DNA of 64,000 nucleotides. Source: an uncultured Candidatus Saccharibacteria bacterium (GTDB lineage Bacteria; Patescibacteriota; Minisyncoccia; Minisyncoccales; CAZKCU01). Below are positions 1 through 64,000 of this stretch, one piece after another. Position numbers and translations under genes: made by a program. The notes beneath the pieces were generated by a model, which searched no databases, was not told the origin of the DNA, and worked only from the letters and a program-made list of their open reading frames with translations. The first letter of the stretch is position 1. The number at the start of each line of letters is the position of its first letter. The stretch is from positions 65,246-129,245 of the forward strand of contig CAZKCU010000001.1 of assembly GCA_964551595.1 (NCBI GenBank), in the 5' to 3' direction.

Positions 1-41
1 CAAGGCATTTGGGATTGTTAGCATATACAACAAAATAACTT

Positions 42-85
42 AAACCCCGCACTTTTTCAGGATTGAAAAGGTGCGGGGTTTTGAT
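42..85. terminator. Bidirectional hairpin terminator downstream of recA
   Basis: CCCCGCAC (45-52) pairs with GTGCGGGG (71-78), extended by T/A pairs. Followed by TTTT (79-82), with an A-run on the other side. Confidence 0.6.
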
Positions 86-118
86 TTATTAGACCACCTA
101 TATCGCTTTTTTTAATTC

Positions 119-172
119 CGAGCAAAGAGAGGAATCAAGGTTCTACGAGCGAAGCGAGTGGGTTCTTATTCC
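119..172. repeat. About 55-nt interspersed element, copy 1 (overlaps the recA 3' end)
   Basis: CAAGGTTCTAC-GAGCGAAGCGAGTGGGTTCTTATT aligns with CAAGATTCTACCGAGCGAAGCGAAACGGGTTCTTATT at 60411-60465. Upstream TTNATTYCGAGC is also shared. Confidence 0.7.
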
Positions 173-1147
173 TTCGACTATTTTTTTAGTTATTTCCGGG
201 TTCTCCTTTAAAAAAGTTCTGCTCTCCTCTATGCCCTGGCCTAATTTTGTATTCTCAAATTGAAACCAAGAGCCGGCTTTTTTGACAATTTCATATTTTA
301 CTCCAGTATTTAAAATATCTGCAAATTTGGAAATTCCTTCATTGTAATAAATATCAAATTCGGTAGTTTTAAAAGGAGCGGCCACCTTATTTTTAACTAT
401 TTTTGCCTTAATCCTGCTGCCAATAATTTCATCCTTGTATTTTATCTGAGCCATTCTTCTTAAATTAATTCTTACTGAAGAGTAAAACTTTAAAGCCAAA
501 CCTCCGGGGGTCGTTTCAGGGTTTCCCCACGACACTCCTATTTTCATTCTGGTTTGATTTAAAAATATAACAGCGGTTTTTGTCTGAGCGACAATCCCGG
601 AAAGCTTTCTTAATGCTTGACTCATAAGACGGGCTTGAAGTCCTATCTGAAACTCACCCATCTCCCCAGCAATTTCTGCTTTAGGGGTTAAAGCAGCTAC
701 TGAATCAATAACAATGACATCTACCTCGCCTGACCTAACTAAAGTTTCGACTATCTGGAGAGCTTGTTCGCCTGAATCTGGCTGAGAAATTAAAAGGTCA
801 TCCACATTTACCCCGATCTTTCTGGCATAATCTGGATCTAAGGCATGTTCAACATCAATAAAAGCAGCCACCCCGCCTTTTTTTTGGGCCTCAGAACAAA
901 CATGCAAAGCTAAAGTACTTTTTCCGGTCGATTCAATCCCATAAATTTCAACCACTCTCCCTCTGGGGATTCCGCCTACTCCTAAAGCTAAATCTAAAGA
1001 AATTGCTCCGGTAGGAATAACATCAATATCAACCGGTCTTACCTCTTTTAGCTTCATAATCGCTCCTTCACCAAACCGCTGTTTGATTTCCTCCACCGCC
1101 TCTGCCAAATCCTTTTTCTCGGTATCTTGTTTTTTTTGTTTTGCCAT
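143..1147 (-). CDS. recA: Recombinase RecA
   Basis: 334 aa. RecA-like N-terminus (FGEGAIMKL), Walker [13 protein letters not shown], conserved core IDSVAAL. The last residues (RTHSLRS) are encoded by the repeat at 119-172. Confidence 0.97.
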
Positions 1148-1167
1148 AATTTTAGATTATCACAACT

Positions 1168-3360
1168 TTAAACTTTTTTCCAGTCATCTGACTCCTCCTC
1201 TTCTTCAGTTTTTATATAAACCTGGCGAGCTTTAGCCCCTTCTCCCGGTCCAACCACTCCCCTTTCTTGGAGCATATCAATAAGTCTTGCCGCCCTGGCA
1301 TAGCCAATCCGGAGATATCTTTGAAGTAAAGAAGCTGAGGCTTTTCTTGAGCGAATCACTAATTTTTTGGCCTCTTCATAAAGAGGATCTTCTCCCTTAA
1401 AAAAGGTTTCAGCTCTTTCTCCCGTTTCATCCATTTCTCTTTTTTCTAATTCTTCTTTCAAATTTTCTTCAAGTCCATTTTTAAAAATAGGGGGCATGCC
1501 TTTTTTCTTGAAAAATTCCATTACCCTTTTTAGTTCTTTTTCTGAAACATAAGCTCCCTGCATTCTTCTTGGTTTAGCCGATTCAGCTGAAAGATACAAA
1601 AGGTCTCCTAATCCCAAAAGTTTTTCTGCCCCGGCCATATCTATAATTGTCCTTGAATCAATTTGAGAAGCGACCTGAAAGGCAATCCTTGAGGTTATGT
1701 TAGCTTTAATTAAGCCGGTAATTACTTCAACCGAGGGCCGCTGAGTAGCAACTACCAGATGGATGCCAACCGCTCTAGCCATCTGGGCCAATCTAACAAT
1801 TCCAACTTCAACTTCTTTACCTCTGGCAGCCATCAAATCAGCTAACTCGTCAATAATTAAAATAATATAAGGCATTAAATGGTCGCCCTTTTTTAAAACT
1901 GCTTCATTATAGAGAGTGATATCTCGAGTTTTTGTCTCGGCCAAAATTTCAAACCTTCTTTCCATCTCTAAGGTCAACCATTTTAATACATTTATAGTTT
2001 TTTGGGCATCATAAATTACCGGGGTTAAAAGGTGGGGGAAATCTTGATAAACTGGAAATTCCACTCTTTTGGGGTCAATTAAAATAAATCTTAAAATCTC
2101 CGGTCCATTTCGATAAACAAGACTCAAAATTAAAGAGTTTAAATAAATTGTCTTTCCAGTACCCGTAGCCCCGGCAACTAAAAGATGAGGCATTCTTCCT
2201 AAATCTGTAAAAACAGCCTTCCCGGTTACATCTTTCCCTAAACTAATGACTAAATTCGAAGGATGATTTTGAAATTCAGGAAGAGAGAAAAGATTTCTCA
2301 GTCTTACCCTCGTTCGGATTTTGTTTGGAATCTCAATTCCTACCAAAGGTTTACCAGGAATAGGAGCTTCAATTCTAATAGGATGAGCGGCCAGGGCTAA
2401 GGAAAGATTATTACTTAAAGCGGTAATTTTTGATAATTTTACTCCTTCAGCTGGCTTTAAGGTATATTGAGTAACAGTGGGACCAATGTTTACTTCGGAC
2501 ATCTCTACTGGAATATTAAAATTTTGTAAAGTTTTTTTAATAATTGCAGAATTTACTTTGATATCACCACTGGAAGGTTCCCCGCTATCTGACTCAAGTA
2601 AATCCAGAGGCGGGAACTGATAACCCCCCAGACTACTAATAGCAGAAGGTTCCAAAGCTTTAGTTTTTAACTCCGGAAAGACAGGCTGATGTCCAGTTTT
2701 TTCCGTCTCTTTGGGAGCTACGGGCGGGATTTCTTTCACCTTAAATTTTGGCCTAAAAATTCTTTTAATAAAAGAAGGTCTAGAAGGTTCTTTTTCCAGA
2801 ACTTCTTCTTCGGTCTTTGAAGGCATAGCTTGTTTTAAAAATTGCCAGAAAATTAAACCCCCAATAATAATTAGAACTCCAGATATAATTTGAGTTACCC
2901 AAAAACCAAATAATTTAATCAAGGATAAGTTAAAAATATAACCTATCCACCCCCCTTCCCCCTGTCCTATTCCAGGCTTGGCTGGGACGAGTTTTTGGTC
3001 CGAATTTAGGCTCCCCAAAATTCCAGAAATTCCCAAAACCAAAAGTAAAATTGCTGAAATTATCGGCAATAAAAATTTTTTGTACTTTGTAGTTAAAAAT
3101 ACTCCGCCGGCTATTAGAAAAATTAAAGGAATTATAAAAACTGTCTTTCCTATTAAAAAAGTAAGCCCTTTTATTAGAGCTTTCCCGGCTATCCCAGCTT
3201 TATCCGCAAAAGAAAATATCAGAATTATTGCTCCTAATAAAAGCAAAATTCCCAAAATCAATCTTTTGGTTTTCCCGGACAAAGCGGAAAGGTAGCCTGG
3301 GTTCTTTATTCTTTTAAAGGTTTTTCTCCTCAATTTTTGATTTTTCTTTTTAGCCATCAT
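1168..3360 (-). CDS. ftsK: DNA translocase FtsK/SpoIIIE
   Basis: 730 aa. N-terminal TM helices, Walker A GATGTGKT, C-terminal gamma winged helix (SASLLQRYLRIGYARAARLIDMLQERGVVG). Confidence 0.95.
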   Translation of the reverse strand: MMAKKKNQKLRRKTFKRIKNPGYLSALSGKTKRLILGILLLLGAIILIFSFADKAGIAGKALIKGLTFLIGKTVFIIPLIFLIAGGVFLTTKYKKFLLPIISAILLLVLGISGILGSLNSDQKLVPAKPGIGQGEGGWIGYIFNLSLIKLFGFWVTQIISGVLIIIGGLIFWQFLKQAMPSKTEEEVLEKEPSRPSFIKRIFRPKFKVKEIPPVAPKETEKTGHQPVFPELKTKALEPSAISSLGGYQFPPLDLLESDSGEPSSGDIKVNSAIIKKTLQNFNIPVEMSEVNIGPTVTQYTLKPAEGVKLSKITALSNNLSLALAAHPIRIEAPIPGKPLVGIEIPNKIRTRVRLRNLFSLPEFQNHPSNLVISLGKDVTGKAVFTDLGRMPHLLVAGATGTGKTIYLNSLILSLVYRNGPEILRFILIDPKRVEFPVYQDFPHLLTPVIYDAQKTINVLKWLTLEMERRFEILAETKTRDITLYNEAVLKKGDHLMPYIILIIDELADLMAARGKEVEVGIVRLAQMARAVGIHLVVATQRPSVEVITGLIKANITSRIAFQVASQIDSRTIIDMAGAEKLLGLGDLLYLSAESAKPRRMQGAYVSEKELKRVMEFFKKKGMPPIFKNGLEENLKEELEKREMDETGERAETFFKGEDPLYEEAKKLVIRSRKASASLLQRYLRIGYARAARLIDMLQERGVVGPGEGAKARQVYIKTEEEEESDDWKKV

Positions 3361-3380
3361 TCAGAACTCTTTTCATAATA

Positions 3381-3399
3381 TTAGACATCGGATGTCTAA
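3381..3399. promoter_or_regulatory. Perfect 9-1-9 palindrome TTAGACATC-G-GATGTCTAA in the ftsK 5' region (candidate operator)
   Basis: Lies 21-39 nt upstream of the ftsK ATG. Flanked on the minus strand by TATAAT (3420-3415) upstream and TATTAT (3380-3375) downstream. An identical 19-mer occurs at 12798-12816. Confidence 0.5.
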
Positions 3400-3428
3400 C
3401 TATTATGTCTTTCTATTATAACATCTAA

Positions 3429-6400
3429 TTATTTTCTCTTAAAACCCGTTCCAGCTGGTATAAGTTTACCAATAATAACATTTTCTTTTAACCCACGGAG
3501 TTTATCTTCTTTTCCTTCGATTGCAGCTCTAATCAAAACTCTTGAAGTTTCCTGAAAAGAGGCAGCCGATAAAAAGGAATCGGTAGTTAAAGCTACCCTC
3601 GAAATTCCAAGCAAAATGGGGACCGAGGTCGCCGGTTTTTTCCCTTCTTTTTTCAAAGCAGAATTTATTTCTAAAAATTTCGCCCTCTCAATAATCTCAC
3701 CAGGAGTAAAAAAACTTTGACCAGCATCTTTAATTTTTACTCTCGAGAACATCTGCCGAACTATTACCTCGATATGTTTATCATGAATAATTGCTCCCTG
3801 AGAAACATAAATTTTTTGAATCTCATTAATAATATAATGTCGGGTCTCTTTAGCCCCGCCTATTTTAAATAACTCTTTTAAATCTAAACTTCCTTCACAA
3901 AGTTGCTGACCGGCTTTGATATCCTGACCAGGCTTCACCCAGATAGCCATTTTCGGCGGTATTTGATATTCAACAATTTCAGTTTTTTTAGTAGCTTTCC
4001 CCGGATCATTACCTTTGATTTTTATAACTCTCTCTGGGGTTATCTTTAATACTTTTCCTTCAACCTGGGAAATTTGGGCCCTTCCTCCAGGCTCCCTGGC
4101 TTCAAAAATCTCCTGAACTCTGGGAAGACCAAAAGTTATATCTCCTCCACCTGCCACTCCTCCGGTATGAAAAGTTCTCATGGTCAACTGGGTACCCGGT
4201 TCTCCAATAGCCTGGGCAGCCACAATTCCCACAGCTTCCCCTAATTTAACCAATTGATTTACTCCAAGGTCCCAACCATAACATTTTTGACAAATCCCCC
4301 TGACGCATTTACAGCTTATTGGAGAACGTACTCGAACTTTCTCAACCCCGGTTGCTACTATTTGTTCAGCCTTCTTCCAGTCAATAATCTCTCCTTTTTT
4401 AACAATGATCTTAAAGGTTGCCCTTTTCCCTGCAGGAATCTCCACCTTAAGTCTTACATTTTCTAATGATATTCTTCCCAAAATCTTAAAAAGAAAATTT
4501 TGGCCAATATCTTCGGCATCTTGTCTAAATATTTCAATTCCTGATTGATCCCGGCAATCTTCTTCTCTAATCACCAGCTCATGAGAAACATCGACAAGGC
4601 GCCTGGTTAGGTAACCTGCAGTGGAAGTTCTTAAAGCAGTATCTGCTGTCCCCTTTCTTGCCCCATGGGTAGAAATAAAGTATTCCAAGACATCAAATCC
4701 TTCTTTAAAAGAACTTTTCACCGGAAGCTCAATAATTTGTCCGGCTGGGTTAGTAACCAAACCTTTCATTCCTGTCATCTGAACTGGCTGCCCCCAAGAG
4801 CCTCGGGCTCCGGAATCTACAATTTGGAAAACCGAACCTGTTTCTGGCAAAGTTTGAGGTACCAATTTCTCAATTTCCGATTTTGCCTTCATCCAAACCT
4901 CAATAACTTTATTGGTTTCTTCTTCTTTAGAAAAAAGACCGGTTTTGTAATAGTTATTAATCTTATCTACCTCTTTTTCAGCTCCTTCAATAATTTTTTT
5001 CTTTGAGGGAGGAATAATTAAATCGTCCATCCCCCAGGATATTCCAGAAATAGTAGCTGCCTCAAACCCTAAATCTTTAATTTTATCCAGAGTTTTCCAA
5101 GACGTCTCCTGCCCATATTTTTCAATAATTTCCCTTAAGAGTGTCTCTAATTTTTTAGAATTCATAACTTTATTTTGAAAAGGAAAATTTTCAGGTAAGG
5201 TCTCGTTGAATAAAATTCTTCCCACAGACGTTTCTATAAACTTTGAACCATCCACTATGTTCGGCATTCTGACTTTTATCTTGGCTTTTATATTGATTTG
5301 GCCAAACTCATAGGCGAGTTCCGCCTCCTCTGGAGAACCAAAAATTTTCTCTTCTCCTTTTAATCCCTCAACAATTTTTGTTAGCCAATAGCAGCCTAAA
5401 ACAATATCCTGGGTAGGAGTGACAATTGGAACACCAGTAGCTGGTTTCAATAGATTGTGGGTAGATAACATTATTTGTTTCGCTTCCTGCTGAGTCTCAT
5501 CTGACAAAGGAAGATGAACTGCCATTTGATCCCCGTCAAAATCGGCATTAAAAGCCTCGCAAACCATTGGATGAACTCTAATTGATTCTCCCTCAATTAA
5601 AACTGGCCTGAAGGCCTGAATTCCCAATCTGTGCAAAGTCGGAGCCCGATTTAATAATACAAATTTATCTTTGACTACCTCTTCTAAAGCCGCCCAGACT
5701 TCATCTGTTTCTGTCTCAATCAATCTTGTAGCTCCCCTAACATTATAGGCAAGTTCTTTATCCAAAATTTTCTTAATAATAAAGGGTTTGAAGAGCTCCA
5801 GAGCCATCTTTTTGGGAAGTCCGCACTGATCGAGTTTCAACTTAGGACCAATGACAATTACCGACCTTCCAGAATAATCAACTCTCTTCCCTAAAAGATT
5901 CTGTCTAAACCTGCCCTGCTTTCCCTTGAGCATATCAGTCAAAGATTTCAAAAGTCTTCTGCCGCCGGTAGTAGCCTGGGTTATTGTTCCTTTTCTCATT
6001 CCATTATCAATTAAAGCATCTACTGCTTCCTGGAGCATTCTTTTTTCATTTCTGACAATTACTTCCGGGGCATCAATTTCCAGAAGATAGCGAAGCCGAT
6101 TATTTCGATTAATTACCCTCCTGTAAAGGTCATTTAAGTCAGAGGAGGCATATCTTCCGCCATCAAGTTGAACCATTGGTCTTAAATCCGGGGGCAATAC
6201 CGGTAAAACAGTCAGAAACATCCATTCTGGCCGGAGGCCGGTTCTTTCCATTCCTTGAAAAATTTTTAATCTTCTTAAAACTTTTCTTTTAGTTGAAGAA
6301 GTGGTTTTCTTTAATTCGTCTTTCAATAAATTTATCTCTTTTTTAAGGTTAACTTTCTCAAAAATTTTCCTCAGGGTTTCTGCCCCGGTACCGGCTTCAA

Positions 6401-7064
6401 AACACTCTCCATATTTAAAGGAAAATTCATGAAATTCAATTTCAGATAAGATTTTCAGAGGCTTGAAAGAAAGCACTTCTTCTCTTGCTCTATCTCTTGC
6501 CGCCTTTAATTCAGTCATAAAAGCCTTAGTAGTCCCAGAACCTTTTACAGCTTTAGGGTTCTTCTGGCTCTTCTGGCTTTTAAGGCTCTTAACTTTCATC
6601 TTGTATTCTGTCTCAATTTTTTTCAGAACTTTTTTCTTAGCTTCTTCTGAAACACTGGTTATAATGTAGGCGGCGAAATAAATTACCCCTTCTAATTGAT
6701 GAGCTGGAATATCCAAAATCATTCCCATTCGGGAGGGCACCCCTCTTAAAAACCAGATATGAGAACAAGGAGTTGCCAATTTAATATGGCCCATCCATTC
6801 TCGTCTGACTGAAGATTTTGTTACTTCCACTCCGCATCGGTCGCAAACTATTCCTTTATAACGAATTTTTCGGTATTTTCCGCAATAACATTCGTAATCT
6901 TTTTCCGGCCCAAAAATTTTTTGACAAAAAAGGCCGTCCTTCTCTGACTTTTGAGTCCGGTAGTTAATGGTTTCAGGTTTGGTAACTTCACCGTGGGACC
7001 AGCCCAAAATCTCCTCTGGCGAGGCTAATTTTATTCTAATTGATTCTAAATCTGCTACACGCAT
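3429..7064 (-). CDS. rpoC: RNA polymerase beta' subunit
   Basis: 1211 aa. Zn-finger CxCGK...C..CGV, catalytic NADFDGDQM. Confidence 0.98.
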   Translation of the reverse strand: MRVADLESIRIKLASPEEILGWSHGEVTKPETINYRTQKSEKDGLFCQKIFGPEKDYECYCGKYRKIRYKGIVCDRCGVEVTKSSVRREWMGHIKLATPCSHIWFLRGVPSRMGMILDIPAHQLEGVIYFAAYIITSVSEEAKKKVLKKIETEYKMKVKSLKSQKSQKNPKAVKGSGTTKAFMTELKAARDRAREEVLSFKPLKILSEIEFHEFSFKYGECFEAGTGAETLRKIFEKVNLKKEINLLKDELKKTTSSTKRKVLRRLKIFQGMERTGLRPEWMFLTVLPVLPPDLRPMVQLDGGRYASSDLNDLYRRVINRNNRLRYLLEIDAPEVIVRNEKRMLQEAVDALIDNGMRKGTITQATTGGRRLLKSLTDMLKGKQGRFRQNLLGKRVDYSGRSVIVIGPKLKLDQCGLPKKMALELFKPFIIKKILDKELAYNVRGATRLIETETDEVWAALEEVVKDKFVLLNRAPTLHRLGIQAFRPVLIEGESIRVHPMVCEAFNADFDGDQMAVHLPLSDETQQEAKQIMLSTHNLLKPATGVPIVTPTQDIVLGCYWLTKIVEGLKGEEKIFGSPEEAELAYEFGQINIKAKIKVRMPNIVDGSKFIETSVGRILFNETLPENFPFQNKVMNSKKLETLLREIIEKYGQETSWKTLDKIKDLGFEAATISGISWGMDDLIIPPSKKKIIEGAEKEVDKINNYYKTGLFSKEEETNKVIEVWMKAKSEIEKLVPQTLPETGSVFQIVDSGARGSWGQPVQMTGMKGLVTNPAGQIIELPVKSSFKEGFDVLEYFISTHGARKGTADTALRTSTAGYLTRRLVDVSHELVIREEDCRDQSGIEIFRQDAEDIGQNFLFKILGRISLENVRLKVEIPAGKRATFKIIVKKGEIIDWKKAEQIVATGVEKVRVRSPISCKCVRGICQKCYGWDLGVNQLVKLGEAVGIVAAQAIGEPGTQLTMRTFHTGGVAGGGDITFGLPRVQEIFEAREPGGRAQISQVEGKVLKITPERVIKIKGNDPGKATKKTEIVEYQIPPKMAIWVKPGQDIKAGQQLCEGSLDLKELFKIGGAKETRHYIINEIQKIYVSQGAIIHDKHIEVIVRQMFSRVKIKDAGQSFFTPGEIIERAKFLEINSALKKEGKKPATSVPILLGISRVALTTDSFLSAASFQETSRVLIRAAIEGKEDKLRGLKENVIIGKLIPAGTGFKRK

Positions 7065-7078
7065 AAAATTAATAGATA

Positions 7079-10000
7079 TTATTTTGTTTTTTCTTTTTTC
7101 TTTTCTTTTACTTCTATGCTTAATCCCATTGCTTTCAATTCATTAACCAATAAATTAAAAGAGGCCGGAACGTTAGGATTTCTGATTGGTTCTCCTTTTA
7201 ATATTGCTTCGTAGGTAGCTGCTCTCCCCATAACATCGTCAGATTTTATAGTCAGCATTTCCTGAAGAGTATGAGCTGCGCCGTAACCTTCCAATGCCCA
7301 GGCTTCCATTTCGCCAAATCGCTGACCGCCAAATTGGGCTTTTCCTCCTAAGGGCTGTTGGGTAATCAAAGAATAAGGACCAATCGAGCGCATGTGGATT
7401 TTATCTTTAACCATATGGATTAATTTCATCATATAGACATAACCTATGGTAATTTTTTCAGGAAAAGGAAGTCCTGTTCTTCCGTCAAACAACCTAACCT
7501 TTCCATCTTCGGGAAGACCGGCCATCTTGAGTTCTTCTTTTATGTCTTTTTCATTAGCCCCTGCCAAAGCCGGGGAAATGGCAATATAACCCAATTTTTT
7601 AGCTGCAAAAGACAGATGAGTCTCTAAAATTTGGCCGATATTCATTCTTGAAACAACGCCCAAGGGATTTAAAATTATATCCACCGGAGTTCCATCTTCC
7701 ATAAATGGCATCTCTTCTGGCGGTAGAACCTTAGAGACTACCCCTTTGTTCCCATGACGGCCGGATAACTTATCACCTGATTGAATTTTCCGAATCTCGG
7801 CCACCTCTACCTCAATTCTTTTTATGACGCCTGGCTCCAACTTATAACCAAGGTCTCTGGAAAAAACCTTTATCCCTATGACTCTGCCCCTCTTTCCATG
7901 TTCCATACTTAATGAGGTGTCCTTTACTTCTCTGGCTTTTTCTCCAAAAATTGCCCTTAATAACCTTTCTTCAGCAGTTAAATCTGCCTCTCCTTTTGGT
8001 GAAATTTTCCCAACTAAAATAGCATTGGGGTCAACTTCTGCTCCAATCCTGACAATTCCCTCCTCGTCTAAATCTTTTAATTTCTCTTCTGAAACATTAG
8101 GAATATCAGAGGTAGTGATTTCTGGCCCCAATTTTGTCTCTCTAACATCGCAGCTAAAGCTCTCAATATGAATTGAGGTATAGGCATCATCTTTTACCAA
8201 TCTCTCTGAAATTAAAATCGCATCTTCAAAATTCCCTCCCCGCCAGGGAAGGAAGGCCACTAAAATATTTTCTCCTAAAGCCAGATATCCCTGAGACATT
8301 GCTCCTCCGTCAGCCAAAAGATCTCCTTTTTTAATCTTTTGACCCTTTTTCACTACCGGTTTTTGGTGAAAACAAGTATATTGGTTAGTTCTAATAAAAG
8401 TTCTCAAAGGATAACTTTTGAGTTTGGAGCTTTGACCTCTGACTTCAATATGGTTGGCGTCTACTTCCGCCACTACTCCGTCTTCTTTGGCAATCACTCC
8501 CTGGCCAGAGTCTCTGGCTATTCTTTCTTCCCCTCCAGCACAAACTAAAGGAGGTTCTGGTTTTATTAAGGGGACTGCCTGTCTTTGCATATTTGATCCC
8601 ATCAAGGCCCGGTTGGCATCATTGTTTTGTAGAAAAGGAATACAAGATGCCCCAATTGAAATAGATTGCTCAGAAGAAACGTCAATAAAATCAATTTTCT
8701 CTCTATCTGCCAGTCCTGGCTCACTTTTTATTCTTGCCTCAACTTTTTGAGGCAAGATATTACCTTTTTCATCTATTGGCACAGCTCCCGATGCAATATT
8801 ATATTTCTCCTCTTCATAGGCATTAAGATAATGAACTTCTGAGGTCACCTTTCCTGCTTTTACTTTAAAATAAGGAGTTTCAATAAAACCGTAGGGATTA
8901 ATCCTGGCGAAAGAAGCCAAATGACCAACCAATCCAATATTTGGTCCTTCTGGAGTTTGGATAGGGCAGATTCTTCCATAATGCGAGGGCTGAACATCCC
9001 TTACCTCAAATCCAGCTCTTTCCCGGGTCAGACCTCCTGGTCCGGTTGCCGACAACCTTCTTTTATGCTCTAACTCAGCCAGAGGATTTTCATTATCCAT
9101 AAATTGGGACATCTGGGAGGAGGTAAAAAATTCCTTGATGACAGCCATCACCGGACGGGGATTAATGAGTTGAACAGGGGTTAAGGTATAAATATCTAAA
9201 GTTGACATTCTATCTTTAATATTCCTTTCCATCCGCATTAACCCTACTCTTATCCTGTTTTGCAAGAGCTCATCTAAAGTTCTTACTCTTCTATTCCCTA
9301 AATGGTCAATCTGATCTGGCTTTCCATTTGGATCATTATTAAGACGGATTATCTCTCGAATAACCGCTACCACATCCTCTGGTTTCAGAACTCTGTCTTC
9401 CACCTTAATTTTCTCCTTGCCACGGAGTGCCGGTAATTTCTGTCTCATTCGCCACCTTCCCACTTTTGACAAATCATATCTTCCAAAGTTAAAAAACATG
9501 TTCTCAATTAGTTCCCGAGCTGTATCAGGGGTAGCCACATCGCCGGGCCTTAATCTTTGATAAACTTCAACTAAGGCCTCAGCTTGATTATGAGTTAAAT
9601 CTTTCTTTAAAGTTTCCTCAATGTATTTAACTTCACCCACATCAACATCTTTGAAAAGCTCTTTGATTTGCTGCTCTTTGTCTATGCCAAAAGCTCTTAA
9701 TAAGCTGGTAGCTGGAGCCTTTCTTTTTCTATCAATTTTTACTCCAATAAAACCAGAAGGGTCTGACTCAAATTCCAGCCAGGACCCTCGATTGGGAATA
9801 ATTTTCGCTCCAAAGTAATCTTTACCCTGCAGAGACTGGCTATTAAAAAAGACTCCGGGGGAACGAATAAGTTGGGAAATTACCACCCTTTCCACTCCGT
9901 TAACAACAAAAGTTCCCCTTTCGGTCATTAAGGGGAAATCAGTTAAAAAAACCTCTTGCTCTTTAATTTCTCCGGTCTTAAGATTGACTAATTTCACTAC

Positions 10001-10264
10001 CGCCCTCAAGGCAGCTTCATAGGAATCATTGTTCTGTTTTGCCTCAAAATCAGTTTTATATTTAGGCGTATCTAATTTATAATCTAAAAACCAGAGTTCT
10101 AACTCTTTTTTGGTATAGTCCCTGATCGGAGAAATTTCAGAAAAAAGCTCTTTTAAACCTTCTGTCCAAAACCTCTCCCAGCTTTCTTTTTGGAGAGTAA
10201 ACAAAAAAGGTAAATCTAAGGAAACTTTTGATTTTGAGAAGCTTTTTGTTTTTATTTTCTCCAT
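7079..10264 (-). CDS. rpoB: RNA polymerase beta subunit
   Basis: 1061 aa. Conserved GRHGNKGVVSKV, PFMEDGTPVDIILNPLGV. Immediately upstream of rpoC. Confidence 0.98.
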   Translation of the reverse strand: MEKIKTKSFSKSKVSLDLPFLFTLQKESWERFWTEGLKELFSEISPIRDYTKKELELWFLDYKLDTPKYKTDFEAKQNNDSYEAALRAVVKLVNLKTGEIKEQEVFLTDFPLMTERGTFVVNGVERVVISQLIRSPGVFFNSQSLQGKDYFGAKIIPNRGSWLEFESDPSGFIGVKIDRKRKAPATSLLRAFGIDKEQQIKELFKDVDVGEVKYIEETLKKDLTHNQAEALVEVYQRLRPGDVATPDTARELIENMFFNFGRYDLSKVGRWRMRQKLPALRGKEKIKVEDRVLKPEDVVAVIREIIRLNNDPNGKPDQIDHLGNRRVRTLDELLQNRIRVGLMRMERNIKDRMSTLDIYTLTPVQLINPRPVMAVIKEFFTSSQMSQFMDNENPLAELEHKRRLSATGPGGLTRERAGFEVRDVQPSHYGRICPIQTPEGPNIGLVGHLASFARINPYGFIETPYFKVKAGKVTSEVHYLNAYEEEKYNIASGAVPIDEKGNILPQKVEARIKSEPGLADREKIDFIDVSSEQSISIGASCIPFLQNNDANRALMGSNMQRQAVPLIKPEPPLVCAGGEERIARDSGQGVIAKEDGVVAEVDANHIEVRGQSSKLKSYPLRTFIRTNQYTCFHQKPVVKKGQKIKKGDLLADGGAMSQGYLALGENILVAFLPWRGGNFEDAILISERLVKDDAYTSIHIESFSCDVRETKLGPEITTSDIPNVSEEKLKDLDEEGIVRIGAEVDPNAILVGKISPKGEADLTAEERLLRAIFGEKAREVKDTSLSMEHGKRGRVIGIKVFSRDLGYKLEPGVIKRIEVEVAEIRKIQSGDKLSGRHGNKGVVSKVLPPEEMPFMEDGTPVDIILNPLGVVSRMNIGQILETHLSFAAKKLGYIAISPALAGANEKDIKEELKMAGLPEDGKVRLFDGRTGLPFPEKITIGYVYMMKLIHMVKDKIHMRSIGPYSLITQQPLGGKAQFGGQRFGEMEAWALEGYGAAHTLQEMLTIKSDDVMGRAATYEAILKGEPIRNPNVPASFNLLVNELKAMGLSIEVKEKKKEKTK

Positions 10265-10405
10265 AAAATTTAAAAATACCCTAAGCTCCTGTTTTTTAGG
10301 GTCATATCTTTTATTCAGTTTTTTTTAAGTAAGAGAAATCAAGTAATGAAATCAGTAATCAATTTAATTTTACTCCTTTTGTTTTAAAAGTCAATACTGC
10401 CCCTC

Positions 10406-12841
10406 TTACTTCTCTAATCTTTCTGGGGGAACTTCTTCAATTGGGGGCTGGCTTGGCTGAATCCCCTCCAAAGCCGGCTTTCCAGCTCTCAAATTAGCCA
10501 AAATATTTTTAACTTCTGAATTTTCAAGGTTTAATTTTTCAATCCTTTCAAATTGGTCAATTGCTCCCTTTTTATTTTCCTCCCGGTCATAAATCAATCC
10601 CAGAAAATAACGGGCATTGGAATAATTTTCATCTAATCCTATAGCTCTTTTAAATTCTCCTTTCGCTTTCTCAAATTGCTCATCATTATAATAAATAACA
10701 CCTAATTGAAAGGCAAGACCTGCATCAAGTGGTGCCACCTGCTTGATTGTCTCAATTTTATCTATTGCCTCCTCAGTTTTTCCCTCTCTAACATAAATCA
10801 TCGCAATCTGGAAATGGGCCGGGGCATAATCATCTTTAAGTGAAAGAGCCCGTTCAAAATTTTCCAAAGCTAATCTAAAATTTTCTTGCCCTTCTCCTTC
10901 ACCTAAATCAAATTTTAAAATATAAACTCTGCCAATCTCAGTAAAGATATAAGGATTTGTCGGCTCCAATTCCTCTGCCTTCTGATAGGAATTCAGGGCC
11001 CAGTCCCCGGCGCCTCCAACTATTCCCATCATATTCCGATAAACAAATCCTCTGACATTCCAATTAGCGACATTAACTTCATTTAACCTGGCTGCCTCTT
11101 TTGCCGAATTTATAGCTCCAGTTATAAGAATTTGGTTCTGGGAAGTCATCTCCTCAGCATTTAAATCAGTTCCCTGTAAAACTTCGTCTAATCTTACTAA
11201 ATAAAGCTGGGAGATATCTCGCCAATAAATATCTAAGCCTGGATTTAAATTAATTGCTTCTTTTAGACGTAAAATCGCCTGCTCTGTTTGGGCCGCTTGC
11301 CAATCTCTCAACCCCTGAAGATACTTTATTTCAGCCATATATTTTTGGGTTCCAAGGAAAAGAAATCCAATGCTAAAAATTAAAACCAAAACTAAGCAAA
11401 AAGATACTCCTACCGCCAGAGAAGAGCCAGGACTAATCTCCCAAGATTTAATTTTTCTTTTATCAAGAGCTGTAAAGCCTGCCAGTAATATCCAAAAAAC
11501 TAAGTTTAAAGAAAAATTGGCAGGATAAAGAAGTTGACTCACAGCTACTCCACCAAAAGCCGAAAAAACTCCCAGCCCAAACAAGAAAGGTATTCCATCT
11601 TTCATATCTCTGGCTTTTTCTCTTAAATATCTAAAACCCAGCCAGAAAAACATTCCAAAAATAGAAATTAAAGAAAGGATTCCAAGAATTCCGGTGGTGA
11701 TTAATTTATCAAGAATTTCTGAAGCCCCTGACGCAAATCTGGTATTCCAAAAAATTGTCTGATTTAGGTCTTTTGATTTAAATTTTGAGAAATTATAGAC
11801 AAAATTTCCCGGTCCCGTACCCAAAATAGGAGATTTAGCTAAGCTACTTCTGGCAATGCTGATTTCTGCTCTCTGGCTTGGGGAAACCTCAAAAGGAGTT
11901 TGGGGAAGGCCGGGCAAAGAAAACCTGAAAATAACAAAAAACAAAGCAATAATTAAAAGAGCTATTGAGAACTGAATCCCACCAGCTTGGATAGTCTTAA
12001 TGTTAAGCATCTGAAAAATAAAAAGTACTGCTGCCCCAATAATTAAAACCAACCAGGCCACCCAAAAATTAACCAAAACTAAACCAACCAACATTACTAA
12101 AGCAAAAATTGCTAACATCATTCGCATCCACTTTTTCGCAATAAGCATTAGGATAATTGTCAAAGGAAGCAAAATAGCTAAAAATACGGCCAGCGAATTT
12201 ACTGTTCCGATAGTGTTAAAAGAAATAATTCTGGTGAAATCCCAGGATAAGATAAATTTACCAAAGAGTTGAAGCCCGCCAAAGACTGCTGCTAAAAATC
12301 CTGAACTAACTAAAGCAAGAAAAAGCCAAAAAATCTCTTGCTTTTTTGTAAAAACATTGGCGATTAAGAAATATAAAATTCCGAAACAAAGCAATGTTAA
12401 AAATCCAGCGCTAACATTAAGTGGAAATCCCCAAAAACTTCCGTAAGTTGATAAAGAAAAAAGAGTTGAAAACCCATAAACCACCAGCATTATTACTATT
12501 GGAAGGGAAAGCCGGCTTAGATTAAATTCAAATCTGCCAGAAACTAAAATTTTCAAAATCCAGGCAAAAAGGGCTAAAATTACTAAAATCCCCATCAAGG
12601 CCTGCTTGTTAAAATCAAGAACATTAAGAGTCCAGGGAAGAAAAAATAGAGGCGTTAGAAATACCAAAAGATAAATACTAATCTTGGCAATTTTATCCCA
12701 AAGTTCAACCTTCTTAGGAATCTGGATTTTGGTATCTGGAGTTTCCTCAACTTTGGTAGGAGAACTCCCTTGTCTCAGAGAATTTTTTCCAGGAATGTTA
12801 GACATCGGATGTCTAATATTAATTTTTATTGGAACTTTCAT
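10406..12841 (-). CDS. Polytopic membrane protein with O-antigen-ligase-like (Wzy_C) core and C-terminal TPR repeats
   Basis: 811 aa. About 12 hydrophobic helices, then a soluble C-terminal half with repeated TPR-like A..Y/F..A..L.P patterns. An alternative start at 12805 (MSNIPG) lies inside the palindrome. Confidence 0.6.
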   Translation of the reverse strand: MKVPIKINIRHPMSNIPGKNSLRQGSSPTKVEETPDTKIQIPKKVELWDKIAKISIYLLVFLTPLFFLPWTLNVLDFNKQALMGILVILALFAWILKILVSGRFEFNLSRLSLPIVIMLVVYGFSTLFSLSTYGSFWGFPLNVSAGFLTLLCFGILYFLIANVFTKKQEIFWLFLALVSSGFLAAVFGGLQLFGKFILSWDFTRIISFNTIGTVNSLAVFLAILLPLTIILMLIAKKWMRMMLAIFALVMLVGLVLVNFWVAWLVLIIGAAVLFIFQMLNIKTIQAGGIQFSIALLIIALFFVIFRFSLPGLPQTPFEVSPSQRAEISIARSSLAKSPILGTGPGNFVYNFSKFKSKDLNQTIFWNTRFASGASEILDKLITTGILGILSLISIFGMFFWLGFRYLREKARDMKDGIPFLFGLGVFSAFGGVAVSQLLYPANFSLNLVFWILLAGFTALDKRKIKSWEISPGSSLAVGVSFCLVLVLIFSIGFLFLGTQKYMAEIKYLQGLRDWQAAQTEQAILRLKEAINLNPGLDIYWRDISQLYLVRLDEVLQGTDLNAEEMTSQNQILITGAINSAKEAARLNEVNVANWNVRGFVYRNMMGIVGGAGDWALNSYQKAEELEPTNPYIFTEIGRVYILKFDLGEGEGQENFRLALENFERALSLKDDYAPAHFQIAMIYVREGKTEEAIDKIETIKQVAPLDAGLAFQLGVIYYNDEQFEKAKGEFKRAIGLDENYSNARYFLGLIYDREENKKGAIDQFERIEKLNLENSEVKNILANLRAGKPALEGIQPSQPPIEEVPPERLEK
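12798..12816. promoter_or_regulatory. Second copy of the palindrome TTAGACATC-G-GATGTCTAA
   Basis: Identical 19-mer to 3381-3399 with similar AAT(R)/(Y)ATT flanks. Sits in the 5' end or leader of the Wzy_C/TPR gene, just downstream of the giant gene. Confidence 0.5.
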
Positions 12842-12906
12842 AGTATTTTAAATTTTAGCAAATTACGAAATAAATGCAAGAAAGAAGAAATTAGAACTGC
12901 CCCTAT

Positions 12907-15900
12907 TCAATCAATGTCGGGTGTTGGTTCCTCCACTGCTGGTTCTTCAGCTGGTGGTTCTTCTGCAAGTGGTTCTTCTTCCGCAGGTGGTTCTTCTGCT
13001 GGTTCTTCAACTGCTGGTTCTTCAACTGCTGGTTCTTCAGACTTAGGCTCGGTATTACAACCTTCATTATACCAGAAACCTGCAGCAGTTTCACATTCAG
13101 CTTGGGTCGTACATAAGGTCAAGTGAGTTGCGTCGCAAACATCTGGTGTTGAACCATCAGTTAAATCATCGCTCCCTGAGTTGTCGGTATTTGATACCGA
13201 CAGACTATTACCATCACTCCCTTCTCCGCTTGAACCACTGTTACTATCAATACTTTGAATCTGGTTTTTCATCAACAATTCTTCCAATTGATTTTTGTCA
13301 ACGCAAATTGTTTCGCCATCATCTCCTTCAAGACATAATTTTTTGGCAAATATTTTTTCGGCAATCAATTCTCTCACCTTAACAATGCCATCCTTTATTA
13401 ATAATCCTAATTTCTCTAAGCTCTTTTTTATTGCTAAAGTAAATTGGTCTAAAATTGTTGGCTGTTCTTCCGAAGTTTCTGAAGAAGTCTCGTTGTTATC
13501 TATTAACTGTTCATTATCATCAGATGTGGCGAGCGAGCCGTCGTCTAAGAGCTGACCCAATGACCAGTGAGGATTAACAAAAACCATAATCTTACCAATT
13601 TCGCTTTCGACAGTGGTGCATTCTTCTGCTTCTTCATTCTTAGCAGTTTCTTCATTCCCAGTAATTACTGTTTCACATTGAGTTATAGTGCCATTAAACG
13701 GTTCTAAAGCCATTCCAATTACTCTTCCTGGCTCAGTGGATTTCATCGCAATTCCTGACTCTGAAGAAGAAGTTAAGGGATCGCCAACAGTAATCTCGCC
13801 TCCTTCCAAAGAAACCTTTACCGGCACATCTCCAAGGTAAGCTACTGGTATACCGGGGAATTCATCAAGTTCTAAATTGCCTTCTCTCATTTCTTCTTTC
13901 CAGTTATGGGGATAACTGATAAAACCTGCTTTTTCAGCTACCACTCCCAGGAGAGTGTTTTGATAAAGTAGAGAGGTTTTAGATACTTTTTTGTCTTCAC
14001 TAATTACTATTAATTCTCCAATTTCATAATCTTCTTTTTCTCCTTCAATGAAATGCATGGAAATATAGGGGGAGAAGGTACTCCAGGCTACATCAGCATA
14101 GGCAGTTCCATCTGTATCAAAACGGTATCTTTCTACTCCTCCTGAATAAATATGGAGAGGATAAGTTGGGTTCATGGTACCGATACCGACATTTCCTCCG
14201 TAAATAAATGAATCAGCATAAGAAACATATATCTGACCGCCAACCACCACTGCTGTCTGAATCTTACCGTCAGAAGACATGACTACCCCACGCCAGTATC
14301 TATCTGAATCTTTGGCTGTCCAGGTGTCACCGTAGTCGGTGGAAACATAGATCTGGCCATTATTCACTACCGCCGTCTGAACCTTACCGTCAGAAGATAT
14401 AGCCACTTCCCACCAGCTTCTACTTGAATCTTTGGCTGTCCAGGTATTGCCGTAGTCAGTGGAGACATAAATTTGGTCACCATCCGCCGCCGCCGTCTGA
14501 ACCTTACCGTCAGAAGACATGGCTATTCCAAGCCACCATCTATCTGAATCTTTGGCTGTCCAGGTATTGCCGTAGTCAGTGGAGACATAAATTTGGCCCC
14601 CATCATCCGTGGCCGTCTGAATCTTACCGTCAGAAGACATGGCCACCCCATACCAATCTCTACTCGAATCTTTAGCTGTCCAGGTATTGCCATAGTCTGT
14701 AGAGACATAGATTTGGCCGCTAGAAACCGTGGCTGTTTGAATTTTACCGTCCGAGGACATGGCTACTTTTTGCCAATTCCTACTTGAATCTTTGGCTGTC
14801 CAGGTATTGCCGTAGTCAGTGGAGACATAGATTTGGCCAGTCACGACCACCACTGTCTGAATCTTACCGTCAGAAGACATGGCTACTCCTCTCCAATCCC
14901 TACTTGAATCTTTGGCTGTCCAGGTATTGCCGTAGTCAGTGGAGACATAAATTTGGCCAGGAGCACCATCCGCTGCTGTCTGAACCTTGCCATCAGAGGA
15001 CATGGCTACTCCAAGCCAGCTTCTATCTGAATCTTTGGCTGTCCAGGTATTGCCGTAGTTAGCCAACCCCCACTGATTTTCTTTGACCCCAACTCTGCCA
15101 AAATACATTCCTCCTTCCAAACTTGAGAGTAAAACATTGTCAGTTGAAAGATAACCTGCCTTAAGGGTAGAAGATAAATCTCCAGCAATGGTTAGTTTTT
15201 GAAACGGACTCTCTGTCCCTATACCGACATTACCAGAAAAATAATGTTTATCTGACCCAGCAGCATAAATTCCATAATCATAATTAAAGCTATCTGCGTA
15301 AAGCTGTAGTCCGTAGGAAATTGTGGCTTTATCAGCTTGTAAGTTATTAGCAATCCTTAATCCCACAGCTTCTGTGATTGTCCCGCCCGTAGAACCATCA
15401 AGAATAAACTCTGCAGCACGCATTGTTGTAACACTATGGTCTTTAGAGTCAGCACTAATTGATAGACCTTCAAGAACGGCTACATCGTTTCCTTCATCTC
15501 CTGGAGCTTCTGTGCGTGCTTTTAATTCCATACCTCTGATTGTTCCTGTTGATGCTAAAATGCCATTGCTAATATCAATGTATGCTCCCCGTAGGGTACC
15601 GGTCATAGCAGTGTCATCGGTATGCAAGCCAGTAACCCGTAAAAGAGTATCCCCGCCTGCTGCTGTAGTAGTTTCGGAAAGATGTAATAAGTGGCTTGGA
15701 CTCGCTGTCCCGATGCCGACGTTGCCGGACTTATCAATAACCATTTTGCCTGCAGCATCACCATCTTGGACATAAAATAAATTGCTATCCTTGTAGGCCA
15801 CAAGCCCTGACTCAGTATCCCCCTGATAGGCAGAATCAAGAGTAAGATTGAGGTTACCAGTAATTTCGGAAACAGTAAAGATTTCTGACTTAATTTTAAT

Positions 15901-18900
15901 GGCGTCTCCTACAATCAACTCTGTGGTAAATGCTGTGCCAGTGCCCACTACAGCCGTAGATAGACTGGTCACTGCCACCGTGCCTGTTAGAGCGGTGTTT
16001 AAATTACCTTTGACATCTAAATTGGCGGTTGGTGCCGTTGTCCCGATACCTAAATTACCAGCGATATAAGCATCGCCGCTTTGTTTAACATAAAACTTAT
16101 CAACTTCAAAAACATCTTCTTGAGGGCCAGCGTTATCAAAATCAAAAATAGAAGGATGGCCACCGAAATTATTAGGATAGCCAAACCAAAAATGAGTATT
16201 AGTACCAAGAGCCAGACAATCTGAATTGGCAACGGTTACCGTTCCGGTTTGGACACTATCGGTGACGTTGAAAATAGTAAGTGTTAAGTTTACCGCATCT
16301 CTAGTGATAGTAATTCGGTATTCTTTGGCAAAATCAATAGTTATTCCTAGCCAGTTGCTCGAACCAGTTTGCCAAGTAGTCCCGTTATAATAATATTTTA
16401 TGTTGTTTTGGTCAGTTCTAGTTAGAGTAGGATTAGGATAGTAGCTATAGAAACCAAGATGGAGCAAACTAGTCGAAGTTGACCAATAATCAAATTCGCC
16501 AGTAGGCGAATTGGTCCCGGTCCAAATACCGAACTTGACGCCACAATAATTCGAGCCTTCGCAATAATTTTTAAGAGCTTCCACTTGGTAGCCGAAAGTT
16601 GAACCAATATTATTAGTAGTTCTTAGATAAACGTATGTTCCGCTAGTCGCAGCATAGCTGGCCCGATAAACACCGCTAGTTACTTGGCCATCACTACCAC
16701 CACCTTCGTAGTTGGTAAAGATACCATAAGTTTCACCATTATCTAAAGCAGCATCGGTATCAAATGTTTCTAGTGTTATAGGAGCATTAAAAATTCTTAG
16801 AAGTTTGCTTGATGCTCCTTCTCCTGAAGTACGTCCATAGATTTTTCCTAAAACTTCAAGTTTAACGGACGGATTGGTCGTCCCGATTCCGACGTTGCCA
16901 TCAACAGTGGCTAAAGCAGTGGTGGCAGTGCTTCTTAAGGTACCATAAACATCCAAAGCATATGCTGGCGTTGCCATCCCGATGCCCACGTTGCCGCCAA
17001 GAAAAGCAGCAGTATAGTTGTTTGTAGCGCCAGTTTGAGTATTGACGGTTAAGCCATAGGAGTTAGTAGCTCCAGCCGCAACCGCTCCAGCTTGAATCAA
17101 GAGTCCATGAGTGTTTGTAAGTGTTGCATTTGTACCTGCTATTGGAGCACCTGCGACCGCTAATGTAGCAGCATCTGTAATAGTGCTTGCTCCAACAAAC
17201 GAATAAGTCGGAGCTGTAATTAGAACCTCCCTTTGAGTTGTTAATGCTCCTGTTGCCCATTGCCTGCCAGCAGTTGTAATAGTTACGGCTGGTATTTCTG
17301 TTGAGAGCGTTTGATCGGTATTAACTGCTCCAGTATAAACAATGCCTGTTAATTCTCCTGTTGCTGTTGCCGTTTGTACAACTTGGAATTTTGCTGTAGG
17401 ATTCGTCGTCCCAATGCCGACATTGCCGTCTCCGTCTATAACTAAACGGGTAGTCAGTTGGCCACCACCTCCAGTGTTTTCATAGCCATAGCAATATGTC
17501 TGCTGGTTTCCAATCAATAAATCATAATCTCCGTCATTGTCTAGGTCGGCAAAGGCTGGACCAGCCCAAGCACTCACATCAGGAGTATCCCAGCTGGATT
17601 TTGCTATCCAAGTTGGGCTGGAAACAGTTCCGGTGTTTTCATAGCCATAGCTTATTCCACTATTGTCTCCAATCAATAAATCATAATCTAAATCATCGTC
17701 TAAGTCGGCAAAGGCTGGGCTAGCCCGAGTTCCCACATCAGAGGTATCCCAGTCTGATTTTGCTTCCCAGGTTGGACTGGAAACAGTCCCGGTGTTTTCA
17801 TAACCATAACTATATCCATCACTCGCTCCAATCAATAAATCATAATCTAAATCATTGTCTAAGTCGGCAAAGGCTGGTCTACTATAATCTCCCACATCAG
17901 GAACATTCCAGTCTGATTTTGCTGCCCAAGTTGGGCTGGAAACAGTTCCGGTATTTTCATAGCCAATGCTTATCCCATTCTCGGTTCCAATCAATAAATC
18001 ATAATCTAAATCATTGTCTAAGTCGGCAAAGGCTGGGGCAGCTTGCTTTCCTGCATCAGGGGGATCCCAGTCGCCTTTTCTTGTCCAGGTTGGACTGGAA
18101 ACAGTTCCAGTGTTCTCATAAGCATAGCTGTATCCGTTAGGCACTGATCCGTTCGAACCCACCCCAATCAATAAATCATAATCTAAATCATTGTCTAAGT
18201 CGGCAAAGGCTGGTCTAGGGTCAGCAGGCCCAGAAACATCCCAGTCAGATTCTGCTGCCCAGAAATCTATTGACTGCAGGCTTTTAAACAAGAAGGAGGA
18301 AAGACCAGTCTGAAGAATAGTTTCATTGTCTAAAGAAAGAATAGTATCGAGATATCTGTTAGCATCGTATCTTACTGATAACTGGGAAGTAGTAGTACTG
18401 GTAATTCTGACTTGACCAGCAATATCTAATTCCACCTCCGGGCTGGCTGTGGCAACACCGACCTTGCCGCTGGTTTCATACAAAACAGAATCAGTCAAAT
18501 CGGTGCTGGTGTTCCATTTAGGCAGATAGCCAGCAGTTCCGCTTCCAGTTACTCCTCCGGCTCCAGCAATGGTTGTCCAAGCCAAACTACCTGAGCCATC
18601 ATCCTTCAAAAACCCATCAGCAGTATGAGCAGAAGGCCAAGAATAGGTAAGGTTTTTTAGCTTGATAATATCTCCAGAACTATCTACCTGGAATTGAGAA
18701 GCAGAACCAACAGAAAAAAGAGAAGTAGGACTGGCTGTGCCGATGCCGATATTACCTCCATCATCTAAAACTAATTGATTACTAACTCCGTCAACATTCA
18801 TTACCAAATCACCATTAGAATCTACTTGAAAGTCAGCATAGACTGATTCATCTGCCTGAGTAAGACGAAGTTGAGGGTTAGAAGCGTCTAAAACGTCTAA

Positions 18901-21900
18901 TTTCCTATCTGGTCCAGTTGTGCCGATGCCGACGTTGCCCCCACTGGTGATAGATAAAGTTCCGCTGGAGCCACCAATAGTGCCACCAGAAGATAATTGA
19001 ATATCAGCTGTATAGTCAAAGGAATCACGGTAGATTTGAAGACCATAAGAAGTAGTGGCTATATTTGCCTGGAAGTTGTTAGCAATCCTTAAGCCGACAG
19101 CTGTAGTAACACTGGCTCCTGTTTGACCGTCTAAGATAAGTTCTGCTCCTCTTAAGGTGATGACAGTTTCATCCTTAGCATCAGCTGAAGCTGAGATTGC
19201 TTCCAGAGTGCCGACTGAACCTCCTGTCAGGTCAGAACCTGCAGCTCTGGCTTTAACTTCTATTCCTCTGATAGTGCCAGAGGAGCTGTCAAGTTCTCCG
19301 TTGGTGGCAACAAAGTAGCCAGCCCTTAGAGTGCCTGTTAAGGCATTGGTTCCTTGGGTCACCAAACTTCTTATTCCTTCGTCTCCTCCAACTGCTGTCT
19401 GGGTATAGCTAAGATCGAGCTTGGCCCCAGGATTTGTCGTCCCGATGCCCAGATTACCCTCTCCAGTTATTACCATGTTAGGAGTGGTGGCGGTAGCTAA
19501 GGCAGTAAAGAGATAGTTTTTGACTGTTACTCCTGAACTATGGGTAGCGGCCGTTGTTCCCAAAGCCCCTCTGGTTAAACCAGTAAACACGGTGTCGCTC
19601 TTATTTGTATAAGTCATAGCTTCTGAATCAATTAGCAAGGTTCCAACCGAAGGATAACCAGAGGTAGAGGCAACAGTGGCAGTAGTCTGACTGTCAGTCA
19701 TATCAGCTGAAAGGGTAGTATAGGTTGTCGGTGCCTGACCAACTCTTGTCCCTCCCGCCACCTCTAATCTTTCATAGGGTGCTGTCGTAGCGACGCCAAC
19801 TTTACCGTCTTGGTCTATAACTAAACGGGTAGTCAGTTGACCACCACTTCCGGTGTTCTCATAGGCATAACTTACTCCACCAGTGGCTCCAATCAATAAA
19901 TCATCATCTCCGTCATCGTCTAAGTCGGCAAGGGCAGGTCTAGCAGATCCCACATCAGGAGCATCCCAGTCAGATTTTCTTGTCCAGGCTGGGCTGGAAA
20001 CAGTTCCTGTGTTCTCATAGGCATAAACTCTATCACCACTGGCTCCAGTCAATAAATCATAATCTCCGTCATCGTCTAAGTCGGCAAGGGCAGGTGAAGA
20101 ATAAGAAAGTCCCACACTAGGAGCATCCCAGTCAGATTCTCTTGTCCAGGCTGGGCTGGAAACAGTTCCTGTGTTCTCATAACCCAAACTTACTCCGCTA
20201 ATTTCTCTAATCAATAAATCATAATCTCCGTCATTGTCTAAATCGGCAAAGCCAGGGCCACTCCCAGTCCCCACATCAGAGACATCCCAGTCAGATTTTC
20301 TTGTCCAGGTTGGGCTGGAAACAGTTCCGGTGTTCTCATAGGCATAACTTATTCCATCAAAGCTTCCAATCAATAAATCATAATCTCCGTCATCGTCTAA
20401 GTCGGCAAGGGCAGGAGCAGGCATAAGATCGCCTATATCAGGAGCATCCCAGTCAGATTCTCTTGTCCAGGCTGGGCTGGAAACAGTTCCTGTGTTCTCA
20501 TAGCCATAGCTTTGTCCATAATATCTTCCAATCAATAAATCATAATCTCCGTCATCGTCTAAGTCGGCAAAGGCAGGAGCAGAATAAGTTCCTACATCAG
20601 GGGCATCCCAGTCAGATTTTCTTGTCCAAAAATAAACTGCTTGCTGTAGACTCTTAAACAAGAAAGAGGAAAAACCAGTCTGAAAAGTGGTTTCACCTGA
20701 AGAAAGGAGGGTATTGAGATACTTGGCAGCATCGTATCTTACTGATAACTGGGGAGTGGTAGTGCTGGTAATTCTGGCTTGGCCAGCAATATCTAATTCC
20801 ACTTCCGGGCTGGCTGTGGCAATGCCAATATTGCCTCCAGTTTCATATAAAACAGAATCAGTCAAAGTAGTGCTGGTGCTCCATTTGGGAATGTATCCAG
20901 CAGTTCCGCTGCCAGTTACTCCTCCTGCTCCGCCAATGGTTGTCCAGGTTAAGGTTCCTGAACCGTCATCTTTTAAGAAACCATCAGCAGTATGAGATGA
21001 AGGCCAAGAATAGGTAAGGTTTTTTAGTTTGATAATATCTCCAGAAGTATCTATCTGGAATTGGGAAGAGGCACCAACAGAAAAAAGGGAAGTAGGGCTT
21101 GCCGTCCCGATGCCGACGTTGCCGCCATCGTCAGCTAAAATGACGTAACCCTTGGTAGCATCAGAAGTTGTTCTTAAAGTAAGATTACCCGAGGCAGCCG
21201 AAGAACCATAAATAATTGGAGAGGTAACTGAGGTTGAGAAAACAGGATTATTTATGGTAGCTATTGTTACATTACCTCCAGCTCCTCCATCAGTTACTGA
21301 AATATTGGTTCCGGCGGTTAAGACTCTTTCATCGGTTAAAGTGGCATTGACTGCTAAGGTAACGTACTGGGCGTCAGTGGGCACGCCGCCGCCAACCGCG
21401 CCCCATGATGTTCCGTTGTACATGTCGTACTGGTTGGTGGTTGTGTTGTAAATGAAAAGTCCTGTTGCTGGTGAAGAGATAGCATCTCTTTGGGCTTCTG
21501 TCATTCGCGGGGCAAGAAATCCTTTCTCCGTCGAGGTGAGGTCCAACAACGCCGTCGCCGCCGGCCCCGTCGTCCCGATGCCAATATTCCCGCCGGTCTG
21601 ATAGAGAATAGAATTTCCTAAACTGCCGGAGCTGGTCCAGATTGAAAGATAATTGGCAGAACCTGAACCGCCAATACCTCCTCCTCCACCACCACCAACC
21701 CGCAAAGTGCTCAAACACCTGCCGCCTTTCAAATCAGTACAAATATCACCTGTTGCCTGAATCCTTCCCTCAACATGGAAAGGATGAGCAGGATCTTCAA
21801 TTCCAATTCCAACATTACCGACTGAATCAATAGCAATTGCTACCCCCCCAAGGTATAAATCGCTGATTGAAGAATCTCTAACTTCCTGAGCAGAAATAAA

Positions 21901-22803
21901 TTTAGCTAATCTGTTGGGGGTGCCGCCAAGGGTAATTACTTCTCCTTCTAAACCAAAACAATTTCCGGTAGCTAAACAAACAGTTCCGGATAAATCTGGA
22001 AAATTATATTCTCTCTCAACAGTAAGTCCGGCAGCAGTAATTCTTCCTTCAAATTCATTTCTGATTAAAGCGAAACTTGGGGCAGTTATTTTTTCTTTTG
22101 CTTTTAAAAGAGCGTTAATAGCTGTTTCAGCATTGATAGTAAGATAGGGTTCAACAGCCGGAAGGCTAAAAACTTCTTCGCGAAGAGAAGAAGCCGGCAA
22201 TTGAGTTAATTTTCTAAATCCACTTATATGTTCGCTTATATTAGCTAAAAAATAAGGAATTGGATCTATAAAATTAATTTTTTCATCTGTAAAAAAAAGG
22301 GTTGAAACGCAAATTAAAACCAAAAGCACAATTTTTAAAATAGCCGGTATTTTTACAAAGGGTTTTCTTTCAATAATAATTTCAGGAGTTTCTTTGATTT
22401 CCAATTCTTCTCCTTTTTCTTTTTCTGTTTGCGGAACTTCAGTTTTTAACTGAAAAGATTCAATTCCCGGACCATACATATATGTATGGGGAGTAGTAAT
22501 TTTTGGCAGCTTTTTCTCAAAAACTTTTTCTTCTTCCTCTCTTTTTATTTCCTGAATACTCTTTCCGGCTTTTAATTTTTTGTCAATCTCAAGCAAAATT
22601 CCAAGAGTGCTTTCCAAGTAAGCACCGTTTGGAGGCAGACCGTTAAAAGACTTTCTTTGAAGATGTGGCAAAAGACCGATTTTGACGTAATAGCGCAGAC
22701 GATTTTTAGGGTCACCTTTTCCAAAATCAACTCCAAGTCTTCTTGCTCTAGCAATAAATTCTTCAATGCTTATTAAATTTTCATTTTTATTCTCTATTGA
22801 CAT
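12907..22803 (-). CDS. Giant (3,298 aa) single-pass mosaic surface protein with a cytoplasmic MerR-like HTH N-terminus
   Basis: Uninterrupted 9.9-kb ORF. Aa 1-95 are MerR-like (RLRYYVKIGLLP...SIQEIK). One TM helix at aa ~152-172 (IPAILKIVLLVLICVSTLFFT). Then GN(V/I)GIGT-punctuated tail-fibre-like segments, 2x5 FG-GAP-like repeats, 7 Asp-box blades, a C-terminal beta domain, a Cys-rich segment and an E/P/A/V tail. Confidence 0.9.
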   Translation of the reverse strand: MSIENKNENLISIEEFIARARRLGVDFGKGDPKNRLRYYVKIGLLPHLQRKSFNGLPPNGAYLESTLGILLEIDKKLKAGKSIQEIKREEEEKVFEKKLPKITTPHTYMYGPGIESFQLKTEVPQTEKEKGEELEIKETPEIIIERKPFVKIPAILKIVLLVLICVSTLFFTDEKINFIDPIPYFLANISEHISGFRKLTQLPASSLREEVFSLPAVEPYLTINAETAINALLKAKEKITAPSFALIRNEFEGRITAAGLTVEREYNFPDLSGTVCLATGNCFGLEGEVITLGGTPNRLAKFISAQEVRDSSISDLYLGGVAIAIDSVGNVGIGIEDPAHPFHVEGRIQATGDICTDLKGGRCLSTLRVGGGGGGGIGGSGSANYLSIWTSSGSLGNSILYQTGGNIGIGTTGPAATALLDLTSTEKGFLAPRMTEAQRDAISSPATGLFIYNTTTNQYDMYNGTSWGAVGGGVPTDAQYVTLAVNATLTDERVLTAGTNISVTDGGAGGNVTIATINNPVFSTSVTSPIIYGSSAASGNLTLRTTSDATKGYVILADDGGNVGIGTASPTSLFSVGASSQFQIDTSGDIIKLKNLTYSWPSSHTADGFLKDDGSGTLTWTTIGGAGGVTGSGTAGYIPKWSTSTTLTDSVLYETGGNIGIATASPEVELDIAGQARITSTTTPQLSVRYDAAKYLNTLLSSGETTFQTGFSSFLFKSLQQAVYFWTRKSDWDAPDVGTYSAPAFADLDDDGDYDLLIGRYYGQSYGYENTGTVSSPAWTRESDWDAPDIGDLMPAPALADLDDDGDYDLLIGSFDGISYAYENTGTVSSPTWTRKSDWDVSDVGTGSGPGFADLDNDGDYDLLIREISGVSLGYENTGTVSSPAWTRESDWDAPSVGLSYSSPALADLDDDGDYDLLTGASGDRVYAYENTGTVSSPAWTRKSDWDAPDVGSARPALADLDDDGDDDLLIGATGGVSYAYENTGSGGQLTTRLVIDQDGKVGVATTAPYERLEVAGGTRVGQAPTTYTTLSADMTDSQTTATVASTSGYPSVGTLLIDSEAMTYTNKSDTVFTGLTRGALGTTAATHSSGVTVKNYLFTALATATTPNMVITGEGNLGIGTTNPGAKLDLSYTQTAVGGDEGIRSLVTQGTNALTGTLRAGYFVATNGELDSSSGTIRGIEVKARAAGSDLTGGSVGTLEAISASADAKDETVITLRGAELILDGQTGASVTTAVGLRIANNFQANIATTSYGLQIYRDSFDYTADIQLSSGGTIGGSSGTLSITSGGNVGIGTTGPDRKLDVLDASNPQLRLTQADESVYADFQVDSNGDLVMNVDGVSNQLVLDDGGNIGIGTASPTSLFSVGSASQFQVDSSGDIIKLKNLTYSWPSAHTADGFLKDDGSGSLAWTTIAGAGGVTGSGTAGYLPKWNTSTDLTDSVLYETSGKVGVATASPEVELDIAGQVRITSTTTSQLSVRYDANRYLDTILSLDNETILQTGLSSFLFKSLQSIDFWAAESDWDVSGPADPRPAFADLDNDLDYDLLIGVGSNGSVPNGYSYAYENTGTVSSPTWTRKGDWDPPDAGKQAAPAFADLDNDLDYDLLIGTENGISIGYENTGTVSSPTWAAKSDWNVPDVGDYSRPAFADLDNDLDYDLLIGASDGYSYGYENTGTVSSPTWEAKSDWDTSDVGTRASPAFADLDDDLDYDLLIGDNSGISYGYENTGTVSSPTWIAKSSWDTPDVSAWAGPAFADLDNDGDYDLLIGNQQTYCYGYENTGGGGQLTTRLVIDGDGNVGIGTTNPTAKFQVVQTATATGELTGIVYTGAVNTDQTLSTEIPAVTITTAGRQWATGALTTQREVLITAPTYSFVGASTITDAATLAVAGAPIAGTNATLTNTHGLLIQAGAVAAGATNSYGLTVNTQTGATNNYTAAFLGGNVGIGMATPAYALDVYGTLRSTATTALATVDGNVGIGTTNPSVKLEVLGKIYGRTSGEGASSKLLRIFNAPITLETFDTDAALDNGETYGIFTNYEGGGSDGQVTSGVYRASYAATSGTYVYLRTTNNIGSTFGYQVEALKNYCEGSNYCGVKFGIWTGTNSPTGEFDYWSTSTSLLHLGFYSYYPNPTLTRTDQNNIKYYYNGTTWQTGSSNWLGITIDFAKEYRITITRDAVNLTLTIFNVTDSVQTGTVTVANSDCLALGTNTHFWFGYPNNFGGHPSIFDFDNAGPQEDVFEVDKFYVKQSGDAYIAGNLGIGTTAPTANLDVKGNLNTALTGTVAVTSLSTAVVGTGTAFTTELIVGDAIKIKSEIFTVSEITGNLNLTLDSAYQGDTESGLVAYKDSNLFYVQDGDAAGKMVIDKSGNVGIGTASPSHLLHLSETTTAAGGDTLLRVTGLHTDDTAMTGTLRGAYIDISNGILASTGTIRGMELKARTEAPGDEGNDVAVLEGLSISADSKDHSVTTMRAAEFILDGSTGGTITEAVGLRIANNLQADKATISYGLQLYADSFNYDYGIYAAGSDKHYFSGNVGIGTESPFQKLTIAGDLSSTLKAGYLSTDNVLLSSLEGGMYFGRVGVKENQWGLANYGNTWTAKDSDRSWLGVAMSSDGKVQTAADGAPGQIYVSTDYGNTWTAKDSSRDWRGVAMSSDGKIQTVVVVTGQIYVSTDYGNTWTAKDSSRNWQKVAMSSDGKIQTATVSSGQIYVSTDYGNTWTAKDSSRDWYGVAMSSDGKIQTATDDGGQIYVSTDYGNTWTAKDSDRWWLGIAMSSDGKVQTAAADGDQIYVSTDYGNTWTAKDSSRSWWEVAISSDGKVQTAVVNNGQIYVSTDYGDTWTAKDSDRYWRGVVMSSDGKIQTAVVVGGQIYVSYADSFIYGGNVGIGTMNPTYPLHIYSGGVERYRFDTDGTAYADVAWSTFSPYISMHFIEGEKEDYEIGELIVISEDKKVSKTSLLYQNTLLGVVAEKAGFISYPHNWKEEMREGNLELDEFPGIPVAYLGDVPVKVSLEGGEITVGDPLTSSSESGIAMKSTEPGRVIGMALEPFNGTITQCETVITGNEETAKNEEAEECTTVESEIGKIMVFVNPHWSLGQLLDDGSLATSDDNEQLIDNNETSSETSEEQPTILDQFTLAIKKSLEKLGLLIKDGIVKVRELIAEKIFAKKLCLEGDDGETICVDKNQLEELLMKNQIQSIDSNSGSSGEGSDGNSLSVSNTDNSGSDDLTDGSTPDVCDATHLTLCTTQAECETAAGFWYNEGCNTEPKSEEPAVEEPAVEEPAEEPPAEEEPLAEEPPAEEPAVEEPTPDID
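12910..13041 (-). repeat. Low-complexity (E/P/A/V) C-terminal tail of the giant protein
   Basis: EEPAVEEPAVEEPAEEPPAEEEPLAEEPPAEEPAVEEP encoded by reiterated GGTTCTTC(W)GC units. Confidence 0.85.
13182..13206. repeat. Palindromic 25-26-nt element, copy inside the giant gene
   Basis: TGTCGGTAT-TTG-ATACCGACAGACT. The reverse complement of 51204-51229 matches at 25 of 26 positions. Confidence 0.8.
13690..14030 (-). other. C-terminal beta-rich domain of the giant protein, homologous to the ectodomain of the c-like protein at 24386-24688
   Basis: GELIVISEDKK..YQNTLLGVV...PVAYLGDVPVKVSLEGGEITVGDPLTSSSESGIAMK..GRVIGMALEPFN aligns with [19 protein letters not shown]...[48 protein letters not shown]. 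Confidence 0.7.
14222..15080 (-). repeat. Seven tandem 120-nt (40-aa) Asp-box/BNR blades (predicted 7-bladed beta-propeller)
   Basis: GQIYVSTDYGNTWTAKDSSR.W.GVAMSSDGK(I/V)QTA occurs 7 times. S-x-D-x-G-x-T-W is present in each unit. The DNA motif GAATCTTTGGCTGTCCAGGT recurs at exactly 120-nt spacing (14303, 14423 ... 15023). Confidence 0.9.
17400..18765 (-). repeat. Duplicated ~1.35-kb module B (stalk segment plus 5 FG-GAP repeats)
   Basis: DDGGNIGIGTASPTSLFSVGSASQFQVDSSGDIIKLKNLTYSWPSAHTADGFLKDDGSGS... parallels module A residue for residue, about 2.36 kb away. Confidence 0.85.
17460..18268 (-). repeat. FG-GAP/VCBS-like repeat block 2 (5 units of ~53 aa)
   Basis: PAFADLDNDLDYDLLIG....YGYENTGTVSSPTW..KSDWD occurs 5 times. 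DxDxDGDYD is a Ca-binding-type motif. Confidence 0.85.
19775..21132 (-). repeat. Duplicated ~1.35-kb module A (stalk segment plus 5 FG-GAP repeats)
   Basis: DDGGNVGIGTASPTSLFSVGASSQFQIDTSGDIIKLKNLTYSWPSSHTADGFLKDDGSGT... then 5 FG-GAP units, ending GGQLTTRLVIDQDGKVGVATTAP. Confidence 0.85.
19849..20640 (-). repeat. FG-GAP/VCBS-like repeat block 1 (5 units)
   Basis: PA(F/L)ADLDDDGDYDLLIG....Y(A/G)YENTGTVSSPAWTR(K/E)SDWDAPD occurs 5 times. Confidence 0.85.
22519..22803 (-). other. MerR-like helix-turn-helix domain at the N-terminus of the giant protein
   Basis: ISIEEFIARARRLGV...NRLRYYVKIGLLPHLQRK...AYLESTLGILLEIDKKLKAGKSIQEIK has the MerR pattern (HTH, R.Y...GLL.P, then a helix ending G.s..eI). 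Comparison is from memory of MerR-family sequences. Confidence 0.55.
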
Positions 22804-22916
22804 AATCTTTTAGGTTTGGTAAACTTCAACGCAGAAGACCCATACTGAAGCACATAAATATTTTATGTATTCAGCAAAAAAGCGACTAATTTTTTCCTAA
22901 TCTTTGGCGCTTATCG

Positions 22917-22947
22917 CTCTCTTAAATTTTGAAAAAATTTGAGAGAG
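22917..22947. other. 14-bp hairpin with GAA triloop
   Basis: CTCTCTTAAATTTT-GAA-AAAATTTGAGAGAG (one G-T wobble). Confidence 0.6.
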
Positions 22948-23094
22948 TAAACGGGTCTTCTTTTTTTATCTTTTTATCTTATTTTTCTTTAGGAAATCAT
23001 TTCCCGTGACGGGAAATAAATCGATTATTTCATTATCTTTGAAGTAAACACCCTTGTCAAGGGCTACAATTGTGGAAAACTTCATCTATAAATA

Positions 23095-23265
23095 TAGTCG
23101 AAGAACATCCGTTCTTCTTCACTCACCGAGTCTCGTTTGCGGGACGAAGGTGGAAAAGAGTGCGGAGCGCTCTTTGACTTCGCTGCGACTCGGGTAGGCG
23201 AAGAGATAAATCTCTTCTTCACCCTTCATTGCGATTCGAGTAACCGAGAAATCTAAAGTCCAAAG
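23095..23265. ncRNA. GC-enriched multi-hairpin region (candidate structured RNA, class unknown)
   Basis: Nested or adjacent stems: GAAGAAC-ATCC-GTTCTTC; GTCTCG-TTTG-CGGGAC; AAAGAGTG-CGGAG-CGCTCTTT; CCGAGTC...GACTCGG; GAAGAG-ATAAAT-CTCTTC. Noticeably more GC-rich than its surroundings. No ORF. Confidence 0.3.
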
Positions 23266-23439
23266 CACTAAATCACAAACTCAAAATAGTTTTGAATTTT
23301 GACATTACCTGTCCGCTGTAAGTTTTGCCCTTGGTAAAATTTGGGCGGATTAGGTTAAATTCCCGCCGCGGGAAAAAGAATATTTCTGAAAATAAGGGAT
23401 AAAGTTTGGAAACTGAACCAAACATGTTATAATTAGGCA

Positions 23440-25018
<1,579 letters not shown>

Positions 25019-25019
25019 T

Positions 25020-25676
25020 ATGAATACTCAAATTTTCCTTATTATTTTGCTTGGCTTTGGCATTTTGGCAATAATGGCAGTAATTTTATTTGGCTTAGAT
25101 ATTTATTATTTAGCGAAAAGGTCCAAAAAAGAAAAAGAAGAAAAGGACGTTATATCTTTAAAATTCTCTGAAGGATTCTTATTAGAATTAGAAAAAATGA
25201 TTAACCAGGAAACAGAGAAGACTATTTCGGAAATCAGCCAAAAAATTGCCGATGAAGTAATAGAATCTTATAAAGAACAAATAGCCGTTTTTTCCCAAGA
25301 AGCAGAAAATAAGATAGCTAATTGGGATGAAATAACCAACAACGAAATTTTAAAATTCAGCAATACCTGCTCTCAGGCCGAAGATTCAATATTACAAGGG
25401 GCAAAAAAAAGAACGGATGAATTAAGCAAAGGTCTGGATGAAAAAATCGGCCGAATTTACCAGACGGCTACAAAATCCATAAACCAAAAAATTGCCCAAA
25501 CCGAAAAGAATATTGAAGATTATAAAAAAGAAAAATTAAAAGAGATAGACCAAAAAATTTATCAAATAATAGAAGATGTGGCAAAGAAAACAATCGGAAA
25601 AGCAATTGATCTTTCTACTCACGAAGAATTAGTTCTACAAGCTTTAGAAAAAGCAAAAAAGGAAAAAATTTTATAA
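25020..25676 (+). CDS. atpF: F-type ATPase subunit b-like (single TM plus long coiled coil)
   Basis: One N-terminal TM, a charged helical remainder, and a C-terminal IGKAIDLSTHEELVLQALEKA like b subunits. Positioned before delta. Confidence 0.7.
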   Translation: MNTQIFLIILLGFGILAIMAVILFGLDIYYLAKRSKKEKEEKDVISLKFSEGFLLELEKMINQETEKTISEISQKIADEVIESYKEQIAVFSQEAENKIANWDEITNNEILKFSNTCSQAEDSILQGAKKRTDELSKGLDEKIGRIYQTATKSINQKIAQTEKNIEDYKKEKLKEIDQKIYQIIEDVAKKTIGKAIDLSTHEELVLQALEKAKKEKIL

Positions 25677-25699
25677 TGAGATGATGAAAATAATGTAAA

Positions 25700-26170
25700 A
25701 TGGAGATATTTAGAGATTTTGCTAAAAAAATAGTTACTAAGGAAGATTTATTATTTCTCCTTGAAGAAATAAATTTAGTTCAGGAGTCAATTTTTAAAAA
25801 TATAAATATTCCCCTATCGGAAAGGGTTAAGGGAAATATAGAAGAAGATTTCAGAAAAGAACTTGAAGAATTGGAAAAAAAGAAAATAATTTCAAAAAAT
25901 CCTGAAGATAATCGGATTTTTTTTGAAAATTTTGAAAAACATCTTCAAAATCTCCCTCAAATTAAAATAGTAATTGCTTTCCAGCCAAAAAAAGAATTTA
26001 TTAATAAAATTTCCCTTTGGCTGGAAAAAGAAATCAACCAAAAGGTGATTTTAGATTTTAATTTCAATCCAGAAATTGTCGGCGGAGCACTCATAGAATA
26101 TCAAGGAAGACAGATTAATCTTTCATTAGCCAAAGAGATAGATAAGTTGTTTTCTCAAAAACAATTATGA
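25700..26170 (+). CDS. atpH: F-type ATPase subunit delta (OSCP)
   Basis: 156 aa. C-terminal NPEIVGGALIEYQGRQINLSLAKEIDKL matches the delta/OSCP signature. Confidence 0.75.
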   Translation: MEIFRDFAKKIVTKEDLLFLLEEINLVQESIFKNINIPLSERVKGNIEEDFRKELEELEKKKIISKNPEDNRIFFENFEKHLQNLPQIKIVIAFQPKKEFINKISLWLEKEINQKVILDFNFNPEIVGGALIEYQGRQINLSLAKEIDKLFSQKQL

Positions 26171-27636
26171 GTCATTTTGAAACTTATTTAGAAAAAACGA
26201 GAGAAATAGGTTATGTTACTTCTCTTTCGCATTCAGTAGCTTATGTTTCCGGCCTACCAGGTTTAAAGCTAGAAGAAATGGTAATCACTAATACTGGAAA
26301 AAGGGGAATTGTCCATGGTTTAAAAGAAAAATTAGCTGAGATTTTAATGATTGATATTAAAGAGCTAAAAATTGGAGAGGCAGTAGTAAGGACAGAGAAA
26401 TCGTTTGAAATACCTATTGGTCAAGAATTACTAGGGAGAATAATTAATCCTCTTTCTCAACCAACCGATGGCCTAGGACCAATTAGAGGAGAAAAAGAAT
26501 ATCAACCAGTCAAAAAAGACGCCCCTTCTTTTATAAAAAGAGTCAGAGTGAATACACCTTTGGAGAGCGGAGTGACACTCGTTGACCTTTTAGTTCCAAT
26601 TGGATATGGTCAAAGAGAATTGATAATTGGCGATGGTAAAACAGGGAAAACCGCTTTCCTTTTACAAACCATTGTCAGTCAGACAAAAAAAGGAGTAGTT
26701 TGTGTTTATGTGGGAATCGGAAAAAAGGATACAGCCATTAAATGGGTAGAGGAATATTTAAAGCACCAAAAAGTCTTTGACCAAACAATAATAATCCATA
26801 CTACGCCTGATGATTCCCCTACCCTAACTTATTTAGCTCCTTATAGCGGGATGAGTATTGCCGAATATTTTCGAGATAAAGGAAAAAAGGTAATAATTGT
26901 TTTAGATGACCTAACCACTCATGCCAAAATTTATAGAGAAATATCGCTTTTATTAAAGAGAGTACCGGGAAGAGATTCTTACCCCGGAGAAATTTTTCAT
27001 ATTCAGGCCGCTCTATTGGAAAGGGCCGGAAATATTAAAAGTAAAGAAGGTAAAGAAGTGAGTATTACCGCTCTGCCAGTAGCTGAAACTTTAGAAAATG
27101 ACCTTTCTGGTTATATCCAAACTAATCTAATAGCAATGACCGATGGTCATATTTTTTTTGATATCAATGAGTTTAGAAAGGGAAAAAGACCAGCAATAAA
27201 TGCTTTTCTTTCGGTTTCAAGGGTAGGAAATCAAACAAAAGCTCCCATAGAAAGAGAGCTGTCCGGCTGGATCAGGAAGAAATTGGTTGAATATCAAAGA
27301 TTGTTAGAAATTACCCAATTTGGCGCTGAATTGCCGGCAGAAATTCAAAAAAACATTGAGTTTGGTGAAAAATTAGAATCTCTTTTTAATCAAGAGGTTG
27401 AGATAACAATTCCCCGAAAACTGCAATTGCTTTTGATCGGACTTTTATTGTCTGGCTTTTGGAAAGATAAATCTTTAAGAGAGATGAAAATAGAAATTGA
27501 TAAACTGTTGGAAAATTACCGAAAGGGAGTTTTACCAGGGTTCAAAGAAGAAATTGAAGAAATAAAAGATTTTGACCATCTTCAATTTTTGACGAAAGAA
27601 ATAATGTCGGAAATTAAAAAAGCAATTTCACATTAA
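26167..27636 (+). CDS. atpA: F-type ATPase subunit alpha
   Basis: 489 aa. Walker A GDGKTGKT, VYVGIGKK, DDLTTHA, REISLLLKRVPGRDSYPGEIFHIQAALLERA. Confidence 0.92.
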   Translation: MSHFETYLEKTREIGYVTSLSHSVAYVSGLPGLKLEEMVITNTGKRGIVHGLKEKLAEILMIDIKELKIGEAVVRTEKSFEIPIGQELLGRIINPLSQPTDGLGPIRGEKEYQPVKKDAPSFIKRVRVNTPLESGVTLVDLLVPIGYGQRELIIGDGKTGKTAFLLQTIVSQTKKGVVCVYVGIGKKDTAIKWVEEYLKHQKVFDQTIIIHTTPDDSPTLTYLAPYSGMSIAEYFRDKGKKVIIVLDDLTTHAKIYREISLLLKRVPGRDSYPGEIFHIQAALLERAGNIKSKEGKEVSITALPVAETLENDLSGYIQTNLIAMTDGHIFFDINEFRKGKRPAINAFLSVSRVGNQTKAPIERELSGWIRKKLVEYQRLLEITQFGAELPAEIQKNIEFGEKLESLFNQEVEITIPRKLQLLLIGLLLSGFWKDKSLREMKIEIDKLLENYRKGVLPGFKEEIEEIKDFDHLQFLTKEIMSEIKKAISH

Positions 27637-27637
27637 C

Positions 27638-29838
<2,201 letters not shown>

Positions 29839-29880
29839 ATGTTTGCTATGAAGGAGGTTTAGTCTATTTGAATTAATTCT

Positions 29881-30150
29881 ATGAATTCTAAAAAAAAAGA
29901 ATTTTTAGAAGTAAATGTATTCTGGCTGCCAATTGTCAAAGAAGTTTTTTATCAGGGAAAGGCAGAGGTAGTTTCGTCTCAAAATAAATTGGGCAAATTT
30001 GATATTTTGCCCAAACATACCAACTTTATTAGCCTTATTTTTAACAACCTTTCAATTCTTACTCCGGACAAAAAGAAAACCACTTACCAATTTAAACGAG
30101 GAGTATTGGAAGTTACCAAAAACAAAGTCAACATTTTTTTAGGATTATAG
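29881..30150 (+). CDS. atpC: F-type ATPase subunit epsilon, beta-sandwich domain only
   Basis: 89 aa. LGKFDILPKHTNFISLI and GVLEVTKNKVNIFL match the epsilon N-terminal domain. No C-terminal helical hairpin. Confidence 0.75.
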   Translation: MNSKKKEFLEVNVFWLPIVKEVFYQGKAEVVSSQNKLGKFDILPKHTNFISLIFNNLSILTPDKKKTTYQFKRGVLEVTKNKVNIFLGL

Positions 30151-30152
30151 AA

Positions 30153-30521
30153 TTACTTCAAAAACTTTTTTATTCTGGCAACAATCTGATCAAGAGTGAA
30201 ATGGGCCTTAATTAAATAATCAACTGCCCCTAAATTCAATCCTTTTTTAATTTCCTCTTCTTGGCCAAGATTAGAAAGAATAATTACCGGAATTGATTCT
30301 AAATCAGAATCTCTTTTTATCTTTGATAAGACCTCATAGCCGTTGATGCCCGGCAAAAGCAGATCTAACAAAATAAAATCCGGTTTATTCTTTTTTAGTT
30401 TTTGAATTCCTTCTTCTCCGTCAATTGCCTCTTCAACCTCAAAACCTTCTTGAAGTAAGGTTTGAACAATAAGGAATCTTAAAGTTTTCTCATCTTCAAT
30501 CACCAAAATTTTCTTTTTCAT
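30153..30521 (-). CDS. Single-domain response regulator (CheY-like receiver)
   Basis: 122 aa. ILVIEDE, phospho-acceptor context ILLDLLLPGINGY, conserved K (DYLIKAH). No output domain. Confidence 0.9.
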   Translation of the reverse strand: MKKKILVIEDEKTLRFLIVQTLLQEGFEVEEAIDGEEGIQKLKKNKPDFILLDLLLPGINGYEVLSKIKRDSDLESIPVIILSNLGQEEEIKKGLNLGAVDYLIKAHFTLDQIVARIKKFLK

Positions 30522-30523
30522 AT

Positions 30524-31624
30524 TTATTTTAAAGGCAGATTAAAATAAAAGGTTGTGCCTTTCCCTTCCTCTGATTGAAACCAAATTTTTCCGTTATGAG
30601 CTTCAATGATATTTTTTACAATGAAAAGACCGAGACCGTTTCCTTCAGTTTCCATTTTAACAGCATTTGATCCTCTAAAAAATTTTTTAAAAACATTTTG
30701 CTGCTGGTTCTCAGGAATTCCGATTCCGGTATCCTCAATTGAAAATTCTATTTCTTTTTCTGTAGAATTTAAAGTAATAGTTATCATGCCTCCCGGTAAA
30801 TTATATCTAATGGCATTATCTAAAAGATTCTGAATCGCCAAAGGCATCTTTTCGGTATCAATTTTAATTTTTGGCAATTTCTTACTTGGAACCCGGAATT
30901 CAAATTTAATTTGCTTCTTTCTAATTTTCTCCTGATAAGATTCTATAACTGATTGGATAACTTCTTCAAAGTTAGAAAGAGTTAATTTATAAAGACGCCT
31001 GCCTTCTTCTATTCTGACTACATCTAAAAGGTCATCAATAAGAGCAAGCATCCTTTTATTAGAATCATAAGCCTTTTCAAGTATTTCCTTTTGTCCTTCT
31101 GTTAATTTTCCTAATTTTTCTTTTGATAATGTTTCCAACGTCCATTTAATCTCTGAAAGCGGCGTCCTCAGCTGATGGGCAGAGATAGAAACAAATTCAG
31201 TCTTCATCCTTTTAATTGTTTTTTCTCTGGTAATATCGTGGAGAATAATTAGGCTGCCAAGTTTTTTTCCTTCTTTCAAAATTGGAAGAGAAGTTATTTC
31301 TAAAATTAAATTTTTTCTAATTTCCAATTCCTTTCTAAAAACTTCTTTGATTTCTTTTCCTAAAAGATAAAATAAATTTTTAAGATTGGGGAAATTTATA
31401 AATTCAACAATTGATTTACCTAAAATCTCTTTTTCAATCTCAAAAATTTTTTTGGCCACAGGATTAATTAATGAAAGTTTTCCTTCCTTGTCAAAGACCA
31501 TTAGCCCATCGGCCAAGTTATCAATAATGGTTAGAATTTTCTCTTTCTCTTCCCGGGCGTCAGCGAAAAGGGAAGAAGAAGATTTATCTTCTTCGCCCTC
31601 TTCAATATCTTTTTGATTTATCAT
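30524..31624 (-). CDS. Cytoplasmic PAS-domain sensor histidine kinase
   Basis: 366 aa. No TM segment. H-box SISAHQLRTPL, N-box NLLDNAIRY, G-boxes DTGIGIP and GNGLGL. Confidence 0.9.
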   Translation of the reverse strand: MINQKDIEEGEEDKSSSSLFADAREEKEKILTIIDNLADGLMVFDKEGKLSLINPVAKKIFEIEKEILGKSIVEFINFPNLKNLFYLLGKEIKEVFRKELEIRKNLILEITSLPILKEGKKLGSLIILHDITREKTIKRMKTEFVSISAHQLRTPLSEIKWTLETLSKEKLGKLTEGQKEILEKAYDSNKRMLALIDDLLDVVRIEEGRRLYKLTLSNFEEVIQSVIESYQEKIRKKQIKFEFRVPSKKLPKIKIDTEKMPLAIQNLLDNAIRYNLPGGMITITLNSTEKEIEFSIEDTGIGIPENQQQNVFKKFFRGSNAVKMETEGNGLGLFIVKNIIEAHNGKIWFQSEEGKGTTFYFNLPLK

Positions 31625-31726
31625 ATTGCTTTTTTGTTATTGTTGAATTTCAGGTGAAGTTTTTTGAATCGGAAGCTGAAAAAGCATTCTTTAATTTTAA
31701 CGCCATATAAGCAAGCCGTCAAACTG

Positions 31727-32818
31727 TTAACGGCTTTTAATACTCTGCAATATACCCAAACCAACAAAAGTCATAACCAAAGAAGAACCCCCATAACTTA
31801 CTAAAGGCAAAGGAATTCCTATTATCGGTAAAATTCCAAGGTTCATACCGATATTGATAAAAACTTGGGAAATTATAAGAATAGCAAGTCCGGTACCAAA
31901 AAGGCGAGGAAAATTACTACTTGCCGATAGGGTAATTTTTATTATCCTCCAGATCAGGAGAGAAAATAAAAAGAGTAAAATTCCCACCCCGACCAGGCCA
32001 AATTCTTCAGCAATAGCTGCAAAAATAAAATCGGTCTGGGGTTCCGGTAAAAAACCGTATTGAGTCTGAGAACCCTGTTCTAAACCTTGGCCAAAAATTC
32101 CACCAGAACCTATGGCAATTTTTGCTTGAGTCTGTGACCAGGCTCCTCCTAAGGGTTCAATTTGGGGTACAATAAAATTTATAACTCTTTCTTTTTGATA
32201 ATCTTTTAAAAAAGCTGACCAACCTAAAATTAGAACTAAAAGACCACAGAAGCAAAGGATTAAAAAATGGCGGATTTTTATCCCAGATATAAGCAAAATT
32301 CCCACCCATAGAGCAATTAAAATTAAAATTGAACCCAGTTCTGGTTGAAAAAAAATTAAAAGAGCCGGTATTAAAACATAGAACCCGGAAAGAAGAATAT
32401 GTCTTATCCGATACATTTCAATATGTCTTCCTGAAAAATATTTGGCTAATAAAATTATTAAAACAATTTTGGTAAATTCTATCGGGTCAATCGAAATCGG
32501 GCCAATTTTGTACCAACTTCTCACTCCCCGAATTTCTGGGGCGAAAAAAAATAAACCAACCAGAGCAGCTAAACAAAGAAAATAGAGAATTAAAATTAAG
32601 TAAGGATCTTCTCTTAAACTTCTCCAATCAACAAAACTCAGGCCGAGCATTAAAAAAAATCCTCCTCCAAAAAAAATAATTTGCTTTTTAAAATTAAAAA
32701 AATCCCCCTTTCCCAATGAGCTACTATATATTGACAGGAGTCCAATACTTACTAAAAGCAAAGTAACAATAATCAATATCCAATCCAACTTTTTAAAATG
32801 AATTAAAAAACTCTTCAT
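31727..32818 (-). CDS. SEDS-family peptidoglycan polymerase (FtsW/RodA)
   Basis: The track ORF begins at TTG 32863; ATG at 32818 (MKSFLIHFKKLDW) is more likely. Polytopic, with conserved PEPQTDFIFAAIAEEFG and LPLVSYGGSS. Confidence 0.9.
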   Translation of the reverse strand: MKSFLIHFKKLDWILIIVTLLLVSIGLLSIYSSSLGKGDFFNFKKQIIFFGGGFFLMLGLSFVDWRSLREDPYLILILYFLCLAALVGLFFFAPEIRGVRSWYKIGPISIDPIEFTKIVLIILLAKYFSGRHIEMYRIRHILLSGFYVLIPALLIFFQPELGSILILIALWVGILLISGIKIRHFLILCFCGLLVLILGWSAFLKDYQKERVINFIVPQIEPLGGAWSQTQAKIAIGSGGIFGQGLEQGSQTQYGFLPEPQTDFIFAAIAEEFGLVGVGILLFLFSLLIWRIIKITLSASSNFPRLFGTGLAILIISQVFINIGMNLGILPIIGIPLPLVSYGGSSLVMTFVGLGILQSIKSR

Positions 32819-32888
32819 TTCTATTGATAATTGATGAGCTAACAGAGGCCCGTCCTCTGTCAACTCTCCTTTGTTACCTTTGTCAGTT

Positions 32889-34883
32889 TCATTTAAGTAA
32901 ATTTAGAAATTCTTTTTCTTTTATTATTCTAATGCTTAATTCTTTTGCCTTGCTAAGTTTTTTTAAGCCGGGTTCTTTGCCAGCAACAACGAAATCAGTT
33001 CTTTTTGAAACTGATTCAGAAATTTCCCCGCCCAAAAACCGGATTTTTTCTTTTGCTTCCTCTCTGGTCATTGTTTCTAGAACACCTGTTAAAACAAAGG
33101 TTCTTCCTTTTAATGGTTGATGGCGAACTTTCTTCTCTTCAATAATTTCTACTCCGGTTTTTTTTAGTTTCTCCAAAAATTCCAAATTCTTTTTTTGAGA
33201 GAACCAATTGTGAATATTTTTTGCCACTACTGGGCCAATATTCATAACTTTTTGTAATTCTCCAAGGTTTGCTTTTTTTAATTTTTCTAAAGAACCAAAA
33301 TTGTCTGCCAAATCCCGACTAGTTTCTTCTCCAACATTTCTAATTCCCAAAGCGTAGATAAATTTTGACAATTGAATTTTTTTTCGAGACTGAATCGCCT
33401 CGATTAAATTTTTAACCGATTTTTCAGCAAACCTTTCAAGGGGTAATAAATCTCCTTTCTCAAGCGCAAATAAATCAGCTGGGTCAGAAATTAGTCTTTC
33501 GTCAATCATTCTGTCAACAATTTTAGGACCAAGGCCTGAAATATCAAAAGCTCCTTTTGAAATAAAATGACGAAAATATTCTCTCAGCTGAGCTGAACAT
33601 TTTGGATTTTGGCAACGCCAAACAACTTCTCCTTCAGGTTTGCTTAGCTTAGCTAAGCAACTCGGGCATTTTTTGGGCATTCTGAAAACCTTTTCTTTTC
33701 CGGTTCTTAACCCTGGTAAAACTTTGACAATATCAGGGATAACATCTCCTGCCCTGCCGACAATAACCGTATCACCAATTTTTACTCCTATTCTTTTTAT
33801 TTCTTCTTCGTTATGAAGAGTGGCTCTTGAAATTGTTACTCCGCCAACCTTCGCAGGTTTCAAAATTGCTACCGGGGTTAAAGCTCCGGTTCTGCCTACC
33901 TGAATAATAATGTCTTTAATAATGGTGGTGGCTTGTTTTAAAGGAAATTTATAAGCTATAGCTCCCCTGGGCGTTTTTCCTACTACTCCCAATTTCTCAA
34001 AAATTTTATTTGAATTAATAATGACTACAATCCCATCAATTTCATAGGAGAGCTTTTCTCTTAGCTTTTGGCTCACTTTATGGAACTCAAAAACTTCTTT
34101 CAAATTTTTGCAATATTTATTGTAGGGATTAGTTTTAAAACCTAAGGCTTTTAAAATCTGGTGTTTTTCTTGATGAGTTTTTTGACCAAGGTCAGTAGTC
34201 AAATCATAGGCAAAAGAGTCGAGGCGACGAGAAGCTGTTACTTTTGGGTCAAGCTGCCTGATAGAGCCGGCTGCCACATTCCTTGGATTGGCATAAAGAG
34301 CTAATCTCTTTTTGACTTGCTCTTGATTAATTTTTTCAAATTCTTTTTTAGGAATAAATGCTTCTCCCCTCACGACAAGTCGTGAGGGAGTTTCTAATTT
34401 AAGTGGTATGGCTTCAATTGTTTTCAAATTTTGAGTAACATCTTCTCCAATTATCCCATCACCCCTGGTAGAACCGGTTTTAAAAATCCCCTGCCCATAA
34501 ATCAGCTCAATAGCTAAACCGTCAATTTTAAGCTCGCAGAAAAAATCTATCTCCGATTTCTCTTCAACTGTTAAAAGTTTTGAAATTCTTTCCAGCCAAT
34601 CTTTCATATCATCTTCTGAAAAAGCATCATTAAAAGAAAACATAGCTTGGGGATGTCTAATTTTCTCAAATTTTTCTAAGGGTTTGCCTCCTATTCTTTG
34701 GGTGGGAGAATCGGAGGTAATAAATTCTGGAAAGCGCTGCTCCAAATCAAAAAGTTCTTTTTTCAAAGAATCAAGAGCAGCTTCAGAAATCTCTTGACGG
34801 TCGAGGACATGATATAAATAACGGTGATGATTAATCACCTTTTTTAATTTTTCAATTCTCTTTTTAGCCTCTTTTGTAGTCAT
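32889..34883 (-). CDS. ligA: NAD-dependent DNA ligase
   Basis: 664 aa. Adenylation KxDG (ELKIDGLA), Zn finger CPSC...C.NPKC, HhH repeats, C-terminal BRCT (GRTFVLTG). Confidence 0.97.
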   Translation of the reverse strand: MTTKEAKKRIEKLKKVINHHRYLYHVLDRQEISEAALDSLKKELFDLEQRFPEFITSDSPTQRIGGKPLEKFEKIRHPQAMFSFNDAFSEDDMKDWLERISKLLTVEEKSEIDFFCELKIDGLAIELIYGQGIFKTGSTRGDGIIGEDVTQNLKTIEAIPLKLETPSRLVVRGEAFIPKKEFEKINQEQVKKRLALYANPRNVAAGSIRQLDPKVTASRRLDSFAYDLTTDLGQKTHQEKHQILKALGFKTNPYNKYCKNLKEVFEFHKVSQKLREKLSYEIDGIVVIINSNKIFEKLGVVGKTPRGAIAYKFPLKQATTIIKDIIIQVGRTGALTPVAILKPAKVGGVTISRATLHNEEEIKRIGVKIGDTVIVGRAGDVIPDIVKVLPGLRTGKEKVFRMPKKCPSCLAKLSKPEGEVVWRCQNPKCSAQLREYFRHFISKGAFDISGLGPKIVDRMIDERLISDPADLFALEKGDLLPLERFAEKSVKNLIEAIQSRKKIQLSKFIYALGIRNVGEETSRDLADNFGSLEKLKKANLGELQKVMNIGPVVAKNIHNWFSQKKNLEFLEKLKKTGVEIIEEKKVRHQPLKGRTFVLTGVLETMTREEAKEKIRFLGGEISESVSKRTDFVVAGKEPGLKKLSKAKELSIRIIKEKEFLNLLK

Positions 34884-34885
34884 AA

Positions 34886-35257
34886 TCAGCGGATGATTTC
34901 GATTGCCCTTTTTGTTTCCTTAAAACTTCCTTTTGATATGATGCAGTAGTTAGTAGCTGTACAATCTGGTCCGGGTGCTAAAACTCGGGTGCTATAACTT
35001 GCTCCATTTTCTAAATTTCCAGAAACAGCGCCTCCTCTATAAAGGACTTCTTCAATCCCGGTATCAGCAGCATAAAAAGCTACCACCGAATCTCCTATCC
35101 CTCTTATTATCTTTATTTGACCAAATAAAATGGACGATATCCCCAAGCCTATAGACAGAAGGACGGCCATAATCAATAGGGCAAGATAGAGAGAAACGCC
35201 TTTTCGTGAGATTTTTTTATAGTTCATAGTCTTAATAGTTGGATTAGTATTTAACAT
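34886..35257 (-). CDS. PilX-like minor pilus protein
   Basis: 123 aa. N-terminal hydrophobic helix KGVSLYLALLIMAVLLSIGLGISSILF, then a small beta-rich domain. Last gene of the minor-pilin run. Start may be 35227. Confidence 0.4.
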   Translation of the reverse strand: MLNTNPTIKTMNYKKISRKGVSLYLALLIMAVLLSIGLGISSILFGQIKIIRGIGDSVVAFYAADTGIEEVLYRGGAVSGNLENGASYSTRVLAPGPDCTATNYCIISKGSFKETKRAIEIIR

Positions 35258-35837
35258 CGAGGTTTCTTTGGGAAATTGTGGTTTGAATTTTTATCTTTGG
35301 CTGTTCCTCGAGTTTCTGACCTTTGCCCTTCACAGCTAAAAAGATTGTTACTCTTGGCTGGAGGTCATCATCTTGGGACCAACCTGACGAAGGACCAAAG
35401 TCAAGAGAGGTTATTTGGAGGGAGGCTGAGGTTAAGTCGAAAATTTGCTCACCTGCCTGACCAATTTTTTTTCTGTATTTTAATTGGGCACCCTCAAGGA
35501 AAAATTCTTGGCAGTCATCTTCTTCCAAATGATTTATAAATTTCAGGCCAGAACCACTATGGGTAATTTCATAATTTAAGCCATCCTGGGAAAGACAAGC
35601 AGGAATATCAGTAGTTTGTTTGCTTGCCATCCTCAAAGCCCGACTCATATACTCTAAGACATAACTTGTCTGATCTAAAAGTCTTTGAGAAGATAAAGCA
35701 CTTTTCTGACCCCTGAAACCGGAAATAAAAACTCCTGAAATTACTCCTATAATCAGAGAAAAAATCATCACCGCCGCCAGCATCTCGATCAAGGTAAATC
35801 CCCCTTTCGTCTTTTTAGCATTTAAGCATTTAAACAT
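35244..35837 (-). CDS. Type IV minor pilin (prepilin-type N-terminal cleavage/methylation domain)
   Basis: 197 aa. Leader MFKCLNAKKTKGG followed by FTLIEMLAAVMIFSLIIGVISGVF. Confidence 0.85.
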   Translation of the reverse strand: MFKCLNAKKTKGGFTLIEMLAAVMIFSLIIGVISGVFISGFRGQKSALSSQRLLDQTSYVLEYMSRALRMASKQTTDIPACLSQDGLNYEITHSGSGLKFINHLEEDDCQEFFLEGAQLKYRKKIGQAGEQIFDLTSASLQITSLDFGPSSGWSQDDDLQPRVTIFLAVKGKGQKLEEQPKIKIQTTISQRNLDVKY

Positions 35838-35864
35838 ATTAGCATTTACTTATTTTAGATGATT

Positions 35865-36371
35865 TTAATACCATTTATATAAATTCTCTTGGACAGTAAC
35901 TTGATAATTTCTTCCCTTTTCTTGCCACTCAACTTGAACAGAAATTTTCAAAATATCTGTGTCTTTTGCAATACTAATTTTTCTCTTAAATTTTGTCGGA
36001 GAACCAGAAGAATAACTATAAAAACTGCTATTATCAATATTTAAATAAGTACTAGCATAACTCCGGGTTAAATTTTGAGTTTTATAATCTGCTTCCCAAT
36101 TACCCGAAGGAATACCATCTGACCAAGTAATACCTGGATTGGTTCTCCCTTCAAGCCAATTTGTATCTCTGATGTTTCTAACTATTTCAATTCCCTCCTG
36201 GGCTAAATAGTTAGCTGTAAGTCTTGAGGAAGAAAGTTGAATATAGGAAATTGCCTGTTGAATTATGCCCAAAGTTCCAGCTATTCCTACCATAATTACA
36301 AAAATAGCTACGATTACTTCTAATAAAGTAAAACCCCTCTTCATTATTTTAACATTTAAGCATTTTAGCAT
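35865..36371 (-). CDS. Type IV minor pilin
   Basis: 168 aa. Leader MLKCLNVKIMKRG followed by FTLLEVIVAIFVIMVGIAG. The leader is homologous to that of the neighbouring pilin. Confidence 0.85.
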   Translation of the reverse strand: MLKCLNVKIMKRGFTLLEVIVAIFVIMVGIAGTLGIIQQAISYIQLSSSRLTANYLAQEGIEIVRNIRDTNWLEGRTNPGITWSDGIPSGNWEADYKTQNLTRSYASTYLNIDNSSFYSYSSGSPTKFKRKISIAKDTDILKISVQVEWQEKGRNYQVTVQENLYKWY

Positions 36372-36428
36372 TTTGGCAAATGATTTTTATTGTGTTTTAA
36401 CGTTCATATCTTTAAACGCTTAGATGCC

Positions 36429-36962
36429 TTACTCAGCATCAATTAAACCGGCGGAGTTGACTTTAATTATTTTTGTTTTTGTTGAATCGGATTCAAGCGA
36501 GAGGGTTATTATAGCTGTTGTTGAATCTTGGCCATTTTTGATTTTAATAGTCGGTATGGGAGGTTTAAAATTTATACTCAAAGAAGAAGGCGAAATATTC
36601 TGAATATATACTCTTTTCTCTAAATTAATAGTTTCTATTTTGTCATCTCCTCCATCGTATCTCTCATTCCCCCCGGGTGGATTAGTATCAGCGTAAAGTA
36701 AATAATCCCTTTCTCCTTGCTTTAAATAAATTCCGTAGCCAGCCGGAACTTTTCCCTGAAATTCTTTTGTTGACATCGCCATCTCTCCGGCTCTTCTTAT
36801 ATCCTGGGCCAATTTATGGGCTGACCTCTGAAGAGCGAATTGCCTCTCGATGCCTCGATAATTAGGAAAGACTATCGCGGACAAAAGAATAATTATACTG
36901 CTAACAACAAGGAGCTCAATTAAAGTAAAACTTTTGTTCATAAAAATAAATTTAAATACCAA
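36429..36962 (-). CDS. Type IV minor pilin (GspH/FimT-like)
   Basis: N-terminal (M)NKSFTLIELLVVSSIIILLSAIVFPNY. The likely true start is 36941, right after the pilD stop. Confidence 0.8.
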   Translation of the reverse strand: MVFKFIFMNKSFTLIELLVVSSIIILLSAIVFPNYRGIERQFALQRSAHKLAQDIRRAGEMAMSTKEFQGKVPAGYGIYLKQGERDYLLYADTNPPGGNERYDGGDDKIETINLEKRVYIQNISPSSLSINFKPPIPTIKIKNGQDSTTAIITLSLESDSTKTKIIKVNSAGLIDAE

Positions 36963-37726
36963 TTAATAATCGCTTGTCCCCAAAACAATGCAGTGAATGT
37001 TCCTACAACAAGAAATGGCCCAAAGGGAACCTCACTCTTTAGAGTTTTTTTACCAGATATTATCAGCCCTATTCCTATTATAGCACCGATAAAAAAAGCT
37101 AGAAATAGAGCAATTAAAATATTTGGAAAACCCAAAAATAAACCCATAAAGAAAGCCAATTTTACATCGCCGACGCCCATCCATTTCCCCCGGGACATCA
37201 GCACTATCGCTCCAAAAAAAGCTGCCGCCCCCAAAGCAGAGTAAATTGAAAATTTGAGAATTGAGAATTGATTGAAAATTGATAATTGAAAATTGAAAAT
37301 TAGAGCTAATGTGATGGCTGGATAAATTATTTTATCGGGGATGATATAGTGTTTTAAGTCATAGACGAAAATGATGATTAAGAAACAAGCAATTACTAAA
37401 TAAAATATCAAATTCCAAAATCCAAATGCCAAATCGAATCCAAAATTAAAAATCCAAAATATTAAAACGGATAAAATTCCAGTAGCTAATTCAACCAATG
37501 GATATTGGAGACTAATTGGTTGGTGGCAATAGCGGCATTTTCCTTTTAAAATTAGAAAGCTGAAAATCGGGATTAAATCTTTCCAACCTAATTTGTGTTT
37601 ACAATAAGGGCAATAAGATCTCTGAATTAAAAAACTTTCGCCAGAAGGTAGGCGATAAATTATTGAATTCAAAAAACTTCCGAGGGTTAGGCCAAAAATA
37701 AAAACTATAAAATAGAAAAACCCCAT
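36938..37726 (-). CDS. pilD: Prepilin peptidase (A24 family)
   Basis: 262 aa. N-terminal Cys pairs CPYC...CRYC, polytopic, catalytic-Asp contexts YIIPDKI and MGVGDVKL. Confidence 0.92.
   Translation of the reverse strand: MGFFYFIVFIFGLTLGSFLNSIIYRLPSGESFLIQRSYCPYCKHKLGWKDLIPIFSFLILKGKCRYCHQPISLQYPLVELATGILSVLIFWIFNFGFDLAFGFWNLIFYLVIACFLIIIFVYDLKHYIIPDKIIYPAITLALIFNFQLSIFNQFSILKFSIYSALGAAAFFGAIVLMSRGKWMGVGDVKLAFFMGLFLGFPNILIALFLAFFIGAIIGIGLIISGKKTLKSEVPFGPFLVVGTFTALFWGQAIINWYLNLFL
37244..37306. repeat. Heptanucleotide tandem tract (9 units, 63 nt) inside pilD
   Basis: AAATTGA AAATTTG AGAATTG AGAATTG ATTGAAA ATTGATA ATTGAAA ATTGAAA ATTAGAG. Encodes FNFQLSIFNQFSILKFSIY. Confidence 0.8.
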
Positions 37727-37754
37727 TTTCTCTCTATTTTAACTTTTAAATTGT

Positions 37755-37790
37755 AAAAAATCAAAGCCCGCCGAAGGCGGGTTTTGATTT
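37755..37790 (-). terminator. Rho-independent terminator after the major pilin gene
   Basis: CCCGCC-GAA-GGCGGG core (37767-37781) extended by ATCAAAG/TTTTGAT. The minus-strand RNA ends in a U6 run. Confidence 0.8.
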
Positions 37791-37823
37791 AGCTAATTTA
37801 ACAAACGAGTCTCTTTTGCCAGT

Positions 37824-38255
37824 TTATGGACAGGTATGAGTAGCTGTACAACCTGCTGTAGTCTCTTTTGCCACTCCGGTACTATCTACGCAATAATAAT
37901 TATCAGCAGTATCTTTTTTGACAAGTAATTTGACAGAGGCACAATATTTCAAAGCAGGCGAAACAGGCTTGCTAATACTTACATCATCCCCTGTCTGAGT
38001 CTTAATGTCATCGCAAAGAACCTTCATACCATTATCAACCTTAGTGCAGTCAACATTGTCATAGTCTCCGTCTGAAGCATAAATCATTTCAGCTGTGGCT
38101 CGAATCTGGCTCATCTCGGCAATAGCCCTGGCATCCTTTGCCTTATCTCTGGCTCCACCTAAAGAAACCAAAACAATTGAGGCTAAAATGCCAATGATAG
38201 CAATGACCACCAAAAGTTCAATCAGAGTAAAACCCTTTTTAGTAAAGATTTTCAT
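37824..38255 (-). CDS. Type IV major pilin (PilA-like)
   Basis: 143 aa. Short leader MKIFTKKG, then FTLIELLVVIAIIGILASIVLVSL. C-terminal Cys residues. Has its own terminator. Confidence 0.9.
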   Translation of the reverse strand: MKIFTKKGFTLIELLVVIAIIGILASIVLVSLGGARDKAKDARAIAEMSQIRATAEMIYASDGDYDNVDCTKVDNGMKVLCDDIKTQTGDDVSISKPVSPALKYCASVKLLVKKDTADNYYCVDSTGVAKETTAGCTATHTCP

Positions 38256-38375
38256 TTTAATATTATTTATTAGCTTTTTAAATTTTTAGCACTACTCGAC
38301 CTTTAATTTTTAAATCTCAATCTCTATTATAACATAGCATACCTTATCTAAGTCAAGGAAAAGCTGTGGAAAACT

Positions 38376-39578
38376 TCAAAACATCTCCAAACGGTAAATG
38401 GGCAGTAAAAAAGCCATAACTAACCCAGCCACAATTATTCCTAAACCAATAATTAAAATTGGCTCCAAAAGACTGACAAAACTATCCAAGGTCCGTTCAA
38501 CATCTCTTTGGTAAAAATTAACTATATTCATTAAGGCTGAATCTAATTGGCCGGTTCTTTCTCCTACTACCGTCATCTGGATAAACAGAGGAGGAAAAAA
38601 TTCTTGATATCTTGAAAGAATTGAACTCATTGGCTCCCCTCTTTTTACCCCATCTTGAGTCTTCAAAATAATAGTTTTGTAGACATCGTTCCCAACAATT
38701 TTTCCAGTAATTTCAAGAGCCCGAACAATTGGAAGACCGCTGGAAATTAAAGTGGAAAGATTTTCTGCTAAGCGAGAAAGATAAATTTTTTTAAAAAATT
38801 CGCCTAATAGGGGTAATTTTAGAAATAATTTATCAACACTTTTTTTTCCTTCTTTAGTTTTTAAAAATTTAAAAACAAAAATTCCCAACCCTAAAAAAAA
38901 TAAAATAAAAACCCACCACCATCTTTTCAGAAAACTTGAAAGACCCATTGCCATCTTAGTAAGCTGGGGAACTTCTTTGCCAGTAGTTGCAAAAACCTGA
39001 GATAATTGAGGAACAACAAAAACAACCATCAGGGTTAGAATAATTAAAAAAACAAAAAAAACAAAAACAGGATAAATCATTGCCGTAATTACTTTTGAGT
39101 AAAAATTATATTCCCTTTCTAAATGGTCGGCTAAATAGCCTAAAACTTCAGAAAGCTTACCGGAGACTTCACCAGATTTGACCATGTTTGTATAAAAGGG
39201 AGAAAAAATTTTAGGATAGGAACTCAGGGAGACAGAAAAAGAAGTTCCCCCTTCTACCTTTTCGGATATTCTAAGAATTTTTTCTTTGAATTTCTGGTTC
39301 TTGGTTTGATTAGATAAGGTCTGAAGAGCTTCTACCACCGGAACATTAGATTTAAACATGATGGCTAACTGGCGAGAAAATACCACTACATCCTTTCTGG
39401 AAATTCTTTGAGAGATTTCTATTCTTTTAGCGTAAAAGGGAACTTTACTTACCTCAAGAAAGGTGACATACAATCCATATTTTTGCAAAAGAGTAAGGGC
39501 TGCTTCTCTTGAAGAAGCCTCAACAACACCTGTTTGAATCTGACCTTCTTGAGTTCTTGCCTGATAGTTAAATTTCAT
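38376..39578 (-). CDS. pilC: Type IV pilus platform protein PilC (GspF family)
   Basis: 400 aa. Duplicated T2SS-F domains, three TM segments, typical LSRLAENLSTLISSGLPIVRAL. Confidence 0.93.
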   Translation of the reverse strand: MKFNYQARTQEGQIQTGVVEASSREAALTLLQKYGLYVTFLEVSKVPFYAKRIEISQRISRKDVVVFSRQLAIMFKSNVPVVEALQTLSNQTKNQKFKEKILRISEKVEGGTSFSVSLSSYPKIFSPFYTNMVKSGEVSGKLSEVLGYLADHLEREYNFYSKVITAMIYPVFVFFVFLIILTLMVVFVVPQLSQVFATTGKEVPQLTKMAMGLSSFLKRWWWVFILFFLGLGIFVFKFLKTKEGKKSVDKLFLKLPLLGEFFKKIYLSRLAENLSTLISSGLPIVRALEITGKIVGNDVYKTIILKTQDGVKRGEPMSSILSRYQEFFPPLFIQMTVVGERTGQLDSALMNIVNFYQRDVERTLDSFVSLLEPILIIGLGIIVAGLVMAFLLPIYRLEMF

Positions 39579-39587
39579 ATTTGATTG

Positions 39588-40655
39588 TTACCTTACCAAC
39601 TTTCTTAACTCGGCGGGATTTAAAGAGTAAATGAGGGCGTTCTTTAAGGAAATTTCCTTGACCTTAACCAGATCGGCCAAAGCTCTATTGAGGCTAATCA
39701 TTCCTAATTCAGCTGAAGTCTCAATAACAAGATCCAATTCATGAATTTTATTTTCCCGAATTATATTAGCTACCGCCGCGTTAGAAATCATTACTTCACA
39801 GGCCGGTATTAATCCTCCTCTAATTCTCGGAACGAGTCTCTGAGAAACTACCCCTAAAAGAGAGCCTGACAGCTGGGCTCTAATCTGAACTTGTTGGGTT
39901 GGGGGAAAAGAGTCAACGATTCGATGAATAGTCTGGCTGGCTGAATTTGTATGCAAGGTTGCAAAAACTAAGTGGCCGGTCTCAGCAGCTGTAATGGCAG
40001 TGGAGATGGTCTCAGGATCTCTCATCTCTCCAACCATAATTACATTAGGGTCTTGGCGAAAAGTAGACTTTAGAGCCTGGGCAAAAGAGAGAGTATCATG
40101 ATAAACCTCTCTCTGGTCAATAATGCATTTGTCATCTTTAAAAATATATTCTATGGGGTCTTCAATGGTAATGATATGGTCGCTTTTGGTGTGATTTATC
40201 TCGTCAATTAGGGCGGCTAAAGTAGTAGATTTTCCATGAGAAGAAGGTCCAGTAATTAAAACAAAGCCCTGGTTTGGTTTAGTAAACTCATGTAAAACCG
40301 GGGGAAGATTTAACTCCTCAATTGCTTGAATTTTTGCCGGAATTAAGCGAAGAGCAATAGATATGTTTCCTTTTTGAAAAAAGATATTACCTCTAAACCT
40401 AGCCTTATCTTCAAAATTATAGGAGAAATCAATCTCTTTTTGCTGAAGAAATCTCTGCCGCTGGTCTTCATGCATTAACTCAAAAGCAAGTCCTTGAGAA
40501 TCCTCTGGTAAAATTTTTTTTATTTTTACTAAAGGAACAAGGCGACCTGTGACTCTCAGAGTCGGAGGATGACCTACTGAAATATGTAAATCAGAGGCTT
40601 GCTCTTGGATAGTCAAAGCTAACAAATCTCTAAGTTGGGAAGTGTAATTAGGCAT
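39588..40655 (-). CDS. pilT: Twitching-motility retraction ATPase PilT
   Basis: 355 aa. Walker A GPSSHGKST, IITIEDPIEY, MVGEMRD, TGHLVFATLHTN. Confidence 0.93.
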   Translation of the reverse strand: MPNYTSQLRDLLALTIQEQASDLHISVGHPPTLRVTGRLVPLVKIKKILPEDSQGLAFELMHEDQRQRFLQQKEIDFSYNFEDKARFRGNIFFQKGNISIALRLIPAKIQAIEELNLPPVLHEFTKPNQGFVLITGPSSHGKSTTLAALIDEINHTKSDHIITIEDPIEYIFKDDKCIIDQREVYHDTLSFAQALKSTFRQDPNVIMVGEMRDPETISTAITAAETGHLVFATLHTNSASQTIHRIVDSFPPTQQVQIRAQLSGSLLGVVSQRLVPRIRGGLIPACEVMISNAAVANIIRENKIHELDLVIETSAELGMISLNRALADLVKVKEISLKNALIYSLNPAELRKLVR

Positions 40656-40674
40656 ATTTTTAAAAATTTGATAT

Positions 40675-42402
40675 TTATTTTTCCCCAGCTACCCTTAAGA
40701 CCTCTTCAATAGTGGTAATACCGTCTAATACTTTCAGTATCCCGTCTTGCTTTATAGTAATCATTCCCTGACGAGAAGCTTCCTGAATAATTTTTTGCTC
40801 TTCGGGTGTTTTTAAGATTATCCGAGATAACTCATCAGTCATTGATAATACTTCAAAAACTCCAATTCGGCCGGCAAAACCTCTAAAATTGCATTTTTTA
40901 CAGCCTTGCGCCTCATAAATCGAGAGCTGGGAGGAAATTTTAACCTTCTTTTTAATAATTTGAGGCAAAGATTCAATCTCTTTTAAAATTAAACTTTGAA
41001 TTTCTTTTTTTGGCTTTACCTTTTTTTTACAGTAGGGGCACAATTTACCTACCAATCTTTGTGCTATAGCTATACTTAAAGCAGAGGGAATTAAAAAAGG
41101 TTTCACTTGCATATCAATAAGTCTTGGAATTACTCCTATGGCATTGTTGGTATGCAAGGTAGATAAAACAATATGGCCGGTTAGAGCAGCGTGAATAGCC
41201 AGACCGGCTGTCTCTTCATCTCGAATTTCTCCGACCATAATAATATCTGGGTCCTGCCTGACCACCTGTCTAAGACCCTGGCTAAAATCGTAACCAATTT
41301 CAGGCCTTATCTGGGATTGATTAACTCCTCCAATAAAATATTCGATAGGATCCTCAAGGGTGACAACGTTTACCCCTTCTTTGTTTAGAATATTTAAAAT
41401 CGCATACAAAGTAGTGGTTTTCCCGCAGCCGGTGGGACCGGTAGCTAAAATTAAACCATAAGGTTTCTTTGCAGCTACTTTAACCACTTCAAAATTTTTC
41501 CTCTCTAATCCCAGTTCCTCAAAGGATTTTAAGCCCTCAATGGGGTCAAGAACTCTTATTGCTGCCTTTTCTCCTAAAGCAGTGGGGAAAGTGGAAACCC
41601 GGAAATCAATATCTTTGCCGTCAAATCTTGTTGAAAACCGACCATCTTGAGGAATTCTGGTTTCATCAATCTTTAAATTGGATAAAATTTTAATTCTGGC
41701 CACAACTGCCGGATGAACTCTTAAAGGTAAAAAAATAGAAGAATATAAAATCCCATCAACTCTAAATCGAACTCTTGATTTTTCTTTAGTCGGCTCAATG
41801 TGAATATCAGAGGCTCCCCCTTCAACTGCATGTCTTAGAATAACTGCTACTACTTTGATAATAGGAGCTTCTTCAGCCAATCTCTCAAATTCAGCCGCTC
41901 TCATTGGCTTTATCTCCATTTTTTCTTCCCTTAACTCAATTTCTAACTCCTCGAGGGCGCGGCTTACTTCTTTTTTTAAAGTTCGGTATTGTTTTAAAAG
42001 ATTATTAAAAGAAGTTAAGGTAATTAAAAAAACCTGATAAGAAAACTTGCCCTGTCTGGCTAAAAATTTCAGTGCTTCTTGAGCTTTTAAATCTTCGGGA
42101 AAAACCATCCCAACTTCCAAGAGATTATCTTTCTTTGATAGGGGCACCATTTTGTAATATCTGGCCGATTCTTCGGGAATGAGTTCTAGAATTTTCAAAG
42201 GAATTTCCGAAGCTACTATCTTCTTTAAGGGAATTTTTAAATTCTCACTCTTTAAACTAAATAAAAAACTCTCAGAAACAATCCCCCTTTCTAAAATTAC
42301 CTCCTCATCTTTTTTCCCAGAACTCTTAATTTCGAATTCCAGCGAGGCGGCTTTTTCCTTTTCTAAAATTCCTTTTTTGACCAGCTGTTGCAGTAGCGTC
42401 AT
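40675..42402 (-). CDS. pilB: Type IV pilus assembly ATPase PilB (GspE family)
   Basis: 575 aa. Walker A GPTGCGKTTT, tetracysteine CPYC...CKKC, TGHIVLSTLHTN. Confidence 0.95.
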   Translation of the reverse strand: MTLLQQLVKKGILEKEKAASLEFEIKSSGKKDEEVILERGIVSESFLFSLKSENLKIPLKKIVASEIPLKILELIPEESARYYKMVPLSKKDNLLEVGMVFPEDLKAQEALKFLARQGKFSYQVFLITLTSFNNLLKQYRTLKKEVSRALEELEIELREEKMEIKPMRAAEFERLAEEAPIIKVVAVILRHAVEGGASDIHIEPTKEKSRVRFRVDGILYSSIFLPLRVHPAVVARIKILSNLKIDETRIPQDGRFSTRFDGKDIDFRVSTFPTALGEKAAIRVLDPIEGLKSFEELGLERKNFEVVKVAAKKPYGLILATGPTGCGKTTTLYAILNILNKEGVNVVTLEDPIEYFIGGVNQSQIRPEIGYDFSQGLRQVVRQDPDIIMVGEIRDEETAGLAIHAALTGHIVLSTLHTNNAIGVIPRLIDMQVKPFLIPSALSIAIAQRLVGKLCPYCKKKVKPKKEIQSLILKEIESLPQIIKKKVKISSQLSIYEAQGCKKCNFRGFAGRIGVFEVLSMTDELSRIILKTPEEQKIIQEASRQGMITIKQDGILKVLDGITTIEEVLRVAGEK

Positions 42403-42534
42403 AGTTAGTCGCTCGCCTCCGGCTCGCTCTTTAGAAACCCTCGGTTTCTAACGTTTTCGCCTTCGGCGAAATCCTGTTTTCCTGCACGGGGAAACCGAAG
42501 GGTTTCCCCGACCCCCTTCCGATACGGGAAGGCC
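42403..42534 (-). other. GC-rich array of four stable hairpins immediately upstream of pilB (candidate RNA element)
   Basis: Plus-strand stems: TTAGAAACC-CTC-GGTTTCTAA (42431-51); TTCGCC-TTC-GGCGAA (42456-70); CGGGGAAACC-GAAG-GGTTTCCCCG (42487-510); CCTTCC-GATACG-GGAAGG (42515-32). Also a direct repeat GCTCGC..GCTCGC (42411-42428). Confidence 0.45.
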
Positions 42535-42804
42535 CTAATAAGGTATAAAGGGATTTTCTCGACCTATTTCTTCTTCAAAAGGCTTAATTTCTTCAAAAGA
42601 TTGAAACTCTTTTAAGATAGGACTTTTTAATACTCCAAAATTTATTTCTATTTTCGGAGGTTCTAAAATTATCGGAGCCAAAACAGGTTCTGGCTTAACC
42701 AAAAAACCTCGCCAAACTACAACAAAAATTAAAATAATTACTACCGCTAAAACTAAAATTAGATATTTTTGTTTCTTTCTGCGTTGAAAAAATGTAATAG
42801 CCAT
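42535..42804 (-). CDS. Small single-TM protein, possibly a PilP-like pilus accessory protein
   Basis: 89 aa. N-terminal TM YLILVLAVVIILIFVVVW. C-terminal GRENPFIPY resembles the (R/K)xNPF motif of PilP-type proteins. Located between pilO and pilB. Confidence 0.4.
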   Translation of the reverse strand: MAITFFQRRKKQKYLILVLAVVIILIFVVVWRGFLVKPEPVLAPIILEPPKIEINFGVLKSPILKEFQSFEEIKPFEEEIGRENPFIPY

Positions 42805-42825
42805 AGTCCCTGGTAAATTAATATG

Positions 42826-42865
42826 AAGCGTTCGCTCAGCTCACTGTAATTTACTTCGTAAATTA
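42826..42865 (-). repeat. Core-less copy of the CCCACTGTTCACACACAG repeat family
   Basis: GCGTTCGCTCAGCTCACTG|TAATTTACTTCGTAAATTA matches 58938-58996 (CTGTTCGCTTAGCTCACTG|CTGTGTGTGAACAGTGGG|TAATTTGTTTCGCAAATTA) minus the 18-nt core. Overlaps the pilO stop. Confidence 0.7.
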
Positions 42866-43420
42866 ATAAGAGTAAACTCTTATGCTTAAATCAAAATCAA
42901 AAGGAGTTTCCTGTGTGGGAACAGTGAGTTTTTCTTCAGGAGAGGAAAAAGAGATGTTTTCTATCTTAATGAGTCTGGCTGATTTTTCTAAAGTCGAAAG
43001 AAAATTTCTAAAAGCAGAATAAGAACCAGAAACTCCAAGATTGAGACTAATCTCTTTAATTCCGGGCTGTGTGGGAACAGTGGGCTTTTCTTTAGGGGTA
43101 GTCATGGAAAAGGAATCGACATTTCTAAAAATCAGACCGTTTTGAGAACTGGCTTTTTGTAAAAAATTAAACAGAGAAGGCAAAGAAGGATTAAAGGGAA
43201 GAGCAGAATCGATTTTAGAAAGTTCTGTCTTATATTTTTTCAGTTCTTCGGAAACTTCCTGGAGATTTGAAATATGTTTTTCTTTGTACTGAAGTTCAAC
43301 TCTTTTTTTTCCAATTTCAAGCTGGAGGCTTCTTAGGTCCTGGTACTTTGGCCAGATTAAGAAAGTCCCTATTACCAAAATGCTGATGAGTAAAATGACA
43401 ATGGCGATTGACTTTGACAT
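42863..43420 (-). CDS. pilO: PilO-like pilus assembly protein
   Basis: 185 aa. N-terminal TM, a coiled coil, then a ferredoxin-like C-terminal region. Syntenic after pilM and pilN. Confidence 0.6.
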   Translation of the reverse strand: MSKSIAIVILLISILVIGTFLIWPKYQDLRSLQLEIGKKRVELQYKEKHISNLQEVSEELKKYKTELSKIDSALPFNPSLPSLFNFLQKASSQNGLIFRNVDSFSMTTPKEKPTVPTQPGIKEISLNLGVSGSYSAFRNFLSTLEKSARLIKIENISFSSPEEKLTVPTQETPFDFDLSIRVYSY

Positions 43421-43446
43421 AGATAATTCCTATTTTTCTTTTAACT

Positions 43447-43476
43447 CCGCATCTTTTCAGTCCTGAAAAAGTGCGG
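43447..43476 (-). other. Hairpin at the pilN/pilO junction, sequence-related to the recA terminator
   Basis: The reverse complement CCGCACTTTTTCAGGACTGAAAAGATGCGG differs at two positions from CCGCACTTTTTCAGGATTGAAAAGGTGCGG (47-76). Overlaps the last pilN codons. Confidence 0.6.
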
Positions 43477-43987
43477 GGTCAAAAGAAAGTTCAACGGTAA
43501 ATTTAATTTCCCCCTCTTTTCCGATTGAAACCTCTGTTAAATTAACATCTTTAACGAATTCTCCCCTTCTAAAAATCAAAAGTTGCTGGCCTAAACTCTC
43601 AAAGGTCTCTGTCTGACCAGAAATGGAAGCCTGCAATTTTCCAACATCTAAATCCAACTTAGAAAAGAAAATTTTAGGATAGGAGAAATTTTCAAGAAAG
43701 CTAAAGAAATTCCTGCTCAGCTGATGAGAAGTAAGTAAAGAACCAACTATCTCAATTTTTTTCTGGTATCCAAAAATTCTTTTCTCTAGGGCTTTTACTT
43801 CAGAGGTCTCTTTTTGGGATATAATATCTTCTATATTCTGAAGAGTCCTGGCTGAATTTTTTTGAAAATAACCTAAGATAAAGTAACCCAAAACAGAAAT
43901 AGTAAGTAAGATTAAGGATAAATAGAATAAAATATTAACTACTGGTAATTTAGCTTCAACTTTTTTTGGAATAATTTCTATTGCCAT
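43457..43987 (-). CDS. pilN: PilN-like pilus assembly protein
   Basis: 176 aa. Short cytoplasmic N-terminus, one TM (ILFYLSLILLTISVLGYFILGYF), then a periplasmic-type domain. Follows pilM. Confidence 0.6.
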   Translation of the reverse strand: MAIEIIPKKVEAKLPVVNILFYLSLILLTISVLGYFILGYFQKNSARTLQNIEDIISQKETSEVKALEKRIFGYQKKIEIVGSLLTSHQLSRNFFSFLENFSYPKIFFSKLDLDVGKLQASISGQTETFESLGQQLLIFRRGEFVKDVNLTEVSIGKEGEIKFTVELSFDPALFQD

Positions 43988-43992
43988 ATTTT

Positions 43993-45063
43993 TTACTCGA
44001 AACCCCTAAGAGCCATTCCAACTGCTATCGCATAAGAAGGCCCTATTTCTCTTAAAGTTTGTTCTAAAACTGGGGAATAAAAAATTTCAGTAAAAGGGTT
44101 AGCTATCTCCACAGTTTTTTTGAGGCGCTTGGAAGAATATTCTTTCAGCCCGGGAAGTAGGGCCGATCCCCCGGCTAAAATAACTTTTTCTATTTCTTTT
44201 CCCTCAGTCTTATAGGAGTTCTGGGAGATTTTTTCTATCTCAGAAAGCAGCAAATCAATCAAGGGAGATAGAATTCTTCCAATCTTCATCTCCGAAAATC
44301 CAATACCATGTCTTCTTTTTAAGTCTTCTGCTTCATTATAACTAATATCTAAAGATTTGGATAGGAGGCGGGTTAATTCATTTCCCGAAACATCAAAGCT
44401 ATAAGTTCTTTTCAAGACTCCCTTTTCAATAATACTTATGGTAGTACTCTGGGCCCCGATATCTACCAAGGTAATTATACCTTTTTTATCTTTAATTAAA
44501 GACCTCACCAGGCCAAACACTTCTGCTTCCAAAGCCAGAAGCCGAATTTGAGAAAGTCGAGCAATTTCCTGATATTGATTGATAACTTCGTGAGGAACAG
44601 CTACTAAAAGGACTTTTATCCCGGCCTTTTCTCGGTTAGAAACCTCACCCTCCTCAATTATTGACCAATCTAAAACTACTTCTGATAAAGGAAGGGGAAT
44701 ATGCTGACGGGCCTTAAATTGGACAGCTGAAGATATTTCCTCTTGAGTCATCGGAGGTAACTCAAGAAAGGTAAAAAAAGTTGAAAAATCAGGAATGGAA
44801 AAAACAGCTTCTCTATTTTCAATCTTAGCTTCCTTAAAAATAGCTCCGATAGCTTTAGCAATGTCTTTGTTTGAAAGTAAAAGAGTGCTTTTTTCAAAAG
44901 TCCTAAATGGCTTTCTGTAAAACATCTGGGCGCCGATTTCTCCATAATTCTCAAGTTTTATTCTCTCTCTCAGACCTGATAATTCAACAACTTTAATAGA
45001 GGTTGTTCCAATATCTATCCCTAAAAATCTTTTAAAGGGCTTTTTAAAGGGTGTCCATAACAT
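43993..45063 (-). CDS. pilM: PilM, actin-like ATPase of the type IV pilus
   Basis: 356 aa. GIDIGTTSIKVVEL phosphate-1 motif, DIGAQSTTISI, ILAGGSALLPGL. Confidence 0.9.
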   Translation of the reverse strand: MLWTPFKKPFKRFLGIDIGTTSIKVVELSGLRERIKLENYGEIGAQMFYRKPFRTFEKSTLLLSNKDIAKAIGAIFKEAKIENREAVFSIPDFSTFFTFLELPPMTQEEISSAVQFKARQHIPLPLSEVVLDWSIIEEGEVSNREKAGIKVLLVAVPHEVINQYQEIARLSQIRLLALEAEVFGLVRSLIKDKKGIITLVDIGAQSTTISIIEKGVLKRTYSFDVSGNELTRLLSKSLDISYNEAEDLKRRHGIGFSEMKIGRILSPLIDLLLSEIEKISQNSYKTEGKEIEKVILAGGSALLPGLKEYSSKRLKKTVEIANPFTEIFYSPVLEQTLREIGPSYAIAVGMALRGFE

Positions 45064-45106
45064 TAAATATATTATAGCATTTTAAAAAAGAAGGTCTATG
45101 TCTAGT

Positions 45107-45817
45107 ATGTGGAAAAAGCTCAACATTAAAAACTTTGCTTTATCTCTTCTTTTTCCTCGGTTTTGCTTTTGCTGCCAAAAAGAAGGAAGTTATCTTTGTG
45201 AAGATTGTCTTTCTACTATTGAAATTTCTGAACATTAATACTGTCTCTGTCAAAATCCTCAAAGAATCTGGCAGGGAGGAAAATGTCAAAGGTGTGCCTC
45301 CCGAAAACTCAATGGCCTTTATTTTGCTGCCCCCTACCAAAATAGTTTAGTTAAAAATTTAATTCACAGCTTCAAATATAAGCCTTTTATAAAAGAGCTC
45401 TCAAAACCATTAGCTTCTTTAATAATAAATCATTTTCAATTACTCGACAATCCTCCTAGTTTCTCTGAATTTCTTCTCATATCTGTTCCTTTGGAGAAGA
45501 GGAAGTTAAAACAGCGGGGATTTAATCAGGCAGAAGAAATAGCTAAAGAGCTTAGCTCTTTTTTGAAAATTCCCCTGGTTTCAGATTGTTTAATAAAAAT
45601 AAAAGAAACTTTACCCCAAGTTGAACTTTCCGGGAAAAAAAGAGAAGAAAATATCAAAGGAGTATTTTTGGTAAAGAATAACGAAAAAACAAGAGGAAGA
45701 AAAGTTCTTTTAGTTGACGATGTTTACACAACCGGCTCAACTATGGAAGAGGCGGCCCGAGTTTTAAAAACAGCTGGAGCTAAAGAAGTTTGGGGAGTGG
45801 TAGTAGCTAGAGGATAA
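45107..45817 (+). pseudogene. comF: ComF-family phosphoribosyltransferase interrupted by an in-frame TAA
   Basis: ATG 45107 gives MWKKLNIKNFALSLLFPRFCFCCQKEGSYLCEDCLSTIEISEH-TAA(45236-45238)-YCLCQNP..CQRC..YQNSLVKNLIHSFKYK..VPLEKRKLKQRGFNQAEEIAKEL..LLVDDVYTTGSTMEEA. Same frame throughout. Confidence 0.75.
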
Positions 45818-45849
45818 AAGAGAATTAGGAATTAAGAATTATGAATAAA

Positions 45850-45870
45850 AAAACCGGCTTTGCCGGTTTT
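45850..45870. terminator. Hairpin terminator between comF and the tRNA-Ser genes
   Basis: AACCGGC-TTT-GCCGGTT followed by TTTT, with an A-run upstream (bidirectional). Confidence 0.65.
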
Positions 45871-45877
45871 AACTTTG

Positions 45878-45963
45878 CGGTGGGTGCAGGACTCGAACCT
45901 GCAAGGGTATCACTACCCGCCACTTTTCAAGAGTGGTGCCTTACCAATTCGGCGCAACCCACC
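45878..45963 (-). tRNA. tRNA-Ser (anticodon UGA)
   Basis: Acceptor GGTGGGT/ACCCACC. Anticodon arm CCACT-CTTGAAA-AGTGG. Long variable arm. T-arm GCAGG-TTCGAGT-CCTGC. CCA not encoded. Confidence 0.9.
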
Positions 45964-45971
45964 AAAAAATG

Positions 45972-46060
45972 CGGAGGAGGTGGGACTCGAACCCACAAAC
46001 CGCTTTTTAAACGGTTACAGTTTAGCAAACTGCTGGCTTACCAATTCGCCGCACTCCTCC
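45972..46060 (-). tRNA. tRNA-Ser (anticodon GCU)
   Basis: Acceptor GGAGGAG/CTCCTCC. Anticodon arm GCAGT-TTGCTAA-ACTGT. Long variable arm AACCGTTTAAAAAGCGGTTT. T-loop TTCGAGT. Confidence 0.9.
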
Positions 46061-46141
46061 TACTATCTTTATCCTATTATTTAAAATTTTTTAAGTCAAA
46101 TTGAAATTTAATTAGCTTTATGATATATTTTATTAGTATCT

Positions 46142-46213
46142 GCCCTCGTAGTTTAATGGATAAAACGGAGGTTTGCGGAACCTCAAATAGAAGTTCGATT
46201 CTTCTCGAGGGCA
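46142..46213 (+). tRNA. tRNA-Arg (anticodon GCG)
   Basis: Acceptor GCCCTCG/CGAGGGC. D-arm GTTT-AATGGATA-AAAC. Anticodon arm GAGGT-TTGCGGA-ACCTC. T-arm AGAAG-TTCGATT-CTTCT. Confidence 0.85.
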
Positions 46214-46235
46214 CAGCAATTTTTTTTAATTATTT

Positions 46236-48407
46236 ATGAATCTCACTACTCCAATTGAGGAAATTCCTCGGGTTGGTCTTATTTACCAAAAAAAGTTAAA
46301 AAAACTAGGAATCAAGAATATCCGTGATCTTTTTTTTCATTTTCCTCATCGCTATGAGGATTTTTCAAAGATAATCCCAATTTCAAAAGCCGAAGCCGGT
46401 GGCCCTTTTTGTTTTCAAGGAGAAATTTTAGATACAAAAAATATCTACACTTCCAGAAAAAGAATGGTTTTAACCCAGGCAACTATTGGCGACGAAACGG
46501 GAAAACTAAAAGTAATTTGGTTTAACCAGCCTTATCTCATCAACACTTTTAAAAAGGGGGATTATGTTTGTTTGGCAGGAAAAATAGCAAAAAAAGGAAG
46601 CGCAAAATATTTATCCAGCCCGGCATACGAAAAAATATCTCCAACATCTAACACCCAACATCTAACATCTAACCTTACCCATACCGGAAGATTAATTCCG
46701 GTTTATCCAGAAACAGAAGGATTATCCTCAAGATGGTTAAGATTTATTGTCAAACCTCTTTTGATAAAATTAAAAAACCAAATTTCAGATTCTCTGCCAG
46801 AAAAAATCAGAAAAAAATATGATTTTTTACCTCTCCAAAAAGCAATTTGGCAAATCCATTTTCCTGACTCCTTGAAATTAGCCAAAGAAGCAAAAAAAAG
46901 ATTTGCCTTTGAGGAGTTATTTAATCTTTCACTTTTTGTTTTAAGAGAAAGGCTAAAATTAGCCAGAGAAAAAGCAATTCCCATTCCTTTAAATCTGGCT
47001 CTTATTAAAGAATTTATTAAAAGCTTATCTTTCAAACTAACCGCTGCTCAAAAAAAATCTGCCTGGCAAATTTTAAAAGATTTAGAAAAGCCTCGGCCAA
47101 TGAACAGGCTTTTAGAAGGAGATGTTGGTTCAGGAAAAACAGTGGTAGCAATGATGGCTGCTTTAAATGTGGCTAAAGCAGGTTTCCAAATTGCTTTTAT
47201 GGCTCCAACTGAAATTTTGGCAAAACAGCATTTCCAAGAATTAATTAAATTTTTTAAAAATTTTAATTTAGATATTGGCCTTTTGACCGGAAAAGAAGAC
47301 AAATTTTTCTCCAGAAAGTTAAAAAATGAAGTTATTGAAATTTCCCGGAAAAAACTTCTTGAAAAAACAAAGAAGGGAGAAATAGATATTTTAATTGGCA
47401 CTCACGCTTTACTTCAAGACAAAGTAAAGTTTGGAAATTTAGCTTTAGTAACTTTAGATGAACAGCACCGTTTTGGAGTAGAGCAAAGAGCTAAGCTTTG
47501 TAAATCATCAAAAGATACCAACGGAAAAAAAATAATCCCTCATCTACTTTCAATGACTGCCACCCCTATCCCCCGCACCCTGTCTTTAACTATTTACGGC
47601 GACCTTGATTTATCTATTATTGATGAATTACCCAAGGGTAGAAAAAAAATAATTACAAAAATCGTCCAGTCAAAAGATAAAAAAGAAACCTATAATTTTA
47701 TCAGAGCCGAAGTTAAAAAGAACCGCCAAGTTTTTGTAATCTGTCCTCGGATTGAACCCGTCAAAACCTCTCCAGAAAATTTAGATGGTGAACTTTCACA
47801 GCAGGTATTAAGTTGGATGGAGGTAAAAGCGGTAAAAGATGAATATCAGAAACTTTCAAAAGAAATTTTCCCTGACTTAAAAATCGGCATGCTCCACGGC
47901 AAAATGAAAACTCAAGAAAAGGAAAAAGTAATGAAAGATTTTAAAGATAAGAAAATTGATATTTTGGTGTCAACTTCTGTGGTTGAGGTAGGTATTGATA
48001 TTCCTAATGCCACGGTAATGATGATTGAGGGTTCAGAAAAATTCGGTTTAGCTCAACTTCATCAGTTCAGAGGTAGAATAGGACGTTCTGATTTTCAATC
48101 TCACTGCTTTCTATTTACAGATGCGCCCGGCCTCGTAACAAACCGACGACTAAGAGCACTTCTCTCCTGCGAGAATGGTTTTGAGTTAGCGGAAAAAGAT
48201 TTGTTAATCCGGGGGCCCGGAGATTTTTCTGGTTCAAGACAATGGGGAATTCCCGATTTAACCATGGCTTCTTTAACAGATGTATTTTTAGTTGAAAAAG
48301 CCAGAGAGGAAGCTCAAGAAATTTTACAAGAAGACCCGGGATTAAAAAAATACCCCCAATTGCGAGAGAGATTAGAGGAATTTGGAAAAAGAATCCACCT
48401 TGAGTAA
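46236..48407 (+). CDS. recG: ATP-dependent DNA helicase RecG
   Basis: 723 aa. Wedge/OB N-terminal region, Walker A GDVGSGKT, DEQH box (TLDEQHRFG), helicase motif VI QLHQFRGRIGR. Confidence 0.95.
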   Translation: MNLTTPIEEIPRVGLIYQKKLKKLGIKNIRDLFFHFPHRYEDFSKIIPISKAEAGGPFCFQGEILDTKNIYTSRKRMVLTQATIGDETGKLKVIWFNQPYLINTFKKGDYVCLAGKIAKKGSAKYLSSPAYEKISPTSNTQHLTSNLTHTGRLIPVYPETEGLSSRWLRFIVKPLLIKLKNQISDSLPEKIRKKYDFLPLQKAIWQIHFPDSLKLAKEAKKRFAFEELFNLSLFVLRERLKLAREKAIPIPLNLALIKEFIKSLSFKLTAAQKKSAWQILKDLEKPRPMNRLLEGDVGSGKTVVAMMAALNVAKAGFQIAFMAPTEILAKQHFQELIKFFKNFNLDIGLLTGKEDKFFSRKLKNEVIEISRKKLLEKTKKGEIDILIGTHALLQDKVKFGNLALVTLDEQHRFGVEQRAKLCKSSKDTNGKKIIPHLLSMTATPIPRTLSLTIYGDLDLSIIDELPKGRKKIITKIVQSKDKKETYNFIRAEVKKNRQVFVICPRIEPVKTSPENLDGELSQQVLSWMEVKAVKDEYQKLSKEIFPDLKIGMLHGKMKTQEKEKVMKDFKDKKIDILVSTSVVEVGIDIPNATVMMIEGSEKFGLAQLHQFRGRIGRSDFQSHCFLFTDAPGLVTNRRLRALLSCENGFELAEKDLLIRGPGDFSGSRQWGIPDLTMASLTDVFLVEKAREEAQEILQEDPGLKKYPQLRERLEEFGKRIHLE
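46643..46677. repeat. 35-nt block of five heptamers inside recG
   Basis: AACATCT AACACCC AACATCT AACATCT AACCTTA. Encodes TSNTQHLTSNLT. Confidence 0.8.
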
Positions 48408-48408
48408 A

Positions 48409-49974
48409 TTATTTCCGTCGAACTTTCTCAGTCGGCCAAAAACCCATGTATTTGCCAAACATCCACCTGGTTTGGGCATCCAAAGCCGGCAAGGAAGTAA
48501 AAAATATCATAATTAAGGGAAGTAAAAACCACTCAGTTGCTAAAATCAGATATTTAAAGCGGCCGTATTCAGGCGGCTTTGGGGGAAGTAAAAGGATACT
48601 AAAATAAGCTGAACTAATCAATCCGACCATGGCTAAGGTTAAAATACGACTTATTATCTTGGGTAAATTATAGGAAATCAAAGTCTGGGAAAAATCAGTC
48701 CCTCCCAAAACTAAAGGCAACCAACCTAATAAAAAAATCATAATTGAAACAGTTGCCCAGGACCAATGGCTTTCAATTATTTCGAATCCCTGAGAAAATT
48801 TTTTTGAAAGAGGGATTTTTTTGTTCTTCAGAAAACCAAAAAGGAAAAAAGCAATATCCCCTACTCCGTAAGCCCACCTTCTTTGCTGTTTGTAAATATT
48901 AATTATGGTTCGTCGAAAATTCTTTGCTACATTGGCATCCATTGAAACCGGATAAAAAATTGGACAAACCTGGTAATCTCCGTCATATTTTAAAAAACAT
49001 TGCCAAAAAATTCTTGAATCATCAGAAACAACCCCGGGATCTTTAAAGCCGACTTCAAAGAGAGCCTGAAAACTCATTGAATGAGAAGAAAAAGTAACTA
49101 ACTTTTCCGGCCTCTCCTGGTTCATAGTATGCCAAAAAGTTGAAGAAAAAGAAAAAACCCGAGAAAGTACTGAAGCCTGCCAGATATTATTAATATAAAG
49201 AGGAATAGGCTGAAAACTAGTTCTAGTCGGTTTGGGACAAGTTAAGTAATGCCAGGTTACACAACTGAAATATTTTTTAAAAACACAAGTATCAGCATCC
49301 AAAGAAGAAACAATAATATTTTGGTAGGGAATTTTCAGGGGGTCAATAATGAGAAATTTTGCTTTTTTAGCTGCCCAAGTCTCATTCGAACCTTTGCCAG
49401 CAATTTCTCTTGGCAAATTTGCCGGATGCCAGGTTATTAAAAACTTGAAGAATTTATCCCCAAACTCTTTCTCAATGATTTGGCTAGTTTTTACAACCTC
49501 TTTTTTTACTTTTTCCTCACAAGCTAAAACCACAATTATTTTATTTTTCGGATAATCAGTATTTTCCAAGGCCAAAAAAGTATCCCGAATAATCTCTAAA
49601 GGTTCTTTATACATTGGAAAGATAATTAAATGATAAATATCTTTCCAGTTTTTAAGATTTAAGGTACCAGATGGAAAATGTAAGTTGTTTAGTTTTTGAA
49701 TCCAATCAATTTTTTCGTGCTCTTTCATTTTTTGGTAGCCAAACCTAAGATGAAAGGAAAGATAAACTGTTCTAAAAAACCAAAAAATTACAAAAAGGAT
49801 AATAAAAATGGCAATTAAAAAGGGTTTTTTCCAAGAAAAAACAATAATCAAAATTAAAGTTCCCCAGGATAAGGCCCCGGGAAGAACTTCAAAAAATCTG
49901 TAAATCATCTTATCTTTTGAATTTTTAAGGTCGGCGGCTCGAGAAATTTTTAAATAAAATTTATTCTTATCCAT
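48409..49974 (-). CDS. Membrane-embedded processive family-2 glycosyltransferase (cellulose/chitin-synthase-like)
   Basis: 521 aa. TM helices at both ends, SLDADT (DxD) and QQRRW (QxxRW) motifs. Confidence 0.8.
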   Translation of the reverse strand: MDKNKFYLKISRAADLKNSKDKMIYRFFEVLPGALSWGTLILIIVFSWKKPFLIAIFIILFVIFWFFRTVYLSFHLRFGYQKMKEHEKIDWIQKLNNLHFPSGTLNLKNWKDIYHLIIFPMYKEPLEIIRDTFLALENTDYPKNKIIVVLACEEKVKKEVVKTSQIIEKEFGDKFFKFLITWHPANLPREIAGKGSNETWAAKKAKFLIIDPLKIPYQNIIVSSLDADTCVFKKYFSCVTWHYLTCPKPTRTSFQPIPLYINNIWQASVLSRVFSFSSTFWHTMNQERPEKLVTFSSHSMSFQALFEVGFKDPGVVSDDSRIFWQCFLKYDGDYQVCPIFYPVSMDANVAKNFRRTIINIYKQQRRWAYGVGDIAFFLFGFLKNKKIPLSKKFSQGFEIIESHWSWATVSIMIFLLGWLPLVLGGTDFSQTLISYNLPKIISRILTLAMVGLISSAYFSILLLPPKPPEYGRFKYLILATEWFLLPLIMIFFTSLPALDAQTRWMFGKYMGFWPTEKVRRK

Positions 49975-50007
49975 GAATTAGTTGTTTTTTTATATTTAAA
50001 ATAGAAG

Positions 50008-50079
50008 CGGCCCCATGGGTAGTCGAAACCCAGTTTTTTGGATGAAAACCAAATGTCCTAACCACTAGACGATGGGGCC
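50008..50079 (-). tRNA. tRNA-Glu (anticodon UUC)
   Basis: GGCCCCA acceptor. D-arm GTC-TAGTGGTTAG-GAC. Anticodon arm TTTGG-TTTTCAT-CCAAA. T-loop TTCGACT. Confidence 0.9.
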
Positions 50080-50140
50080 ATTTTTTAAATTTTACCTTAA
50101 AAATTGAAAAAAAGCAAGATTTTAGATAAAATAATGGAAC

Positions 50141-51190
50141 ATGAACATTTTAGCTATTGAAACATCATGCGACGATACCTGTGTCGCTGTATTGAAAGTT
50201 GGAAATTGTAAATTGAAAATTCTAAGCAACATCGTTTCCTCCCAGGTAAAAATTCATGCAAAATATGGAGGGGTTTATCCAACTTTAGCAAAAAGAGAAC
50301 ATCAGAAAAATTTGCCTTTGGTATTGAAAAGAGCTTTAAACAAAGCCAAGGGCCCAAAAGTTGATTTAGTTGCCGTAACTGTTGGACCAGGATTAGATCC
50401 TTGTTTGTGGACAGGAGTAAATTTTGCCAAAGATTTAGCCCAAAAATCAGACCTGTCAATAATTCCTGTAAATCATATTGAGGCACACATACTCGCCAAC
50501 TTTATTAATGAACAACGAACAACGAACAACGAACAGTTATTTCCGGCGATTTGTTTAGTAGTTTCCGGTGGCCATACCCAATTAATTTTGATGAGAGGGT
50601 ACGGGAAATACAAAATTTTAGGTGAAACAAGAGACGATGCGGCTGGCGAATGCTTTGATAAAATAGCCAGAATTTTAGGGTTAGGATATCCGGGAGGCCC
50701 ATTAATTGCTGCCGAGGCAGCAAAACTAAAAACTAAAAACTATCAACTAAAAATTAAATTGCCGAGGCCAATGATCTATCAAAGAAATTATGACTTCAGT
50801 TTTTCAGGGCTAAAAACAGCAGTTTTATATAATTTCAAAAGCCAATCAGAAAAAATCAGGAAATCAAAAAAATATATTCAGGCAATATCCGCTGAAGCTC
50901 AACAAGCAATAATTGACGTTTTGATTAAAAAAACCGTTCGAGCTGCCAAAGATTATAAAGCAAAAACTATAATTCTTGGCGGCGGGGTTGCTGCCAATGA
51001 TGAATTACGTAAGCAACTTATGTCAAATGTCAAATGTCAAATGTCAAATGTTAAATTCTTGGTTCCGCCAAAAAAATTCTGTACTGATAATGGAGCAATG
51101 GTAGCGGTAACTGCTTATTCTCATTGGTTTTGGGGAAAAGAGAAAAAACCAAAAAGTGTTGAAGCAAATGCCAATTTAAGGTTAGAATAA
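50141..51190 (+). CDS. tsaD: tRNA N6-threonylcarbamoyladenosine (t6A) synthesis protein TsaD
   Basis: 349 aa. ILAIETSCDDT, HIEAH, VVSGGHTQL, DFSFSGLKT, CTDNGAMVA. Confidence 0.95.
   Translation: MNILAIETSCDDTCVAVLKVGNCKLKILSNIVSSQVKIHAKYGGVYPTLAKREHQKNLPLVLKRALNKAKGPKVDLVAVTVGPGLDPCLWTGVNFAKDLAQKSDLSIIPVNHIEAHILANFINEQRTTNNEQLFPAICLVVSGGHTQLILMRGYGKYKILGETRDDAAGECFDKIARILGLGYPGGPLIAAEAAKLKTKNYQLKIKLPRPMIYQRNYDFSFSGLKTAVLYNFKSQSEKIRKSKKYIQAISAEAQQAIIDVLIKKTVRAAKDYKAKTIILGGGVAANDELRKQLMSNVKCQMSNVKFLVPPKKFCTDNGAMVAVTAYSHWFWGKEKKPKSVEANANLRLE
50191..50225. repeat. Heptamer block 1 in tsaD
   Basis: ATTGAAA GTTGGAA ATTGTAA ATTGAAA ATTCTAA (5 units, 35 nt). Confidence 0.7.
50507..50541. repeat. 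Heptamer block 2 in tsaD
   Basis: AATGAAC AACGAAC AACGAAC AACGAAC AGTTATT. Encodes NEQRTTNNEQ. Confidence 0.75.
50722..50756. repeat. Heptamer block 3 in tsaD
   Basis: AAAACTA AAAACTA AAAACTA TCAACTA AAAATTA. Encodes KLKTKNYQLKI. Confidence 0.8.
51020..51054. repeat. Heptamer block 4 in tsaD
   Basis: ATGTCAA occurs 4 times, then ATGTTAA. Encodes MSNVKCQMSNVK. Confidence 0.85.
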
Positions 51191-51203
51191 ATATATATAC
51201 CTA

Positions 51204-51229
51204 AGTCTGTCGGTATCAAATACCGACAG
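51204..51229. repeat. Palindromic 26-nt element, intergenic copy (tsaD-valS spacer)
   Basis: AGTCTGTCGGTAT-CAA-ATACCGACAG, a 10-bp stem. Reverse-complement match to 13182-13206. Confidence 0.8.
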
Positions 51230-51252
51230 GCCTATGCCTCACTATTATATAT

Positions 51253-53337
51253 ATGAAACTTCCAAAAATTTACGAACCAAAAAAAGTTGAAAGGAAACTT
51301 TACAATCTCTGGGAAAAGAGTGGTTTTTTTAATCCTGACAAATTGCCGGGTAAAAGAAAAAAAACTTACACCATTGTCATTCCGCCTCCAAATATTACCG
51401 GATCTTTGCACATGGGTCACGCCCTGAATGTGATTTCGCAGGATATTTTAATCCGCTGGAAGCGGCTTCAAGGATATAAAGCTTTGTGGCTGCCAGGAAC
51501 CGACCATGCCGGTATTTCCACTCAATACGTGGTGGAAAAAGAATTAAAAAAAGCAGGTATTACTCGTTTTGATTTGGGTAAAGAAAAATTTATTGAAAGA
51601 GTCTGGCAATGGAAAAAAAAGTATGGAAATATCATTTTGGAACAATTTAAAAAATTGGGATGTTCTTTAGATTGGTCAAGGACCCGTTTTACCATGGACA
51701 ATGATTATAGCAAAGCTGTAAAAGAAGCGTTTTTGCATTATTACAAAAAAGGGTTGATATACCGTGGCAAAAGAGTTGTCAACTGGTGCCCAAGGTGCCA
51801 AACTTCATTGTCTGATTTGGAAATTGAATACAAAGAAGAAAAAGGGAAATTATGGTATATAAAATACCCATTAGTTCAAAGTTCAAAGTTCAAAGTTAAA
51901 AGTTATATTACAGTTGCGACAACTAGACCTGAAACGATGCTTGGGGATACGGCAGTAGCGGTAAATCCTAAAGATAAAAGATACAAAGATTTAATCAGTA
52001 AAAAAGCAATTTTGCCTCTAGTTAATCGTAAAATTCCCATTATTGCTGATAGATTAGTTGACCCTGAATTTGGAACAGGAGCGGTAAAAATTACTCCGGC
52101 TCACGATTTAACAGATTACCAAATAGGTCAAAAACATAATTTGGAAAGCTGCCAAGTTATTAATGAAAGAGGTGAAATTACAAAAGAAGCCCCTCTTCCC
52201 TACCAAGAGTTAAAGGTTCTTCAAGCTCGCCAAAAAGTAATAAAAGACTTAAAAGAACTGGGGCTTTTAGAAAAAATTGAATATTATACTCATCAAATTC
52301 CCAAATGTTATCGCTGTTCTGCCATTTTAGAATTAATTCCTTCTGAGCAATGGTTTTTAAAAATGAAAGAACTTGCCAAAATGGCAGAAAGACCAGTAAA
52401 GGAAGGAAAAATAAAATTTCATCCAAAAAAATTTGAAAAACCATATTTTGAATGGCTAAAAAATATAAAAGATTGGTGTATTTCTCGGCAGATTTGGTGG
52501 GGCCATAAAATTCCTCTAAAGGGCGAAGCTGACGTTTTGGATACCTGGTTTTCTTCAGCACTTTGGCCGTTCGCGACTCTTGGCTGGCCAAAATCAACAA
52601 AGGATTTGAAAAGATTTTATCCAACCGATGTCTTAATAACTGCCCGCGATATTATTCCTCTCTGGGTAGTCAGAATGATATTTTCTGGAATGGAATTTAT
52701 GAAAAAAGTTCCGTTTAAAAATGTCTATATCCATGCCATAGTTTTAACCAGAGAGGGAAAAAGAATGTCAAAATCATTGGGCACAGGAGTGGACCCAATA
52801 AATCTTATTGAAAAATACGGAGCTGATGCCACTCGATTTGGAATTGCCTGGCAAATTATGGGAGGACAGGATATAAGATTCGTAGAAGATAATATTGTAA
52901 TGGGAAAAAAATTCTGTAATAAGATTTGGAATGCCTCCCGCTTTATTTTACTACAAATCAAAGCCAACAGAGAACGGTTCTCTGTTAAGTTGGAAAGGGG
53001 TAAAAATTTAACGGCTGCCGATAAAAGAATATTGAAGCTATTAGGCAAAACAATAAAAGCGGTAAATAAGGATTTGGAAAGTTTTCAATTTGGTAAGGCG
53101 GCTCATAACCTTTATCAATTTTTTTGGCATGACTTCTGCGACATATATATTGAAAGAGCTAAAATCCAGGAAGATAAAAAAAATACCCAAAAAATATTAT
53201 TATATGTATTACTAAATTCTCTAAAACTTCTGCATCCTTTCATTCCTTTTATTACCGAGGAAATTTATCAAAAATTGCCGATTAAAAATAAAAAAAGGTC
53301 TCTAATGATTGAGGAATGGCCCAAGCCATTTTCTTAA
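51253..53337 (+). CDS. valS: Valyl-tRNA synthetase (short form, no C-terminal coiled coil)
   Basis: 694 aa. HMGH, editing-domain TTRPET and GTGAVKITPAHD, RMSKSLG (KMSKS). Ends soon after the anticodon-binding domain. Confidence 0.93.
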   Translation: MKLPKIYEPKKVERKLYNLWEKSGFFNPDKLPGKRKKTYTIVIPPPNITGSLHMGHALNVISQDILIRWKRLQGYKALWLPGTDHAGISTQYVVEKELKKAGITRFDLGKEKFIERVWQWKKKYGNIILEQFKKLGCSLDWSRTRFTMDNDYSKAVKEAFLHYYKKGLIYRGKRVVNWCPRCQTSLSDLEIEYKEEKGKLWYIKYPLVQSSKFKVKSYITVATTRPETMLGDTAVAVNPKDKRYKDLISKKAILPLVNRKIPIIADRLVDPEFGTGAVKITPAHDLTDYQIGQKHNLESCQVINERGEITKEAPLPYQELKVLQARQKVIKDLKELGLLEKIEYYTHQIPKCYRCSAILELIPSEQWFLKMKELAKMAERPVKEGKIKFHPKKFEKPYFEWLKNIKDWCISRQIWWGHKIPLKGEADVLDTWFSSALWPFATLGWPKSTKDLKRFYPTDVLITARDIIPLWVVRMIFSGMEFMKKVPFKNVYIHAIVLTREGKRMSKSLGTGVDPINLIEKYGADATRFGIAWQIMGGQDIRFVEDNIVMGKKFCNKIWNASRFILLQIKANRERFSVKLERGKNLTAADKRILKLLGKTIKAVNKDLESFQFGKAAHNLYQFFWHDFCDIYIERAKIQEDKKNTQKILLYVLLNSLKLLHPFIPFITEEIYQKLPIKNKKRSLMIEEWPKPFS
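51873..51907. repeat. 35-nt block of five heptamers inside valS
   Basis: AGTTCAA occurs 3 times, then AGTTAAA AGTTATA. Encodes VQSSKFKVKSY. Confidence 0.85.
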
Positions 53338-53393
53338 TTGCGAAGCAATTGCCCACTGTTCACACACAGCAGGGAGCGAAGCGACCAGTTAAT
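53334..53393 (+). repeat. Interspersed ~60-nt repeat, copy a (core CCCACTGTTCACACACAG)
   Basis: TTAATTGCGAAGCAATTGCCCACTGTTCACACACAGCAGGGAGCGAAGCGACCAGTTAATTA. Near-identical to 56342-56404. Starts at the valS stop codon. Confidence 0.85.
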
Positions 53394-53423
53394 TATTTAA
53401 ACATTAAATATTTAGATGCCTAA

Positions 53424-54164
53424 ATGAACTATTTTTTCTTAATCATCTTAGCTTTTTTGCCTAGTATTATCTGGCTTCTTTTTTATCTCCGTGAGGACGC
53501 TCATCCCGAATCAAACCAGATGATTTTAAAAATTTTCTTTTATGGAATGTTGGCAGCCATTCCAGCAGCTTTAATCGAACTGGGAATTTTTGAGGTCTTT
53601 AATAAATTAAGCCCACTCATTTCTAAATGGGTAGGTATAAATCTTTCTTCAATTCTTATCACCATCTTAAGTATTTTTATTGGAGTAGCTTTAATTGAGG
53701 AAATTATAAAATATTTAGTAATTAAAGAAAAAGTCTTAAATAATCCAGAGTTTGATGAACCGTTGGATGCCATGCTTTACATGATAATTGCCGCCCTGGG
53801 TTTTGCTGCTTTGGAAAATGTTCTGATTTTATTTCCATTGGGTTCCGCTTTTCTAATAGGAGAAGCTCTGGCACTTATATCTCTCCGTTTTGTCGGAGCA
53901 ACATTTTTACATGCTCTTTGCTCAGGATTAGTGGGTTATTTTCTGGGATTGTGTTTTTTTGAAACAAAAAGGCGAGAGAAATTAATTTTGATAGGATTGG
54001 GAATAGCTATTGTCTTGCATGGTCTCTATAATTTTTCTATAATAGTGATGAAAGAAGAGGTAAGGCTTATAATACCTATAATTATTTTAATTGGCCTTGC
54101 TATTGTTATTTCTCTTGGTTTCAAAAAGTTAAAAAAAATGGCGAGCGTCTGTAAAATTAGATAA
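53424..54164 (+). CDS. PrsW-family intramembrane protease-like protein
   Basis: 246 aa. Polytopic, with motifs LIEEIIKY (EExxK), FLHALCSG, VLHGLYNF (HxxxN). Confidence 0.7.
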   Translation: MNYFFLIILAFLPSIIWLLFYLREDAHPESNQMILKIFFYGMLAAIPAALIELGIFEVFNKLSPLISKWVGINLSSILITILSIFIGVALIEEIIKYLVIKEKVLNNPEFDEPLDAMLYMIIAALGFAALENVLILFPLGSAFLIGEALALISLRFVGATFLHALCSGLVGYFLGLCFFETKRREKLILIGLGIAIVLHGLYNFSIIVMKEEVRLIIPIIILIGLAIVISLGFKKLKKMASVCKIR

Positions 54165-54170
54165 AAAAAT

Positions 54171-54728
54171 ATGTCCTTTCTCGAAAAATTAAAAACCGGT
54201 TCAAATTTTAGCGCAAAAAATTCAGAAAAGCCTGCCCCTCCGAATTTTGTTGCCAAAAGTCTGGAGGAATCTGGCCAAACAAAAGAAAACTCAAAAGAAA
54301 AAAAGAGATTAAAAGTTAAAAAGAAATTTAGTAAATCTAAGCCAGAGACCCAGGAAGCAATACAAGAAGAAAAAATTAAAAAAGAAAAGTGGTTTGAGCC
54401 AGAAGGAGAGTTGGCGGTTGATGTTTATCAAACAGAAAAAGAGCTTGTTATCCTTTCTGCTATTGCTGGCTTAAAATCAGAAGATATAAATATTTCTAGC
54501 CAAGGAGACGTAGTGATAATAAGAGGCAAGCGGGAAAGACCCGTTAAAGATGAAGAAAGAAACTATTTTTATCAGGAATGTTACTGGGGACCATTTTCAA
54601 AAGAGATTATTTTACCAGTAGAAGCTGACGTCTCCAAAGCTGAAGCTTCAATGACCGAAGGGATTTTAGTTATAAGAATACCAAAAATTGAAAGAGAAAA
54701 GGAAAAGAAAATAATAGTTAAAGAGTGA
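54171..54728 (+). CDS. Small heat-shock protein (Hsp20/alpha-crystallin)
   Basis: 185 aa. Lys/Glu-rich N-terminal extension, then ACD: LAVDVYQTEKELVILSAIAGLKSEDINIS...GILVIRIPK. Confidence 0.88.
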   Translation: MSFLEKLKTGSNFSAKNSEKPAPPNFVAKSLEESGQTKENSKEKKRLKVKKKFSKSKPETQEAIQEEKIKKEKWFEPEGELAVDVYQTEKELVILSAIAGLKSEDINISSQGDVVIIRGKRERPVKDEERNYFYQECYWGPFSKEIILPVEADVSKAEASMTEGILVIRIPKIEREKEKKIIVKE

Positions 54729-54745
54729 ATAATTTTCTTCTTTTT

Positions 54746-54781
54746 GAGTGCGGACGGCGGGAGTCGCCCCGCACTTTTTTA
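54746..54781 (+). terminator. Rho-independent terminator after hsp20
   Basis: GTGCGG...CCGCAC stem with an inner GGCG/CGCC stem, followed by T7. Shares CCCCGCACTTTTT with the hairpin at 45-57. Confidence 0.8.
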
Positions 54782-54785
54782 ATTG

Positions 54786-54867
54786 TGTCCCTGGCAGGAT
54801 TCGAACCTGCAACCCTTTCGGGATAGCGTCCTAAGCGCTACGCGTATTCCAGTTCCGCCACAGGGAC
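54786..54867 (-). tRNA. tRNA-Leu (anticodon UAG)
   Basis: Acceptor GTCCCTG/CAGGGAC. Anticodon arm TAGCG-CTTAGGA-CGCTA. Long variable arm TCCCGAAAGGGTT. T-loop TTCGAAT. Confidence 0.9.
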
Positions 54868-54895
54868 AAAAAGTGCTGGGTCCCCAGCACTTTTA
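54868..54895 (-). terminator. Hairpin terminator after the VirB2/TrbC-like gene pair
   Basis: AGTGCTGGG-TC-CCCAGCACT. The minus-strand RNA continues with a U-run before tRNA-Leu. Confidence 0.6.
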
Positions 54896-54974
54896 TTATC
54901 TCATTTTAATACAAAAATAGACAAGAAATTATTCTTTTTCGCTTTTCCTAAAAAACTTAAAATCCCACTCCTTT

Positions 54975-55394
54975 CTATGCAATGCCGGTTATAAGTTTGA
55001 CAATAGCTGGAACAGCTTTGGCTACAAAGCCAAGGGCCAGTCCAATCATTGCATAAATTATATAATTTCTTCCACTAGCTATTCTTTCAGGCGAGCCAGC
55101 AGCGGTCAGAAGAAAAATGGCTCCCAGAATTACAAAAACCGTAGCAAGAGCTACCAAAAAAACAAATATCCAATCAGTAACATTATAGACAACTTGTAAC
55201 AGACAGCATATTGCCTTTTCGCTTCCAACGCCTTCTAATGAAATTAACTCCCCTTCATTACAAGTAAATTCCTTGAGTACTATCGTTCGTTTCATCCTGC
55301 ACGTCTCAGGAGGTATTTGGGCAGTAGTCACTACTGGTAAAGATAAGAAAACTAAAATACTTAACAAAACCAAAGCTGAAAAGATTTTTTTCAT
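54975..55394 (-). CDS. VirB2/TrbC-like (T4SS-pilin-like) small membrane protein with a Cys-rich insert
   Basis: 139 aa. Signal peptide, Cys-rich segment (ETCRMK..FTCNEG..AICC), then a two-helix hairpin FLLTAAGSPERIASGRNYIIYAMIGLALGF. Confidence 0.45.
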   Translation of the reverse strand: MKKIFSALVLLSILVFLSLPVVTTAQIPPETCRMKRTIVLKEFTCNEGELISLEGVGSEKAICCLLQVVYNVTDWIFVFLVALATVFVILGAIFLLTAAGSPERIASGRNYIIYAMIGLALGFVAKAVPAIVKLITGIA

Positions 55395-55453
55395 TTTTAC
55401 TCTTTATATTTTTAAGCTTTTCACTCGACCTTTGCTTTTTAAAAATCTTATTT

Positions 55454-55801
55454 TTAAGGTGATGGGGGTGAAACTCCTATTATTTGTCTTAACACAGAAA
55501 TTAGGCCCTTGGCAAGTAAAATAATAGATAGACCGATTACTGTCCATAAAATTATTTGCTTAGCTGTATCAACTCTTTTAGGGTCTCCACCGGCTGTTAA
55601 AAAGAAAAATGCGGCAATCATTATCATTATGGGAGCGATGGCAATGCCAACATAAAAAATAAAATTGACAATTGAATTTAGGAGGTCTTCGAAACTCTCA
55701 GCTTCTAATGGATTTTCAATTTCAATAATCTGAGCCATTAAAACAGAAGTGGGTAGTAAGGTTAAAGTTCCAATAAAAATTAATAAAAATATTTTCTTCA
55801 T
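55454..55801 (-). CDS. VirB2/TrbC-like (T4SS-pilin-like) small membrane protein
   Basis: 115 aa. Signal peptide, then a hairpin FFFLTAGGDPKRVDTAKQIILWTVIGLSIILLA. Paralogous to the preceding gene. Confidence 0.45.
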   Translation of the reverse strand: MKKIFLLIFIGTLTLLPTSVLMAQIIEIENPLEAESFEDLLNSIVNFIFYVGIAIAPIMIMIAAFFFLTAGGDPKRVDTAKQIILWTVIGLSIILLAKGLISVLRQIIGVSPPSP

Positions 55802-55821
55802 TGTTTTATTTTACTCCGTCT

Positions 55822-56340
55822 CTAATTTTTAGTAAAGACTAAACCATAATGGTAAGCTCCGGCTGTAAATTCTTTCTTAAGCTTAAGTTTAGCATCTTTT
55901 GCCATTTTTTTGACTGAACCTGCTGAGACTCTTCCTTTTTGGGGACCAAAGGGAATTTTGGGCAGCCAATCAACAACTAAAATTTCTCCTCCTTTTTTTA
56001 AAATCCTTTTCGCTTCAGAAAAGGCCCTCCTTTTATTTTCTATCTGAAACAAAAGATTGGTCATTAAAACTAAATCACAACTTTTTTCAATAATATCCAC
56101 CTTTTTTTCTACATTGGCACGAATTGTCTCAATATTTAAAACTTTCTCCAGTTTTGCCCTGCTTTGAAGAGCGGAAAGCGGCTCCTCTAAGATATCAATG
56201 GCATAGATTTTCCCTTCCTCCAATCTTTTAGCCAAAGGAATAACCCAACCGCCTGAGCCGCAACCAAAATCACAAACTGTCATATCTTCTCGCAAATTAA
56301 TATTATTTAATACTTTATTTGGATTTAGGAAACCTTCCAT
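55822..56340 (-). CDS. Class I SAM-dependent methyltransferase
   Basis: VCDFGCGSGGW motif I. The track start (56364) runs into the repeat at 56342-56404, so ATG 56340 (MEGFLNPNK) is preferred. Confidence 0.8.
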   Translation of the reverse strand: MEGFLNPNKVLNNINLREDMTVCDFGCGSGGWVIPLAKRLEEGKIYAIDILEEPLSALQSRAKLEKVLNIETIRANVEKKVDIIEKSCDLVLMTNLLFQIENKRRAFSEAKRILKKGGEILVVDWLPKIPFGPQKGRVSAGSVKKMAKDAKLKLKKEFTAGAYHYGLVFTKN

Positions 56341-56341
56341 A

Positions 56342-56404
56342 TTAATTGCGAAGCAATTGCCCACTGTTCACACACAGCAGGGAGCGAAGCGACCGGTTAA
56401 TTAA
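56342..56404 (+). repeat. Interspersed repeat, copy b
   Basis: TTAATTGCGAAGCAATTGCCCACTGTTCACACACAGCAGGGAGCGAAGCGACCGGTTAATTAATTA. Lies between the gyrA stop and the methyltransferase start. Confidence 0.85.
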
Positions 56405-58927
56405 TTAAATATATATAGATGAAGCCACCCGGTCTCCTTCTTCTAATCTCATTATTTTCACTCCTTGAGTAGCCCTTGATAACTTTGCAATGGTGGCTAT
56501 TTTAGTTCTTATCACTTGCCCTTTTTGAGAAATGACGATTAAATCCTCTTCCAATCCTGCCAAAATCTTGGAAGCTATCAAATCCCCTGTTTTTGAAACT
56601 ATTTTCGCTGTTTTAATTCCTGAACCTCCTCTCTTCTGCAATCTGTACTCTCTTAAATTAGTTCTTTTTCCATATCCATTCTCAGTCACCACTAATAAAT
56701 ATTGTGTGGATAACTTTTGACTTTTTACCCTGTTAAATTGCGGTTTTGCCGCACCGCCTCTGACGGACTTAACAGGGTGAATGATGTCCATCCCCACCAC
56801 CTTATCTCCTTTTCTTAGTCTAATTCCTTTCACGCCCGCGGCCTGCCTTCCCATTTCCCTAATATCTTTTTCTTTAAATCGGATGGTCTGCCCTTTTTTT
56901 GTCGTTAAAATTACCTCATCCTGGCCCGTACTTTTACAAACTTTCTTCAACAAATCATTTTTTTTAAGAGTTATGGCGGTTAATCCTGATTTCCGAACAT
57001 TTTTAAATTCCTCAAGTTCAGTTTTCTTAATTATACCATTTTGGGTAACCATTACTAAATATTTTATCTCCTGATCAGCATTTGCTTTCCCTAAGGGAAA
57101 AATAGATAAAACTTTTTCTTGTGGAGTTATTTCCAGAAAATTGAGAAGACCTCGACCCCTGGCCACTCGAGTTCCCTCAGGAATTTCATAAACAAAAGTT
57201 CTAAAGACTTTTCCCGAATCAGTAAAGAAAAATAAAGAATCATGAGTATTAGCTAAAAGAAAATGCTCAACAATGTCATCTTGTAAGGTTTTCATCCCTA
57301 AAATTCCCTTACCTCCTCTTCTTTGAATTTTATAAACAGTAGGATTTATTCTTTTAATGTAGCCCCCCTGGGTCAAGGTAATAATTGTCTCTTCTTCAGG
57401 GATTAAATCTTCTAAAGACAGCTCACCAATTTTTTGAGTACTTACTTTTGTTCTTCTCTCGTCCCCAAAATTCTCCTTCAAAACCTCCAATTCTTTTTTA
57501 ATAACCTCTTTTATTCTTTGAGCGCTTTTTAGAATTGCTGTTAATTCTCGAATCTCTTTTCTTTTTTGAATTAGCTCCTCTTCAATTTTTTTGCGCTCAA
57601 GTTTGGCCAGGGCTGAAAGCTTTGTCTCTAGAATAGCATTGGCTTGAATCTCAGTTAATTTAAATCGTTTTATAAGATTTTTCTGGGCCTCTCCACGGTC
57701 AGCCGAAGCTTTAATTGTTTTAATAACAGCATCTATTTTAGTTAGACATTTATCTAATCCTTCTAAAATATGGGCTCTCTCTTTAGCTTTTTCTAAATCA
57801 AACTTCGTTCTCAGATATATTACTTCTTTTCGGTGTGAAATGAAGTAATTTAAGACTTCATTCAAGGGCAAAACTCTGGGCTGGATTCTTTCTACCAGGG
57901 CTAACATGTTTAGATAAAAAGTTTTTTGAAGATCGGTGAATTTATAAAGACGGTTCAAAATCTTTTGGGGATAAGTATTTAACTTCAGGTCGATGACGAT
58001 TCTCATTCCTTCTTTGTCTGATTCGTCCCTAATATCTTTAATTCCCTCAATCTTTTTTTGCTGAACTAAATCAGCAAATTGTTTTACTAAAGATGACTTT
58101 TGAACCTGAAAAGGAATTTCACTGATTATAATTCGGAGGCGGCCACTCTTTTTACTTTCAACAACTTCTGCCTTACCTCTCATAACTATCGGTCCTTTTC
58201 CTTGAGAATAGGTAGTAATTATCTCTTTCTGGTCGTAAATTATTCCTCCAGTTGGAAAATCCGGTCCCTTAATAAATTTAAAGAGGTCTTCGGTGGTAGC
58301 TTTGGGATGGTCGATTAGATAAATGGCAGCATCTGAGACTTCTGAAAGATTATGGGGAGGAATGTTAGTAGCCATACCAACGGCAATCCCCAAAGAACCA
58401 TTCAATAAAAGTTGAGGTAAGGGAGAAGGCAAAACAGTAGGTTCCTTTCTGGTAGCATCATAATTATCAACAAAATCAACTGTATTTTTTTCAATGTCTT
58501 TAAGCATCTCTTCGCCAATTTTAGAAAGTCGAGCTTCGGTGTACCTATAGGCCGCAGCGCTGTCTCCATCAATTGAGCCAAAATTTCCCTGTCCTTGAAC
58601 TAAAGGATACCTCAAAGAAAAATTCTGGGCCATTCTAACTAAGGCATCATATACTGCGATATCCCCGTGTGGATGGTATTTAGCTAAAGCTGCCCCAATT
58701 ACTGCTGCGCATTTTCTAAATTTGGCGTCGTGACGAAGTCCTTCCTCTAACATTGTATACAAAATCCGACGATGAACTGGCTTTAATCCATCTCTAACAT
58801 CGGGTAAAGCCCGAGAAACAATTACTGACATGGCATAATCGATATAGCTTTCTTTCATCTCCTCAGTTATTTCCCGGGGCTTGATATAGCCTATTTCAGT
58901 TGTTGTTTTTTGAGGTTTATTCTCCAT
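56405..58927 (-). CDS. gyrA: DNA gyrase subunit A
   Basis: 840 aa. [10 protein letters not shown], active-site context [12 protein letters not shown]-terminal beta-pinwheel repeats. Confidence 0.97.
56727..56778. repeat. GC-rich palindromic segment embedded in the gyrA C-terminal domain
   Basis: ACCCTGTTAA (56727-36) pairs with TTAACAGGGT (56769-78), enclosing GCGG-TTTTG-CCGC. Encodes [17 protein letters not shown] in a linker before [13 protein letters not shown]. Confidence 0.6.
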
Positions 58928-58937
58928 TGATTTGAGA

Positions 58938-58996
58938 AACTGTTCGCTTAGCTCACTGCTGTGTGTGAACAGTGGGTAATTTGTTTCGCAAATTAA
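58938..58996 (-). repeat. Interspersed repeat, copy c (inverted orientation)
   Basis: The reverse complement reads TAATTTGCGAAACAAATTACCCACTGTTCACACACAGCAGTGAGCTAAGCGAACAG. Lies between the gyrA start and the upstream small ORF, supplying that ORF's last codons. Confidence 0.85.
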
Positions 58997-59171
58997 GTGG
59001 TATCTCCAATTTGGGCAATTCTTTTTGAAAAGCTTCTCCTTTAAAGCTTTTTATTCTTTGTTGAAAACTCTTAGCCCACCAAATCAGAAGCGAAAATCCA
59101 ATAATAACAACTACTGACCAAAGGATTATCTTTCTTATATATTCCGGTTGATTTCGAAGTTTTTGTAACAT
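58953..59171 (-). CDS. Small single-TM hypothetical protein
   Basis: 72 aa. [20 protein letters not shown]. Start abuts the MBL gene stop. C-terminal PTVHTQQ is repeat-encoded. Confidence 0.45.
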
Positions 59172-59825
59172 TTAGGGTTTTAATACCACCACTTTCAAAC
59201 CTTCTTCTGATAAATCTTTTTTCTTAATTAATAATTTATTTAAGGTCTCTGGTTTTTTCATTCCCATCACTTTTAAAAATTTATCAACTCCTTCCAGTTT
59301 TAACTTTAATTTAGGGATTTGATAATGCATGGGTATTATAATTTTGGGTTCAATTTGAGAAATTATTTTTGCAGCTGTCTTTGAATCAATGGTATAGACT
59401 CCTCCGATTGGAATTATTAAAATATCAATGTTACCGATTTTTTCAAGTTGGTCTGGGGTCAACTCTTTTTGACCAATATCTCCGAGATGACAAAGTTTCA
59501 TTTCTTCTGTGGCAATGGTATAAATTGTATTGTTTCCTCTCTGCTTTCCCTGAGAATCATCGTGGAAAGAGAAAATTCCCTGAATATAGATTTCTTTTAT
59601 CTCATACTCTCCCGGGCCATCGATTAAAAAGGGATTACCTTTTATTGCCTTAGAATTATCATGATCTCGATGATGATGAGTGATTAATAAAATATCAGCC
59701 TCTATTGAAGGAAGCTTCAACCCAAGAGTTTCATCAAAAGGGTCAATAACAATATTTACCGGGTTGTTTTTCTTTTGGTTAGTTATTATTTTAAAGCAAG
59801 ATTGACCGTACCAAGTAATTTGCAT
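59172..59825 (-). CDS. Metallo-beta-lactamase-fold hydrolase (UPF0173-like)
   Basis: 217 aa. MQITWYGQSCF, HHHRDH metal motif. Confidence 0.85.
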   Translation of the reverse strand: MQITWYGQSCFKIITNQKKNNPVNIVIDPFDETLGLKLPSIEADILLITHHHRDHDNSKAIKGNPFLIDGPGEYEIKEIYIQGIFSFHDDSQGKQRGNNTIYTIATEEMKLCHLGDIGQKELTPDQLEKIGNIDILIIPIGGVYTIDSKTAAKIISQIEPKIIIPMHYQIPKLKLKLEGVDKFLKVMGMKKPETLNKLLIKKKDLSEEGLKVVVLKP

Positions 59826-59873
59826 TATTTAATTTTATCATAACCCTTGAAAAAATCAATAAAGTTTGTCATA

Positions 59874-61001
59874 ATGAATAGCATGAAAGATATTTTTGAA
59901 AAAAATAATTTATTGAAGCCACCGAAAGTTGGTGAAATTCTTGAGGGCCAAATTATTGGCAAAGGACGCTCATCTGTTTTTTTTAATTTAGGACCTCTGG
60001 GAACAGGAATAATTTATGGAAAAGAGCTTCAAGAATCTAAGAATAGTTTAAAAGATTTAAAAATTGGTGATAGTATTTTTGTAAAAATAGTAGATCTCGA
60101 AAATGAAGAAGGCTATATTGAATTATCTTTAAAACAGGCTGGCCAAGAACTCACCTGGGAAGCCCTCAAAGAGAAAAAAGAAAAAAATGAGACCGTGAAA
60201 GTTAAAATTTCAGGAGCAAATAAGGGAGGCTTACTGACAGAGATTTTAGGAACTCCTGCTTTTTTGCCAGTATCACAATTATCTCCAGAACACTATCCTC
60301 GGGTTGAAGGAGGAGATTCATTAAAAATTTTAAGAGGGCTCCAAAAATTTATAGGAAAAGAATTGGAAGTAAAAATCCTTAATCTTTCCCAAAAAGAAGG
60401 AAAATTTATTTCGAGCGGAGCAAGAAACAAGATTCTACCGAGCGAAGCGAAACGGGTTCTTATTTTATCTGAAAAAGCAAAAGAAATTGAGAAAATAAAA
60501 GAAACTTTAAAGGGCTATAAAGTAGGAGATGTGGTTAAGGGAGAAATTAGCGGGCTGGTTGACTTTGGAGCTTTCATGCTTTTTGGCAAAGGTCTCGAGG
60601 GTTTAATCCATATCTCTGAATTTGATTGGAAAATTATTCAAGACCCTTCTGAAATTGTCAAGGTTGGGCAAAAAATTCGAGCAAAGATTATTGAAATTTC
60701 AGATAATAAAGTCTTTTTATCTTTAAAAGTTCTAAAGAGAGATCCCTGGAAAAATATTGAGAAAAAATATAAAAAAGGCGATAAGGTTTCGGGCAAGGTA
60801 ACTAAATTTAATCCTTTTGGTGCCTTTGTTCAGATTACGCCAAAAATCCAGGGACTAGTCCATATTTCCGAATTTGGAACGAAATCTAAAATGGAAGAAA
60901 TTTTAGAGATTGATAAAAAATATGATTTCCAGATTTTATCAATTGACCCAAAAGAGCACCGAATGAGTTTAAAATTAATTTCGAACGAAGTGGGAAAATA
61001 A
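59874..61001 (+). CDS. S1 RNA-binding-domain protein (ribosomal protein S1-like, about 4 S1 repeats)
   Basis: The track starts at TTG 59847; ATG is at 59874. Repeated S1 motifs VGEILEGQIIG, GAFMLFGKGLEGLIHISE, GAFVQITPKIQGLVHISE. Confidence 0.85.
   Translation: MNSMKDIFEKNNLLKPPKVGEILEGQIIGKGRSSVFFNLGPLGTGIIYGKELQESKNSLKDLKIGDSIFVKIVDLENEEGYIELSLKQAGQELTWEALKEKKEKNETVKVKISGANKGGLLTEILGTPAFLPVSQLSPEHYPRVEGGDSLKILRGLQKFIGKELEVKILNLSQKEGKFISSGARNKILPSEAKRVLILSEKAKEIEKIKETLKGYKVGDVVKGEISGLVDFGAFMLFGKGLEGLIHISEFDWKIIQDPSEIVKVGQKIRAKIIEISDNKVFLSLKVLKRDPWKNIEKKYKKGDKVSGKVTKFNPFGAFVQITPKIQGLVHISEFGTKSKMEEILEIDKKYDFQILSIDPKEHRMSLKLISNEVGK
60411..60465. repeat. About 55-nt interspersed element, copy 2 (in-frame inside the S1 gene)
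   Basis: TCGAGCGGAGCAAGAAACAAGATTCTACCGAGCGAAGCGAAACGGGTTCTTATT. Encodes SSGARNKILPSEAKRVLI between KEGKFI and LSEKAKE. Confidence 0.7.
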
Positions 61002-61031
61002 CTTATAGAGAACGATTAAATTGATGGAAAA

Positions 61032-62954
61032 ATGAAAAATCTAATTAAAAATTTTATTTTAGTAACTTTAATTCTCCTGATTATCTCGGGTATCTTTACC
61101 TTGTTCACTCAACCCTTTGAAAAAGAAAAAGAAATTTCTTTAACTCAATTAGTTGAAGAAGTTAACCAGGAAAAAATTAAAAAAATTGTAGTTTCCGGTC
61201 AAGAACTTCAAATAATATACCAGGATGATGCTAAAGCTAAATCTAGAAAGGAAACAGAAATAGCTTTTTCAGAATCTTTAATAAATTATGGAATAAATAA
61301 AGAAAAATTAAAAAAAGTGGAAATTGAAACAGAAAAAGAAAAAGAAAGTTTGCTTTGGTTGTGGTCAACTCTAATAATTCTGCTTCCCTTAGTTTTATTT
61401 GGTTTATTTTTCTGGATGATGTTCCGCCAGGCCAAAACCGGAGCAATGCAGGCCTTTAATTTTTCAAAAGCCAGAGCCCGGCTTTTTGGAGCAGAAGGTC
61501 ATCCAAAAGAAAAAATTACTTTCAAAGATGTTGCCGGCTTAAAAGAGGCAAAAGAAGAATTAAAAGAAATCGTTGATTTCTTAAAAAATCCCAAAAAATA
61601 TTTAAAGATGGGGGCGAGGATACCAAGAGGGGTTCTCTTAATGGGGGCAGCTGGAACAGGAAAAACAATGCTCGCTAGAGCTGTGGCCGGTGAGGCTAAT
61701 GTCCCTTTCTTTTCTATTTCCGGTTCAGAATTCGTAGAAATGTTTGTGGGGGTCGGAGCAGGGAGAGTGCGTGATCTTTTTTCTACCGCTAAAAAAGCAG
61801 CCCCTTCTTTGGTTTTTATTGATGAACTTGACGCTATTGGCAGACACCGGGGAGCTGGGCTTGGGGGAGGACACGACGAGAGGGAACAGACATTAAACCA
61901 AATATTAGTAGAAATGGATGGTTTTGAAAGAGAAACACAGGTCATAGTTATTTCTGCGACCAATCGTCCAGATATCCTGGACCCAGCTCTTTTGCGACCC
62001 GGTAGATTTGACCGAAAAGTAGTTTTGGACTTGCCTGATATTAACGACCGGGAAGAAATTTTAAAAATTCACTGTCGAGGAAAGCCTTTGGCTTCAAATA
62101 TTAATCTAAGGGAAGTAGCTGAAAGAACTCCGGGATTTTCCGGAGCTGATGCCGCAAATGTGGTTAATGAAGCAGCGATTTTAGCTGCCAGAAGAAATAA
62201 AAATCAAATTTATCAAGAAGAGTTTTTAGAATCAATTGAAAAAGTTTTGTTGGGTCCTGAAAGAAAAAGTCATATCTTATCCAAAAAAGAAAAAGAAATT
62301 GCTGCTTTCCATGAAGCAGGCCACGCTTTGGTTTCCGCTTCTTTGCCTGAAGCTGAACCGGTTAGAAAAATCTCAATTATTGCCAGGGGTATGGCTGCTG
62401 GCTACACTCTAAAAATGCCAGCCGAAGAAAGAAAAATTAAGACCAAAAAAGAATTTTTAGCTGAAATGGCAACTTTACTTGGCGGGTACTGTGCTGAAAA
62501 AATAAAATTTAAAGAAATTACCACCGGAGCAGCTAATGATTTAAAAAGGGCTTCCGATTTAGCCAGAAAGTTAGTTAAAGAATATGGTATGTCTCCTTTA
62601 GGACCTGTTTCCTTTGGTGAAAAGGAAGAATTAGTTTTTTTGGGAAAAGAAATTTCCGAACAAAGAAACTACTCTGAAAAAGTAGCTGCTAAAATTGACA
62701 AAGAAGTTGAAAAATTTGTCAAAAACGCAGAAAAAGAAGCAACAAAACTTTTATTCAAAAAGAAAATATTACTTGAAAAGATTGCCAAAACCTTAATTAA
62801 AAAAGAAACCATTGAAAGAAAGGAATTTGAGAGTTTAATCGAGAAAAAGAGGGAATCAGTAAAGCCCCACACCAATAGGGCACAGTTTAAAGTTGGCGCG
62901 AAGCGCAGTGCCCCATCTGGTATGGGGGTAAAAGTAAAAATCAAGCAACTGTAA
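61032..62954 (+). CDS. ftsH: ATP-dependent zinc metalloprotease FtsH
   Basis: 640 aa. Two TMs, Walker [12 protein letters not shown] region, HEAGHA zinc site. Confidence 0.97.
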
Positions 62955-62957
62955 CAA

Positions 62958-63029
62958 GGGCACGTAGCTCAATGGCGGAGCATTTCTCTTATAAAGAAAA
63001 GGATGTTGGTTCGAGTCCAACCGTGCCCA
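62958..63029 (+). tRNA. tRNA-Ile (anticodon UAU)
   Basis: Acceptor GGGCACG/CGTGCCC. D-arm GCTC-AATGGCG-GAGC. Anticodon arm TTTCT-CTTATAA-AGAAA. T-arm GTTGG-TTCGAGT-CCAAC. Confidence 0.85.
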
Positions 63030-63031
63030 CT

Positions 63032-63104
63032 GGGCACTTGGCGCAGTGGTTAGCGCGTCTCGTCGACATCGAGAAGGTCAGAGGTTCAAATCCTCTAGTG
63101 CCCA
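63032..63104 (+). tRNA. tRNA-Val (anticodon GAC)
   Basis: Acceptor GGGCACT/AGTGCCC. D-arm GCGC-AGTGGTTA-GCGC. Anticodon arm TCTCG-TCGACAT-CGAGA (position 33 reads C rather than the usual U). T-loop TTCAAAT. Confidence 0.8.
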
Positions 63105-63105
63105 C

Positions 63106-63738
63106 ATGGAATTTAATATCCTTTATGAAGATGAAAATGTTTTAGTAATTGATAAACCAGCAGGGGTAAATTCTGACGACTTTAAAAAAAGGGTTCACAG
63201 ATTAGATAAAGACACTTCGGGAATTCTTTTGGTAGCAAAAAACGATAGGGCCTTAGATTTTTTGCAGGAACAATTTAAAAACAGAAAAGTAGAAAAGAAA
63301 TATTTAGCCCTGGTAATCGGCAATCTGAAAAATAACGAAGGTGAAATTGAAACCCTTGTTGGCCGCTCACCAGGAGACAAAAGAAAACAAAAAGTATACT
63401 TGCCTCACGAACCAAGCTCCCAAGGAAAAAGAATTGCTGTTACCAAATATAAAGTGCTGCAAAGATTTAAAGATTATGATTTGATTGAGGTTAAGCCTCT
63501 TTCGGGCAGGAAGCATCAGATTAGAACCCATTTTGCTTATTTGGGCCACCCCATAGCCGGTGATAAACTATATGGGTTTAAAAACCAGTCCTGCCCTGAA
63601 GAACTAAAAAGACAATTTTTACATGCCACCTATCTTAAAATAAAGTTAACCGGTGGCAAAGTAAAGCCCACTGTTCACACACAGGAGTTTACATCAAAAC
63701 TACCAGCAGATTTAAAAAAAGTTATTAAAAATTTATGA
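63106..63738 (+). CDS. RluA-family pseudouridine synthase (no S4 domain)
   Basis: The track ORF (63046) overlaps tRNA-Val, so ATG 63106 (MEFNILYEDENVLVIDKPAG) is preferred. Catalytic HRLDKDTSGILLVAKN; GRKHQIRTHFAYLGHPIAGD. Confidence 0.88.
   Translation: MEFNILYEDENVLVIDKPAGVNSDDFKKRVHRLDKDTSGILLVAKNDRALDFLQEQFKNRKVEKKYLALVIGNLKNNEGEIETLVGRSPGDKRKQKVYLPHEPSSQGKRIAVTKYKVLQRFKDYDLIEVKPLSGRKHQIRTHFAYLGHPIAGDKLYGFKNQSCPEELKRQFLHATYLKIKLTGGKVKPTVHTQEFTSKLPADLKKVIKNL
63650..63690 (+). repeat. Partial copy d of the interspersed repeat, in-frame inside the RluA-like gene
   Basis: GTTAACCGGTGGCAAAGTAAAGCCCACTGTTCACACACAGGAG. Exact 18-nt core. TTAACCGGTGGC resembles the inverted right arm of copies a and b. 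Encodes LTGGKVKPTVHTQE. Confidence 0.75.
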
Positions 63739-64000
63739 CAACAAAAATTGAAACATTTTTAAAGCCATTTCTCAAAAAAGAAATCCCTGACATAGGTCCT
63801 GGTGACACTGTCAGGATTTATCAAAAAATCAAAGAAGCCTTAAAGAAAAGTAAACCCTCTATGAAGCAAGAATATAAAGAAAGAATACAAACCTTCGAGG
63901 GCCTGGTGATTGTTAAAAAACATGGTAAGGAAATTGGAGCTACGATTACTGTAAGAAAAGTAATTTCAGGAATTGGAGTAGAAAAAACATTCCCTCTCCA
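63735..64000 (+). CDS. rplS: Ribosomal protein L19 (3'-truncated by the window end)
   Basis: ATG overlaps the preceding TGA (ATGA). IPDIGPGDTVRIYQKI...RIQTFEGLVIVKKHGKEIGATITVRKVISGIGVEKTFPL. Confidence 0.9.
   Translation, partial: MTTKIETFLKPFLKKEIPDIGPGDTVRIYQKIKEALKKSKPSMKQEYKERIQTFEGLVIVKKHGKEIGATITVRKVISGIGVEKTFPL

Follow-up and report, generated by a model that had tools for sequence, protein, structure and literature searches.

A short double-hairpin repeat, probably mobile, in recA and the ribosomal protein S1 gene of a Patescibacteria-like bacterium

The DNA analysed here is a single stretch of 64,000 nucleotides (the window) with a GC content of 37%, in which GC skew follows gene orientation and gives no replication direction. 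Judged by the relatives of its S1 and RecA proteins, it comes from a Patescibacteria/CPR bacterium near Candidatus Nealsonbacteria. The gene for RecA lies at one end of the window and that for ribosomal protein S1 near the other, and each of them holds one copy of a short repeat that we call family 1 (coordinates count from the first letter of the window; L numbers stand for loci elsewhere):

143-1147, minus strand: recA; its last 8 codons (IRTHSLRS) and its stop codon (143-145, plus-strand CTA) come from the element
115-172, plus strand: family-1 copy A, antisense to recA at its 3' end; 51.8 bits; empty site in L004 (CP179888.1)
115-119, plus strand: left direct repeat of copy A, ATTCC
115-135, plus strand: hairpin 1 of copy A, ATTCC-GAGCAAAGAGA-GGAAT
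136-144, plus strand: segment CAAGGTTCT of copy A
142-162, plus strand: hairpin 2 of copy A, TCTAC-GAGCGAAGCGA-GTGGG
147-157, plus strand: invariant core GAGCGAAGCGA in hairpin 2 of the recA copy; flanking stem CTAC/GTGG intact
160-167, plus strand: segment GGGTTCTT of copy A
168-172, plus strand: right direct repeat of copy A, ATTCC
59847-61001, plus strand: ribosomal protein S1 gene, four S1 domains; likely true start at M10 (59874)
60405-60458, plus strand: S1 insertion of 54 nt, F187-V204 (FISSGARNKILPSEAKRV), family-1 copy B, in sense with S1; empty site in L003
60406-60411, plus strand: left flanking direct repeat TTATTT of the S1 insertion
60440-60450, plus strand: invariant core GAGCGAAGCGA in hairpin 2 of the S1 copy; the 3 variable stem pairs around the core are broken
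60460-60465, plus strand: right flanking direct repeat TTATTT of the S1 insertion; this is the copy found in the empty site

An initial annotation, made from the sequence of the window, had reported that about 55 nt at the recA 3' end match the interior of the S1 gene, and two independent methods recovered this match at the same positions. Local blastn within the 64-kb window aligned 112-170 with 60405-60464 (78.7% identity over 61 columns, E = 2.5e-7), the blocks common to both copies being TTCTAC, GAGCGAAGCGA and GGGTTCTTATT. A covariance model built from 31 copies, none of them from the window, was run with filters off and matched 130-171 (51.8 bits, E = 1.5e-8) and 60422-60465 (49.6 bits, E = 4.3e-8), with no other match in the window. 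With at most one mismatch, GAGCGAAGCGA occurs 5 times in the window against 0.56 expected, and 5 occurrences were reached in 0 of 100 shuffles. Strand and frame of reading differ between the two copies, so the unit is conserved as nucleic acid, in agreement with the initial annotation. A shared peptide motif, or a chance likeness of low-complexity sequence, could be argued from the shortness of the match; with unrelated peptides read from opposite strands (IRTHSLRS and SSGARNKILPSEAKRV), significance by both methods and an empty site for each copy, either origin is vanishingly improbable.

Comparison with orthologues identified the S1 segment as an insertion. Among 27 aligned S1 proteins, the 18-residue segment was found only in the window protein and in P0001-P0005 (at least 87% identical), and in the proteins of at most 83% identity ..QKEGK is directly joined to LILSEK.., with no insert. 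At the DNA level, the empty site of L003 has ..GAGGAAAAA directly joined to CTTATTTTATC / CTTATTTTATCTG, and the filled site reads GGAAAATTTATTT, then 48 nt (CGAGC...GGGTTC), then TTATTTTATC / TTATTTTATCTG, a gain of 54 nt with TTATTT on either side. The copy, in sense with the gene, was expected to add about 18 amino acids, and it is indeed a clean 54-nt, 18-aa insert relative to orthologues below about 87% identity. Its placement in S1-linker sequence has to be revised. In an AlphaFold model of the window protein, the insert falls within a stretch of pLDDT below 50 (residues 184-200) between strands 172-183 and 202-208, and it therefore belongs to the turn that joins the two final beta-strands of the second S1 domain, a loop inside that domain and not an inter-domain linker. 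On this model the insert is a disordered surface loop that appears to be tolerated.

The recA segment is likewise an insertion with a recoverable empty site. Among the C-termini of 120 relatives, IRTHSLRS occurs only in RecA proteins 100% identical to that of the window; those at 97% identity end in ..EGIKKAITENRKSV, and those at 95% in ..EGIKKAI. The empty site, in the complete genome CP179888.1 (L004), reads GAAGGAATTAAAAAAGCGATA, and the filled site of the window reads GAAGGAAT, 48 nt, GGAATTAAAAAAAGCGATA, with 5 bases repeated (ATTCC on the plus strand, GGAAT when read along recA). As first described, the copy is antisense to recA (a minus-strand gene with its stop at CTA, 143-145) and supplies its C-terminus and stop. 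By this comparison, the insert appears to swap about four tail residues for seven and to bring its own stop codon. Compared with L004, the former coding tail of recA past the element has a shifted frame and lacks 21 nt by deletion, so that the former C-terminal coding sequence is no longer read.

An assembly artefact is excluded, since the identical recA insertion occurs in three independent assemblies (L006, L007 and L008) and the S1 insertion is also carried by L001, L002 and L110. Judging from their spread among relatives, the S1 event is old (shared at 87% identity and above) and the recA event very recent (present at 100% identity, absent at 97%). The S1 copy would then have entered first, before the split from the relatives with 87%-identical S1, and the recA copy after the split from the genome with 97%-identical RecA. 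The state of the hairpins agrees with this order: the stem of hairpin 2 is kept in the recA copy, and its three variable pairs are lost in the S1 copy of the window. The S1 copy of L001 additionally lacks both GCGAAGC motifs. The two copies of the 64-kb window compare with none in 21 kb of the close relative L004, so that the genome may hold few of them.

Further copies, for which the initial annotation had proposed a search, are present beyond this window, in metagenome contigs matched by the covariance model. A strict scan of species-representative genomes, among which the lineage is apparently not included, with CTACN{0,1}GAGCGAAGCGAN{2,3}GGGTT gave one chance match, in an Opitutae MAG. Scanning metagenomes with GAGCGAAGCGAN{2,3}GGGTTCTT retrieved at least 119 loci, and the matches listed fall into three classes (low-GC, giant-virus lake and high-GC). 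The low-GC class consists of contigs of 31-42% GC with the full unit, the full 3' module being present in 54 loci among the matches listed; judged from GC and gene content only, these other carrier contigs resemble CPR/Patescibacteria. The high-GC matches were set aside as unrelated, as they encode a conserved ..HELKNPLASLRS.. stretch that we take to be the histidine-kinase H-box. Lake contigs of 40-48% GC, from a giant-virus MAG with a different, long-inverted-repeat unit, were treated as a chance or convergent core. This MAG (IMG/VR GVMAG-M-3300009161-13; L129-L136, L015, L026-L028 etc.) holds many such elements, whose centre ccGAGCGAAGCGAGGGGGTTCTTaaat joins the mini-hairpin to a GGTTCTT core as in the bacterial family, a likeness that could be due to chance or to convergence.

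In 531 kb of low-GC loci among those listed, the covariance model found 107 matches at E<0.01, and it found none in the loci of relatives lacking the inserts (L003-L005). A protein search with a natural 47-aa two-unit peptide matched only 2 short proteins. The family-1 unit can be written (TTAT)TTC-GAGCRAAGCGA-GAAAC-AAGGTTCT-nnn-GAGCGAAGCGA-n'n'n'-GGGTTCTTAT, with a length of 46-60 nt, and is composed of two hairpins, each followed by RGGTTCT. Hairpin 1 is replaceable by small GAA-looped hairpins (ATTCC-GAA-GGAAT, GACC-GAA-GGTC) or by other 5' modules. Units stand single or in head-to-tail arrays with a period of 46-54 nt, as in L122, L035, L117 and L105. Three other readings of the arrays were dropped: hammerhead-like, given that the CUGANGA-like positions covary as a stem; integron attC-like, the RYYYAAC/GTTRRRY cores being absent; and CRISPR, the arrays having no unique spacers.

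Each hairpin has a Watson-Crick stem of short length, which leads through a tandem G.A/A.G step to a GC-GAA-GC cap. This cap, invariant in both hairpins, is exactly the GCGAAGC mini-hairpin heptamer that had been named as the centre of the element. Hairpin 2 is supported by covariation among the 31 copies, with 83.9% of cells paired compared to 75.0 +/- 1.3 after shuffling and a covariation score of 0.216 compared to 0.082, each reached in 0 of 500 shuffles; sliding the 3' partners as a control left 20-50% paired. The innermost variable pair (18-30) is GC in 15 copies, CG in 7, UA in 6 and UG in 1, and pairs 16-32 and 17-31 are standard in 12 copies and non-standard in 19, mostly G.A/A.G. Nearest-neighbour folding of family-1 copies as RNA or as DNA was no better than that of shuffled sequences (z from -1.3 to +1.9). 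We do not take these scores against the structure, because the parameters ignore mini-hairpin stability and tandem G.A pairs, and covariation is the better test.

The heptamer d(GCGAAGC) melts at 76.5 C and is nuclease-resistant, and for the related RNA hairpin r(GCGAAAGC) the melting temperature is only 39 C (PMC13037366). These melting data argue for DNA rather than RNA as the structured form; the invariant G.U-type pairs U13-G35 and U15-G33 would suit RNA better than DNA. The d(GCGAAGC) mini-hairpin is a structural motif, whereas here it is found in a genetic element, where tandem G.A pairs and a covarying stem lengthen it.

Entry into conserved genes with the frame kept open, which had been proposed from the two copies of the window, proved to be typical of the family as a whole. 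Of the 63 unique copies among those listed, 14 lie in sense within predicted coding sequences, 5 in antisense and 44 in intergenic DNA, so that about 30% are inside ORFs; 29 of 73 module matches among those listed fall in stop-to-stop ORFs of at least 100 aa. In UvrB, comparison with PDB 9gy7_E shows a clean 20-aa insert, PSVKRGKQGSEERSDEGSYF, between LIDYF and PKDFLLIIDESH, with SVKRGKQGSEERSDEGSY as the element-encoded peptide. A family-4 uracil-DNA glycosylase (UDG) has about 18 extra amino acids with IRTRSLRSQNLDF relative to 4zbx_A. By Pfam, other host ORFs contain domains of a GyrB-type ATPase, pol III delta (C-terminal domain), a ComF-like protein, a PMT_2 glycosyltransferase and an M23/YkuD peptidase; one family copy lies at a MurJ-like C-terminus, and a 25-aa insert is present in L124 and not in its L034 orthologue. 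Three reading frames are in use (sense ..NKVLPSEARRVLI, sense ..ERSEKQGSEERSEGGSY and antisense IRTRSLRS).

Whether such in-gene copies reach the protein bears on a further explanation, that they are skipped by ribosomal bypassing, as in T4 gene 60 and the yeast mitochondrial 'byp' elements, or removed from the RNA. The byp elements may resemble the in-gene copies, which are short, GC-rich and hairpin-forming, and whose flanking direct repeats could act as take-off and landing codons. Every internal copy examined is nevertheless open and a multiple of three in length (54 nt in S1, 60 nt in UvrB, about 54 nt in UDG), as expected only if the copies are translated. In addition, the former recA C-terminal tail is out of frame past the copy and no longer read, and old copies, such as the S1 copy of P0005 (FIASRMGKKILPTGVKRV), change as coding sequence does. 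We therefore consider bypassing or removal very improbable.

The family could also work at the RNA level, its dispersed units being intrinsic terminators, for instance, or hairpins that stabilise or process mRNA and were spread or recruited to regulate genes; the recA and S1 copies would then act on their transcripts. Hairpin 2 is followed by a U-rich tract (GGGUUCUUAUUU), its stem covaries, and the conserved U.G pairs are strand-specific; some copies carry on their reverse strand a -35-like TTGATT/TTGAAA with TATAAT 16 nt away, and copies lie upstream of hsp20 in L127. The hairpin with a U-rich tail is what terminator-like repeats (e.g. SPRITE) have, but the orientation toward the upstream gene that would go with it is not seen: this gene shares the strand of the intergenic copy 18 times and has the other strand 19 times, an even split that argues against an oriented signal or terminator. 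Copies also occur within essential ORFs in both orientations, and the copy in recA, which runs antisense to its host gene, is found past a convergent S18 terminator (44-80). The sense copy in S1 has no stem, and that of L001 no GCGAAGC, so these features are not maintained in place. Rfam returned only tRNAs at the gathering threshold, and relaxed searches of both sites (E up to 10) gave chance-level matches only. An RNA function is improbable on this evidence; the absent orientation bias, the stem lost from the S1 copy and the GCGAAGC lost in L001 speak for a selfish rather than a functional element.

In L127, identical family-1 modules at 332-375 and 1481-1524 (minus strand) lie upstream of, and antisense to, duplicated hsp20 genes, and the reverse strand of the module has a -35-like TTGAAA.

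The junctions of the insertions share a common pattern. The left junction mostly follows a TTAT-like word (TAAT and TTCA also occur), the right end of the element also finishes in TTAT, and the family consensus has a conserved TTAT at either end. The longest flanking repeats are ATTCC (5 nt) in recA, TTATTT (6-7 nt) in S1 and TTATTTTCC (9 nt) in UvrB, and other solo copies share TTAT plus 0-5 further bases at their flanks, some having none beyond TTAT. At recA, the right repeat CTTATTCC differs at two positions from the pre-existing target TTAATTCC, so at most 5 nt are truly duplicated. Because the repeat lengths vary, TTAT belongs to both consensus ends and the recA repeat differs from its target, a transposase duplication of fixed length seems unlikely; the data agree with integration into targets similar to the TTAT-N end of the element itself.

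These junctions bear on the possibility of a classical MITE, in which a DDE insertion sequence has been shortened by deletion and moves by cut-and-paste, duplicating a target site of fixed length. Short direct repeats of 5-9 nt flank the insertions, and the window itself carries an IS1595-like transposase ORF (23440-24207), IS1595-family elements producing duplications of about 8 bp. Against this, the element has no terminal inverted repeats, its ends (CGAGC.. and ..GGGTTCTTAT) not being inverted copies of each other, and the repeat length changes from event to event (5, 6-7 and 9 nt, some copies having none beyond TTAT), with 5 nt at most duplicated at recA. No inverted repeats common to the element and the transposase region were seen, and head-to-tail arrays are atypical of MITEs. 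A MITE is thus a quite improbable explanation.

No candidate for a mobilising enzyme was found: in a Pfam scan, the IS1595-type DDE protein was the sole transposase-like product among 32 window ORFs, and its region shares neither ends nor inverted repeats with the element. Clustering the ORFs that adjoin copies in the 54 listed loci gave no recurrent transposase, nuclease or other gene. Our tentative preference is for an enzyme that acts in trans on single-stranded DNA and recognises the hairpins.

IS200/IS605 elements have no terminal inverted repeats, carry a hairpin near each end and use guide-target pairing; a Y1 HUH TnpA acting on single-stranded DNA mobilises them, and they insert 3' of a fixed short word, which is not duplicated. 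The palindrome-associated elements derived from them resemble family 1 in the uninverted ends with a hairpin near each, and here too internal segments (GAAA/GGAAT/GGAAAA) are complementary to flanks (TTTC/ATTCC/TTTTCC), which recalls guide-target pairing. They differ in that family 1 has 0-5 extra nt apparently duplicated beyond TTAT and in that no TnpA gene was detected in our analysis of the window. The flank and the internal segment together form the stem of hairpin 1 (ATTCC/GGAAT in recA, TTTTCC/GGAAAA in UvrB, TTTC/GAAA in S1), as seen in the three insertions whose pre-existing target is readable or inferable. Such pairing may be either a subfamily feature combined with homology-dependent integration or a guide-like choice of target. 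The bolder form of the latter, in which some 50 nt of protein-free DNA pick their targets by base pairing, guide integration and are copied as a mini-hairpin single strand by some enzyme of these bacteria, is rather unlikely; if true, the repeat would count among programmable mobile elements as a minimal one, and would be a natural way for essential proteins to acquire peptide insertions.

Taken together, we regard it as highly probable that a mobile family of hairpin repeats inserted at both sites as a passenger, and have far less confidence in any one chemistry of transposition. The best reading is a non-autonomous selfish repeat that behaves like the Rickettsia palindromic elements (RPEs) without being one of them. 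The initial annotation had drawn the comparison with RPEs, which holds as an analogy of behaviour and fails as membership, given a unit of 46-60 nt, its modularity and a different phylum. Like RPEs (compared here on the basis of PMC10969869), family 1 consists of selfish palindromic repeats in small AT-rich genomes, located in intergenic DNA and, unusually often, in frame within conserved genes, where a short peptide is added at tolerated surface positions; the RPE-type feature of a palindromic repeat in frame in unrelated conserved genes is found here in S1, RecA, UvrB, UDG and others. RPEs are about 100-150 bp long and Rickettsia-specific by description, whereas the units here are three times shorter, belong to Patescibacteria-like hosts, comprise two mini-hairpin modules, often form head-to-tail arrays and use at least three reading frames; the two are not known to be related in sequence.

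Other families of small repeats offer partial parallels. REP/BIME sequences, associated with RAYT (Y1 HUH) proteins, are likewise 20-40-nt GC-rich imperfect hairpins in many repeats and mosaic clusters, thought to be recognised as single-stranded DNA hairpins. REPs are usually paired in inverted orientation, whereas the units here are direct and about 30% of them lie in ORFs. According to a passage in PMC3733652, REPs are extragenic and have a conserved GTAG or CGTC head. Here 19 of 63 unique copies are in predicted coding sequences, the CTAC 5' of hairpin 2 in recA is part of a covarying stem (CTGAG, CTGCC, CTCTT, CCGAT... in other copies) and not a GTAG/CGTC foot, and the Pfam scan showed no RAYT (Y1) gene among the 32 window ORFs. 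Fungal mitochondria have GC clusters and double-hairpin elements that are also very short, GC-rich and built of two hairpins in AT-rich reduced genomes; they differ in being organellar and eukaryotic, with unrelated sequence. As here, mobility of the mitochondrial double-hairpin elements was shown by presence or absence between relatives (Paquin et al. 2000, as cited in a passage of PMC7218506). The family thus misses defining features of each bacterial type: the size and genus of RPEs, the head and extragenic site of REPs, and the inverted ends and fixed duplication of MITEs. In the literature that we searched for such elements in CPR/Patescibacteria, or for in-frame palindromic repeats, we found no description in that phylum.

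Under the selfish-repeat reading, copying would go through a single-stranded DNA form whose hairpins are recognised by an enzyme encoded elsewhere, and integration would be helped by similarity of the target to the TTAT-N end of the element. Both copies of the window would have entered T-rich TTATTY-like sites and left short flanking direct repeats. They would persist because they do no harm, the S1 insert being a multiple of three with an open frame in a putative disordered loop and the recA insert bringing its own stop; the element would have no function for recA or S1.

Genomes of the CPR (Patescibacteria) are tiny and usually called streamlined, yet these hold hairpin repeats of about 50 nt in intergenic DNA and in the frames of core genes. 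The repeats explain some of the lineage-specific peptide insertions in CPR proteins, can serve as a marker for very recent strain divergence, and constitute, beside Rickettsia, a second and independent case in which selfish palindromes are tolerated in essential proteins of reduced AT-rich genomes. A search for the mobilising enzyme could start from two concrete features, the GCGAAGC mini-hairpin and the complementarity of flank and interior.

The window contains several other repeats. A second family of about 62 nt, TTAATTGCGAAGCAATTGCCCACTGTTCACACACAGCAGGGAGCGAAGCGACCRGTTAATTA, occurs at 53334-53396 (plus), 56342-56404 (plus) and 58938-58997 (minus); it is palindromic, has two GCGAAGC motifs and forms a long hairpin (RNA z -3.4 and -2.2). 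None of the three copies is present at the orthologous sites of L001 (87% identical); one of them stands after the gyrA stop codon and ahead of the following gene's start, and another forms the C-terminus of a 72-aa ORF. Its 18-nt core CCCACTGTTCACACACAG is found alone inside ORFs at 63667-63684 (plus), 43067-43084 (minus) and 42911-42928 (minus). The first is an in-frame gain of 18 nt in a pseudouridine synthase ORF relative to L001, and the other two are both in a PilO-like ORF (42866-43420).

The FtsH C-terminal tail (62860-62925) includes a GC-rich hairpin segment of about 60 nt (..GGGCACAGTTTAAAGTTGGCGCGAAGCGCAGTGCCCC..) that is absent from FtsH of L001 and L003. Upstream of the IS1595-type DDE ORF (23440-24207; PF12762, E = 6e-8) lies a cluster of GC-rich hairpins at 23090-23260 (..CACCGAGTCTCGTTTGCGGGACGAAGGTGG..GTGCGGAGCGCTC..), and a similar unit occurs in L003 (about 2540-2620) at a non-orthologous place. 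Two nearly identical terminator-like hairpins, at 44-80 and 43443-43479 (ACCCCGCAC...GTGCGGGGT), are 43 kb apart and 92% complementary, which suggests a repeated terminator or an uptake-signal-like sequence.

Outside the repeats, ARAGORN identified a tRNA-Ile with anticodon TAT at 62958-63030; bacteria normally decode AUA with a lysidine-modified CAT tRNA, and a TAT tRNA-Ile is unusual. A giant ORF at 12910-22803 (minus strand) encodes 3298 aa, for the most part in tandem repeats whose periods are 120 and 159 nt. In L003 (82% identical), gyrA and ftsH carry LAGLIDADG inteins (4966-8781 and 10859-14101), and the window copies are without inteins. A type IV pilus cluster at 35247-45063 (minus strand) encodes PilM, PilO, two T2SSE-type ATPases, a T2SSF-type protein, a prepilin peptidase and several N-methyl pilins; it agrees with a DNA-uptake lifestyle, and could matter for the spread of small repeats.

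Follow-up and report, generated by a model that had tools for sequence, protein, structure and literature searches.

A hairpin-rich spacer between a giant surface-protein gene and a transposase-derived gene as a probable composite control region in a Patescibacteria-like genome

The spacer between the giant gene and its transposase-derived neighbor, at positions 22804 to 23439 of the 64-kb stretch of DNA analyzed here (the window), is probably a composite divergent control region and no single RNA; this reading comes from the comparison of related sequences, and transcription of the spacer is part of the prediction. Its anatomy, the conservation and covariation of its parts, the mobility polymorphism of a small repeat, the loss of catalytic residues from the neighboring protein, and the presence of a relic inverted repeat were observed directly. 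The comparison set comprised about 20 syntenic relatives (Patescibacteria/Parcubacteria-like MAGs, referred to by L numbers), all retrieved via the transposase-derived protein. Each part of the spacer belongs to an already known kind.

As a whole, the spacer folds with a minimum free energy (MFE) of -197.2 kcal/mol on the plus strand versus -139 kcal/mol in shuffles (z -9.3) and of -172.8 kcal/mol on the minus strand (z -7.2 versus shuffles). An earlier note had described it as a chain of stems without a credible open reading frame (ORF), and every stem listed there was recovered at its coordinates, among them a 14-bp stem with a GAA loop (22917-22930/22934-22947, 93% complementary), the partners GAAGACCC (22834-22841) and GGGTCTTC (22953-22960), and two palindromes discussed below. 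The judgment on ORFs was upheld as well. The sole source gene call in this region, of 39 aa (L001 2527-2646, equivalent to window 22966-23085 on the minus strand), spans the promoter and the palindrome located there and is interrupted by a stop in L086, a relative of 83% identity; on this ground, and because the AUG of L014 and L016 lacks conservation, we rejected the idea that a small ORF is conserved across the promoter or on the minus strand of the giant-gene-proximal module. Likewise, the earlier failure to match the spacer to RNase P, tmRNA, SRP, or 6S RNA agrees with our scan with the Rfam 15 covariance models, which gave no spacer match at the gathering score and only chance-level scores of 12 to 18 bits at E<=10; 10 related loci had no match at E<=1, riboswitches, IS605-orfB, and similar families included.

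The part of the spacer next to the giant gene, termed module A, and the elements that frame it are as follows.

12907 to 22803, minus strand: giant gene, encoding 3298 aa with FG-GAP and BNR repeats
22797 to 22825, plus strand: candidate small-RNA promoter, -35 TTGACA (22797-22802), 17 nt, -10 TAAACT (22820-22825)
22833 to 22967, plus strand: module A, candidate small RNA, P1 to P4 and then a U-run (22962-22967)
22833 to 22841 with 22953 to 22961, plus strand: P1 of module A, the closing stem
22845 to 22874, plus strand: P2 of module A, a hairpin
22880 to 22912, plus strand: P3 of module A, a hairpin with a C/U-rich loop
22916 to 22948, plus strand: P4 of module A, present only in the window, L086, and L095
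22804 to 23025, minus strand: putative giant-gene 5' UTR, beginning at a start site some 7 nt past the -10, ending at the ATG, and including the complement of module A
23032 to 23060, minus strand: predicted giant-gene promoter, -35 TTGACA (23060-23055), 17 nt, -10 GATAAT (23037-23032)
23071 to 23081, minus strand: conserved motif GTTTTCCACAA, located some 10 nt upstream of the -35 on this strand

The covariance model R1 detected module A in 17 distinct sequences from these relatives fetched via the transposase-derived protein; its syntenic location was the same in each, and its length ranged from 90 to 135 nt. In the window, its MFE structure is a four-way junction (22828-22970, z -7.06). Over the 17 sequences, P1 is 96.8% paired, with both sides changed in 6 of its 11 pairs; the overall covariation score was 0.726 versus 0.169 in shuffles (0/500) and 0.05 to 0.14 in slid controls, where the P2 and P3 columns stem from each sequence's own minimum-energy fold and only the P1 columns are independent of it. 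RNAalifold on a plain MAFFT alignment recovered P1 alone, since sequence similarity does not suffice to align the inner hairpins, and was replaced by the covariance model and a stem digest. Covariation in homologous spacers, which the earlier note had proposed to look for, was found in the helices of module A across 17 distinct sequences; the GC-rich core of the spacer is missing in close relatives.

Promoters, terminator, and start sites were assigned from consensus matches and are predicted as such. The candidate small-RNA promoter scored 10/12 plus TG in the consensus scan, and its -35 overlaps the start codon of the giant gene (CAT at 22801-22803). In seven aligned relatives CTTGACA is invariant and a TAAAnT-like -10 follows at equal spacing, and the same holds for the remaining relatives; CTTGACA is unchanged both where it lies inside coding sequence (window, L086) and where it lies inside the 5' UTR (L002, L083). 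The TAAACT hexamer ends 7 nt before A22833, and in relatives the first paired base follows the -10 by 7 to 8 nt. At the other end, a GC-rich closing stem of 9 to 13 bp followed by four or more U, mostly six to eight, is found in almost all 17 distinct members, the U-run of L135 being broken by a G (UUGUUUUU).

On the opposite strand, the giant-gene promoter gave an 11/12 match in the consensus scan. Among 17 relatives its TTGACA is invariant and most have a TATnAT/GATAAT-like -10, which is poorer in a few (e.g., GAAAAT, ATAAAA). The GTTTTCCACAA motif was found in most relatives with unchanged spacing, and the N-terminus of the giant protein is conserved in all syntenic relatives. Since no conserved minus-strand promoter other than 23032-23060 was found and the interval between module A and the ATG is too short for one, we infer a long 5' UTR: with its sole conserved promoter further right, the giant gene must be transcribed with a leader of about 220 nt that crosses module A, and a small RNA from module A would therefore be perfectly antisense in cis to this leader.

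We propose that the conserved sigma-70-type promoter drives rightward transcription of a small RNA of some 130 nt, which starts at A22833 and whose closing stem encloses two to three hairpins and forms, together with the U-run, an intrinsic terminator. As the perfect cis-antisense partner of the giant-gene leader, made from a promoter that faces that of the giant gene, this RNA might tune how strongly the giant surface-protein gene is expressed, by RNA pairing, by collision of transcription complexes, or by both. Transcription and the antisense mechanism, like the protein-site pairings considered below, are predictions. Giant surface proteins are thought to mediate host attachment. The predicted arrangement is reminiscent of CopA and RNA I of plasmid copy control and of Sok of hok/sok, which are likewise short, composed of stem-loops, and closed by a terminator, and which are made from their own promoter opposite the 5' leader of the target, with promoters face to face; the module A promoter similarly looks constitutive. 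Unlike these RNAs, module A is chromosomal, resides in a Patescibacteria-like genome opposite a gene for a 3298-aa surface protein, folds into a multibranch junction closed by the terminator stem, and has no Rfam relation.

Two palindromes flank the middle of the spacer, both at the positions previously listed.

23000 to 23016, no strand assigned: palindrome site 1, TTTCCCG-TGA-CGGGAAA
23360 to 23374, no strand assigned: palindrome site 2, TTCCCG-CCG-CGGGAA, 65 nt upstream of the ATG at 23440

Within the 64-kb window the pattern occurs only at these two sites, versus 0.10 expected. Site 1 is present in nearly all relatives, and its distance to the minus-strand -35 is fixed at 44 nt in seven lineages and is 45 nt in L003. 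Measured from the ATG, site 2 is found at -80/-72 in the window, L091, L100, and L003 and, as a variant (TTCCTG), in L082, L014, L016, L097, and L135. Perfect TTCCCG/CGGGAA arms occur in 17 of the 36 pattern matches, at least 3 of these 36 being spurious. Over all matches, and with kinship ignored, 24 changes fall in the 5' arm and 9 in the 3' arm; those in the 5' arm are mostly C->T, and one two-step compensation was seen. This lopsided distribution fits a plus-strand hairpin better than a symmetric protein operator. The idea that sites 1 and 2 are the ends of a 376-bp element was discarded, as their flanking extension is not conserved in relatives. We predict that the palindromes serve as recognition elements for a sequence-specific factor, with site 1 centered at about +17 of the giant-gene transcript and site 2 centered 73 nt upstream of the start of the neighboring gene.

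Both proposals have competitors. Module A could instead be part of a structured 5' leader of the giant gene, acting on the minus strand as a cis-regulatory or protein-binding platform, with the plus-strand promoter and the U-run being incidental. A minus-strand leader necessarily contains the mirror image of the module A structure, and its folds are as stable as those of the plus strand (z -4 to -8): fold energies over the 17 sequences average -42.2 kcal/mol on the plus and -41.9 kcal/mol on the minus strand, the former being better in 8 of 17. With module A equally stable on both strands, structure alone cannot separate a small RNA from a structured leader. Moreover, purines predominate in the P3 loop complement (GGUSGAAAA), which resembles a Shine-Dalgarno sequence. 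However, CTTGACA is invariant at 17 nt from TAAAnT regardless of coding overlap, the U-run directly follows P1 in almost all 17 sequences while the corresponding minus-strand A-run has no obvious role, and neither a conserved small ORF nor an Rfam leader or riboswitch match was found, so that we consider a pure leader function doubtful. The earlier suggestion that the giant gene might have a large 5' leader or a regulatory RNA here is borne out insofar as 22833-22967 is conserved, structured, and overlaps the putative 5' UTR; it does not hold insofar as a separate small RNA, encoded on the other strand, is indicated by the invariant promoter and the U-run terminator. As to the palindromes, instead of being double-stranded operators they may act as plus-strand hairpins in RNA or single-stranded DNA, for example, as a back-up terminator after the small RNA or in processing or recognition. 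The prevalent C->T changes in the 5' arm preserve G.U pairing on the plus strand only, the compensation observed leads from T.G to T-A (L015 to L126), the whole spacer folds 24 kcal/mol better on the plus strand, and in several relatives a U-rich sequence follows site 1. Yet the arms are nearly invariant although their flanks have fully diverged, which a constraint on structure only would not yield, and lone or duplicated CACGGGAAAT half-sites without a partner occur in L091 and L100. The fixed 44 nt between site 1 and the minus-strand -35, the lack of an evident plus-strand promoter upstream of site 2, and the fact that the substitution counts ignore shared ancestry also speak against hairpins, which we nevertheless regard as a realistic possibility, short of the expected one.

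Besides the palindromes as putative recognition elements, the right-hand end of the spacer holds a further candidate binding site, which belongs to the history of the adjacent gene.

23396 to 23420, plus strand: relic left terminal inverted repeat (IRL) of the IS1595 family, GGGATAAAGTTTGGAAACTGAACCA
23406 to 23433, plus strand: predicted promoter for the transposase-derived gene, with -35 TTGGAA (part of the relic IRL) and, after 16 nt, TG-TATAAT
23440 to 24210, plus strand: domesticated IS1595-family transposase gene, encoding a zinc ribbon, a helix-turn-helix-like region, and a degenerate DDE domain

The encoded protein matches the Pfam families DDE_Tnp_IS1595 (6e-8) and Zn_ribbon_IS1595 (1e-4), as befits the ISXO2-like IS1595 family with its N-terminal zinc ribbon, and the 25 nt upstream match the repeat of intact relatives: catalytically intact copies are flanked by inverted repeats of the IRL type, namely, AGGGTAAAGTTCGAAAAATGAACCAA at both ends in L012 and GGGTAAAGTTTGAAAATCGTACC in L007. 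In contrast to this family, the window gene lacks the first two catalytic aspartates, two segments, and the right repeat. Intact homologs retain VEVDETY, CSDTW, and a 15-letter stretch, whereas in the window clade VEVDETY is replaced by MKLGKDY and CSDTW by SEEW, SEDW, or QASW; the first and second catalytic aspartates are thereby lost, internal deletions of 17 aa and 6 aa are present, and only the E-x7-K motif is kept. A right-hand inverted repeat was not found in the window, which holds a single (left) copy. In all relatives examined the gene lies beside the giant gene, with 50 to 100% protein identity, and it is followed by ATP synthase genes in most lineages and by a sensor-kinase pair in L091 and L100. 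It is a single-copy domesticated derivative and not an active insertion sequence (IS).

Many ISs carry the -35 of their promoter inside the left repeat, and likewise here. The promoter gave a 10/12 plus TG match in the consensus scan, and its arrangement is common to eight relatives. With the -10 only 6 nt from the ATG, the mRNA is probably leaderless. We suggest that the last 45 nt before the ATG are what remains of the left inverted repeat, now supplying the -35 for this leaderless mRNA, and that the transposase derivative probably still binds the relic repeat and thereby regulates its own gene.

The GC-rich core between the palindromes is of another nature. Its elevated GC content and a duplicated hairpin-TTCAC module had been pointed out before and were reproduced here: GC content is 0.51 to 0.60 versus a window mean of 0.37, and the 28-nt module occurs at 23095 and 23195 (2 observed versus 0.03 expected).

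23094 to 23246, plus strand: GC-rich core, a cluster of a hairpin repeat (mini-element) of about 53 nt
23094 to 23132, plus strand: core unit 1, truncated
23122 to 23198, probably inverted: core middle unit, matching the mini-element in reverse orientation
23194 to 23246, plus strand: core unit 3, a mini-element unit

The core is absent from L086 and L083, the latter having a copy of the mini-element inside its ATP synthase operon (blastn, E 4e-7). Further copies elsewhere were retrieved with nhmmer (E 1e-10 to 5e-8), including three in L091, at least two in L100, and one in L097, which brings the mini-element to at least 10 copies across five lineages. Its P0 hairpin covaries over 10 copies. 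In about 6 of 10 copies, TAG or TAC stands 2 to 3 nt before the hairpin (TAGTCG and TAGGCG in the window, TAGTCG in L097, GTAGCC in L091, and CTACTC twice in L100); the triplet is missing in L091_b and in the L094 insertion. Mobility is apparent from L094: over 2345 nt it matches the window with 100% identity, yet it carries a mini-element copy of 52 to 53 nt exactly at window 25018/25019, with a target duplication of at most 1 nt. In L091, an in-frame mini-element of 60 nt (20 aa; nhmmer E 2.8e-8 against the element profile) lies inside the transposase-derived gene, which stays open, when compared with L100, the window, and three others. The window histidine kinase possibly represents a second in-frame case. 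Within the 64-kb window, blastn found no dispersed copies of the spacer, and there is one mini-element cluster plus one weak profile-search match. Scanning viral contigs for the mini-element motif gave three chance matches in GC-rich contigs, none with the hairpin. Within the mini-element, CCACCCTTCGC resembles the antisense of the codons for AKGG in the transposase-derived gene, which was judged coincidental. Derivation of the mini-element as a MITE from the neighboring IS was rejected because its ends, ACCGAGC and GCTCGGGTA (both in some copies only), are unrelated to the IS1595-type repeat GGGTAAAGTTTGAAAA.

In our interpretation, two to three copies of a mobile hairpin element of about 53 nt, of the REP/BIME or RPE-like type, were recently inserted into the sole insertion-tolerant stretch of the spacer and make up the core, which probably has no function at this site. 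This agrees in part with the earlier idea of an accumulation of hairpin repeats, which applies to the core as a cluster of a dispersed, recently mobile element but not to the rest of the spacer. The earlier note had also considered a guide or regulatory RNA belonging to the transposase-like gene, and a guide RNA, a bridge RNA, an omega-type RNA, or an array of the TIGR or CRISPR kind would indeed be conceivable, given that the core folds better than shuffles on the plus strand (z -3.43; -1.38 on the minus strand), contains two hairpin modules in direct orientation at a distance of 100 nt, and adjoins a gene of a transposase family. This possibility is already largely refuted, and we deem it extremely improbable: relatives whose copy of the gene is 80 to 91% identical either lack the core or have unrelated sequence in its place, and the mini-element also occurs away from the gene, in the ATP synthase operon and within coding sequence. 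Moreover, the protein is a syntenic, single-copy DDE derivative devoid of catalytic aspartates and is no TnpB, IscB, or IS110-type protein, nor is such a partner encoded next to it. TIGR arrays consist of 5 to 15 units of 36 nt beside a Nop-domain protein (PMC12045711); here, only two modules are present, and a Nop-domain or Cas protein is absent from the neighborhood, for which reason a TIGR or CRISPR array was dismissed. Alternatively, the cluster might have been co-opted at this locus as a transcription barrier or RNA stabilizer between the divergent promoters and would then not be neutral. L100 has a mini-element at the same relative position, directly after the CTGTGGATAAC motif, and unrelated long hairpins occupy this spot in L093 (1720-1836) and L090 (60-145). 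However, the sequences found there are unrelated between lineages and absent in several, as in an insertion-tolerant gap, and the core has no conserved feature specific to the locus, which makes co-option improbable.

Several properties of this presumably neutral insertion recur in known small repeats. Like REP/BIME and REPIN sequences of proteobacteria and BOX of Streptococcus pneumoniae, the mini-element is a small, GC-richer hairpin unit dispersed between genes, frequently clustered in direct and inverted orientation and modular in long and short forms; compensatory changes keep its stems, and it lacks a clear target-site duplication. It differs from these repeats in sequence family and host phylum and from REP in that TAG/TAC accompanies only about 6 of 10 copies, instead of a fixed GTAG. 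Clustering and nesting have been described for BOX, RUP, and SPRITE and in-frame insertions for Rickettsia palindromic elements (RPE) (PMC10969869). Like RPE, the mini-element resides both between genes and in frame within a conserved gene (20 additional aa in L091); however, RPE are about 100 to 150 nt long compared with about 53 to 60 nt, sequence and host are unrelated, and one in-frame case is secure here.

In a more far-reaching scenario, which we consider unlikely, an insertion sequence adopted by the host has given rise to a single regulatory cassette comprising the conserved parts of the spacer. A dead IS1595 transposase, binding its relic repeat and perhaps the CGGGAA palindromes, and a clade-specific cis-antisense small RNA would then together control a 3298-aa surface protein in an episymbiotic lineage of Patescibacteria; independently of this, the element of about 53 nt would be the first described RPE-like mobile repeat of the phylum to remodel proteins through in-frame insertion. 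We found no work on non-coding regulation or small mobile repeats in the literature consulted on Patescibacteria, and in this group (Candidate Phyla Radiation) both subjects are almost uncharted. Against this background, the locus offers a candidate family of small RNAs for which promoter, terminator, and covarying fold can be defined and which would lie opposite the giant surface-protein gene's leader, and a transposase caught after domestication, whose former inverted repeat would be reused as a promoter. The mini-element adds a clean pair of filled and empty sites and an in-frame protein insertion, and it may produce apparent indels in proteins of metagenome-assembled genomes, while the substitution pattern of the palindrome pair could discriminate between a DNA and an RNA reading. 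No current concept is overturned by these findings; rather, they explain an odd-looking spacer and provide entry points for metatranscriptomics and annotation.

The spacer (22804-23439) separates two divergent genes, with an ATP synthase operon beyond the right-hand one, and comprises parts of very different conservation.

12907..22803, minus strand: giant gene, 3298 aa, FG-GAP and BNR repeats, left of the spacer
22833-22967, plus strand: module A, candidate small RNA
23060-23055 and 23037-23032, minus strand: predicted giant gene promoter, TTGACA, 17 nt, GATAAT, 11/12 consensus score
23000-23016 and 23360-23374: sites 1 and 2, palindromes TTCCCG-N3-CGGGAA
23094-23246: GC-rich core
23396-23420, plus strand: relic left inverted repeat GGGATAAAGTTTGGAAACTGAACCA, with conservation extending far past the module A clade
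23440..24210, plus strand: transposase-derived gene, 256 aa, Pfam IS1595 DDE and zinc-ribbon domains, right of the spacer

All stems listed in the earlier note were found where it had placed them. The only two palindromes of this pattern in 64 kb both lie in the spacer (0.10 expected), the 28-nt hairpin-TTCAC module is present in two copies (0.03 expected), and the G+C content of the core reaches 0.56-0.60 versus a window mean of 0.37. The whole spacer folds at -197.2 kcal/mol on the plus strand (z -9.3) and -172.8 kcal/mol on the minus strand (z -7.2). An Rfam scan of the spacer, which the note had proposed, gave zero family matches, and blastn against the rest of the window revealed zero repeated parts.

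Syntenic loci were gathered by exact-protein look-up and by protein-alignment-seeded scans of genome and metagenome contigs; all relatives were thus sampled through the transposase-derived protein, and of the organism's own genome the analysis covered the 64-kb window. This protein is also found, identical, on metagenome contigs (JGI 3300031650, locus L001) and its family counts 835 members at E<=1e-5. Among the relatives, the named ones are Patescibacteria/Parcubacteria MAGs, and more distant homologs are multi-copy in Methanomicrobiales. The order of large minus-strand gene, spacer, and transposase-derived gene is kept in about 20 distinct lineages. When the closest lineages are aligned, the spacer emerges as a mosaic with several conserved blocks, the core being absent in L086 and L083 (83% and 80% protein identity). 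L003 (57% identity) lacks module A and retains the other conserved blocks.

Module A folds as a four-way junction (z -7.06) that is closed by the stem GAAGACCC/GGGTCTTC and whose last arm is the 14-bp stem of the earlier note. Relatives share a closing stem of 11-13 bp, a first hairpin that varies, a linker rich in A, and a second hairpin that is bipartite and has the C/U-rich loop UUUUCSACC. The module is preceded by a predicted promoter with an invariant CTTGACA, 17 nt, a TAAAnT box, and 7-8 nt before the first paired A, and almost all members are followed by a U-run of four or more residues, in most cases six to eight; in L135 this run is broken by a G. A covariance model built on three members detected module A in 17 distinct sequences, all of them lying 0.3-1.1 kb ahead of the transposase-derived gene on its strand; the 750 kb searched with the model contained no other match. 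Covariation in homologous spacers, suggested in the note as a check, was borne out across these 17 sequences. With the closing stem P1 defined as the first and last 11 nt, 96.8% of its positions are paired and both sides have changed in 6 of 11 pairs (for example, L156 GAGGGCUCGCG/CGCGAGCCCUC). Overall, covariation scores 0.726 versus 0.169 for shuffled data (0/500) and 0.05-0.14 for slid registers; the underlying table partly depends on the columns of the inner hairpins P2 and P3, chosen from each sequence's own fold.

Across 17 relatives the -35 box of the giant gene, TTGACA, never varies, and the -10 resembles TATnAT or GATAAT in most of them. Module A and the giant ATG lie too close together to accommodate a promoter, and we therefore infer that the giant mRNA has a leader of about 220 nt, within which lies the complement of module A. 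The main rival to a plus-strand small RNA is that module A acts only as this minus-strand leader. Since the module folds equally well on both strands, its strand assignment rests on the predicted promoter and terminator, features in which it resembles cis-antisense small RNAs ending in a terminator. The suggestion of a regulatory RNA or 5' leader of the giant gene is partly supported for module A, which is conserved and has its complement within the inferred leader, but not for the spacer as a whole, which is a mosaic. The motif GTTTTCCACA, about 10 nt upstream of the giant gene -35 (minus strand, 23071-23081), resembles in the same sense the P3 loop UUUUCSACC of module A (22889-22902).

Site 1 is fixed at 44 nt from the giant gene -35 in 7 lineages and 45 nt in L003, with its centre near +17 of the inferred transcript; the centre of site 2 lies 73 nt before the ATG of the transposase-derived gene. 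Perfect TTCCCG and CGGGAA arms were present in 17 of 36 pattern matches in relatives, at least 3 of the 36 being spurious. The arms are nearly invariant although their flanks have diverged, and extra CACGGGAAAT half-sites occur isolated or duplicated in L091, L100, L087, and L016; both observations favour a sequence-specific protein at the palindromes over a main rival, hairpins on the plus strand. The hairpin reading is favoured in turn by lopsided changes, 24 in the 5' arm versus 9 in the 3' arm (raw counts, kinship ignored), mostly C->T in the 5' arm as read on the plus strand, and by one two-step compensation from L015 to L126. The first 120 aa of the giant protein (22444-22803, minus strand; LISIEEFIARARRLGVDFGKGDPKNRLRYYVKIGLLP) are conserved and give a weak, below-cutoff match to the MerR helix-turn-helix (PF00376, E 0.0034). 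A hydrophobic segment at about aa 155-172 precedes the FG-GAP/BNR repeats, and the protein may be anchored in the membrane, its DNA-binding head in the cytoplasm.

In L012 and L007, the gene homologous to 23440..24210 has same-motif inverted repeats on both sides, and these proteins, like the archaeal multi-copy ones, retain VEVDETYLGG, CSDTW..YTG, and a 15-residue motif. The window clade has lost the first aspartate (the 10-residue string differs from that of intact homologs) and the second (SEEW, SEDW, or QASW instead), carries a 17-aa deletion and a further deletion, and conserves only an E-x7-K motif, the zinc ribbon, and a helix-turn-helix-like region. A right-hand inverted repeat was looked for in the window and not found. 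The gene thus encodes a domesticated IS1595-family transposase that is catalytically degenerate, and 23396-23420 is its relic left inverted repeat. The predicted promoter of the gene has the -35 TTGGAA within the relic repeat and a TG-extended TATAAT; a domesticated transposase with a promoter inside its own old inverted repeat is a likeness to a known kind. Between the end of the -10 and the ATG there are 6-7 nt both in the window (23428-23442) and in eight relatives, all checked, which implies a conserved leaderless mRNA. Upstream of the gene, L002 (2218, 2265, 2431), L090, and L097 carry two to three copies of the relic-repeat motif GTTTGAAAAYTGAACCA in the same orientation, each with a possible -35/-10. 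Downstream, before ATP synthase delta, ORFs 24245-25018 and 25020-25676 occupy the expected place of the a and b subunits and have no Pfam match at E<=0.01.

The core is composed of a mini-element, a hairpin repeat of about 53 nt. Related sequence was found in L091 between module A and site 1, a position differing from that in the window, and after the stop of the transposase-derived gene; in L083 in the gap separating two ATP synthase genes (E 4e-7 by blastn); in L100 at the window's relative spot and near a response-regulator gene; and in L097. The short form comprises a hairpin, TYCACCCTTCGC, a short spacer or hairpin, and GCTCGGGTA; its profile detected relatives' copies at E 1e-13 to 2e-6 and window units at 1.4e-10 and 5e-8. 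The core middle (23122-23198) matches it in reversed orientation, which makes two direct units plus one inverted the probable composition of the core. Across 10 copies the hairpin is 98.6% paired via compensatory changes (score 0.478 versus 0.154).

The mini-element is mobile. L094, from another sample, matches the window at 100% identity across 2345 nt and at 99.7% across the following 2137 nt; between these, at 2346-2397, it carries a 52-53-nt copy, GGCGATGAAGCTAAAGCTTCATCTTCACCCTCGCTTCCTTCGGAAGCTCGGT[A], with at most 1 nt duplicated. The window has the empty site for it at 25018/25019, exactly between ORF 24245..25018, which ends in TAA (25016-25018), and the next ATG (25020) in the ATP synthase operon. 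L083 has a larger variant at the equivalent junction. In L091 (2496-2555; L092 and L102 identical), a copy of exactly 60 nt lies in frame in the transposase-derived gene, adding 20 aa, VDYPSEAKGGDEGKPEGVNF, absent in L100, the window, L086, L083, and L093. A weak match (nhmmer E 0.017) at 31552-31597, minus strand, lies in frame in the histidine-kinase ORF 30524..31624, with a typical GAAGAAGA-TAAA-TCTTCTTC hairpin and the N-terminal peptide EEGEEDKSSSSLFADAREEKE, and may be a second in-frame insertion.

The core resembles clustered REP/BIME- or BOX-like hairpin repeats; in its in-frame insertion, the mini-element also resembles RPEs (review PMC10969869). An accumulation of hairpin repeats, another reading in the earlier note, holds for the core, with its copies elsewhere, but not for the conserved module A, promoter, and palindromes. 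A guide RNA of the adjacent transposase-like gene, also envisaged there, is essentially excluded as a role for the core. TIGR arrays do occur in this phylum, and a comparison with them (PMC12045711) showed that such a reading does not fit the core. In other lineages the variable stretch holds unrelated, long, near-perfect hairpins (L093 1720-1836; L090 60-145; L083 1950-2020, between giant gene start and module A promoter) with stems of about 15-20 bp beginning CCCCCAC... or CCCCGTAG...; this stretch simply tolerates insertions. A further hairpin at 23300-23345, AGUUUUGCC-CUU-GGUAAAAUU within CCGC...GCGG, contains two G.U pairs when read on the plus strand and is common only to the window and its closest relative, L082.

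Every part of the spacer resembles a known kind, and none belongs by sequence to a described family, given the lack of Rfam matches and of kinship between mini-element and IS repeat; the literature searched contained nothing on such mini-elements, small RNAs, or IS1595 domestication in Patescibacteria. We propose that module A is transcribed as a small RNA of about 130 nt, fully complementary to the giant gene leader. The two promoters, facing each other 230 nt apart, would allow antisense pairing and/or transcriptional interference. The palindromes would be bound by a regulator, candidates being the transposase derivative and the weakly MerR-like N-terminus of the giant protein. The core would be a neutral recent insertion, and the transposase derivative would still bind its former repeat and thereby regulate its own gene.

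Follow-up and report, generated by a model that had tools for sequence, protein, structure and literature searches.

How a housekeeping gene comes to hold four arrays of tandem heptamers, each with a unit of its own, is the question raised by tsaD, the conserved gene for tRNA modification studied here (CDS at 50141-51190, + strand; an ORF of 349 aa). The gene lies in what we call the window, the whole 64,000-nt stretch of DNA that was analysed. Its identity is given by Pfam (PF00814, E=3e-84) and by a match of the 349-aa product to the TsaD structure 6N9A in the PDB (E=3e-76), and a search with the protein found an identical one (P0001, 100%) together with 8000 homologues. H112, H116 and D316, which bind the metal, are all invariant, and TsaD is a functional enzyme carrying the tracts in frame in four surface loops.

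Heptamer tracts in tsaD and in the rest of the window

All four period-7 blocks of the original prediction were found by TRF where it had placed them, and they translate into the peptides it had listed. Tract 1, of the ATTGAAA type (50191-50221/50225, + strand; 4.4 copies, 79% matches), consists of the units TTGAAAG TTGGAAA TTGTAAA TTGAAAA TTC and encodes LKVGNCKLKI at the turn of the N-terminal beta-hairpin (AF2 strands 12-21 and 24-34). At the position of its deviant unit TTGTAAA, an in-frame TGA would arise if the unit were perfect. The tract is weak and degenerate, and the same site holds clean tracts in the related loci L009, L012, L016, L041 and L060. Tract 2, with the unit GAACAAC (50507-50541, exact core 50510-50535, + strand; 3.7 copies, 100% matches), has degenerate ends and encodes NEQRTTNNEQ in the loop preceding LFPAICLVVSGGHT, where the AF2 pLDDT is <50 at residues 123-128. 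Tract 3, with AAAACTA (50722-50758, + strand; 5.3 copies, 83% matches), codes for KLKTKNYQLKIK in the loop preceding LPRPM, with pLDDT <50 at residues 199-201. Finally, tract 4 is built of four ATGTCAA units plus ATGTTAA (51020-51056, + strand; 5.3 copies, 96% matches) and yields the 7-aa periodic peptide MSNVKCQMSNVK at the helix end and loop preceding FLVPPKKFCTDN. In the AF2 model, tract 1 occupies a hairpin turn, tracts 2 and 3 lie in loops of low pLDDT, and tract 4 takes up a helix end and a loop; relative to T. maritima TsaD (6N9A) the sites carry +3, +5, +4 and +2 aa, from site 1 to site 4. Both comparisons confirm their placement in variable loops, as had been proposed.

The blocks also predicted in valS, recG and pilD are all real, except that the one in pilD is longer than a five-unit tract. 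In valS, AGTTCAA is repeated 4.6 times at 51873-51907 (TRF call to 51904; + strand), giving the peptide SSKFKVKS. The recG tract, AACATCT in 4.4 copies at 46643-46675 (TRF call to 46673; + strand), falls within the wedge domain (Pfam RecG_wedge 10-173) and is 94% conserved in L086. In the prepilin peptidase gene pilD (Pfam Peptidase_A24; - strand), TRF and our own scan located 8.7 units at 37243-37305 (TRF call to 37301), reading AAATTGA on the + strand and TCAATTT on the coding strand; because the + strand unit contains TGA, this tract is readable only on the - strand. A second, shorter pilD tract, CAAATTC x3.7 on the + strand, lies at 37409-37434 (TRF, 84% matches, score 38). All tract-bearing ORFs are intact.

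One tract of the window is non-coding, AGAATTA/GGAATTA x3.7 at 45821-45849 (+ strand; TRF). It sits in a 3′ UTR, after the stop codon of a phosphoribosyltransferase gene (45491-45817, gene call from L081) and before the terminator hairpin of that gene. Similar GAATTAG/GAATTAA tracts precede tsaD in L014 and L033; the GAATTAG type recurs in the non-coding DNA of three genomes. Inverted tract pairs are present upstream of tsaD in the same two loci, and also in L034. The window holds eight different heptamer units, and neither TRF nor our scan detected a second copy of any tract within it; an Rfam scan of the window returned seven tRNAs only.

The period-7 excess and its spread in the clade

Exact tracts of at least 3 copies numbered 4 in the window for period 7, compared with 0.01 expected from Markov-3 shuffles, and none for periods 5-6 and 8-15. 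For imperfect tracts of at least 4 copies, the period-7 count was 9 versus 0.07 expected from such shuffles, a strong enrichment that is specific to this period. Phage T4 DNA (100 kb, 34.7% GC), used as a control in the same pipeline, held 0 period-7 tracts. Furthermore, stretches of 6.5-21 kb from four independent metagenome assemblies match the window at 99.9-100% identity and without indels, so that the tracts are not artefacts and not hypervariable either. The AT-rich genome (37% GC) and the 79% matches of tract 1 could suggest chance, low-complexity composition or faulty assembly, but this reading is refuted by the shuffles (0.01-0.07 against 4-9 observed), the T4 control, the lack of enrichment at periods 6 and 8 and the identical assemblies, and its probability is negligible.

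The same excess is seen in relatives. In 80 related loci, 103 period-7 tracts were counted, versus 14 of period 6 and 5 of period 8, and contigs holding one tract proved rich in others, with 141 tracts of period 7 and 9-16 of periods 6, 8 and 9. Within 72 tsaD genes there were 46 period-7 tracts, 1 of period 6 and 2 of period 8, clustering at about six recurrent loops. Among 192 TsaD homologues, the loops periodic at lag 7 numbered 6, 17, 35 and 35 for sites 1 to 4, respectively, while lags 5, 6, 8 and 9 gave 0-1. The period-7 excess is therefore clade-wide in Patescibacteria of the Paceibacteria (Parcubacteria) type, and since period 7 alone is enriched, generic, period-blind slippage does not account for it.

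In regard to the units themselves, each TsaD site presents 14-30 distinct heptad peptides across the 192 homologues, with 25 in the 35 periodic homologues of site 3 and 30 at site 4. There is no genome-specific heptamer unit, as the similarity of units within a genome does not exceed that between genomes (p=0.26).

Turnover of units at constant length

Comparison of alleles revealed that units are exchanged while the loops keep their length. At site 2, L085 carries GAACAAC GAGCAAG GAGCAAG GAGCAG, equal in length to the tract of the window and set in flanks that are 97% identical, with the same two substitutions (A to G, C to G) repeated in each unit; the tract is missing in the close relative L086. 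At site 4, unrelated ATAAACT units of L085 fill the 35-nt span taken by ATGTCAA in the window, the tract being 43% and the left flank 94% identical. Such unit replacement at identical length between near-identical alleles is concerted evolution. At site 3, tract and flanks of L086 are identical to the window and the loop of L085 is non-repeat. The orthologous site in valS holds (AAAACCT)x5 in L086 and (AAAACTA)x2 in L085, exactly 3 units or 21 nt apart, and a GC-rich replacement in L088. Copy-number change between related genomes amounts to this one 3-unit step between species and to weak +7-aa modes in the loop-length histograms, and most turnover proceeds at constant length. Among strains 99.5-100% identical, no 7-nt length polymorphism was found, non-coding tracts included. 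It follows that these are not hypermutable SSRs, and slippage was not directly observed.

The view of the blocks as insertions did not survive the alignment of the 192 homologues, in which lag-7 periodic and non-periodic loops have equal modal lengths (20 aa at site 3, 30 aa at site 4). Since lag-7 periodicity brings no extra loop length, a simple +21-nt insertion model was rejected for TsaD. The original prediction of a specific insertion or expansion mechanism, as opposed to random slippage, is accordingly retained only in part: the process is not period-blind slippage, but with unchanged loop lengths and alleles of equal span it is not insertion either.

These data also bear on the proposal that the tracts are a small mobile element, or its derivative, inserted in frame after the model of Rickettsia RPEs or MITEs, be it as insertions, footprints or target sites. 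In-frame mini-elements do exist in relatives. A 57-nt two-hairpin element (ACCGAG...) occurs there in frame and was found inside heptamer tracts three times (three or four cases); GC-rich elements differ in presence between strains, and a dispersed CTTCGCTGCGGCTCGGG family exists. With its dispersed copies and presence/absence alleles, the 57-nt element is an in-frame mobile mini-element, separate from the tracts. Its empty site in P0050 is already a perfect heptamer tract, so the tract precedes the element and is its target, not its footprint. A general link of the GC-rich CTTCGC...GGG repeat to heptamer flanks was considered and dropped as not systematic, only the 57-nt element showing such a link. 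As the tracts themselves add no length to the loops and have no shared sequence, terminal repeats or genome-specific unit (the within- versus between-genome test above, p=0.26), a mobile-element origin is very improbable. The insertion of the 57-nt element into tracts is a hint that SSRs and miniature mobile DNA may be connected.

The tracts are probably heptanucleotide simple-sequence repeats generated by a period-7 mutational process (slippage or template switching), with homogenisation of the units and a filter of frame, stop codons and loops. Under this explanation, a process with a 7-nt register in this Patescibacteria clade would make short tandem arrays from adjacent native sequence and would continually homogenise their units in concerted evolution. 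The grading of units into native neighbouring sequence, for example in IPNTKYL-IPDTKF-CTDN and in 3′ flank variants of valS, is in line with such an origin. Replication slippage or short-range template switching would be the simplest molecular mechanism; we infer it, as we do the reason for the 7-nt register. In genes, survivors would have to keep the frame, with a net change of 0 or 3 units (21 nt), to lack stop codons in all three frames and to sit in loops tolerant of any peptide. Together, these filters could produce the recurrent format of ~30-35 nt or 4-5 units and 7-aa periodic peptides such as that of tract 4. What counts against the explanation is the lack of 7-nt length polymorphism among strains, and also that length-preserving homogenisation requires double slips, conversion-like events or cycles of -3/+3 units, while intermediate loops shorter by 7 aa are almost absent (none at site 3, 1/142 at site 4).

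Alternatively, a dedicated mechanism (a templated polymerase or reverse transcriptase, a repair pathway, or gene conversion) could overwrite specific loops with about 5 heptamers at fixed length. The strict period specificity, the swapping of unrelated units at equal length between near-identical flanks, the absence of strain-level length polymorphism and a size mode of 29-34 nt with a steep fall above about 40 nt, in non-coding DNA too, would all fit. We nonetheless hold it unlikely, given that neither a candidate enzyme nor a template or flanking signature turned up, that the diverse units are apparently seeded from neighbouring native sequence, that heptamer SSRs of 2-6 units also occur in unrelated phyla, and that homologous recombination between alleles can account for part of the rewriting, as in the mosaic at site 3. 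A bolder version, in which a length-preserving process of Paceibacteria-type CPR bacteria actively and repeatedly turns particular loops on the surface of housekeeping proteins into about 5 heptamers, with the tracts serving as preferred landing sites of the 57-nt element and the two forming a joint loop-diversifying system rather than a passive residue of slippage, has a similarly low probability.

Tract size was likewise predicted to follow a 5 x 7 format. A characteristic size of ~30-35 nt is indeed present, with a mode of ~29-34 nt and few tracts >40 nt, and tracts seeded on only 3 units have an in-ORF size mode of 4.x units (48/69 and 24/42 tracts). However, 5 x 7 is a typical size and not a fixed format. 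In the related loci, tract density is 3x higher outside ORFs, although ORFs of at least 100 aa hold 86/117 tracts (74%). There, median size is 33 nt for non-coding and 34 nt for coding tracts, so the size may not be due to the frame filter alone. The seeded set did give an in-ORF versus non-coding contrast (p=4e-7), but one confounded by taxon, as its non-coding part comes from higher-GC, probably unrelated organisms, and it was not replicated, the second set having only 12 non-coding tracts. The idea that the frame filter by itself produces the size mode was consequently rejected.

Avoidance of stop codons decides the strand. The unit series (AAATGTC)n lies on the coding strand in 81/82 ORF cases, because its complement carries TGA. 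Selection for stop-free units was discarded as a candidate, since consensus units are stop-free in 62% versus 63% of random heptamers. It is the deviant units, rather than unit choice, that keep the frames open.

It could also be argued that the tracts are kept by selection for a function, as symmetric beta-hairpin or Lys/Asn-rich surface loops, as heptamer-periodic sites on mRNA or DNA that bind a protein (for example, a cold-shock-domain protein) or as regulatory hairpins formed by inverted pairs. The same loops are periodic, with differing units, across homologues only 45-80% identical, site 1 is a beta-hairpin, L014, L033 (upstream of tsaD) and L034 have inverted pairs, and the GAATTAG type is repeated in the non-coding DNA of three genomes. 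On the other hand, perfect DNA identity of units read in three frames speaks for a process at the DNA level and not for peptide selection, and the peptide content is highly variable. In addition, tracts are missing in close relatives (L085 at site 3, L086 at site 2), they occupy the least confident and least conserved loops, and their units are not enriched in stop-free heptamers. Selection for function is hence rather improbable. Returning to the period-7 mutational process, the tracts are its tolerated by-products and not inserted elements, with no function indicated.

Heptamer repeats in known systems

Several implications follow from the residence of tracts in genes. Unlike intergenic repeats, tracts in alignable conserved genes have orthologous loops that record birth, unit turnover and frame-filtered size, and this offers a testable picture of period-7 events from which selection lets through none but those with a net change of 0 or ±3 units. 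Even in genomes as strongly reduced as those of the CPR, junk peptides encoded by repeats are tolerated in the essential enzymes TsaD, ValRS, RecG and PilD. In practice, the tracts are relevant to annotation, to the alignment and phylogeny of CPR marker proteins, and to loop structure prediction.

Tandem heptanucleotide repeats of the cyanobacteria Calothrix and Nostoc are known as STRR. Nostoc PCC 7120 carries GGGGA(T/C)T heptamers (PMC4692102). The cyanobacterial repeats and the GGGAATC repeats of Xanthomonas share with our tracts the dispersed tandem heptamers, some inverted pairs, the occasional presence in genes and the variation in length and sequence between related species. They differ in having one or few dominant heptamers, often G-rich and G-quadruplex-capable, and in being mostly intergenic. 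Direct TAACTGA repeats of marine Beggiatoaceae and cyanobacteria likewise have 2-6 copies per set and an orientation in ORFs dictated by stops, being readable only in reverse as LSVISYQ (PMC4679880); this matches the coding-strand bias of AAATGTC (81/82). However, TAACTGA is a single conserved heptamer found chiefly just upstream of start codons, its in-ORF copies are mostly in hypothetical proteins, and a regulatory role has been proposed (PMC4679880). Compared with all three families, the CPR tracts present dozens of A-rich units and no dominant heptamer per genome.

Phase-variable contingency loci, such as the 7-bp repeats at Haemophilus hmw1A/hmw2A (PMC8262952), are also gene-associated tandem heptanucleotide repeats. 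There, however, expression is switched by long arrays of strongly varying length that lie in the promoters or ORFs of surface genes, whereas the CPR tracts reside in housekeeping genes and show zero indels in four assemblies up to 21 kb. Rickettsia palindromic elements and REP/REPIN/MITE sequences (PMC3116915) share the extra peptides tolerated by the fold in surface loops of essential proteins, and the 57-nt element is of this kind; the tracts, in contrast, are neither palindromic nor copied from one sequence, and they do not lengthen the loops. Judged from the window, the tracts do not fit the target of a diversity-generating retroelement either, as the changes at site 2 (A to G and C to G) are not adenine-specific and no second tract copy lies in it.

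The closest match is the class of bacterial long SSRs with units of 5-11 nt (LSSR 5-11). According to the summaries in PMC4692102 and PMC4679880, heptanucleotide SSRs are over-represented in bacteria and outnumber all other classes of long SSR (Mrázek, Guo & Shah 2007), typically with 2-6 copies per set, and an origin by slippage with a polymerase footprint of ~7 nt has been proposed. The over-representation is a decades-old puzzle without a mechanism. Our tracts resemble this class in their head-to-tail 7-nt units (all four blocks, valS, recG and pilD by TRF), period-7 over-representation and short arrays, and the assertion that no described element has such a format has to be withdrawn. In the same accounts, LSSR 5-11 are found mainly in large genomes and mostly in intergenic DNA, units that are not a multiple of 3 being expected to be excluded from genes, while the CPR tracts belong to an ultra-small genome, lie to 74% in ORFs, housekeeping genes among them, and turn over at constant length. 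A literature search turned up no account of such heptamers, or of tandem repeats, in CPR/Patescibacteria. The heptamer repeat class itself is known, and what is new here is its in-frame residence in housekeeping genes, its length-preserving turnover and its CPR host.

Period-7 tracts in tsaD and in related genomes

The tsaD gene (50141-51190, forward strand) encodes a 349-aa TsaD (Pfam PF00814, E=3e-84) whose best solved relative is that of T. maritima (6N9A/6NAK, E=3e-76), and whose metal-binding residues His112, His116 and Asp316 are invariant across homologues. In line with the original prediction of four heptamer blocks within this gene, Tandem Repeats Finder returned four period-7 arrays there, at the predicted positions and all on the forward strand: ATTGAAA at 50191-50221/50225 (site 1; 4.4 copies, 79% matches), GAACAAC at 50510-50535 (site 2; 3.7 copies, 100% matches), AAAACTA at 50722-50758 (site 3; 5.3 copies, 83% matches) and ATGTCAA at 51020-51056 (site 4; 5.3 copies, 96% matches). 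Their proposed location in variable loops is also supported, both by the small expansions relative to T. maritima TsaD (+3, +5, +4 and +2 aa, respectively) and by an AF2 model (mean pLDDT 79), which places block 1 across the N-terminal beta-hairpin turn, the next two blocks in loops holding the lowest-confidence residues (123-128 and 199-201), and block 4 at a helix end and loop. Blocks of five heptamers had been claimed for valS, recG and pilD as well; the same program found period-7 arrays in all three (valS, 51873-51904; recG, 46643-46673; pilD, 37243-37301 and 37409-37434), but the longer pilD array holds 8.7 copies. A further tract, with units GAATTAG, GAATTAA and GAATTAT, is non-coding (45821-45846/45849).

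The enrichment of period 7 over simulated controls was found for exact repeats of at least three copies (4 in the window vs 0.01 expected from 200 Markov-3 simulations, with none for periods 5, 6 and 8-15) and for imperfect tracts of at least four copies with 20% mismatch permitted (9 vs 0.07 expected), while the identical pipeline detected no period-7 tracts in 100 kb of phage T4 DNA (34.7% GC). The tracts are not assembly artefacts, since four independent metagenome assemblies with identical TsaD match the window at 99.9-100% over 6.5-21 kb, without a single indel. The tsaD heptamer tracts are thus a real and non-random feature.

TsaD homologues carry Patescibacteria annotation, and a scan of a genome collection yielded 80 loci (1.06 Mb) from Gribaldo-, Nealson-, Portnoy-, Staskawicz-, Kaiserbacteria and other Paceibacteria-type MAGs. 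There, exact repeats of at least three copies numbered 22 for period 7 and 4, 4, 1 and 1 for periods 5, 6, 8 and 9, and imperfect tracts 103 for period 7 vs 14 and 5 for periods 6 and 8. ORFs of 100 aa or more contain 74% of the period-7 tracts, although tract density is about three times higher outside ORFs (24 vs 8.4 per 100 kb). When metagenomes were scanned with just (AAATGTC)3, the site-4 heptamer in triplicate, at least 120 contigs were returned. In the 730 kb of matches listed, tracts built on different units added a further 141 of period 7, as against 16, 12 and 9 tracts of periods 6, 8 and 9; some of the matches resemble heptamer-rich lineages already known, or telomeres of eukaryotes. 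Heptamer richness is therefore a whole-genome property.

Several other features of the window were observed. A giant ORF (12907-22803, reverse strand, 3298 aa), higher in GC (0.43-0.46) than its surroundings, has long tandem repeats at 14243-15059 (120/240/360 nt), 17470-18135 (159/318 nt) and 19848-20628 (162/321 nt), as well as a 15-nt repeat in 7.7 copies (12925-13039), and probably encodes a repetitive surface protein. The ValRS (51253-53337) is short, 694 aa, and stops directly past the anticodon-binding domain without any C-terminal extension, with relatives spanning 687 to 843 aa. Adjoining tRNA-Val is a tRNA-Ile with anticodon UAU (62958-63030; ARAGORN 'tat'), which implies direct decoding of AUA rather than the lysidine route.

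Turnover of tracts at constant length

The 72 tsaD genes from these loci contain 46 period-7 tracts vs one of period 6 and two of period 8, falling in six loops (residues 17-27, ~70, 118-136, 194-209, 229-245 and 293-314, window numbering). At the protein level, where at least 4/5 consecutive identities at a given lag were required, 6, 17, 35 and 35 of 192 homologues were lag-7 periodic at sites 1-4, and 0-1 at lags 5, 6, 8 and 9. Distinct 12-mers at sites 2, 3 and 4 numbered 14, 25 and 30 (e.g., KFEIRNSKFEIS, KYQISNIKYQIS, NLKPKTYNLKPK, SRVKSQESRVKF). Non-7 periods are rare but do exist: one tsaD (L064) carries at site 3, in the loop bearing heptamers elsewhere, an octamer tract (TCGAAATA/TCGAGATG) of about nine units (72 nt), translated as ISKYRNIEMSRCRNVEISKCRNVE. 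Most of the more distant Paceibacteria TsaD (e.g., loci L012, L014, L016 and L023) possess a helical insertion of 31-51 aa past residue 70 (LLK....ILEREPELLKKLxxFLKKYE), in whose N-terminal part heptamer tracts are frequent; it is absent from the window TsaD (site about 50345-50350).

The blocks had been regarded as insertions, a view contradicted by the modal loop lengths, which are equal in periodic and non-periodic homologues: 20 aa at site 3 (30/35 and 61/151, respectively) and 30 aa at site 4 (34/35 and 82/107). At the sequence level, a codon alignment with L085 and L086, the closest relatives at 81% and 76% aa identity, respectively, is decisive in favour of in-place, length-preserving turnover over insertion. 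At site 2, GAACAAC GAACAAC GAACAAC GAACAG in the window corresponds to GAACAAC GAGCAAG GAGCAAG GAGCAG in L085, identical in length and with 97% identical flanks, the same two substitutions recurring unit after unit. At site 4, ATAAACT units of L085 fill the 35-nt span of the window's ATGTCAA units, with identity of 43% within the tract and 94% in the left flank. Site 3, including its flanks, is the same in the window and L086 and non-repetitive in L085, a pattern that shows allelic mosaicism through recombination. Comparison with L085 and L086 at 50650-50800 reveals the window tsaD as a mosaic, mostly L085-like (flanks 94-97% identical) but with about 85 nt around site 3 at 100% identity to L086, and the recG region is 97-99% identical to L086; this is evidence for recombination between related lineages. 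In the orthologous valS loop, the window holds (AGTTCAA)x4.6, L086 (AAAACCT)x5 and L085 (AAAACTA)x2, the L086 loop exceeding that of L085 by exactly 21 nt, or three units. Tract units grade into neighbouring native sequence, as in variants in the valS 3′ flank and IPNTKYL-IPDTKF-CTDN at site 4, which suggests that tracts are seeded by local sequence. Rewriting at preserved length leaves some room for an improbable alternative, a mechanism more specific than slippage or template switching.

GC-rich mini-elements within tracts

The targeting of tracts by a 57-nt mini-element likewise leaves some room for this improbable, more specific mechanism. Four strains (L086-L089), 99.5-99.9% identical, differ solely by segments rich in GC and hairpins that some carry and others lack; one such segment replaces the valS heptamer tract. 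Their ValRS measure 756, 722, 741 and 722 aa despite identical TsaD, owing to in-frame segments of 57-102 nt and not to 7-nt steps. The DNA of three more homologues revealed a two-hairpin element of ~57 nt (ACCGAG..CTTCCATTTRTGGAAG..GAAGAAGAGR..YCTCTTCGYC), encoding TE[LF]PF[VM]EAKVKKR[AT]K[SF]SS and interrupting heptamer tracts midway, in frame, at site 1 and site 3 of the P0064 TsaD (L213) and at site 2 of that of P0050 (L214); it also occurs in valS of L086 (12926-13037). The site-3 insertion of P0064 has its exact empty counterpart in P0050, and this counterpart is already a perfect AAATTTA tract, so the tracts are older than the mini-elements. The site-4 tract of P0004 (L212) is split by an unrelated 87-nt hairpin-rich insert. 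Heptamer tracts thus seem to attract mini-elements, and both inserts look like REP/MITE-like elements targeting them.

Also dispersed is an associated GC-rich repeat of roughly 48-nt units, CTTCGCTGCGGCTCGGG(TAGGC) followed by a GAAGA..TCTTC hairpin, which differs by presence or absence among 99.5%-identical strains. L086 has at least five in 19 kb (4285, 13021, 14988, 15036 and 16965), intergenic and in genes, while the window holds only a single intergenic relative (23118-23240, motif 23178-23194, between 22803 and 23440).

Origin, filtering and known heptanucleotide repeats

The tracts are not themselves copies of an element, because they have neither terminal structures nor added length. 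Units were no more similar within than between genomes (permutation p=0.26), being drawn from a common pool (AAAATTG, AAAAATT, AAAAATC, AAATGTC and others). A function is not indicated either, given the highly variable content, the near relatives without individual tracts and the loops being the least constrained. Some non-coding tracts might have been co-opted, since inverted pairs, e.g., (GAATTAN)n followed by (NTAATTC)n, could fold as long imperfect hairpins (L014 9915-9995 and L033 5357-5428, both directly upstream of tsaD, and L034 6539-6621), and a GAATTAG-type tract is common to three genomes; the units of the window tract at 45821-45849 are nearly the same.

We favour, with moderate confidence, the explanation that the tracts are repeats generated by period-7 slippage or template switching in a clade with strong heptamer bias, which would then be filtered by reading frame, by stop codons and by what loops tolerate. 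Since the successive units of a heptamer array pass through all three frames, stop codons matter. Among the metagenome matches listed, 81/82 AAATGTC tracts in ORFs have this unit on the coding strand, since TGA occurs in its complement. In pilD, the strand being read is the one free of TGA, and in block 1 the sole deviant unit, TTGTAAA, sits exactly where a perfect unit would give an in-frame TGA. Consensus units are stop-free in 62% of cases vs 63% of random coding heptamers, and imperfect units hold frames open, as expected for a coding-blind generator. The excess of tract sizes over shuffles has a plateau at 18-38 nt followed by a steep fall. Within ORFs, tracts seeded on three exact units have a mode of 4.x units (29-34 nt; 48/69, and 24/42 in an independent set), consistent with three units having been added to a native one. 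Counts of non-coding tracts seeded in this way drop steadily (22, 9, 2, 3...), but this set is taxonomically confounded and the replicate underpowered, so a frame filter setting tract size is only suggestive.

The statement that no element of such format had been described does not hold, as heptanucleotide SSRs are published (PMC4692102, PMC4679880). As Mrázek et al. (2007) are cited there, heptanucleotide repeats outnumber every other class of long SSR in many bacterial genomes, possibly because the polymerase contacts ~7 nt of DNA, and units whose length is not divisible by three are predicted to be rare in genes. Described examples include cyanobacterial heptamers, Xanthomonas GGGAATC and Beggiatoaceae TAACTGA, the last with 2-6 copies per set and in-ORF copies readable one way only (PMC4692102, PMC4679880). 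A literature search turned up no report of heptamer repeats in CPR/Patescibacteria. The window tracts share the defining features of the known heptanucleotide SSRs, namely short tandem arrays of 7-nt units and an excess specific to that period. Unlike them, they are mostly in frame within conserved genes, comprise many units per genome, are stable among strains and turn over at constant length.

Follow-up and report, generated by a model that had tools for sequence, protein, structure and literature searches.

An 18-nucleotide module of Patescibacteria that appears to have been copied alone and recently into genes and spacers, lengthening proteins by six amino acids without disrupting them

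Repeat elements of the window

The window, that is the whole 64,000-nt stretch of DNA that was analysed, contains valS, the identity of which was confirmed, gyrA, a methyltransferase gene and genes for RluA- and PilO-like proteins; a type IV pilus gene cluster adjoins the repeat copies. An earlier note on this DNA described an interspersed repeat of about 60 nt with at least five copies, and a repeat family is indeed present: the 18-nt core CCCACTGTTC[N]CACACAG matches the window six times, whereas no match is expected and none was found in 100 shuffles. Exact cores are located at 53352-53369(+), 56360-56377(+), 58976-58959(-) and 63667-63684(+). The inventory comprises three full units of hairpin (H), core and module (M), three solo cores in genes, one core-less unit and one unrelated 130-nt repeat. 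All of these elements are confined to 21 kb, and core copies were not found in positions 1-42000 of the window or in about 9.7 kb of identical sequence past each of its ends.

42409..42538, + strand: family B multi-hairpin repeat (..GTTTTCCtgcacGGGGAAACcgaaggGTTTCCCC..), core-less in the window
42828..42866, - strand: core-less H+M unit (TTAATTTACGAAGTAAATTA + CAGTGAGCTGAGCGAACGC) on the stop codon of the PilO-like gene
42911..42928, - strand: older solo core CtCACTGTTCcCACACAG (CTCACTGTTCCCACACAG, LTVPTQ) in the PilO-like gene
43067..43084, - strand: solo core, C variant CCCACTGTTCcCACACAG, in frame (PTVPTQ) in the PilO-like gene 42863..43420
53334..53388, + strand: full unit 1, between the valS stop (53335-53337) and a PrsW-like gene; H 53334-53351 (TTAATTGCGAAGCAATTG), core 53352-53369, M 53370-53388 (CAGGGAGCGAAGCGACCAG)
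56342..56396, + strand: full unit 2, takes up the spacer that separates the gyrA stop from the methyltransferase start, in antisense orientation relative to the two genes; H 56342-59, core 56360-77, M 56378-96
58940..58996, - strand: full unit 3, of a subfamily with a 7-bp stem, just upstream of gyrA
63667..63684, + strand: solo core, in frame (PTVHTQ) in the RluA-family pseudouridine synthase gene
~23381-24254: IS1595-family element with unrelated 24-nt ends, the only transposase in the window

The copies named in the earlier note are real, but two intragenic solo cores (43084-43067(-) and 42928-42911(-)) had been overlooked. The hairpin AATTGC-GAA-GCAATT and the second GCGAAGC are present as described, and the sense orientation of four of the five listed copies was correctly read. 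The methyltransferase ORF that starts with GTG (55822..56364) carries a spurious extension compared to the ATG at 56340, as had been proposed. It was further claimed that the repeat donates the C-terminal residues PTVHTQ to two proteins. This holds for a 72-aa ORF (58953..59171), whose C-terminal residues are encoded by full unit 3 and whose tail reads ...LPTVHTQQ before the stop; in the RluA-like protein, however, the insertion is internal, 18 residues from the C-terminus, and what had been taken for a partial 60-nt repeat is the 18-nt core only, which inserts six amino acids. The idea of one family of about 60 nt with partial and core-less members had to be abandoned, since hairpin, core and module occur independently of each other.

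The host repeat

The unit that hosts the core in the three full copies, here called family A, consists of an AT-rich hairpin with a GAA-type loop cap and the module CAGKGAGCnnAGCGAMCGG. The hairpin is predicted in all four family A units of the window (three full, one core-less), and compensatory changes in H (GC/GC to AC/GT and CC/GG) were found. About 18 full units in other contigs have the order H-core-M, which is shared by the three window copies. Core-less family A units (hairpin plus module 3; n=8) all read ..ATTA/CAG.., with the slash marking the junction, and 16 of 18 core-bearing units read ..ATTG-core-CAG... Terminal inverted repeats of the MITE type, for which a test had been recommended, are absent from family A: the left end reads TTAATT(T)GC and the right end ..GGTTC or ..GGTTTG, and only the two A1 copies of the window have TTAATT at both ends. 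TTAA-like or 5-10 nt direct repeats surround three of the four family A insertions of the window, and the fresh solo cores lack any. Where family A units form pairs (L012, L056, L085, L061), these are direct tandem dimers and not inverted. A search for intrinsic terminators (GC-rich stem, sense T-run) gave a single match, 58956-58975, which lies antisense to copy 3; hairpin H itself is AT-rich and lacks a T-run.

Family B can also serve as a host. Its window copy is core-less; elsewhere the core occupies the loop of the family B GGGGAAAC/GTTTCCCC hairpin (contigs L005, L017, L020, L031, L036, L058, L088, L090 and L107).

Comparison with relatives

The presence/absence comparison suggested earlier was carried out, and seven of the eight window elements proved to be polymorphic: they are missing in relatives that are 90-95% identical, so the insertions are recent, with gain and loss being distinguished by parsimony from two relatives per site. 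At the valS end, L156 has the hairpin alone (TTAATTGTGAAGCAAAT) and lacks the core, M and about 35 nt more; the contig of L099 stops 19 nt short of full unit 1. The 63-nt segment 56341-56403, which contains full unit 2, is missing in L155 and L156, in which gyrA and the methyltransferase gene are 1 nt apart. Full unit 3 is missing in L155, L156 and L157 (empty site gatacca/gaaattaATG). The core-less unit is a 45-nt insertion and the family B repeat one of 130 nt, both missing in L015 and L099; a 10-nt direct repeat (ATTAATTTAC) flanks the core-less unit, so that its left hairpin arm was already part of the empty site. The solo core in the RluA-like gene adds exactly 18 nt to the sites as they stand in L155 and L156 (gtaaaA/GAAttt became gtaaaG-core-GAGttt), and the closest protein homologue, P0001 (89%), lacks the insertion. 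Likewise, the core at 43067..43084 adds exactly 18 nt compared to L015 and L099 (gaaaaA/CCAgga became gaaaaG-core-CCCgga); its variant is identical to that of the older copy 156 nt away. This older core (42911..42928) is the only window element common to the relatives and reads CCCACTGTTCCCACACAG in L015 (CP179888.1) and L099.

The seven new elements fall within 21.3 kb of 83.6 kb (p = 0.0016), and no private copies of the relatives' own were found in about 64 kb of their fetched sequence. One sample contains both insertion-free and insertion-bearing populations, which are about 90% identical. At least three samples yielded independent assemblies of the insertion-bearing haplotype, which is thus not an assembly artefact.

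The core in other genomes

Copies are not restricted to this locus, and local duplication does not explain them: about 140 distinct low-GC core copies were collected from genomes of several Patescibacteria lineages and from groundwater metagenomes, although the loci were fetched by an exact core match with A or C at position 11, which biases copy perfection, variant frequencies and lineage range. In this sample, position 11, a second codon base, is freely variable and is the single free position. The complete genome of the relative CP179888.1 (639,534 bp) contains just five exact copies. Matches outside the CPR (about 10 in high-GC genomes and 12 in metagenomes) were treated as chance, as 596 Gb should contain about 35 matches by chance alone. 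Rfam searches at the gathering threshold returned tRNAs alone, and at E up to 1 over 42300-64000 no match was obtained at the copies; phage and plasmid collections likewise contained no match to the core. Neither the core sequence nor the peptide was found among 8 million full texts of the literature, nor were reports on uptake sequences or repeats of Patescibacteria.

The core is found in diverse contexts: solo, in tandem arrays of two to three, in families A and B, in palindromes with TACGAAT arms and in housekeeping genes. As a solo element it occupies about 59 independent sites, each in unrelated flanking sequence. Inside genes lie 82 of 126 copies, 66 in sense and 16 in antisense orientation, and the commonest frame, PTVHTQ, is used by 45 of these 82. 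The length of the core is divisible by three and five of its six frames lack a stop codon; further frames, including both other sense frames and antisense, are in use, e.g., CPLFTHS in TsaD and AHCSHTA in RNase HII. In-frame cores were found in the genes for RluA, PilO, TsaD, RNase HII, a DksA-like protein, L7/L12, L22, L31, RpoA, ArgS and UvrA. Its codons are rich in GC and unusual for these genomes. The core has neither a terminal inverted repeat nor a dyad and is not palindromic, and its best fold is a 4-bp CTGT/ACAG stem (-1.2 kcal/mol, z = -1.5).

In RluA-like genes, one codon boundary is occupied in several lineages, while the nearest relatives are empty. Carriers include the decayed forms PTVHAQ, PTVYTQ, STVYTQ and PTIHTR, and the nearest homologues of each carrier lack the insertion. 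The repeated occupancy of this boundary could reflect the transfer of short allele patches between species instead of independent insertion. Old copies decay, and there is no sign of selection for function; the perfect conservation of nucleotides among orthologues, which had seemed to signify function, was an artefact of exact-match fetching, and a protein search finds decayed as well as empty orthologues.

Several readings were considered and dismissed. The resemblance to the tRNA-Ile/tRNA-Val junction, which had led to speculation about tRNA ancestry, is a 9-nt match, of which about 0.5 are expected by chance in the 128-kb two-strand search space, and it depends on the TG beside the core, a part of the host hairpin and not of the core itself. 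An origin from 23S rRNA (ACUGUUUAUCAAAAACACAG) was discarded because the 23S of Nealsonbacteria in L021 carries the standard sequence and not the core. Genetic code 25, under which a GGA/TGA swap in module M seemed synonymous, was rejected as well: the differences between the hairpin arms are compensating indels, TGA terminates long ORFs that are otherwise free of it, and the gene calls of the relatives fit code 11.

Junctions and target sites

Both fresh intragenic insertions add exactly 18 nt and change the base at position -1 from A to G. Across the census, 72% of the flanks have G and 0% have C at position -1, positions -6 to -2 are A/W-rich, and at position +1 C (70%) and G (26%) predominate. 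Solo insertions follow A-runs, and often they lie where two units of a 7-nt tandem array meet. Of period-7 arrays, 31 were counted within 25 nt of a core compared to 3.4 expected, a 9-fold enrichment. Seven is the only array period enriched beside cores, is also the commonest short period in these genomes, and the arrays are in phase with the core. In the same TsaD loop, the window has an array, and L141 has an array and a core.

The pattern X6-G-core-X7 is present in 13 of 84 solo copies (0.8 expected). It had been read as a 7-nt target duplication but was reinterpreted as insertion into pre-existing heptamer arrays, because such intragenic copies remain in frame. General targeting of hairpin loops was also rejected: flank complementarity exceeds that of shuffled partners in spacer copies only, where it comes from three loci with TACGAAT arms, and is not above shuffled partners in intragenic copies.

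Origin and mode of spread

We consider it probable that the presumed 60-nt repeat is a nested mosaic, in which a REP-like family A was invaded by a separate, selfish and frame-neutral 18-nt module in a Candidatus Nealsonbacteria genome. The empty-site alignments further suggest that this module was copied recently and alone into genes and spacers, whereby six amino acids were added and proteins apparently remained unbroken. The core would be copied, not moved, into sites of the type A-A-W-W-W/S-A; the base before it turns into G, so that a 19-mer (G + core) effectively replaces one base with a net gain of 18 nt. Preferred landing sites are unit boundaries of pre-existing heptamer arrays, the end of the family A hairpin H and the loop of the family B hairpin, and new copies tend to arise near old ones. 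It is tempting to speculate that copying proceeds by template-directed DNA synthesis, as a copy-choice or prime-editing-like patch and not by cut-and-paste transposition, although we hold this only tentatively. Synthesis might be primed from a 3' end in the A-run, with another core copy, often in tandem, or its transcript as the template, and rejoining might occur via 1-3 nt of microhomology. Passive template switching would predict less sharp ends of the unit and less uniformity of its sequence between distant lineages than are observed, which favours a sequence-specific machine.

Such a machine could be a dedicated trans-acting transposase, integrase or nickase that recognises CCCACTGTTC-N-CACACAG and makes 7-nt staggered cuts, with the heptamer arrays being footprints of cutting and fill-in. 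The sharp ends, the identical sequence in distant lineages, the burst of insertions in the window lineage, the exclusive enrichment of period-7 arrays and the X6-G-core-X7 copies all speak for it; nevertheless, we regard it as rather unlikely, as both fresh intragenic insertions replaced one base and lack a target duplication, and intragenic copies with an apparent duplication amount to +25 nt and would be out of frame unless the array pre-existed. Moreover, the 18-mer has no terminal inverted repeat or dyad, and no candidate enzyme lies near any copy. For template-directed copying, too, neither an enzyme nor a template RNA was found. A search of all ORFs for reverse-transcriptase motifs was negative, and no RAYT-like gene was noticed in the window, where most ORFs between 23 and 64 kb were Pfam-scanned or carry Pfam annotations on syntenic relatives. 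The IS1595-family transposase was rejected as a mobiliser, since it has unrelated ends, occurs as a single copy in a syntenic position and is without homologues in the other fetched loci (L001-L157).

The remaining explanations are far less probable. A single MITE- or REP-like element of about 60 nt, of which core-only and core-less copies are truncated or decayed forms, would account for the common H-core-M order and the compensatory changes in the hairpin, but the empty-site alignments speak against it: where the window has a solo core, relatives show an intact empty site and the difference is a clean 18-nt insertion. In addition, the core-less unit was recently inserted by itself, the core occurs in unrelated hosts and at about 59 solo sites, and terminal inverted repeats are absent; we thus give this reading very little credence. 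Hardly more credible is a selected DNA or RNA signal, be it a DNA uptake sequence of these naturally competent bacteria, a site for a chromosomal protein or an mRNA signal. The occurrence in several lineages, in genes as well as spacers and mostly in sense, and the neighbouring pilus cluster would fit, but five exact copies in 639,534 bp, the seven of eight sites unshared with close relatives and the decay of old copies do not, and the bias in sense and frame arises because the target is A-A-R/G, typically a Lys codon followed by a codon that starts with G. Selection at the protein level for a (K)PTVHTQ peptide motif, suggested by the predominance of that frame, can practically be dismissed: the other sense frames and antisense are used, many copies are non-coding, and the nucleotides are identical except for a second codon base, in GC-rich, atypical codons.

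If the mosaic reading is taken a step further, the module might represent an undescribed kind of mobile DNA in Patescibacteria, the smallest known with 18/19 nt. A template-directed or site-specific machinery would write it into A-rich sites of the heptamer type and would also generate the unusually abundant 7-nt arrays, which occur even in essential genes; the module would spread between lineages and keep remodelling protein loops in genomes usually considered streamlined; we put this forward as a possibility that we would not yet bet on. The genomes of CPR/Patescibacteria are held to be minimal and to contain hardly any mobile DNA, and here a burst of tiny insertions separates coexisting populations. 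The word can be tracked across species and resides in or near essential genes (the gyrase neighbourhood, RluA, PilO, TsaD, ribosomal proteins), which it does not inactivate. A dedicated mechanism, if one exists, would be a natural writer of short inserts with a defined product and a site preference, of evolutionary as well as technical interest, and a source of new protein loops and heptamer arrays. Even if the process is passive, the word can be used to track strains and to measure microindel dynamics in bacteria that have not been cultivated.

Comparison with known systems

Rickettsia palindromic elements (RPEs) are selfish repeats that lie in frame in unrelated housekeeping genes of a reduced genome, where the encoded peptide is tolerated; they are about 150 bp long, palindromic and limited to Rickettsia (PMC10969869). 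The core resembles them in being in frame in unrelated protein genes, but it has 18 nt, is not palindromic and is also found in other repeats and in spacers. In SPDIR, a few bases are replaced by an ectopic single strand that uses microhomology at either junction, a process presumed to take place at the replication fork (bioRxiv 10.1101/2023.11.22.568220). Similarly, 1-4 bases are replaced here by 19-22 nt, and both fresh events would fit this type (A replaced by G + core; ACCA replaced by G + core + CCC); however, SPDIR products are variable and extremely rare, whereas here one defined 18-mer recurs dozens of times across lineages.

Family A resembles REP/REPIN sequences as a short extragenic hairpin repeat on gene ends, and hairpins of the GNA-capped GCGAAGC type would be stable as single-stranded DNA. 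In contrast to REP/REPIN-RAYT systems, family A lacks a GTAG-type head and inverted pairs, and the core has no hairpin. Like MITEs, the window elements are small, non-autonomous, interspersed and presence/absence-polymorphic, and they overlap start and stop codons, but they lack terminal inverted repeats and, as far as the window was searched, a parent IS, and a consistent target duplication seems to be missing. To our knowledge, 18 nt is well below the size of the smallest MITEs. The DUS and USS of Neisseria and Pasteurellaceae are short, exact, non-palindromic words located in tolerated frames of genes and in spacers and common to related species; the core differs from them in being about 100 times less dense, in having positions that are unconserved in close relatives and in arising by insertion rather than point mutation. 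In cyanobacteria, heptanucleotide STRRs of unexplained origin likewise form abundant tandem arrays, and we know of no link between them and a dispersed 18-mer. The heptamer arrays described here differ in that they also occur within coding regions, in phase with the core.

Architecture of the repeat

The 18-nt core CCCACTGTTCACACACAG, which reads PTVHTQ in its commonest frame, is present as an exact match at 53352(+), 56360(+), 58976..58959(-) and 63667(+), and two variants of it lie at 43084..43067(-) and 42928..42911(-); 100 shuffles yielded 0 core matches. Three units are full and consist, in this order, of an AT-rich hairpin (H) with a GAA-type loop, the core and a module M with the consensus CAGKGAGCnnAGCGAMCRG. 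The copies within the window are:

53334-53388, plus strand, full unit
56342-56396, plus strand, full unit
58996-58940, minus strand, full unit
42866-42828, minus strand, core-less unit of H and M
63667, plus strand, solo core (without H and M) in an RluA-family gene (63046..63738)
43084..43067 and 42928..42911, minus strand, two solo cores in a PilO-like gene (42863..43420)

An earlier note had described a single interspersed family of about 60 nt. Re-reading of the copies bore out its coordinates and details, among them the false GTG extension of a methyltransferase ORF, the PTVHTQQ-stop tail of a 72-aa ORF and the sense orientation of four of its five listed copies, and valS was identified correctly. 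All copies on its list are real, but the two PilO copies and an unrelated 130-nt repeat (family B) had been missed, and the RluA copy, taken for a partial repeat, is the core only. The family B copy, a multi-hairpin repeat at 42409-42538, has a PilB-like ATPase gene on one side and an ORF of 89 aa on the other. The related contigs L015 and L099 lack this copy. Many contigs contain further members of the family, some of them with the core in one hairpin loop and some without it.

JGI contig Ga0315544_1000009 matches the window at 100% identity, and the complete Candidatus Nealsonbacteria genome CP179888.1, which has five exact cores in its 639,534 bp, is 88-95% identical to the window over about 8 kb. 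Assemblies from other samples contain this haplotype, complete with every copy, at 99.9-100% identity; the copies are thus not artefacts.

Distribution and settings of the core

When one genome per species was scanned for the exact pattern, 40 stretches matched, about 30 of which are in Patescibacteria (Nealson-, Wildermuth-, Gribaldo- and Paceibacteria and MAGs labelled Saccharibacteria). Since about 35 matches to the core pattern are expected by chance across the entire 596-Gb collection, the signal lies in the enrichment within this small phylum. At least 114 stretches, chiefly low-GC groundwater and sediment contigs, were found in a metagenome scan, and none in an exact-pattern scan of the viral collection. 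In total, 139 distinct low-GC core instances were counted over 953 kb. The core is found inside about 18 units of family A, the REP-like host unit of H and M, in the loop of the family B hairpin GGGGAAAC/GTTTCCCC, in the middle of TACGAAT/ATTCGTA palindromes, as tandems of two or three copies, and by itself at about 59 independent sites. The core is missing from eight family A units, and at the valS end the related contig L156 has kept the hairpin alone. H, core and M are thus separable parts, and the core is an independent module.

Family A units are often direct tandem dimers, one unit with and one without the core, as in the following fetched loci:

L012, 4020-4130
L056, 1030-1140
L085, 2930-3040
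L061, 1090-1200

Three loci (L009, L010 and L038; a Rhizobiaceae MAG contig and scaffolds of about 4.3 kb of Thalassococcus profundi and Alcanivorax profundi) share near-identical high-GC sequence (1-3 mismatches per 118 nt) around a chance core match, which may be a contaminant or a mobile element in those assemblies.

Genes contain 82 of 126 copies, of which 66 are in sense orientation, 45 of them read as PTVHTQ, and 16 in antisense orientation; TsaD, RNase HII, DksA-like, L7/L12, L22, L31, RpoA, ArgS and UvrA are among those hit. The core is tolerated in genes because it preserves the reading frame and because five of its six frames contain no stop codon. Selection on the peptide was excluded, as the sole freely variable base, position 11, is a second codon position and the core is also read in other frames.

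Recency, recurrence and decay

Relatives with 90-95% identity cover window positions 38-53 kb (L015, L099) and 52.7-64 kb (L155, L156, L157). Seven of the eight window elements are missing from them, each site being cleanly empty; the 42911 copy alone occurs in relatives as well, and these have no private copies in the roughly 64 kb fetched. This comparison points to recent insertion in the window. L156 and one insertion-bearing contig come from the same sample, so two populations coexist. Out of 83.6 kb, the seven new elements take up a span of 21.3 kb (p = 0.0016), and the 9.7 kb flanking each window end contain no copies.

Six of the best 120 RluA homologues have an insert, every one at the same K/EF boundary, in the forms PTVHTQ, PTVYTQ, PTVHAQ, STVYTQ or PTIHTR. 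The closest homologue (89%) lacks it, as do the nearest neighbours of all four homologue carriers tested and of the window protein. The core in an orthologous ABC-transporter spacer of one genome (L089) is inverted relative to that of another (L066). Thus either the site was a repeated target or short patches were swapped; core copies also decay. Their apparently perfect conservation is an artefact, since census loci were fetched by exact match to the core.

Junctions and heptamer arrays

In each of the two fresh solo insertions, the gain is exactly 18 nt and the A in front of the core has become G (a slash marks the insertion point):

gtaaaA/GAAttt becomes gtaaaG-core-GAGttt
gaaaaA/CCAgga becomes gaaaaG-core-CCCgga

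The same shift is seen in family A, where core-less units read ATTA/CAG (8 of 8) and core-bearing units ATTG-core-CAG (16 of 18). Across the census, G makes up 72% of position -1 and C is absent there, positions -6 to -2 are A/W-rich, and position +1 is C in 70% and G in 26%. The patch of G, core and CCC looks as though a tandem copy had been its template. What resembles a target duplication of 6-7 nt, X6-G-core-X7, surrounds 13 of 84 solo copies (0.8 expected); since intragenic copies of this kind stay in frame, we now interpret it as insertion where two units meet in a pre-existing (S-A-A-W-W-W-W)n array. Period 7 is the commonest short-period class of tandem arrays in all low-GC loci (255 arrays in 864 kb) and the only one enriched near cores (31 versus 3.4 expected). 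At one TsaD loop, an array in the window corresponds to an array plus core in L141.

Period-7 arrays within coding regions of the window, four of them in TsaD and one in valS, are located at:

37243-37301
46643-46673
50191-50221
50510-50535
50722-50758
51020-51056
51873-51904

One intragenic example, ATGTCAA x5, reads MSNVKCQMSNVK. Multiples of three are what one expects in coding DNA, which makes a period of 7 odd.

Classification and possible mechanism

The earlier note had named a match to a known Rfam family as a refutation; there is none at the copies, even at E up to 1 over 42300-64000. Searches gave no similar phage or plasmid sequences, and neither core sequence nor peptide was found among 8 million full texts. 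The thermodynamic signal is weak except for hairpin H, whose stems show compensatory changes. The core lacks features that define MITEs, REPINs, RPEs and uptake sequences, and it is no terminator. In behaviour it comes closest to Rickettsia palindromic elements, whose insertions into housekeeping genes are in frame (PMC10969869), and the host unit most resembles REP elements. We rate the core as a small non-autonomous repeat of a new variety; that it reflects a new insertion mechanism is a real possibility, though in our view less likely than not.

Downstream of an A-run, one base gives way to a defined 19-mer (G plus core), which is copied, not moved, often near an existing copy. In the mechanism that we tentatively favour, at less than even odds, a 3' end within the A-run would prime template-directed synthesis on another core copy, often a tandem one, or on its transcript, and the nascent strand would return to the target guided by microhomology. 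SPDIR microindels resemble this proposed step; the core differs in having a privileged template. The main rival, a sequence-specific enzyme cutting with a 7-nt stagger, would account better for the sharp ends, the identical core across lineages and the heptamer arrays, but it fits the duplication-free +18 events poorly, and we rate it, well below even odds, as somewhat less probable than templated synthesis from the A-run. No reverse transcriptase was found in a motif search of all ORFs.

The IS1595-family (ISXO2-like DDE) transposase of the window (gene 23440-24210, element 23381-24254) was rejected as mobiliser, its ends being unrelated and its position fixed in synteny. Candidate inverted ends of 24 nt bound the element, and its flanks (aaaagaa / taaagaa) are rich in A. 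Being single-copy and in the same place in all related contigs, it may be old or domesticated.

Other features of the window and its relatives

Close relatives differ from the window by many further small hairpin indels, several capped by GCGAAGC, a motif present 10 times in the window (3.2 expected). They include a 38-nt insert within the 3' end of ftsH and the 48-nt tttaccccgttaaatcccGCGAAGCgggtGCGAAGCaatttaacgggg, and are located at:

window 62879-62916
window 51191-51243
window 60978-61023
L015/L099, at window 45465

In L155, an 816-nt insertion (9109-9925) that the window lacks lies exactly between tRNA-Ile and tRNA-Val (window 63030); it encodes a 236-aa ORF, whose sole match is a weak N-terminal HTH_28, and may be a small mobile element. 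The tRNA-Ile (62958-63030, ARAGORN) has the anticodon TAT, an uncommon bacterial means of reading AUA. Upstream of the transposase gene, a gene-free stretch of 636 nt (22804-23439) without Rfam match contains several GC-rich hairpins, for instance tttcccgtgacgggaaa and ttcccgccgcgggaa. It is preceded by a 3,299-aa ORF with FG-GAP and BNR repeats (12907-22803), whose G+C of 0.41-0.45 is above that of the rest of the window.
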